This document shows, piece by piece, positions 1-20,000 of a stretch of DNA of 20,000 bases. Under the pieces are notes generated by a model. It did not search any database. It was not told where the DNA came from and saw only the letters and a program-made list of their open reading frames with translations. A program made the translations under genes and the position numbers. Each line of letters opens with the position of its first letter. The first letter of the stretch is position 1. Source of the stretch: an uncultured virus (IMG/VR IMGVR_UViG_3300002097_000869) (Duplodnaviria; Heunggongvirae; Uroviricota; Caudoviricetes); IMG/VR virus record IMGVR_UViG_3300002097_000869, positions 113,011 through 133,010 of that record; one strand, 5' to 3'.

Positions 1-328
1 CAACTTGTTCAGAGACCCATATTTTTTTATATTTATCTATTTTTCCCATTATTTTATTATAGGTTTTTGTGGTCACAAACCCTATAGTTTTAGTATTTTC
101 CATCCCTTCATTAGCAAGGTCTTCATTAATAGCTTGACCTATTTTTAATTTTATGTTTTCTAATACGCCTTCTACTTTTATATATGTAGTATCTCCCCCT
201 GATGGTCTATAATGTAATCGTGCTCTTTTAGAAAGTCTTATAAAATCATGCTCCAGTCTATTTCTTTCTGCTCGTAGATTCATTATTTCTGATGGTTTCA
301 AAAATAATTGCATTTTTGTTTCCCGCAT
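1..328 (-). CDS. Partial CDS (runs off the window start); N-terminus resembles the N-terminal domain of the COOH-NH2 ligase at 5258..6382, probable ligase paralogue
   Basis: Not in ORF track. ATG at 328 preceded by GGGAGA; manual translation is open to the edge: MRETKMQLFLKPSEIMNLRAERNRLEHDFIRLSKRARLHYRPSGGDTTYIKVEGVLENIKLKIGQAINEDLANEG...KKIWVSEQV. Segments align by eye with the ligase N-terminus (QAINEDLANEG vs PAIKEDIVSHG). Confidence 0.65.
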   Translation of the reverse strand, partial: MRETKMQLFLKPSEIMNLRAERNRLEHDFIRLSKRARLHYRPSGGDTTYIKVEGVLENIKLKIGQAINEDLANEGMENTKTIGFVTTKTYNKIMGKIDKYKKIWVSEQV

Positions 329-345
329 TATAAGTCTCCCAAAGA

Positions 346-2205
346 TTAGTTCATAGTTTTATTAGTTGGGGTCTTAAATACACTAAGATTCAATTCCTTA
401 GCGGCACTAATTTCGTCTATGTCAAGGACGTCTGCTAGTTTATTCTCGTCAATTTGTCCAGTCTCTGCAAACAAATTTTGCTTAGATAACAAAGCAGACA
501 AAACTAATCGTAGATTCCGCACCAATTTAGTTGCGGATTCCAACTTGATATTTAATGATATTCTGTCTTCCGTATTTTTGAAGAAGGTCTTTTCCATACT
601 GACTACTTTTATTTTGAGGTCTTCAACCTTCTTTTTCTCCTCAAGGGCTTCGTCTGCAGACACTGTTTCATATTCACTGGTGCCTTGTTCATAACCTGCA
701 CTATAACCATATGCGTATCCTTCGGGAAAGATCTTTTCATAGCAAGCAACCAAAATCTTTAAGGCCTCTGTTTCATCTTCAATATCTACTAACCAGGACT
801 TTAATAATTCTTTTACATCTACCTCGCCAATTTTCGCTATAGTAGCCTTACCTTCAGTTTCTATAGCAACACTATGTAAACACTCTAATCCAAAGGCTAT
901 TCGTTCATCCCAAGAATAGGAGCACGAAGGGTCGTCTTCCACTATTTCAGTTTCTATTTCTATATCCTCGTAAACATCCTCATTGTCTGCACATATACCA
1001 GGCAAAGTTATCTCTAACAAACTTCCTTCCTCGTCTTTAGACTTATCTTCTATTGTGTTATTTCCACTAGGATAGGATGCATTAGTTTCGCTAGGAAAGG
1101 AGGTACTAAATTTTTCTGTAGCAGCCCTGGTATCCTTAGTTGCATTAGTTTTTACTCCATTGTCATATTTTGTGATAGTCTGTGGGGTACCCCTAGCACA
1201 GCTGTATATTTTTTCTACTTTTATTAGATCCTCTGGTATTGTTTTGGAGTTTACTTCTGTATCCAAATCCAGTATGAAGACTCCTGATTCTATAGAGGAG
1301 GGACTGCTTACTGTCTTACCATACCAAGTCTTACTAAGGTAGGGAAAGACCTCCCCCACATTTCCTAGTTCTATTTTGGTACCCTCTTTAGTATTTACTA
1401 TCATGCTAGTCTTGTATTCTCTATTACGCCAGCGGTCATAATTTTCCATGGCTGCTACTAAGTATTTTCTTTCCGATACCATAACCAAGCAACCTAATTC
1501 AGGGATATAGGCACCCTCCATGGGTTTTTGACCCTCCCTCAGGCAACCTACTTTGGATGGGTTCCCTGTTGTATAGGACATTACGGCAAATTCCCCAATA
1601 AGTTCGTTGTGTGTAGTTTTTAAGTTTTCTATTGTAAAGTTGTTTTTATATTCTGCTATGAGTTGGAAAATAATTTCACTATCTACTTTTCCTATTCTTT
1701 CGATTCCATGTTTTGCAAATAAGGCATCATCATTGGATATACTACCGTTATGAACACCGACTATGGTATCTTGGGTTAATCTTTTGTTTTCTTTATCTAG
1801 ATTTTTTGAAGTAATTATTACTGGGTGGTTGTTATGCGGATTATGTGGGTCCCCCTTCGTACTTTTTCTTACGTGTCCGAGGATTTGCTTTATTCTTTTC
1901 TCCCCAATTTTTCTAAACCACATATCCATAAACCAAGAAAAATTAGTTTCTTTATCCGTCGGATTTATATACTCGTCTCCCCAGCTACTAGGATCTCTAG
2001 CAAAGAAAGAGGAGGCTACTGGTTGTTTTACTATCAATGTTTTCTTATCTTCCCATAACAAAGCTACCCCAGTAGCGTCTGCTCCACGAGGTTCCATTGC
2101 TACCAAGGTTTCCAATAGTAGAAATCTTTGTATCAAGACCTCTACAATTGGGTCTATAGATTTTTCCGTATTGTTATATGAAAAAAGACCAAATATTCCG
2201 CACAT
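346..2205 (-). CDS. Class II glutamine amidotransferase (Ntn hydrolase) with long acidic/coiled-coil C-terminal extension
   Basis: N-terminal MCGIFG (catalytic Cys2), RGADATG, GHVRKSTKG..NNHP, HNGSISN, VDSE, VSE motifs; SD AGGAG upstream. No SIS/synthase domain recognised, so not GlmS. Confidence 0.9.
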   Translation of the reverse strand: MCGIFGLFSYNNTEKSIDPIVEVLIQRFLLLETLVAMEPRGADATGVALLWEDKKTLIVKQPVASSFFARDPSSWGDEYINPTDKETNFSWFMDMWFRKIGEKRIKQILGHVRKSTKGDPHNPHNNHPVIITSKNLDKENKRLTQDTIVGVHNGSISNDDALFAKHGIERIGKVDSEIIFQLIAEYKNNFTIENLKTTHNELIGEFAVMSYTTGNPSKVGCLREGQKPMEGAYIPELGCLVMVSERKYLVAAMENYDRWRNREYKTSMIVNTKEGTKIELGNVGEVFPYLSKTWYGKTVSSPSSIESGVFILDLDTEVNSKTIPEDLIKVEKIYSCARGTPQTITKYDNGVKTNATKDTRAATEKFSTSFPSETNASYPSGNNTIEDKSKDEEGSLLEITLPGICADNEDVYEDIEIETEIVEDDPSCSYSWDERIAFGLECLHSVAIETEGKATIAKIGEVDVKELLKSWLVDIEDETEALKILVACYEKIFPEGYAYGYSAGYEQGTSEYETVSADEALEEKKKVEDLKIKVVSMEKTFFKNTEDRISLNIKLESATKLVRNLRLVLSALLSKQNLFAETGQIDENKLADVLDIDEISAAKELNLSVFKTPTNKTMN

Positions 2206-2220
2206 GTACGAGGGACTCCT

Positions 2221-2895
2221 TTATCCGAGGTCCAAGGGGATTTCTGTAGAATATTCTGGGCAAAAAGATTCGACCCAAAAAAATTCTTTTAATCCGTGGT
2301 TTGTAAATATGATATCACCTAGAGAAAGGGAAGTTGAATTTTTACGGTATAGTTTAGCCCATATGCCTTCGCATTTTTGCCATTCTTCACAAAGTACGTC
2401 CTCTGTTCTGGATAGAGATAACAAAATATTAATTGGATCCTTTACAGAATTAAGCCCCTCTTTGTCCCAAAAAAGTACGTAGGTATTTCTATACTTTTTT
2501 CTTAGAGTCGGCAGTATCATTTTTTTTATTTTTGCAAGGTCTTTCACTATCGTGTAGTCTTTATATAGGGGTAAAATAGCCTCTATGTCGGTGTATTCTA
2601 CTAGATAACATGTAAACTTTTTGTAGCTGACCTTTTGTAATTCTTCAGTCTTAATTGTCTGGTATACGTATTTATTGTGGGGAACTTTAGTGGCAATAGG
2701 TAAAGAATGAGGAAAGAATACCAATGTTTCAGATTGTTTTTTATAGTCCGTAGTAAAACCCAAAGGTGAAGCTATACAGGAGTTAGTCAGTGCACTATTA
2801 TCATAGACAGCAATTATATCTATATTATTAAACGGAAATGGGTATGGATATATTAGTTTGGTCCCTAATTTTAGATTTGGCAGTAGGGAAGGCAT
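2221..2895 (-). CDS. Hypothetical protein, possibly a degenerate gamma-glutamylcyclotransferase (GGCT/AIG2)-fold protein
   Basis: 224-aa ORF overlapping the upstream stop; IIAVYDNS loosely resembles GGCT hhhYGS/T, FTCYLVEYTDIEAILPLY resembles V.G.lye....l..LD; position within a ligase/GATase cluster. ORF well supported, family weak. Confidence 0.4.
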   Translation of the reverse strand: MPSLLPNLKLGTKLIYPYPFPFNNIDIIAVYDNSALTNSCIASPLGFTTDYKKQSETLVFFPHSLPIATKVPHNKYVYQTIKTEELQKVSYKKFTCYLVEYTDIEAILPLYKDYTIVKDLAKIKKMILPTLRKKYRNTYVLFWDKEGLNSVKDPINILLSLSRTEDVLCEEWQKCEGIWAKLYRKNSTSLSLGDIIFTNHGLKEFFWVESFCPEYSTEIPLDLG

Positions 2896-3737
2896 TTTTC
2901 AACCCAATCGGATGAATAGCCTTTGGTAGTCATAGGCTCAAGAATAAGGGCCTCATTTTTCTTTAGGAGGATTTCTTGAGCATCTAAGAATATATGCCCC
3001 GCTTTATTAGTGTCTATGCCTATAATAGTGTCATTTAATAGTTGTTCATTGTTTGATATGAAGACTAAGTCCTGCCATTTCTTTGTTTTTATTGTCAGAT
3101 TATCCGATTTTTTTGCGATAAATAGTCTAATTGTGTCTGTAGCAAACACTATATAAAAATAGTTACCATGACATATAGAGGCAGCCTTCTTAAAGGCTTC
3201 TTTTATAGGTGCTCCTTCTACAATGAACTTTCCTGTCAAAGCGAGAACCAAATCAACTTTGCTGGGTAATGTTTGTAGGTTTATACGATATTGCTTGGCT
3301 ATTTTTTCTACGGATTTAATATTACCCATGCCAAACCCTATCATATTACCCATTTTTATAGGGGCTGTTTCTTTGTGGGTTTCTTTTGTTAGTATTCCGG
3401 CTATCAATGCAGTTGGGTTAATTATATCATTGTTTATTATATTTAAGAACTTGAGGTTATCTACTAGTTTTCCTTTAGAAAGAATTTCTTTTATAGTAAT
3501 TAGTCCTGTTTTGTATGGTCTGACAGAGTTGGCATTTTGAAAGATGGAATTAGTACTATGGAGAGTAGAATTAAATACAGATAAGGAGCATAGTGGATTT
3601 TCCATGCCAAGTAAAGCAATGTTAAAGAAGGTTTTTATCACAGTTTGCTTATCAGTAGCTGGGGAAGATTGAACAGCATGGGTATATTCTTTGGGCTTAG
3701 ACAAACAAATGAGTAGGGTGGTGTTATGGTCGTACAT
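2871..3737 (-). CDS. Degenerate (likely inactive) class II GATase/Ntn-fold protein
   Basis: C-terminal half follows the GlmS-type GATase pattern (IGFGMGNIKS ~ HNG.I.N; SKVDLVLAL ~ TDSEvi.l; EAFKKAASICHGNYFYIV; RLFIAKKSDNL ~ l..aR...PL; VFISNNEQLL ~ faSe..l) but lacks Cys2, HNG and DSE residues. Confidence 0.55.
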   Translation of the reverse strand: MYDHNTTLLICLSKPKEYTHAVQSSPATDKQTVIKTFFNIALLGMENPLCSLSVFNSTLHSTNSIFQNANSVRPYKTGLITIKEILSKGKLVDNLKFLNIINNDIINPTALIAGILTKETHKETAPIKMGNMIGFGMGNIKSVEKIAKQYRINLQTLPSKVDLVLALTGKFIVEGAPIKEAFKKAASICHGNYFYIVFATDTIRLFIAKKSDNLTIKTKKWQDLVFISNNEQLLNDTIIGIDTNKAGHIFLDAQEILLKKNEALILEPMTTKGYSSDWVEKCLPYCQI

Positions 3738-5328
3738 ATGTACCTGACTCTTTATCCCAAATTACGCCGTTGGTTGTTTGTAAATATAAAATCCCAAGTT
3801 TTACTTGTTCTGTTTTAGCTCCTATAATTTCACTAACAGTGCTTATCCACTCTAGTTCGTTAGAACACTCATCAATAAGGGCGGTATCTATTGTTTCTGA
3901 GATTTTATCAAGAACTATCTTACTTATTTTGTTTTTGTTCTTCACTAAATCTTTTTCTATCTTGTCCCAAGAGTCGCCTTCACTTAACCTATACGAACAA
4001 GGTCGCTCGGCTAATTCTAGTAGTATGTTAAAGGAATTTCCGTGTCCTCTAAGTTCCGGCTTTAATAGATTAACCATCTCTTTTGCTTGTAATCTAACCT
4101 TTTCCACGTAGGGTTCAAAGTTCTTGGTATTACTATGTCTAGGTCCCCCATAGTCTCCATAATTGTTTAAAAGTTTTTCTTGTATTTCACTTGCCTCATC
4201 CATATAGTCTGTATCGCCACTATGTAAAATACCATAGGTACTGAAAGACACGGCCTTTATAAGTAGCGAATATACAAGGAGGGATATTGCTGTTATAGCG
4301 GAAGGGGACAGCAGGCCATCACAGAAGCGGGCTTCTAGGTGTAGTTTTTCTATAGCTTCTTTGGAATCAAATTCTATATTGGAGTAGTTTATAAAAGAAT
4401 ATCTGCCCTTGGTGCCATCTGACTCGCTTATTTCTTTTATAATAGATTTCATATTTCTACGTAGAGCGGAAAACTTTAGTATTGTGTGTCTGAATTTTGC
4501 CCATCTAGTAAGAGTATCCTTGGAAGTACCCGCAGAGGAGATCCAAACTAGGGCATTATGGTAACGTCTGATAAGTTGGTGAAAGTTTGTCAATATAATT
4601 TCCGGCATAGCTCTTTCGAGTTCTATTATATTATGTTTATTATTGACTCCCTTTTTGTATATTGGTATCACTTCCCCCCTATCGTTGAAACCAATATTAT
4701 AGTATCCTGATAAAAGATGTATGTGGGTGCTAGCTCTTTCATCTACGTAAGCACCCTTAGCTATACATTTGTCTATAATATTCTTTGTTTGTTCTAATAA
4801 CATATCGTAGCTTACTCTCCTACCCACCGTTGTAACTTCAACGCCTCCGTCTCCCTTTAAGCTGCCATCTTTTACGATTTGGAATACTCCGTTATCGCCA
4901 ATCTTAAGAAGGTTTTCCGATGGAGTCAGTTCCTTAACAAGCTTAGCTCGTACATGGGAGGGATTTTTATTCTCGTCCAGAAAGAGGGCACATTTGGTAC
5001 AGTCCCTTATGGCATCCTTGCATGTAAAGCAAGGAGAGTAAAATTCCACGCAGTATATTCCTGGGCATTCATATTTTTGTCTTAGAGTACAATGCTTATA
5101 GGAAGCACATTTGGTGAAACACTTGGAGTTTTCTTTTTGGGGATGAGAGCACGGGCATAGAAAGCTCTTACCATTACAGTTGCCTGTTTTTTCTAGCAGG
5201 TTTAGTTCGTGTTCGAGCCCTATTTTTAGAGTAGCTTCCAATATTCTTTTCCAATAATTAGCTTCCTCCGATAGCAAACAGGGCCTGTTCTTTTTCTTTG
5301 TGAATACTAACTTCTGATTTTGTTTCAT
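3724..5328 (-). CDS. Putative amidoligase (glutamine-synthetase/COOH-NH2 ligase fold, Amidoligase_2-like) with Cys-rich insertion
   Basis: Motifs IGLEHE, KDGSL..GVEVTT, VDERASTHIHL, RYSFINY, LEARFCDG in the expected order; 12 Cys in residues 51-113. Confidence 0.85.
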   Translation of the reverse strand: MKQNQKLVFTKKKNRPCLLSEEANYWKRILEATLKIGLEHELNLLEKTGNCNGKSFLCPCSHPQKENSKCFTKCASYKHCTLRQKYECPGIYCVEFYSPCFTCKDAIRDCTKCALFLDENKNPSHVRAKLVKELTPSENLLKIGDNGVFQIVKDGSLKGDGGVEVTTVGRRVSYDMLLEQTKNIIDKCIAKGAYVDERASTHIHLLSGYYNIGFNDRGEVIPIYKKGVNNKHNIIELERAMPEIILTNFHQLIRRYHNALVWISSAGTSKDTLTRWAKFRHTILKFSALRRNMKSIIKEISESDGTKGRYSFINYSNIEFDSKEAIEKLHLEARFCDGLLSPSAITAISLLVYSLLIKAVSFSTYGILHSGDTDYMDEASEIQEKLLNNYGDYGGPRHSNTKNFEPYVEKVRLQAKEMVNLLKPELRGHGNSFNILLELAERPCSYRLSEGDSWDKIEKDLVKNKNKISKIVLDKISETIDTALIDECSNELEWISTVSEIIGAKTEQVKLGILYLQTTNGVIWDKESGTYVRP

Positions 5329-6382
5329 GTTTCAACCATTTAAGTATGAGTGGTGCCTCGTGCTCCTCGGGTTTATAACTTATGTTTTGCATATATTCAC
5401 CAGCTAGGTTGCCAATATTTTCTTCTATTTTTTTCATTTCTTCTTTCATCTTATTCTTATTTCTACTGTAGTACATATCTTGTACTTTAGTTGTATCTGG
5501 TAATTTATATAGTTTAGCTATGTAATCTTTGTCAGATATTTTTTCTGTTCTTTTCCAAGCAAGGCTTTCTTTATAAACTGTGTTTAGGATGTTTTCCATA
5601 AGGACAAAAGAAGTTGTTAGTAGGCTTAGTGCAAGTCGTGGGGACTTCAAATAATATCCCCCTGGGGTTCTATACTCCAAAGTTCTTCTACTTAAGCGGT
5701 AGTCTCCTAACTTGCCATAATCTTTTGACAATCTTCTACTATCATTGCTATCTATAAAAGCACTTGGAATACCAATATAGTAATCTAATATGGACACCAT
5801 ATTCTTTATTATTTTATCAGTGTTATTTGGGGCAAATAGAAGAAGGTCTTCAGGAAGACCAAGGTGAACGTGAAAACCACATACACGATTATACAGACAA
5901 GACCCCGCAATGGGAAACAAGCCTTTCGGTAGTGTAGTATAAATTTTTAATACTTGGTTTTTTAGATTTTCCAGGTGCTGCTCCGGAGATAAAGCAAAAT
6001 CTGGACGTAATTCCCCTAATTCGCCATCACACCCTATTTGGCTGTCGAATGGAAGGACGGAAGAGGCATCTACTAATGTTCCTTTACGATTTACAATAAA
6101 GAATTCAGGGTCGGACCCTATTGTTAGATCGTGCTTCTCTATATATATGTTTTTTCCTGGATTGTATATTATAGGGGATAATACGTTGACAAATATATTC
6201 TTATTCCCGTGAGAGACAATATCTTCTTTTATAGCAGGGCAAACTAATAAACTAAATTTTCCAACCGCGGTATCAAATATTAACCAATCACCATGGTCGA
6301 TACCATAAGATAGCATTATTTCTCTTGGTACTCTAACCTGGTGCATTGCGCATGAAGTAGACGGAACAGCAGTAAGAAACAT
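5258..6382 (-). CDS. Phage phiEco32-like COOH-NH2 ligase type 2 with ~85-aa N-terminal domain
   Basis: Motifs TIGSDPEF, IGCDG..GELRP, CGFHVHLG, RR..YGKLGDYR, LEYRTPG; SD AAGAGGT upstream of ATG 6382. Confidence 0.9.
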   Translation of the reverse strand: MFLTAVPSTSCAMHQVRVPREIMLSYGIDHGDWLIFDTAVGKFSLLVCPAIKEDIVSHGNKNIFVNVLSPIIYNPGKNIYIEKHDLTIGSDPEFFIVNRKGTLVDASSVLPFDSQIGCDGELGELRPDFALSPEQHLENLKNQVLKIYTTLPKGLFPIAGSCLYNRVCGFHVHLGLPEDLLLFAPNNTDKIIKNMVSILDYYIGIPSAFIDSNDSRRLSKDYGKLGDYRLSRRTLEYRTPGGYYLKSPRLALSLLTTSFVLMENILNTVYKESLAWKRTEKISDKDYIAKLYKLPDTTKVQDMYYSRNKNKMKEEMKKIEENIGNLAGEYMQNISYKPEEHEAPLILKWLKHETKSEVSIHKEKEQALFAIGGS

Positions 6383-6399
6383 GCACCACCTCTTATGAA

Positions 6400-7767
6400 T
6401 TAATGATAACGAATTAACATATTTTTCTGTTCGTAAGCAGCTTTCCTTTTCCAGAATTGATTTTTAAACATTTTTATATTGTCTACATAATCGTAGACAA
6501 TAGCATTTTCTTTTCCTTCCAACGGTCTCTCAATCCTGCCAGTTGACTGAACTATTAGGCTAGAACTCTTTAGGGGGGCGGCGAGAAATAAGCGACTTGA
6601 AGGTTTATAATTAAAACCCTCAGCTAGAAGGCCATAGGTTACTATAAGTATTTTTGTTTCTCCAGAGAGAAACCCTTCTATCTGTTTATCCCTAATCTTA
6701 TTTGTCTGTTTGGAATGCGGAGAAGCAACAGTTATCCCCAAACTATTAAAGATATCTGTTAGAATATCTATATGTTTAGTGGTAACAGTTAATACCATAC
6801 AGGTATTTTCTAGACCATACTCATATAGTATATCTGATACTATGAGATTGTTTCTTCTTTCATTAGTAGAAATATATTCTATTAGATCTGCATAGTTGGC
6901 TCCCCATAACTTCTTCGTAGCGGTAATTTCAGTATAGTGTACTAAGACAGAAGAATTTATTATTCTATTTGCATCTACTGCATCCTTATGCTTTATTGTT
7001 GTTACTACTGGTCCTATGTAATTAAACATCAAAGGATCTAATCCATCTTCTCTATACGGGGTAGCTGTAATTCCATATAAAAATCTAGGAGAAAATCCAC
7101 AGATAACCTTTAAGAAAGTAGAGGAAGGAACATGTTGGCATTCATCAACAAGTATTAATCCAAAAGAATATTTAAGTTCTTTTATTAGTTCTTTGTTACG
7201 AACTAGTGTGGGAACCATACCTATAGTAAGTATATCCCCAAGTGCCTTCTTACTCTCTCCTATAATTCCTATTTTTCCTACTTCTATAAATTTCTCTATC
7301 TCTTTCTTAACTTGTTTAACAAGGGGCCCCCTATGAGTTAGCCATAGTGTGGGTAACCCTAGTCTGGCTATGACTTCCAAAGCCATTACAGTTTTTCCAC
7401 TTCCTGCGGGGGCTATGCCAATACCCTGTCGGTGGGAAACTAAACTCTCAACCCAGGGTATTTGTATAGGTTCCAACTTTATGTTATTATTTATTAATCT
7501 TTTACTGAAATTGGCGGTAGTGTCTTCTATAACATTTATACTATTAGTTATTTCTGTAGCCCTATAGAGATAGCCTCTAGGAACTATTATGCCTTCGGTT
7601 ATTTCTGAATATTGTTTTATGAATTTTGGTATACCGAAGGTTCGTCTGCCAAATTGTATAGCAGATTTCCACGCAGGATTCGGGAAGGTTAGGTCTTTTC
7701 TAAATTGGTCTAGTTCAGTTTTTGATATGTTTGTTATAGTTAAGTCTTTGTCAATTTTGACATCCAT
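6400..7767 (-). CDS. Superfamily 2 DExH helicase (UvsW/XPB/ResIII-like)
   Basis: Walker A APAGSGKT, DECQH, motif III TATP, motif V LAEGFN, motif VI QSTGRIER; ATG at 7767 (TTG at 7770 also possible). Confidence 0.93.
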   Translation of the reverse strand: MDVKIDKDLTITNISKTELDQFRKDLTFPNPAWKSAIQFGRRTFGIPKFIKQYSEITEGIIVPRGYLYRATEITNSINVIEDTTANFSKRLINNNIKLEPIQIPWVESLVSHRQGIGIAPAGSGKTVMALEVIARLGLPTLWLTHRGPLVKQVKKEIEKFIEVGKIGIIGESKKALGDILTIGMVPTLVRNKELIKELKYSFGLILVDECQHVPSSTFLKVICGFSPRFLYGITATPYREDGLDPLMFNYIGPVVTTIKHKDAVDANRIINSSVLVHYTEITATKKLWGANYADLIEYISTNERRNNLIVSDILYEYGLENTCMVLTVTTKHIDILTDIFNSLGITVASPHSKQTNKIRDKQIEGFLSGETKILIVTYGLLAEGFNYKPSSRLFLAAPLKSSSLIVQSTGRIERPLEGKENAIVYDYVDNIKMFKNQFWKRKAAYEQKNMLIRYH

Positions 7768-8024
7768 CAAATCTTCAACGCGAGTACCCCGAGCTTTAGC
7801 TCTGGGGAGGAAGCGCTCCTCCTTGTTGTATTAGTAAAGTTTTACGACCTTTTAACCAAACAGTAGTCATGGCTTTAGGTCACTTATGATTCGTAATTAG
7901 CTGGTTTGTTATCCCCAGTCTTCCTAGATTTTACTTGAGTAATGCTTTGGCTTTCCTTTTTTGGAATTATTTCCTAGTAAGCAAGGACTTGAAAGCCCCC
8001 GTTTTTAGGCGGGGGGTTATTTAT
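7768..8024 (-). mobile_element. Non-autonomous IS200/IS605-family miniature element with IscB-type ends (no transposase or nuclease)
   Basis: Only long non-coding gap in the region, bounded by two GC-rich hairpins with TAAA-containing loops: ATAAATAACCCCCCGCCTAAAAACGGGGGCTT (8024-7993) and TTCCTCCCCAGAGCTAAAGCTCGGGGTACTCGCG (7812-7779); these resemble the 5' (GTCAAxxACCCC...GGGGCTT) and 3' (TTCCTCCC...AAA...GGGGT) ends I recall for IscB elements. Confidence 0.6.
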
Positions 8025-8031
8025 AGTCCTC

Positions 8032-8241
8032 TTACAAGGTCGTAGAACCCATCTCTTTAGGGGTGGGATATAAGGCCTTTTGATAGTCCTCACTTTCTTT
8101 TTTTACTATATTTGTAACTTCTACTTCGTATCCTCCTTCTTCTAAGTTTTTTCTATGTCTGTCTCTAAGTTTCATAAATTCATAGTATTCTTTCATGGAT
8201 TCAAATGTTCTTCCTGGAAATAGGGGAACAGTGAAAGCCAC
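8032..8241 (-). CDS. Hypothetical protein (69 aa)
   Basis: GTG start overlaps ssb stop (TAGTG); co-oriented, protein-like composition. Confidence 0.65.
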   Translation of the reverse strand: MAFTVPLFPGRTFESMKEYYEFMKLRDRHRKNLEEGGYEVEVTNIVKKESEDYQKALYPTPKEMGSTTL

Positions 8242-8681
8242 TATAAACCTTTTACTAAGGACAAGATCTTATCTTGAGCTTCCTGTGAAACTCCAGAAGG
8301 AAGACGAGGATCCGTGTTTGCAATAGTTTCTGATGGGTCCGAGGGTGCTTCTGAGCGTACTGTTGAAACAAAGCGAACATCATTAGCTACTATATTTACG
8401 AACCTCTTTACTCCGGCTTCGGTCTCTATGCGCCTATTTTCTAAACGTCCTTCTACTATTACTGGAGTACCTTTTGAACAATACTTCATGACGGCTTCAC
8501 CCTGGGGTCCCCAACATACTATTGACATATATGTGGTTTCTTCCTGTTTTACTCCGTCTCTAGTCTTATACCGCCTGTTGGAAGCGAGATCAAAACGGCA
8601 CCCTTTGGTACCGTCCCCTATTGGGCTAGGATCCGAAGTAAGCCTACCACCAAATACCACCAAATTAATGTCTACTGACAT
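8241..8681 (-). CDS. ssb: Single-stranded DNA-binding protein (OB fold)
   Basis: INLVVFGGRLTSDP, FDLASNRRY, EETTYMSIVCWG, YCSKGTPVIVEGRL; start reassigned to ATG 8681 after GGAGG. Confidence 0.93.
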   Translation of the reverse strand: MSVDINLVVFGGRLTSDPSPIGDGTKGCRFDLASNRRYKTRDGVKQEETTYMSIVCWGPQGEAVMKYCSKGTPVIVEGRLENRRIETEAGVKRFVNIVANDVRFVSTVRSEAPSDPSETIANTDPRLPSGVSQEAQDKILSLVKGL

Positions 8682-8702
8682 AAAAACCTCCCACACTTTC
8701 TT

Positions 8703-9053
8703 CTAGTGTTTGCGTCCTCTACACCCACTGCCACAACTATGTGACTTATCGGTGTCGAGATTATTATTACAGTTTTTGCTACTATCACAACCACACCCCT
8801 TTTTTACATTGCTGTTCTGGTTATTCTCCCATTCGCTATCCCCTAAACACATACAATTTCTCATATCATTCTTTTTATAAACCAATCTGTCTAGGGTCTC
8901 CCATATTTTTATTTCTTCAATATTCCAAGGGTTTTTTTTGAACCCACAGCTTGTACAAACGAATACTCTAAACCGTTCGTCTCCAAAACCGTGTTGGGTT
9001 TCCATATCGGCCAACATATCTTTTCCACAAACTTTACATTTGAGATTATCCAT
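8703..9053 (-). CDS. Cys-rich protein with N-terminal Zn-ribbon
   Basis: CKVC...CTSC pair plus Cys-rich tail (CMC, CGC, C, CGSGC); SD AGGAG. Confidence 0.7.
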   Translation of the reverse strand: MDNLKCKVCGKDMLADMETQHGFGDERFRVFVCTSCGFKKNPWNIEEIKIWETLDRLVYKKNDMRNCMCLGDSEWENNQNSNVKKGCGCDSSKNCNNNLDTDKSHSCGSGCRGRKH

Positions 9054-9279
9054 TAGTGTTCTCCTTTTTTGCGGGTATAAGACGTATTAAAGCTGAGTAT
9101 GAAATCCAAGAAAAGACCAGAACTATGAAGTAACCTAATAATTTAGACCTTATTCTAAATTCTAAACCCTCCTTTATAGCATATTTTTCTAGCTTTACAT
9201 ATTTTCTATATTCATATAGTGCACATACTGCTCCTACTAAATGTAGTAATAAGACAGAAGTGACTAAAATGTCAAGCAT
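9046..9279 (-). CDS. Small membrane protein (two hydrophobic segments)
   Basis: ILVTSVLLLHLVGAVCALY and LLGYFIVLVFSWISYSALI separated by a basic loop; coupled to flanking genes. Confidence 0.65.
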   Translation of the reverse strand: MLDILVTSVLLLHLVGAVCALYEYRKYVKLEKYAIKEGLEFRIRSKLLGYFIVLVFSWISYSALIRLIPAKKENTNG

Positions 9280-9280
9280 T

Positions 9281-9634
9281 TTAGTTAACTTTTGCCGATC
9301 TTAGTACGTATTTTGAATTACAAGGGCCACCTTCAAAATATATAAGCTCCCCTTCTTTTACTATTGCTCTACATCCCTCCAAATATAGAATTCCAAACTG
9401 CATTACTCCGAATAAACTAGTGTAGTGTATTTTAAATTGACTCCCTTCTTTTGGAATATCGTTTTCTATAACTAGACCTCGTATTGGTTCTCCTCTTAAT
9501 TTTATATCCGCCACTTTACGCCCTCTATTTGGAAAGAACTTTTCATCTATAGTAAATAAGTCGTACATTGTTCCTTCCGCTTCTAGAGGTATTTCGGAAT
9601 ATACTATACTATGTTCAAAGGCATCCTTGTCCAT
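9281..9634 (-). CDS. Hypothetical protein (117 aa)
   Basis: Co-oriented ORF tiling between neighbours; no motif recognised. Confidence 0.7.
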   Translation of the reverse strand: MDKDAFEHSIVYSEIPLEAEGTMYDLFTIDEKFFPNRGRKVADIKLRGEPIRGLVIENDIPKEGSQFKIHYTSLFGVMQFGILYLEGCRAIVKEGELIYFEGGPCNSKYVLRSAKVN

Positions 9635-9676
9635 GTTTTTTAACGCAACCCTTTTCTTTAAAGGAGAGAAAAGACA

Positions 9677-9931
9677 CTATTCCCTTTCACCAAAGGGATT
9701 AAATCTAGTATGGTTAGGGAGTTCAGGAATAGGTAACCCCGGCCTCCAATTTGGATCTACTTCGCGAATACGACAAATCCAGCATATCTTGCCCTCACCA
9801 GGTACATTCATAGATGAAATACGTTTGTTGTACCACTCGTTGGCTCGCAACCACATCTTACGTATTTTACCACAACGAGGACACCGACTATGGGCCGATC
9901 GCGTTTTATGGTTGTACACTTTGGTTGTCAT
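9677..9931 (-). CDS. Small basic Zn-finger protein
   Basis: CPRC...CWIC pairs; AAGAGA upstream of ATG. Confidence 0.65.
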   Translation of the reverse strand: MTTKVYNHKTRSAHSRCPRCGKIRKMWLRANEWYNKRISSMNVPGEGKICWICRIREVDPNWRPGLPIPELPNHTRFNPFGERE

Positions 9932-9959
9932 TTTCGTTCTCTTTTAACCATCATTGTAT

Positions 9960-10631
9960 TCACTCATATTTGTCTATCCATTTAAGAAGGCGTATTGTTC
10001 CATAGTTATATCTATTATACCTTCCCTCCCGTTTCTGACTTTCGATAATGTTTCTACACACAGATATGTTCGCGCCGTGTTCTAATAGCGCTTCTATTAC
10101 TTCAGTATGGCCGCAGGCTAAGGCATATTTGAGGGCCCGATCATAGTCTGCATGTACGTTCGCCCCATGCCTAAGTAGTACTTTTACAATAGCAAGATGC
10201 CCTGTTCTACAAGCTTTCCTAAGAGCTAAATCATTATACATATGAACATCAGCTCCTTCGGTAATAACTCTACTCAATACTTTGGGTGTAATCTTCTCTT
10301 TTTCACCCATAATTACTTTGTTGGCGTGCCATACTTGTGGCTTATTTTCAAGGTGTCCGAAAAACCCTGCAAAAGTATCTTTTACCACGTGGGTATTACT
10401 AGGTATGGTAACTTTTCGTAGCCACGGTCCACAATCTAAAAAGGCTAGAGTGTCTTCCTTGGTAAAATAGATATCGAATGATGGCTTAGCTACATTGAGC
10501 CCAGTCTTGAGTTTTAGTCCGTCATAAATTCTATTCAGCATTATAATTTTGTAGAAACCCATTTGGGTATCGTTTTTTATTTCGTGTGGGTCGTAGCTAC
10601 AATGAGCCTGGGCATGGTAGTACTTAGACAT
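9960..10631 (-). CDS. Ankyrin-repeat protein with N-terminal domain resembling Mimiviridae ankyrin proteins
   Basis: Two 30-aa ANK units (GADVHMYNDLALRKACRTGHLAIVKVLLRH; GANVHADYDRALKYALACGHTEVIEALLEH); N-terminal FYKI..KTGLN..IYFT..WLRKVTIP..WHANKVIMGE. Start uncertain (10652, 10631 or 10562). Confidence 0.85.
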   Translation of the reverse strand: MSKYYHAQAHCSYDPHEIKNDTQMGFYKIIMLNRIYDGLKLKTGLNVAKPSFDIYFTKEDTLAFLDCGPWLRKVTIPSNTHVVKDTFAGFFGHLENKPQVWHANKVIMGEKEKITPKVLSRVITEGADVHMYNDLALRKACRTGHLAIVKVLLRHGANVHADYDRALKYALACGHTEVIEALLEHGANISVCRNIIESQKREGRYNRYNYGTIRLLKWIDKYE

Positions 10632-10648
10632 TGTTCTTTCTTCTGATG

Positions 10649-13600
10649 TCAACTTCTCATTTTTTCTTTGGCGTGTTTAAACATCCAACCAGTCAGGTCT
10701 TTTGGTTCAGTATTTATGTTCTTTATCATTACAATTGGGTGCAGATTAGACCTAGTGGTAAACCAAAACTTGTGAAATTTTCTAACTATTATATTAACAA
10801 TGGAGGACCTACCTTCTAACTCTGCCTTTTTATAATATTCCTCCAAACTTTCGGGACGAAATCCACAAAGGGCGGCCTTTTTTCTTATTATGTCAGTTAA
10901 TTTTATGCTGGTAGATTTATCAAATCCTAATTCCACCATCTTATCAACTCGGGCTGTACATATCGCTTCTTTACATTCTTTTTCCAGGCTTCTTCCAGCA
11001 TGCTTTCTACTAAATACACTATTAGCAACTTTGTCTAGTAGAATTTCCATTGCTATTGTAGTATCAGGGTCATTATAGTCCAATTCACCCTCTAAGATCC
11101 TCATTATATTATAGCACAAGGCAATTATTGTTCCGGTACCTCGTTTTATTCCCGTCAAACCCTCTACTATTTCTGCATTTTCTTTGGCATTTAGTAGCCC
11201 AAATCTTTGTATGTTGTATTCATCCAATACTAGCTCCCTAAATCCAGGTATTTTCTTTAATCTGGCTTTTTCATACGCAGCCAGCCTCGCCGGGTGTGGA
11301 TTATTGAACTCTGTTTCTAGGGCTACTCTGGATTCCTTACTGTGAAAGCTCATTATATATATAACATCCCCATCGAAATCTAGGGTGAGTGAAGAAAGAC
11401 TACTCCCACTTACTTTGACTACATACTTAGCAAGGGGCTCATCGGTTATTTTTACTTTCTGGGCTCGTACGGACATGAATCCTAGACAAGGAAACCTTTC
11501 TACTAAAACTATGTCTCCTTCTAATATTCTTAAGTCATTAGCCATTTCTCTGTGAAGCTCTATTTGGTTAGGTTCCAGTATATCACTAACACCGGCTGTG
11601 GCTTTAATTGTGTAAGGATACCGAATTGAAAGACAGTAATTACTTATCTTGCCATTTTTAGAACTTAAGGTGCCTGCTATAGTGTGAAAATATAAAAACA
11701 CAGCCCTACCTACTTGTGACACACTGACTTCTTCGTTTTTATACTTATGAATAGCACTTACTATGGCATTTGCTAAGGCGGATATGTCTGACAAACCAAA
11801 CTGCCCGCTTTGATGTTTCCAAGGCTTTCTAAATTTACTGGAAGGAATTAGTATTTTGTCTAATATATAGGTGTCATTTTCATTATCCATGTGTTTGTTG
11901 GTAAACTCTTCAGAAAATTCTGAAAACATGGCCTTCTTTAATATATATTTATAATCGTCGGGTAACTTTAGATAGAAGCCATTTGGGCATAAGGTTTCAT
12001 CAGAAACTGTCCCACTAAAATCAATAAGGTGGTGAAAGAATCCCCCTGTCTGATTAACTGGGTTTATCTTATCCCACTCTATTGTTGGTATATCCTTTTC
12101 CTCTCTGTTGATAGATTCTAATACACGGATATATTCAAATACCTGGTCCTCGCCTTGGGAGTGTTTTAATATTTCTTTTATGATAGGATTTTTCTTTCCA
12201 AACGTGGTTAGTAGGGCTCTGAATTCTATGTGACTGAGTTTATTACCCGCTTGTCGTACACCCCTACCGTCTACTACATCAGTATCGTATTTTGTCCATA
12301 GCTGGTCCTCAGGTGTCTTGGTGTAACCCCAGAATATCCACCCAGCGACCCCCCTAAAGTCTCCCCATTGGGTGGCAGCCGTTACCGTTCCATCTTCTGA
12401 ATACCCTATATTAGAGAGTTTATCTTTTATTGATTCCATACTGGTAACGAACTCATCTTCTACTATTGTCTCTTTATCGGAGCCATGTATCAAACTACTG
12501 AGAGCTTCTAATAGCTGCCCAAAATTCTTTCTTTTTTGTACAGAACTAGCTGAAACTATAACGTCTATGGGTACATCCCCACGAACGGGGTCATGAATTA
12601 CCCCCGTATCTTGTAAGGTAATAACACCTTTATTTCCATGCCTATTGGTAATCTTTACACCCTCCTTGAAGGTTCTCTTATAAATTATGGTTATTCGTCG
12701 TATTTTAGTTGGTGCATTATTGAAATTTATTACCGATTCGATAACGGAGGATACTATAGCACTTTCGGCTCTTAAATTGAAACGAATGAAACTACCGTCA
12801 GGTTCTATTGCTAAGGGATACAAAAAGTTTAGCGAGTCTCCTTCTCGTACCAAAGTCGTACCAAAAGTTGTATAGCTTTTGGTTTCCATGGTAAAGAGAT
12901 GTTCAAGCCTATTACTAACTATTATTTGGTCTTCAAAATTTAGGGGCATATCTACAAATAGGGTCATTAAGTTCCACCCTGTTCTATTGATCCCTACGTC
13001 ACTTAAAGTTTTTTCTGTCCTACTCATTATTTTGGGTGGTTCATCCCCTCGCATCCCTAAAGTTTGGTATAAATTTCTACGGGGGTTATGATATCCTATA
13101 CCAAACGGTATAGTCTTTCTTACGTCCACAGTAAGAATATTATTATTGCACATACCACTATCTGACAAACCCAAGGAAGTACACGGAAACAATATTTCAT
13201 TAGCTGTCTTTTGATATTCCAAGGCTTTATTTGGAGGAAGGTCTTTAAATGTAGAATCCACTATTTGCATTCTATGGCACATGGCCCAATTTTGCATGTC
13301 AGTGCCTACTATGGGAAGTGCATTTACATAGGAATCAATGACCTTTTGAAAGCCTTTAAACACTATAGGAGCAGAACCATAGATAAAGCTTCGTACTAGG
13401 CGATCAAGCTGAGTTCTTTTACTGGAAGTTTTAGCAAACTTTTGTGGGTTGTCGGTGAACATCCCATATATAAGATTCCAGAAATCTATTTCTTTGCCAT
13501 CCACAAACCAGGTCCCCACGGCTCGTTTTACGTGTCCCTCCTCAATAAAACACAGGCCTTTTTCATCAGAACTGGGAATCGGGATATTGATCGATTGTTC

Positions 13601-13768
13601 TATTTCTTTGGATTTGAATGTGAGCCAAAGACTACCAGATTTTTCCTCAATCCTTATTAACTCAGTTTGAAAGATATCCCCCAACTGTCCCTGGGCTTTA
13701 CTACGAGAGGTCTCTGAAGAAGATTTTATCTTAGATATAAAACCATCTTTTCCAAGAACCTGTGTCAT
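10649..13768 (-). CDS. Single-polypeptide two-barrel DNA-dependent RNA polymerase (fused beta-like + beta'-like catalytic cores)
   Basis: Beta motifs GWN..LNFEDQIIVS, GVKITNRHGNKGVI (12626-12643), DVIVS..KRKNFGQLLE, GNKLSHIEFRAL, then beta' motifs SKNGKISNYCLSIRY, VLVERFPCL and catalytic LDFDGD (11366-11380), all in one uninterrupted ORF. Confidence 0.92.
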   Translation of the reverse strand: MTQVLGKDGFISKIKSSSETSRSKAQGQLGDIFQTELIRIEEKSGSLWLTFKSKEIEQSINIPIPSSDEKGLCFIEEGHVKRAVGTWFVDGKEIDFWNLIYGMFTDNPQKFAKTSSKRTQLDRLVRSFIYGSAPIVFKGFQKVIDSYVNALPIVGTDMQNWAMCHRMQIVDSTFKDLPPNKALEYQKTANEILFPCTSLGLSDSGMCNNNILTVDVRKTIPFGIGYHNPRRNLYQTLGMRGDEPPKIMSRTEKTLSDVGINRTGWNLMTLFVDMPLNFEDQIIVSNRLEHLFTMETKSYTTFGTTLVREGDSLNFLYPLAIEPDGSFIRFNLRAESAIVSSVIESVINFNNAPTKIRRITIIYKRTFKEGVKITNRHGNKGVITLQDTGVIHDPVRGDVPIDVIVSASSVQKRKNFGQLLEALSSLIHGSDKETIVEDEFVTSMESIKDKLSNIGYSEDGTVTAATQWGDFRGVAGWIFWGYTKTPEDQLWTKYDTDVVDGRGVRQAGNKLSHIEFRALLTTFGKKNPIIKEILKHSQGEDQVFEYIRVLESINREEKDIPTIEWDKINPVNQTGGFFHHLIDFSGTVSDETLCPNGFYLKLPDDYKYILKKAMFSEFSEEFTNKHMDNENDTYILDKILIPSSKFRKPWKHQSGQFGLSDISALANAIVSAIHKYKNEEVSVSQVGRAVFLYFHTIAGTLSSKNGKISNYCLSIRYPYTIKATAGVSDILEPNQIELHREMANDLRILEGDIVLVERFPCLGFMSVRAQKVKITDEPLAKYVVKVSGSSLSSLTLDFDGDVIYIMSFHSKESRVALETEFNNPHPARLAAYEKARLKKIPGFRELVLDEYNIQRFGLLNAKENAEIVEGLTGIKRGTGTIIALCYNIMRILEGELDYNDPDTTIAMEILLDKVANSVFSRKHAGRSLEKECKEAICTARVDKMVELGFDKSTSIKLTDIIRKKAALCGFRPESLEEYYKKAELEGRSSIVNIIVRKFHKFWFTTRSNLHPIVMIKNINTEPKDLTGWMFKHAKEKMRS

Positions 13769-13845
13769 GCTACAGACATACCTTTCTTTTTGGGTTTCTG
13801 CACATTCCCGACCACAAATTCCGCAAAAAACTAAATAGGTGCCAA

Positions 13846-14817
13846 CTAATCAACCCAACAATCATACGCATACCATTCGTTCATTACAGATTCAAGATTG
13901 TGTTTTAGGACATATCTTGGGTTATTTATTAAATCCAGGCGTACCCAAGAAAAGAAATATTGCAACATATTTACTGCTAAACCAGAATCTTTATTTCTAT
14001 CCCTATATTCTATAAGTTTATCCATCGATAACATATAACCTAAATTATATAGTTTACATATATAATACAGCGGTATCAATTCATATCTGGCTATGTCTGT
14101 TGGATTTTTTTTATACTTTTTTCTTATACTATCAAATGATAGTAAAGGAATGCCTTCTGAATCCTTGGCTTCTTTATCCAAATAGTTTTCCAATAGCAAG
14201 AACAACTTACCCCCTCTTACATCTCTGCCCTTTTGATGTGTCAAAAAGGCAAGGCCAGACCTACTCACAGTACCATTCTCAAAGAGGCGGATAAAACTAG
14301 ATGAGTTGGCCTCATTAAATATACCGCATAGATCTATGTCTAAGAGTTCAAACTTATGTGGTCTTAATCTTGTTATTTCATTCATATACTTTACGAAGGG
14401 TCTTTTGGCCCAGGGACTTGTTTTATTTCCTGGGGGTTTTATACAGGTTTTTTTCCCATAACAGGCACTAAAAGAATTAAAACTGTGGGGCCATATTTTC
14501 ATAAATGGGAGGTGTTCTTCTCTAGTTCTTATAAGCTTTCGTAATAGTTCCTCTCCATTATGTACAACTGATAGTTTCTCCGTAGTTTGTATGGTAGTTA
14601 TACTACCCGCAGTTGTAATACCCTGGTTTACTAACAATCTTTCAAATAGAGCGTCAGGACCAGCAAAGGTGAGACATTTTATTTTGTCTCTTCTATCACC
14701 ATAATAGAAAGGGAAAGTAGTTTCTAGGAAATTTTTTACTGAAAAGATTTTATGAATTCTTACGAGTGTTTTATTCTTCCCATTCCAACACATTACTTTA
14801 TTAGAGTTTATTGACAT
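13846..14817 (-). CDS. Putative class I SAM-dependent methyltransferase-fold protein
   Basis: KCLTFAGPDALFE (motif I-like) and FELLDIDLCG (motif IV-like); SD GGGAGAG. Substrate unknown. Confidence 0.5.
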   Translation of the reverse strand: MSINSNKVMCWNGKNKTLVRIHKIFSVKNFLETTFPFYYGDRRDKIKCLTFAGPDALFERLLVNQGITTAGSITTIQTTEKLSVVHNGEELLRKLIRTREEHLPFMKIWPHSFNSFSACYGKKTCIKPPGNKTSPWAKRPFVKYMNEITRLRPHKFELLDIDLCGIFNEANSSSFIRLFENGTVSRSGLAFLTHQKGRDVRGGKLFLLLENYLDKEAKDSEGIPLLSFDSIRKKYKKNPTDIARYELIPLYYICKLYNLGYMLSMDKLIEYRDRNKDSGLAVNMLQYFFSWVRLDLINNPRYVLKHNLESVMNEWYAYDCWVD

Positions 14818-14844
14818 CAATCTCTCCCAAAATAAGTTTCATGT

Positions 14845-14883
14845 GCTTCGATGAGCACCCAGATAGTTTGGGGCTATCGAAGC
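14845..14883. promoter_or_regulatory. Intergenic stem-loop (possible mRNA stabiliser, attenuator or processing site)
   Basis: GCTTCGAT (14845-14852) / ATCGAAGC (14876-14883) perfect inverted repeat with an inner imperfect AGCACCCA/TGGGGCT stem; no U-tract directly after on the minus strand. Confidence 0.5.
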
Positions 14884-14895
14884 GTGAAGGCTGGA

Positions 14896-15066
14896 TTACT
14901 TACCCTTACGGGTTTTGTTCGCCTTCTTGGCTGCTAGAGACCTCTTTCGTGCAGCAGCACGTCGAGTATCCCATGCCTTTTTCGCAGCAGCAGAGCGCTT
15001 GGCCGACGTCTCATTAGCCTTACGAGTTTCCCATGCCTTCTTGGCCGCTTTACTTGTATTATTCAT
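14896..15066 (-). CDS. Small basic K/R/A-rich repeat protein (56 aa), putative nucleic-acid-binding
   Basis: Missed by ORF track. Perfect SD AAAGGAGGTGA before ATG 15066; MNNTSKAAKKAWETRKANETSAKRSAAAKKAWDTRRAAARKRSLAAKKANKTRKGK. Confidence 0.85.
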   Translation of the reverse strand: MNNTSKAAKKAWETRKANETSAKRSAAAKKAWDTRRAAARKRSLAAKKANKTRKGK

Positions 15067-15124
15067 TAAATCACCTCCTTTCCATTTTTTTAGATTTTCC
15101 CATTTCTGATATAGTTATACAGTT

Positions 15125-15664
15125 TTAATCGTCGAAAATTGTTTTTAAGTACTCTGCAAGAGTACAGTTTGGAGTAACACTTTCAAGTAAAGGTAAATGT
15201 TTTTTTGCACGCTGTATAAGTTCTTCTGGTCCATGAGCTAGTATGGAATTTATATTCCAAATTAACATATTAGAAATTTGTTTTCCTTTAACGCCAATAT
15301 ACATAGAAAGTGCTGCCCCAGCTTTGGAGTAATCCCTAGTAGCATTTCCGTAAGAGCAGTTGGTGCAAACCGGCCAAAGATCCCCCAAATGAGTATTTGT
15401 ATTATCTTTGCACCTAGGACAACATAGGACTCCTTTCATCATAGTAAATAAAAACAATAGGGACATTAACTCAATAGTCAAGGGGGTATCTTTTAATGCC
15501 TTTATTTTATACTTCCTTCCCTCTTTATTTATATCTACGTCCCATCTTGGCAACAAGCTTGCAGCTTCCCCCTCTAGTATTAGTTTACCACAAGAGCAGG
15601 CTGCAATGGTACAGTCTGAAAATTCAGAATATCGAATACGTTCTCTGCATTTTTCACAAATCAC
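15125..15664 (-). CDS. Double Zn-ribbon hypothetical protein
   Basis: CEKC..CSC and CPRC..CTNC pairs; GTG start with GAGGA upstream. Confidence 0.7.
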   Translation of the reverse strand: MICEKCRERIRYSEFSDCTIAACSCGKLILEGEAASLLPRWDVDINKEGRKYKIKALKDTPLTIELMSLLFLFTMMKGVLCCPRCKDNTNTHLGDLWPVCTNCSYGNATRDYSKAGAALSMYIGVKGKQISNMLIWNINSILAHGPEELIQRAKKHLPLLESVTPNCTLAEYLKTIFDD

Positions 15665-15813
15665 TGTCGGATTCCTCTATTCAGTGTTTCCCATCACTCC
15701 ACCCCTTAGTTCACCATAATTGGCACAAGGACTAGATTGATATCGATAGTTATTCATCTTTTTTAGATTCCTTTGTTTTTTTGTGTCTATAGTTTTGCTA
15801 AGATTTTAAGGAG

Positions 15814-16617
15814 CTATCTATTATATATTTTGATTACCGATATTTCAGTGTAACCCTGCCAATTTTTTACCAATAAAAAGTGATAGTAGTCATCTTTTGT
15901 CTCCAGTGAACCTCCACCCCCTCCGCTACAATAATTCTTGATCTTCTTATACGTATATTCCCTATATGCATGATAGTGCCCGTGAAAAATCGCCCGTATA
16001 GAATCTCTATATTTGTAAACAGTGTTCCAGAGGCGCTTGTTTGAGGGAAAGAAGTACAAGCCGGACATATCGTAAAGTCGATGCCATCGCTTGCCTCCTT
16101 CCCCATAATATATCTTGAAGTTTTCCGGATATGGTAAAGGTTTGTGGGTAAAAATAAAAGTAGACTTGTTTCCAGTGTCAGACAAAGCTAGGTTTAGTTG
16201 ACTTAACATTATGTCTGAGGTAAAAATACCAGCACTATCTAAGATAATAAATTTTAGATTTCTATATGTGAAGGTTTCAAAGGTGGTTCCATAGCCACCT
16301 TTCCAGAAATCTCTCCACTGGTCTCTTGTGGGTTCATGGTCGTATCTACAAGGTAATAGCTCATGATTTCCTATAACATAATAAAAAGGTATATTAATTT
16401 TGTCTATAGATTTTTTTTGGCCTCGCCACAAAGATTTAGATCCACAATATGCCATATCACCAAGGTGTATTACAAATTTTACATTATGTTTTTTTATTTC
16501 TGCTAAAGCATTTATAAATACTTTAGGTCTAGCTTGGGTATCTCCTATAATAGCAAATTCCCAAGGTTCAGAATCTCCAGATAGGAGTAAAGAAGAAAGA
16601 AAGAAAAATTCTAACAT
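15814..16617 (-). CDS. Calcineurin-like metallophosphoesterase with hydrophobic N-terminus
   Basis: GDTQ, HLGD, GNHE, FTHKP, GHYH motifs, SGGGGG; SD GAGGAG; N-terminal FFFLSSLLL. Confidence 0.9.
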   Translation of the reverse strand: MLEFFFLSSLLLSGDSEPWEFAIIGDTQARPKVFINALAEIKKHNVKFVIHLGDMAYCGSKSLWRGQKKSIDKINIPFYYVIGNHELLPCRYDHEPTRDQWRDFWKGGYGTTFETFTYRNLKFIILDSAGIFTSDIMLSQLNLALSDTGNKSTFIFTHKPLPYPENFKIYYGEGGKRWHRLYDMSGLYFFPSNKRLWNTVYKYRDSIRAIFHGHYHAYREYTYKKIKNYCSGGGGGSLETKDDYYHFLLVKNWQGYTEISVIKIYNR

Positions 16618-16641
16618 GTTCTCCTCTTCTAATCTAAAATA

Positions 16642-16728
16642 TGGCGAGGGTAGGACTCGAACCTACGTTGTTTTCCCTAAGGGTAACAGATTTACAGTCT
16701 GTCGCCTTCGCCGCTAGGCTACCTCGCC
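16642..16728 (-). tRNA. tRNA-Tyr (GUA), bacterial type with long variable arm; CCA not encoded
   Basis: GGCGAGG/CCTCGCC acceptor stem + discriminator A, D arm GCCT/AGGC, anticodon arm ACAGA-CTGTAAA-TCTGT, 19-nt variable region, T arm GTAGG-TTCGAGT-CCTAC. Confidence 0.95.
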
Positions 16729-16729
16729 T

Positions 16730-17581
16730 TTAAGTGAAAACCTTGTTTAAGATAGAGCGCACTATACGACCTACCATTGGAACAGTATTCAAATGGTACC
16801 CAACCCAGTTTAACGGGTTTATCATTTCTACAGGTTTCTTTTTTTCTATGGCTGCTATAATTTTTCTTGCCACTGTTTCTGGTTCGTTTGAATATAAGGG
16901 TAATAATCTCATACTCATTTTTCCCATCCATGTCGAGGATTTTTCCTCCACTCCTTCATAGAAACCTGTATTTACCATGAAAGGGTAAACTGTTGTAATG
17001 TCTATCCCGTCTTTTTTGGCCTCTATACCTAGAGATTCCGAAAAGACTGCGAGAGCAGCCTTGGTTGTAGCATATGAAGTCCACGTAGGCAGTCTGAAGA
17101 AAGACTGCCCACTACATATGTTTACAATGTGTAACCTTCTATCGTCATTGTATTTTTGTCTGTGTGCTTTTAATGCTGCCATGGAAGTGACAGAAATTTT
17201 CACGGCGGAAAAGAAGTTTATATCAAAAATACGGTTCCATGTATCTACGTCCGTATCTTGTATAGGTTCATTTAATCCTATCCCTGCATTATTTATAACT
17301 ATATCTGGTAATCCTATCTCTTCACTTCTAAAATAACATATTTGTTGAAATTCTCTAATTAGAGCATTATTATCTGTTATGTCTAATACAAAAGCGAATA
17401 CAATTACTCCATAATTCTTTTCTAGTTTTTTCTTTAATAAATCCAGCCCTATAGAATCTTTATCCCATAAGATTAGCTTGGTTTTCTTCTTAGCAAATAA
17501 TTCAGCCAAACATTTTCCAATACCATTTGCAGCACCAGTTATTAAGACTGTTTTGTTTTTTACTTCTAGATTTCTACCCAT
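16730..17581 (-). CDS. Classical short-chain dehydrogenase/reductase (SDR)
   Basis: LITGAANGIG, INNAGI, catalytic S and YATTK, TTVYPFMVNTG; start reassigned to ATG 17581 to limit overlap with upstream gene. Confidence 0.92.
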   Translation of the reverse strand: MGRNLEVKNKTVLITGAANGIGKCLAELFAKKKTKLILWDKDSIGLDLLKKKLEKNYGVIVFAFVLDITDNNALIREFQQICYFRSEEIGLPDIVINNAGIGLNEPIQDTDVDTWNRIFDINFFSAVKISVTSMAALKAHRQKYNDDRRLHIVNICSGQSFFRLPTWTSYATTKAALAVFSESLGIEAKKDGIDITTVYPFMVNTGFYEGVEEKSSTWMGKMSMRLLPLYSNEPETVARKIIAAIEKKKPVEMINPLNWVGYHLNTVPMVGRIVRSILNKVFT

Positions 17582-17832
17582 TTTTCTATCACAATCTCTT
17601 TCTTTCTCACTTCTGGACACTCTATTTCTCTTGAGTCATATTCATACGGTTCTTCATCCTGCATTTCAGTAGCACCTTTCCTATAATAAGAACGGTAGAA
17701 CTTATCCTCATATTGGAATACGACCAAGAAGACTATTGCCCATCGGTCATGGTCCGTTATTTCTTCATACACTTTTTGTAGTTTTCTACCCCCATACACC
17801 ATGTCTTGCAAGTCTTCTCTGTTAAATTTCAT
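17566..17832 (-). CDS. Hypothetical acidic phage-type protein (88 aa)
   Basis: ATG directly follows ligase stop with GGAGAG upstream; RW..VFQYEDKFYR..GATEMQDE pattern looks like a recurrent phage hypothetical. Confidence 0.7.
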   Translation of the reverse strand: MKFNREDLQDMVYGGRKLQKVYEEITDHDRWAIVFLVVFQYEDKFYRSYYRKGATEMQDEEPYEYDSREIECPEVRKKEIVIEKWVEI

Positions 17833-18468
17833 TTAACTCTCCGCTATGAGCTTTCCTTTTTCTTGTCCGTGTATTTCATAGACTTTGTCATACCACCACT
17901 GGGTTTTTGTCTTGAATCTATGGATATTATGACCCGTTCCACCTTTGCCCACCATCCCCTCCAATTGAGTACCCTTCATTTGGGCCCAGGGAGTTTCTTG
18001 ACGAACACTTTCTATGTATTCATTATCCCACAATAGATTGCCTAAATATTCTATGTTTATCACTTCATGACCGTCAAAAAGTTTTACAAACTCTTTTGGG
18101 GATAACATCCCTCTTTTGTGTATATCTATATCTATTAATGTAAGATACTTTTTATCATCTTGTTGGTGCACACCAGCAAAGCTGTTGTTTCCATAGAATT
18201 CACAGAAGGCTACTATGTTCTCCCATCTATTGTCTATCGCAAGTTTTGTCAATGGTTCTATTAGAGTGTCATGAAATATTTTTATTGCGCCGCCAAAAAT
18301 TAAGTCAGTACTATCAAAGAGTCTATGTCGAGTACCTAATTTGTAAAACCCTTGTTTTTTAGACCATTCAAATCTTAAATTTGAACCGTCTAGCTTGACA
18401 AATGTATAGAGAGTTAGTCTTGGTCCGCTATAGGTGTTATAGTTTGGTATATTTGGGTAGGATTTCAA
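17833..18468 (-). CDS. ATP-dependent RNA ligase (Rnl2-like adenylyltransferase domain only)
   Basis: Nucleotidyltransferase motifs I KLDGSN, III FCEFYG, IIIa LIDI, IV EGMV, V FKTK; probable TTG start at 18468 overlapping upstream TGA (TTGA). Confidence 0.82.
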   Translation of the reverse strand: MKSYPNIPNYNTYSGPRLTLYTFVKLDGSNLRFEWSKKQGFYKLGTRHRLFDSTDLIFGGAIKIFHDTLIEPLTKLAIDNRWENIVAFCEFYGNNSFAGVHQQDDKKYLTLIDIDIHKRGMLSPKEFVKLFDGHEVINIEYLGNLLWDNEYIESVRQETPWAQMKGTQLEGMVGKGGTGHNIHRFKTKTQWWYDKVYEIHGQEKGKLIAES

Positions 18469-18653
18469 ATCTTTGAATACCTTTCGTAGTGTCTTTGAAC
18501 ATCCATTTCGAATGGTAGACAATCAGGACATTCGTAGTAAGACATCTCTATCTTTTCACCGTCTTCCGAATCTATTAAAATTAGCTTTCTTAGTACTTTT
18601 TTAATATTACATTTAGGGCAAGTATTAAATAGCAGGCATTTTAAGGTATGCAA
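18465..18653 (-). CDS. Small Zn-ribbon protein
   Basis: CPKC...CPDC; stop overlaps the ligase start. Confidence 0.6.
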   Translation of the reverse strand: MHTLKCLLFNTCPKCNIKKVLRKLILIDSEDGEKIEMSYYECPDCLPFEMDVQRHYERYSKI

Positions 18654-18678
18654 AAGTTTTTTCTTATTAAATTTCTTT

Positions 18679-18867
18679 TTAAGTCACTACTTCTTCTATC
18701 GTCCAGCCCTCTGGATTCAAATTGTGGCTATATTCTAATATAACACTGTTTTCTACAGAGATTTCTGCGGCTAGTCTTTTGATTTCTTCAACATTTGTAT
18801 CGTCAGGAATAGAAACCTCTACTGTATTAACATGCACCTCTCTAGTACCAACGTGATATTTTTTCAT
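18679..18867 (-). CDS. Hypothetical protein (62 aa)
   Basis: ATG with AAGGAA upstream; co-oriented. Confidence 0.65.
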   Translation of the reverse strand: MKKYHVGTREVHVNTVEVSIPDDTNVEEIKRLAAEISVENSVILEYSHNLNPEGWTIEEVVT

Positions 18868-18891
18868 TTTAAGTTCCTTTTTTTCTTCTAG

Positions 18892-19263
18892 CTACAGATA
18901 GCTAACAACTTTGTCCAACGCTTCTTGTTGGCTTGACTCTCTTAAGTCTAGTTTTTTCAATAGAGGACGTATAGTTTTGAGAAGTAATCGACACTCTCGC
19001 CACCCCAAGACTATACGAATGTATGTGTATAGGCCCAGTTCTGTAGGAATGTATTTAGCATTTGCATAACCACTAATAAATATTAGTCCTTTCAGGTTTA
19101 CGTTGCATTCCCGACGTTTTACGGTATAACTAAAACATTTTTTACATTTTACAGGTTGGCCGTAAAGAGGGTTATAGACCTGGATTTCAATCGCATATTT
19201 TTCCGGGGTTTTTCGAATAGACGAAGCTATAGCCCTAATCTCTGGTCTGATTTTGAACCACAA
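18892..19263 (-). CDS. Hypothetical basic protein (123 aa)
   Basis: TTG start with AAGGAG upstream; co-oriented tiling. Confidence 0.6.
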   Translation of the reverse strand: MWFKIRPEIRAIASSIRKTPEKYAIEIQVYNPLYGQPVKCKKCFSYTVKRRECNVNLKGLIFISGYANAKYIPTELGLYTYIRIVLGWRECRLLLKTIRPLLKKLDLRESSQQEALDKVVSYL

Positions 19264-19266
19264 TTC

Positions 19267-19509
19267 TTAAGACTCCTTTCTCGGTGAAAGTTTTCCCACA
19301 ACAGTCACATTTATAGGGAAACTTTCCCATTCATACAAATGAATAAATGTCTCATAATGTTCAGCAAGTACTCTCAATTCCAATTTGGCATCTTCACCAA
19401 AACAACTTACACCGCAGCCTCCAAACCAGGGTTCGTGTCCAAACATTTCCACAAAACCTCTTTGTACTGTTGTCGCTTGTTTAAGTTTTTCTACGTTATA
19501 TCCTGGCAT
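19267..19509 (-). CDS. Hypothetical protein (80 aa)
   Basis: Co-oriented ORF overlapping the ankyrin gene end. Confidence 0.6.
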   Translation of the reverse strand: MPGYNVEKLKQATTVQRGFVEMFGHEPWFGGCGVSCFGEDAKLELRVLAEHYETFIHLYEWESFPINVTVVGKLSPRKES

Positions 19510-20000
19510 CTAGTTTTTTTCTTTTTATCGGACAAGAGTTTTACCACCTCAGAGTGTTCGTTCATAATAGCCCACCTAAGAGCCTCGTCTTCGTGAGCGT
19601 GTACGTCAGCTCCGTGCTCAAGAAGAAGTTTTACTATTTCAATGTGTCCGTACTCACTAGCCAATCTGAGAGCCTCGTCTTCGTGAGCGCGTACGTCAGC
19701 TCCGTGCTCAAGAAGAAGTTTTACTACTTCAAGGTGCTCGTTTTCACTTGCCCACCTAAGAGCTACGTCTTCTTGAACGTGTACGTCGGCTCCGTGCTCA
19801 AGAAGAAGTTTTACTACTTCAAGGTGCCCGTTTATACTAGCCCATCTAAGAGCAAGGTCTGTCTCAGCGTGTATGTTGGCCCCTTCTTGGATTAGTCTTT
19901 CTACCACCTCAACGGTAATCTTTTCTCTTTTCCCAAGAATAACCCTGGAAGCCCGCCACTTCTCAGGCTCTTTTTCAGGGTCTAGCACCATTTCTGCGTC
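19491..20000 (-). CDS. Ankyrin-repeat protein, 5' part outside window; paralogue of 9960..10631
   Basis: Four 30-aa units GADVHAxxDxALRWASxNGHLEVVKLLLEH; frame open to the window edge (GAC GCA GAA ATG); WRASRVILGKREKIT matches WHANKVIMGEKEKIT of the other ankyrin gene. Confidence 0.92.
   Translation of the reverse strand, partial: DAEMVLDPEKEPEKWRASRVILGKREKITVEVVERLIQEGANIHAETDLALRWASINGHLEVVKLLLEHGADVHVQEDVALRWASENEHLEVVKLLLEHGADVRAHEDEALRLASEYGHIEIVKLLLEHGADVHAHEDEALRWAIMNEHSEVVKLLSDKKKKTRCQDIT
19538..19885. repeat. Coding tandem repeat, 90-bp period, ~4 copies
   Basis: GTACGTC(A/G)GCTCCGTGCTCAAGAAGAAGTTTTACTA recurs at 19601, 19691 and 19781, with a diverged unit near 19871. Confidence 0.9.

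What the first reader, a model, noticed from the sequence alone, without database searches (positions are those of the whole stretch)
10649..13768. Minimal single-chain RNA polymerase: cellular-like beta and beta' cores fused in 1039 aa
Seen: one ORF carries beta-type motifs (NFED ~aa 277, RHGNKG ~aa 376, KRKNFGQLLE, GNKLSHIEFRAL) followed by beta'-type motifs (SKNGKI..SIRY, ERFP ~aa 757, DFDGD ~aa 797). Known: bacterial beta and beta' total ~2700 aa on two chains; single-chain two-barrel enzymes exist (SPbeta YonO, crAss-like virion RNAP, yeast killer plasmid ORF6) but are few. Inference: this is a heavily trimmed phage RNAP that keeps unusually cellular-like beta motifs, has LDFDGD in place of NADFDGD, shows no recognisable beta' Zn-binding domain or trigger-loop motif, and has only ~240 aa after the active site. 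No sigma or alpha gene is visible in the window. It may be a poorly described RNAP lineage.
Basis: partly seen in the sequence, partly recalled or inferred. Interest (0 to 1): 0.88.

Follow-up and report, generated by a model that had tools for sequence, protein, structure and literature searches.

The report
Trimmed one-piece phage RNA polymerase
A huge uncultured phage encodes a 1039-residue, single-chain, stripped-down version of the cell's two big RNA polymerase subunits; it belongs to an unnamed family whose relatives also exist as two separate halves and as a copy fused to the tail tape-measure protein.

Summary
Window 10649-13768 (-) is one intact 1039-aa ORF. Its beta-type barrel (Pfam Rpb2_6, E 5e-11) and beta'-type barrel (Rpb1_2, DFDGD) sit at the stated positions. 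All catalytic residues are invariant in 112 of 112 aligned relatives.

It is not an orphan. It belongs to an unnamed metagenomic family of about 1030-1180 aa, with 69 representatives at E<=1e-30 among 1.84 billion proteins. Members lie on phage contigs of up to about 300 kb. No member was found in 50,697 GenBank phage records.

Profile comparison places it with cellular-type, fused beta-beta' enzymes, aligning collinearly over aa 219-819 (probability 98-99%). It does not group with YonO, crAss gp66 or P23-45 gp64.

- Homologous beta-halves (about 550 aa) and beta'-halves (about 500 aa) exist as separate adjacent genes in a complete 261-kb phage.
- Relatives with near-complete genomes carry a second, divergent copy at the N-terminus of a 4,500-7,700-aa tape-measure protein. 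This is the arrangement known from Thermus phage P23-45.

The window's enzyme is therefore most likely the non-virion polymerase of a multi-polymerase programme. A sigma-70-family gene lies 3.4 kb outside the window.

The bridge-helix and trigger-loop assignment and the barrel juxtaposition remain untested.

The parts
10649..13768 (-). Gene for the 1039-aa single-chain two-barrel RNA polymerase (P0001), stop codon included
   Evidence: ORF; Pfam; family; invariant catalytic residues.
12089..13768 (-). Beta-like half, about aa 1-560. It corresponds to stand-alone ~550-aa proteins in other phages.
   Evidence: hhalign of the family profile A1 against the split beta-half profile A5: A1 aa 138-548 aligns with A5 113-547 of 563, probability 99.9, E 8.9e-36. 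The first ~135 aa have no detectable relative outside the family.
12488..12979 (-). Beta-type double-psi barrel with a short inserted hybrid-motif ('flap') remnant, aa 264-427. It holds NFED (277-280), K372 and RHGNKG (376-381), and NFGQLLE (415-421).
   Evidence: Pfam Rpb2_6. Bacterial RpoB chains at E 8e-6 to 8e-8. hhalign vs E. coli RpoB 1048-1120, probability 92.8. Residue-level alignments to P0218 and P0223. Weak Biotin_lipoyl_2 hits in 4 of 44 members.
10652..12055 (-). Beta'-like half, about aa 572-1039. It corresponds to stand-alone ~500-aa proteins in other phages.
   Evidence: hhalign A1 aa 572-963 against the split beta'-half profile A6 16-446 of 512, probability 99.8, E 1.4e-27. 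A1 aa 634-746 aligns with E. coli RpoC 237-376, showing the LRP..SDLN and KGKQGRFR..R.DYSGRS-type motifs.
11324..11566 (-). Beta'-type double-psi barrel, aa 735-815, with ERFP (757-760) and the metal-binding LDFDGD (796-801; DFDGD is nt 11366-11380).
   Evidence: Pfam Rpb1_2. Profile hits to the AR9 beta' N-subunit 7s01_d (E 3e-3), Rpb1, and the P23-45 tape measure 8h2n_A (E 0.026). Invariance.
10649..11323 (-). C-terminal ~225 aa with no relative in any solved RNA polymerase or Pfam family; the stand-alone beta'-halves (A6) do cover aa 572-963. It holds the candidate bridge helix (K875..Y886..R890..E893), the candidate trigger-loop start (N916-H923), and a second invariant block (R996..R1006).
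   Evidence: Invariant columns. The KHG block is also conserved in split beta'-halves. No profile support against any RNA polymerase tested. The assignment is inference.
8241..8696 (-). Single-strand DNA-binding protein gene downstream of the polymerase gene; part of the conserved neighbourhood.
   Evidence: Pfam SSB E 2e-20. An SSB homologue lies downstream of the polymerase gene in 10 of 13 loci.
6400..7770 (-). XPB/RadD-like SF2 helicase gene, always a few kb downstream of the polymerase gene.
   Evidence: Pfam ResIII and Helicase_C. NCBIfam XPB E 1.3e-16. Present in 13 of 13 loci.

Best explanation
The ORF encodes an active, single-polypeptide, DNA-dependent RNA polymerase of the two-barrel (cellular) class. 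It belongs to a tailed phage of roughly 250 kb.

It is a collinear, deletion-trimmed fusion of a beta-like half (aa 1 to about 560) and a beta'-like half (about 572-1039). The beta barrel supplies the two lysines (K372, K380) and the E279/D280 pair. The beta' barrel supplies the Mg-binding D797/D799/D801.

It lacks the Zn ribbons, most of the flap and lobes, all lineage insertions, and any alpha or omega partner gene.

It is most likely made inside the infected cell as a non-virion enzyme. It would transcribe one temporal class of phage genes independently of the host polymerase. A divergent paralogue fused to the N-terminus of the giant tape-measure protein would be injected and start the programme. 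Host polymerase with the phage sigma factor probably reads a further class.

Shown here: homology, domain order, conservation of catalytic residues, the family and its split and tape-measure-fused relatives. Inferred: activity, timing, non-virion status, promoter independence from sigma, and presence of the tape-measure-fused copy in this particular phage.
For: Polymerase identity:
- Pfam Rpb2_6 and Rpb1_2 in P0001 and in 44 of 44 relatives scanned.
- Bacterial RpoB chains are the best PDB matches.
- Catalytic residues are invariant in 112 of 112.
- Collinear profile alignments reach fused enzymes that carry canonical Pfam domains: P0251 (A1 240-817, probability 98.1), P0223 (264-805, probability 97.9) and P0218 (219-481, probability 98.9).
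- The [RK]xP..DxDxD signature that Chaban et al. used to filter polymerases is met: R758-F-P760 lies 36 aa before D797 (supplement file 8 of PMC10770324).

Phage context:
- The window is the last 20 kb of a 133-kb virus record estimated 58% complete.
- Coding density is 97% in table 11.
- The record carries PolA, DnaB, primase, RecA, RNR, ClpP and homing endonucleases.

Two-polymerase scheme:
- In 5 of 5 relatives searched (228-298 kb, three 100% complete) a second match to the family profile lies in a giant open frame of 3325-7674 aa. It is strong in three (E 3e-12, 5e-12, 9e-9) and weak in two (8e-4; 0.01).
- The tape-measure domain PF10145 lies in the same frame in 4 of 5 (aa 2525-2723 of 4554, E 5e-25).
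- The G002 giant aligns to P0001 aa 200-605 at probability 97.3. It keeps HED, the K-7-K spacing and NLDFDGD.
- This mirrors P23-45, where the tape-measure-fused enzyme is the virion polymerase and the free one is not packaged (PMC10770324, sections 6, 12, 13).
- No beta' C-terminal subunit gene (Rpb1_5) was found in 5 relatives, and no second polymerase gene in the 133-kb fragment.

Location: the gene sits among SSB, helicase, RuvB-like and sigma genes in a 31-kb minus-strand block, not among virion genes.
Against: - No structure could be predicted. Juxtaposition of the two barrels, a clamp, a bridge helix and a trigger loop are therefore not shown.
- The C-terminal 225 aa match no known polymerase.
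- The window's own phage was not shown to have the tape-measure-fused copy. The fragment lacks it and lacks any PF10145 match. The 247.6-kb contig with the identical gene could not be searched.
- The relatives that show the fused copy are only 35-41% identical in the polymerase.
- No phage-specific promoter motif emerged from 38 upstream regions.
- Non-virion status rests on analogy and gene position only.
- A conserved sigma-70-family gene leaves open that this enzyme, unlike other phage two-barrel enzymes, uses sigma.
Confidence: 0.6

Rival explanations
1. The enzyme is sigma-dependent. The phage's own sigma-70-family protein (279 aa, G000:108798-109637) is its promoter-specificity subunit, making a two-protein holoenzyme.
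For: - A group-3-like sigma with regions 2 and 4 is encoded about 14 kb downstream in the same transcription direction.
- Homologues sit next to a RuvB-like gene in relatives: 3 of 5 over the Pfam cut-off and 4 of 5 at E<=0.1.
- The polymerase is of the cellular lineage. It keeps a short helical stretch where beta' has the sigma-2-binding clamp helices, aa ~660-700 between the SDL and SKNG motifs.
Against: - The stretch between NFED and RHGNKG is only 100 aa. In the alignments it lacks the segment that holds the flap-tip helix, the sigma region 4 docking site in bacteria (the E. coli flap coordinates are recalled, not from a call).
- Phage sigmas normally redirect host polymerase (PMC7824862, passages).
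- TTGTCA-N17-TATAAT-like sites occur upstream of some genes, consistent with host polymerase use.
- The binding test could not be run.
Confidence: 0.15
2. This protein is itself packaged in the virion and injected to read the first genes. The tape-measure-fused domain of relatives would then be a different or inactive device.
For: - Virion polymerases are common among phage two-barrel enzymes, for example crAss gp66, phiKZ and AR9 virion polymerases (PMC10770324 discussion).
- The window's fragment shows no tape-measure fusion.
Against: - The gene lies in a replication and recombination block, far from the structural genes at 1-40 kb of the record.
- The tape-measure-fused paralogues keep all catalytic residues.
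- In the only studied case the free enzyme is absent from virions.
Confidence: 0.12
3. It is a polymerase but not the phage's transcriptase. It would make replication primers, or act on RNA templates as the QDE-1/RdRP branch does.
For: - Its neighbours are SSB, an SF2 helicase and recombination genes.
- Two-barrel enzymes include RNA-dependent polymerases and PolD (PMC7824862, PMC10770324).
Against: - The genome has its own DnaG-type primase and DnaB.
- Sequence affinity is to DNA-dependent cellular-type enzymes, not to the YonO, QDE-1 or crAss clade.
Confidence: 0.06
4. It is a decayed, catalytically dead relic of a polymerase, kept for another role.
For: It has lost more than 60% of the beta and beta' length and has no Zn sites.
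Against: - Every catalytic residue is invariant in 112 of 112 sequences that are only 35-58% identical overall.
- The ORF is intact in all members.
Confidence: 0.02

Closest known systems
Thermus phage P23-45 pair: gp96 (tape-measure-fused virion RNA polymerase) and gp64 (free non-virion RNA polymerase); Chaban et al. 2024, PMC10770324
   Same: - Both have a single-chain two-barrel enzyme plus a second copy fused to the N-terminus of a giant tape-measure protein.
- Both fused copies have DFDGD; in gp96 it is at 779-783, in the fused copies here at about 1390-1404.
- In both, the two copies are paralogues of each other.
   Different: - Sequence similarity to gp96 is confined to the beta' barrel (probability 82-83, 75 columns). 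Similarity to gp64 is insignificant (probability 3).
- The enzyme here keeps the cellular beta signature (RHGNKG, NFGQ.LE), is 1039 aa against 616, and sits in phages of about 230-300 kb rather than 84 kb.
- Chaban's dendrogram puts the P23-45 enzymes in the clade of phage, plasmid and RNAi enzymes. This family aligns with the cellular-type clade.
Bacterial RNA polymerase catalytic core (RpoB beta and RpoC beta')
   Same: - Same order of conserved blocks: the N..R..L block before the barrel, NFED, K..RHGNKG, N.GQ.LE, GG.R.GEME-like, then LRP..SDL, KG..GR.R..R.DYS.RS-like, R.P, NADFDGD.
- RpoB chains are the best PDB sequence matches.
   Different: - 1039 aa in one chain against 1342 + 1407 aa in E. 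coli.
- No Zn ribbon, no recognisable Rpb2_1-5/7 or Rpb1_1/3/4/5 Pfam domains, and no alpha or omega genes.
- Scores are far below every NCBIfam equivalog cut-off: 31 bits against 800-900.
Unnamed fused beta-beta' single-chain enzymes of metagenomes, such as P0251 (1064 aa: Rpb2_3 + Rpb2_6 + Rpb1_2), P0223 (1403 aa) and P0218 (1561 aa); probably what Chaban et al. call 'derivatives with fused DPBB domains'
   Same: - Beta-then-beta' order in one chain.
- Collinear alignment across both barrels at probability 98-99.
- P0251 has nearly the same length and barrel positions.
   Different: - Those proteins still score strongly on Pfam (Rpb2_6 at 1e-34 to 1e-50, with fork, Rpb1_1 and Rpb1_5 domains). 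The family here scores 1e-11 to 1e-13 and only on the two barrels.
- None is characterised.
- Whether Chaban's Supplementary Data 3 (a 7z file, unreadable here) includes this family is unknown.
Split minimal polymerase of huge phages: ~550-aa beta-half plus ~500-aa beta'-half (A5/A6; adjacent genes in complete 261-kb record G006). Unnamed.
   Same: - Closest relatives outside the family over nearly the full length of both halves: probability 99.9 (E 9e-36) and 99.8 (E 1e-27).
- Same trimmed design, and the KHG block is conserved.
- An SF2 helicase lies beside the genes.
   Different: - Two polypeptides, with gene order beta'-half then beta-half, the reverse of the fused order.
- The helicase is SNF2-type and shows no significant pairwise similarity to the window's XPB-like helicase.
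- No tape-measure-fused copy was detected in G006.
SPbeta YonO and crAss-like phi14:2 gp66
   Same: Both are phage-encoded single-chain two-barrel RNA polymerases with a DxDxD loop. YonO is about 100 kDa (PMC5467207 abstract in the search listing; PMC7824862 passages).
   Different: - The family profile finds nothing in the SPBc2 or phi14:2 genomes at E<=10. tblastn finds nothing at 1e-3.
- According to Iyer et al. 2021, YonO-type enzymes lack the hybrid-motif insert in the beta barrel and group with RdRPs. This family keeps a short insert and the cellular beta motifs.
phiKZ/AR9 multisubunit phage polymerases
   Same: - Jumbo-phage enzymes of cellular ancestry without alpha or omega, organised as virion plus non-virion pairs.
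- An SF2 (Rad25-like) helicase is linked to the polymerase genes (PMC7824862 passages).
- Weak profile hits to the AR9 beta' N-subunit (E 3e-3) and phiKZ gp71 (E 0.01).
   Different: - There, beta and beta' are each split into 2-3 proteins and together are full-sized. Here they are fused and trimmed.
- No match in the AR9 or phiKZ genomes with the whole-genome search.
- Those phages have no sigma. This clade has one.
Vibrio phage D181/D148 1006-aa protein (OZ196140.1, annotated as hypothetical)
   Same: It is a beta(C-part)-beta'(N-part) fusion in a cultured 187-kb phage and the only GenBank phage hit of P0001.
   Different: - It is much more cellular-like (Rpb2_6 at 1e-59, AADYDGD).
- It is followed by a separate 609-aa beta' C-terminal subunit with Rpb1_5, so it is part of a multisubunit enzyme.
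- Similarity to the family here is limited to the beta barrel.

Membership tests
Two-barrel (double-psi beta-barrel) RNA polymerase superfamily | A beta'-type barrel with a DxDxD metal-binding loop preceded by [RK]xP | tested here: met
   Rpb1_2 in 44 of 44 members. R758-x-P760 and D797/D799/D801 are invariant in 112 of 112.
Two-barrel (double-psi beta-barrel) RNA polymerase superfamily | A second, beta-type barrel supplying two basic residues | tested here: met
   Rpb2_6 at E 5e-11. K372 and K380 are invariant with the bacterial K-7-K spacing.
Two-barrel (double-psi beta-barrel) RNA polymerase superfamily | The two barrels face each other to form one active site, with a bridge helix and trigger loop | not testable with these tools
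There are only sequence candidates (K875-E893; N916-H923), without profile support.
Cellular-type clade (multisubunit enzymes and their fused derivatives; Chaban et al. 2024, clade 1) | Beta-type sequence signature and collinear homology to beta and beta' beyond the DxDxD region | tested here: met
   hhalign vs E. coli RpoB at probability 92.8. A1 aa 219-819 is collinear with P0218, P0223, P0251 and P0214 at probability 96-99.
Cellular-type clade (multisubunit enzymes and their fused derivatives; Chaban et al. 2024, clade 1) | Hybrid-motif (flap) insert inside the beta barrel (Iyer et al. 2021) | tested here: inconclusive
   100 aa lie between NFED and RHGNKG, with a V.EGD...G..LA motif aligned to the same region of canonical enzymes. 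Biotin_lipoyl_2 is hit in only 4 of 44 members at E about 0.09. There is no model.
Bacterial RpoB/RpoC orthologues | Full-length match over NCBIfam or Pfam equivalog cut-offs; Zn ribbons; Rpb1_1/3/4/5 and Rpb2_1-5/7 domains | tested here: not met
   31 bits against cut-offs of 800-900. Only two Pfam domains are found. CxxC occurs in 6 of 112.
YonO-like single-subunit polymerases | Detectable homology to SPbeta YonO | tested here: not met
   No match in the SPBc2 genome with profile A1 at E<=10, nor by tblastn at 1e-3.
crAss-like virion polymerase (gp66) | Detectable homology to phi14:2 gp66; large virion polyprotein context | tested here: not met
   No match in the phi14:2 genome. The gene is 1039 aa and lies among DNA-metabolism genes.
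P23-45-type gp64/gp96 family | Sequence homology beyond the metal-binding barrel | tested here: not met
   gp96 matches on 75 columns around DFDGD only (probability 82). gp64 scores probability 3.
P23-45-type two-polymerase programme (works-like, not membership) | A paralogous polymerase fused to the N-terminus of the tape-measure protein in the same genome | tested here: inconclusive
   Met in relatives: a second match lies in a giant frame in 5 of 5 (three strong, two weak), and PF10145 lies in the same frame in 4 of 5. Not testable for the window's own phage, because the fragment lacks that region.
Yeast killer-plasmid pGKL2 ORF6 polymerase | Homology to ORF6 | not tested
   No ORF6 sequence was reachable with the tools. 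No PDB or Pfam proxy exists.

The most novel reading that the evidence does not exclude
A clade of huge tailed phages is built around a roughly 1000-residue minimal cellular-type RNA polymerase that occurs in three states:
- two separate halves;
- a beta-beta' fusion (this gene);
- a copy welded to the N-terminus of a 4,500-7,700-residue tape-measure protein for injection.

If so, the tape-measure-polymerase fusion of P23-45 is not a thermophile oddity. It would be a recurrent, possibly ancient solution that arose on a different polymerase lineage. About 1000 residues, with no Zn ribbons, alpha, omega or full flap, would then be enough for a cellular-type enzyme to transcribe. Such an enzyme might work alongside, or even with, a phage sigma factor.
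Probability: 0.45. Interest if true: 0.8.

Novelty: new variant of a known kind. Interest (0 to 1): 0.68.

Why it matters
Single-chain two-barrel polymerases are few, and the studied ones (YonO, gp66, gp64, QDE-1) belong to the branch far from cellular enzymes. This family lies on the cellular branch and is cut to about 38% of E. coli beta plus beta'. It therefore marks out what that lineage can lose and still keep every catalytic residue.

The split relatives give a natural fusion or fission series for asking how beta and beta' came to be arranged.

The tape-measure-fused paralogues extend the only known case of a polymerase riding on the tape measure (P23-45) to huge phages and to another polymerase family. 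That bears on how large phages start transcription before any gene is expressed.

A roughly 115-kDa, probably rifampicin-insensitive, self-contained polymerase could also be a useful tool. Rifampicin insensitivity is inferred only: the pocket-forming region is largely deleted.

Tried and rejected
The ESM Atlas holds no model of P0001 or P0098.
3. Promoter hunt. K-mer enrichment in 38 upstream regions of the 133-kb record found only ribosome-binding-site-like words. Around the gene, sigma-70-like sites numbered 32 against 27.6 +/- 4.9 in shuffles, and terminators 8 against 6.4 +/- 2.4. Neither is above chance.
4. The idea that the gene immediately upstream is a conserved specificity subunit. 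An ORF of 262-328 aa in that position is homologous in 8 of 12 related loci. The window's 324-aa ORF (13846-14820) shows no similarity to that family by jackhmmer or hhalign. It has no Pfam, PHROG or NCBIfam hit. Rejected for this phage.
5. Assigning the C-terminal 209 aa to the bridge helix and trigger loop by profile. Nothing scored above probability 1 against E. coli RpoC, the D181 beta' C-subunit, gp64, gp96, or the C-terminal parts of seven fused enzymes. My first by-eye reading of aa 227-245 as the 'fork' was corrected. The alignment to P0218 shows it is the N..R..L..Q block that precedes the barrel.
6. Low-stringency hhalign extensions looked collinear over 770-840 columns. They put DFDGD out of register with D181 and were discarded.
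7. Getting the rest of this phage's genome. The 247.6-kb contig holding the identical gene is not held for searching.
8. Locating split-form genes with alignments A5 and A6 failed because no conserved stretch was found. P0205 and P0224 as single queries found nothing. P0211 succeeded.
9. The tail-sheath family PF04984 was found in 0 of 5 related records. No conclusion on tail type was drawn.
10. The window's helicase and the G006 SNF2 helicase show no significant pairwise similarity. The shared 'helicase next to polymerase' theme is analogy only.

Full report
**What is there**

The window has 24 non-overlapping ORFs, 21 of them on the minus strand, covering 92.5% of it. The finding's ORF, 10649-13768 (-), is intact and encodes 1039 aa (P0001).
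- Pfam finds Rpb2 domain 6 (the beta barrel) at aa 335-462, E 5.3e-11 and above the curated cut-off.
- Pfam finds Rpb1 domain 2 (the beta' barrel with the metal loop) at aa 745-815, E 8.3e-5 and 2 bits below the cut-off.
- PDB sequence searches return only bacterial, plastid and archaeal RpoB chains for aa 354-464. The best is E 8e-6 with the single sequence and 8e-8 with the family profile.
- With the profile, beta'-type chains appear for aa 746-826: the AR9 beta' N-subunit at E 3e-3, Rpb1, and the P23-45 tape measure at E 0.026.
- PHROGs gives only weak hits to 'RNA polymerase beta subunit' families.

**Whose gene it is**

The window is the last 20 kb of a 133,010-bp virus record that CheckV rates 58% complete.
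- The record is 97% coding in table 11.
- It encodes large structural proteins, PolA, DnaB, a DnaG-type primase, RecA, RNR, ThyX, a Clp protease and ATPase, TnpB, several homing endonucleases and sugar-modification genes.
- It has only one polymerase gene and no Rpb1_5-type beta' C-terminal gene.
- It has a sigma-70-family gene of 279 aa at G000:108798-109637. This is group-3-like, with regions 2 and 4, and lies 3.4 kb outside the window.
- A 100%-identical polymerase gene lies on an independent 247.6-kb metagenome contig (L046), so the true genome is about 250 kb.

**The family**

The 5.8-billion-protein search scored 7,999 candidates and found 121 proteins at E<=1e-3. The 120 listed are 930-1176 aa long and 35-58% identical to P0001 (P0001 itself is also in the list) over 82-99% of the query. 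All are unnamed or labelled 'hypothetical', and they sit on contigs of up to 315 kb.

I aligned 112 of the 120 (A1). Conservation in that alignment:

| Feature | Count |
|---|---|
| D797, D799, D801 | 112 of 112 |
| K372, K380 | 112 of 112 |
| D280 | 112 of 112 |
| R758, P760 | 112 of 112 |
| E279 | 110 of 112 |
| DFDGD spelled exactly | 111 of 112 |
| CxxC anywhere | 6 of 112 |

The exhaustive search of 1.84 billion representatives found 763 proteins at E<=1e-3, 129 at <=1e-10 and 69 at <=1e-30. About 24 of the last group are full length; the rest are fragments.

tblastn against 50,697 GenBank phage records found no member. It found only a 9%-coverage hit in two Vibrio phages. The ESM Atlas lists two virus-only clusters of 59 and 87 members as nearest. 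One is automatically named 'putative DNA-directed RNA polymerase'.

**Where it sits among polymerases**

The family profile aligns to E. coli RpoB 1048-1120 at probability 92.8. It aligns with low probability, but with the expected motifs, to RpoC 237-376. Much stronger bridges came from unnamed fused enzymes found that still carry canonical Pfam domains:

| Protein | Length and Pfam domains | Region of A1 aligned | Probability |
|---|---|---|---|
| P0251 | 1064 aa; Rpb2_3, Rpb2_6, Rpb1_2 | 240-817 | 98.1 |
| P0223 | 1403 aa; Rpb2_6/7, Rpb1_1/2/5 | 264-805 | 97.9 |
| P0218 | 1561 aa | 219-481 | 98.9 |
| P0214 | 1760 aa | 634-819 | 96.5 |

The residue-level alignments show a collinear, deletion-trimmed beta followed by beta', in this order:
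- the N..R..L..Q block before the barrel (aa 227-240);
- GWN..NFED;
- a short V.EGD..G..LA hybrid-motif remnant;
- K..RHGNKG and N.GQ.LE;
- the GG.R.GEME-like block (GNKLSHIEF);
- then LRP-like..SDL, a short helical stretch, and KG..G..R..R.DYS-like (SKNGKISNYCLSIRYPYT);
- ERFP and LDFDGD.

Only 100 aa separate NFED from RHGNKG. From memory this distance is roughly 255 aa in E. coli. The segment that would hold the flap-tip helix is not there.

By contrast, the profile finds nothing at E<=10 in the genomes of SPBc2 (YonO), phi14:2 (gp66), AR9 or phiKZ. It matches P23-45 gp96 only around DFDGD (probability 82), and gp64 not at all (probability 3). [quoted passage not shown] I could not read their Supplementary Data 3 (a 7z file). 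That file may or may not contain this family.

**Split relatives**

Among the hits are proteins of about 550 aa matching only the first half and proteins of about 500 aa matching only the second.
- Profiles of 13 beta-halves (A5) align to A1 aa 138-548 at probability 99.9, E 8.9e-36.
- Profiles of 7 beta'-halves (A6) align to A1 aa 572-963 at probability 99.8, E 1.4e-27.
- The beta-halves end, and the beta'-halves begin, where the junction lies in P0001.
- In G006, a complete 261-kb phage record with terminal repeats, the two are adjacent, overlapping genes in the order beta'-half then beta-half. An SNF2-type helicase and a peptide deformylase follow.

The single chain is therefore one state of a minimal enzyme that also exists as two subunits.

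**A second, tape-measure-fused copy**

I searched five related records, G001-G005, of 228-298 kb, with completeness of 100, 100, 100, 87 and 86%.
- Each has the ~1050-1180-aa enzyme plus a second profile match inside a giant open frame of 4651, 4562, 7674, 3325 and 7488 aa. The match is strong in G001, G002 and G005 (E 5e-12, 3e-12, 9e-9) and weak in G004 and G003.
- The tape-measure domain PF10145 lies in the same frame in 4 of 5. The fifth frame is cut by the contig end.
- In the G002 protein (4554 aa) PF10145 is at aa 2525-2723 (E 5e-25).
- Aa 546-959 of that protein align to P0001 aa 200-605 at probability 97.3. They keep HED, the K-7-K pair and, further on, NLDFDGD at 1404. G001 has NLDFDGD at 1388.

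This is the design described for P23-45. There the tape-measure-fused gp96 is the virion enzyme that reads pre-early genes, including the gene of the free, non-packaged gp64. The authors called the fusion 'a previously unsuspected association' (sections 6 and 13). Their table of viruses with two polymerases (Supplementary Data 4; part 1 read and the file searched) lists P23-45 relatives, phiKZ-like phages, gut-phage assemblies and giant viruses. In what I read I saw no huge phage with a tape-measure fusion.

The window's own fragment has neither a second match nor PF10145. Its missing 42% could not be reached. For this phage the fused copy is therefore an inference from relatives that are only 35-41% identical in the polymerase.

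**Neighbourhood**

I compared 13 loci, the window plus 12 (L014 and L015 are near-duplicates).
- In 13 of 13 the polymerase gene is followed within a few kb by an XPB/RadD-like SF2 helicase, a phiEco32-type COOH-NH2 ligase, an unknown 534-574-aa protein and a glutamine amidotransferase.
- In 10 of 13 an SSB also lies downstream.
- Iyer et al. noted a Rad25-like helicase linked to polymerase genes in phiKZ-like phages and suggested a RapA-like role. The recurrence here and in G006 is suggestive, but the helicases are not similar to each other.
- The sigma gene and its RuvB-like neighbour are conserved about 14-17 kb from the polymerase gene.

**How it most likely works**

Shown:
- a conserved, intact, cellular-type two-barrel catalytic core in one chain;
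- phage origin;
- paralogous tape-measure-fused copies and split orthologue-like forms in related phages.

Inferred:
- The protein is an active DNA-dependent polymerase.
- It is made after infection and reads one class of phage genes without host polymerase.
- The injected tape-measure-fused copy starts the programme.
- Host polymerase with the phage sigma reads another class. TTGTCA-N17-TATAAT-like sites do occur upstream of some genes.

The main open alternative is that the phage sigma serves this enzyme. The deleted flap-tip region argues against that, and the retained short clamp-helix-like stretch argues for it. The binding prediction could not be run.

**What remains untested**

- No 3D model could be made.
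- The last 225 aa match no known polymerase outside the family and the split beta'-halves.
- Two candidate bridge-helix segments exist, K875-E893 and R996-L1009. An invariant N916-S-V-F..K-H923 block could be the trigger-loop start, and KHG is also kept in the split beta'-halves. These are readings by eye.
- No phage-specific promoter was found.

**Literature**

Six full-text searches found no description of this family or of tape-measure-fused polymerases in huge phages. I also read passages of PMC7824862, PMC7481178, PMC7162821, PMC12619734, PMC13282480, PMC7598289 and the crAss preprint, with the same result. Subscription journals are not covered.

**Verdict**

The feature is real and correctly read. 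It is a new, uncharacterised variant within the known kind 'single-chain two-barrel phage RNA polymerase'. It is notable for its cellular-type beta, its extreme trimming, its split and fused forms, and its tape-measure-fused paralogue.

Noticed in passing
G001-G005 (e.g. L036:365-14029 minus strand; L037:757-14712 minus strand): Giant 3,300-7,700-aa open frames combine an N-terminal two-barrel polymerase (NLDFDGD at about aa 1390-1404) with a tape-measure domain (PF10145, at about aa 2530-2720 in the two ~4,600-aa frames examined). This is a P23-45-like tape-measure-polymerase fusion in huge phages.
   Followed up: partly
L050:3374-8331 (record G006): A complete 261-kb phage encodes the same minimal polymerase as two overlapping genes: a beta'-half of 555 aa, then a beta-half of 558 aa. 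An SNF2-type helicase gene (553 aa) overlaps the beta-half gene by 8 nt, and a peptide deformylase follows.
   Followed up: partly
L021:5203-10691 (Vibrio phage D181, OZ196140.1): A cultured 187-kb Vibrio phage has an unannotated 1006-aa fusion of the beta C-part and beta' N-part (Rpb2_6 at 1e-59, AADYDGD). A separate 609-aa beta' C-terminal subunit follows. All are labelled 'hypothetical protein'.
   Followed up: partly
window 346-6382 (-); also G000:112109-113338: A conserved module sits downstream of the polymerase and helicase in 13 of 13 loci: glutamine amidotransferase (619 aa), two unknown ORFs, an unknown Cys-rich 534-aa protein, and a phiEco32-type COOH-NH2 ligase. A second such ligase lies just outside the window. 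Its function is unknown (peptide or metabolite ligation?).
   Followed up: no
G000:108798-110636 (L007:13798-15636 minus strand): A group-3-like sigma-70-family gene (279 aa) lies directly downstream of a RuvB-like AAA gene. The pair is conserved in related huge phages.
   Followed up: partly
window 16642-16728 (-): A tRNA-Tyr (GTA) gene lies between the SDR and metallophosphoesterase genes.
   Followed up: no
window 9960-10652 (-) and 19491-19991 (-): Two ankyrin-repeat proteins. The first overlaps the polymerase gene's stop codon by 4 nt. Neither is conserved at this position in the 12 related loci.
   Followed up: no
window 13846-14820 (-): A 324-aa ORF lies immediately upstream of the polymerase gene, with no hit in Pfam, PHROGs or NCBIfam and no similarity to the ORF family that occupies the same position in 8 of 12 related loci.
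   Followed up: yes
L004:9480-9668 (+) (G000:47480-47668): A 62-aa protein has a TFIIB/TFIIS-type zinc ribbon (Pfam E 1e-6, below the cut-off). It is of interest next to a phage polymerase but is unstudied.
   Followed up: no
G000:95674-95706, 100828-100935, 101665-101700 (upstream regions printed): Three genes in the HNH-endonuclease-rich stretch are preceded by a shared AAAAWTTYTAGGTAT-like word that abuts the start codon in two of the three (34-36 nt upstream in the third). Its significance is unknown.
   Followed up: no
L005:405-1538, L005:5155-6573, L006:1886-3289: A TnpB/Cas12f-like gene and two RRXRR-HNH genes lie within the phage record, alongside several GIY-YIG and HNH homing endonucleases.
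   Followed up: no
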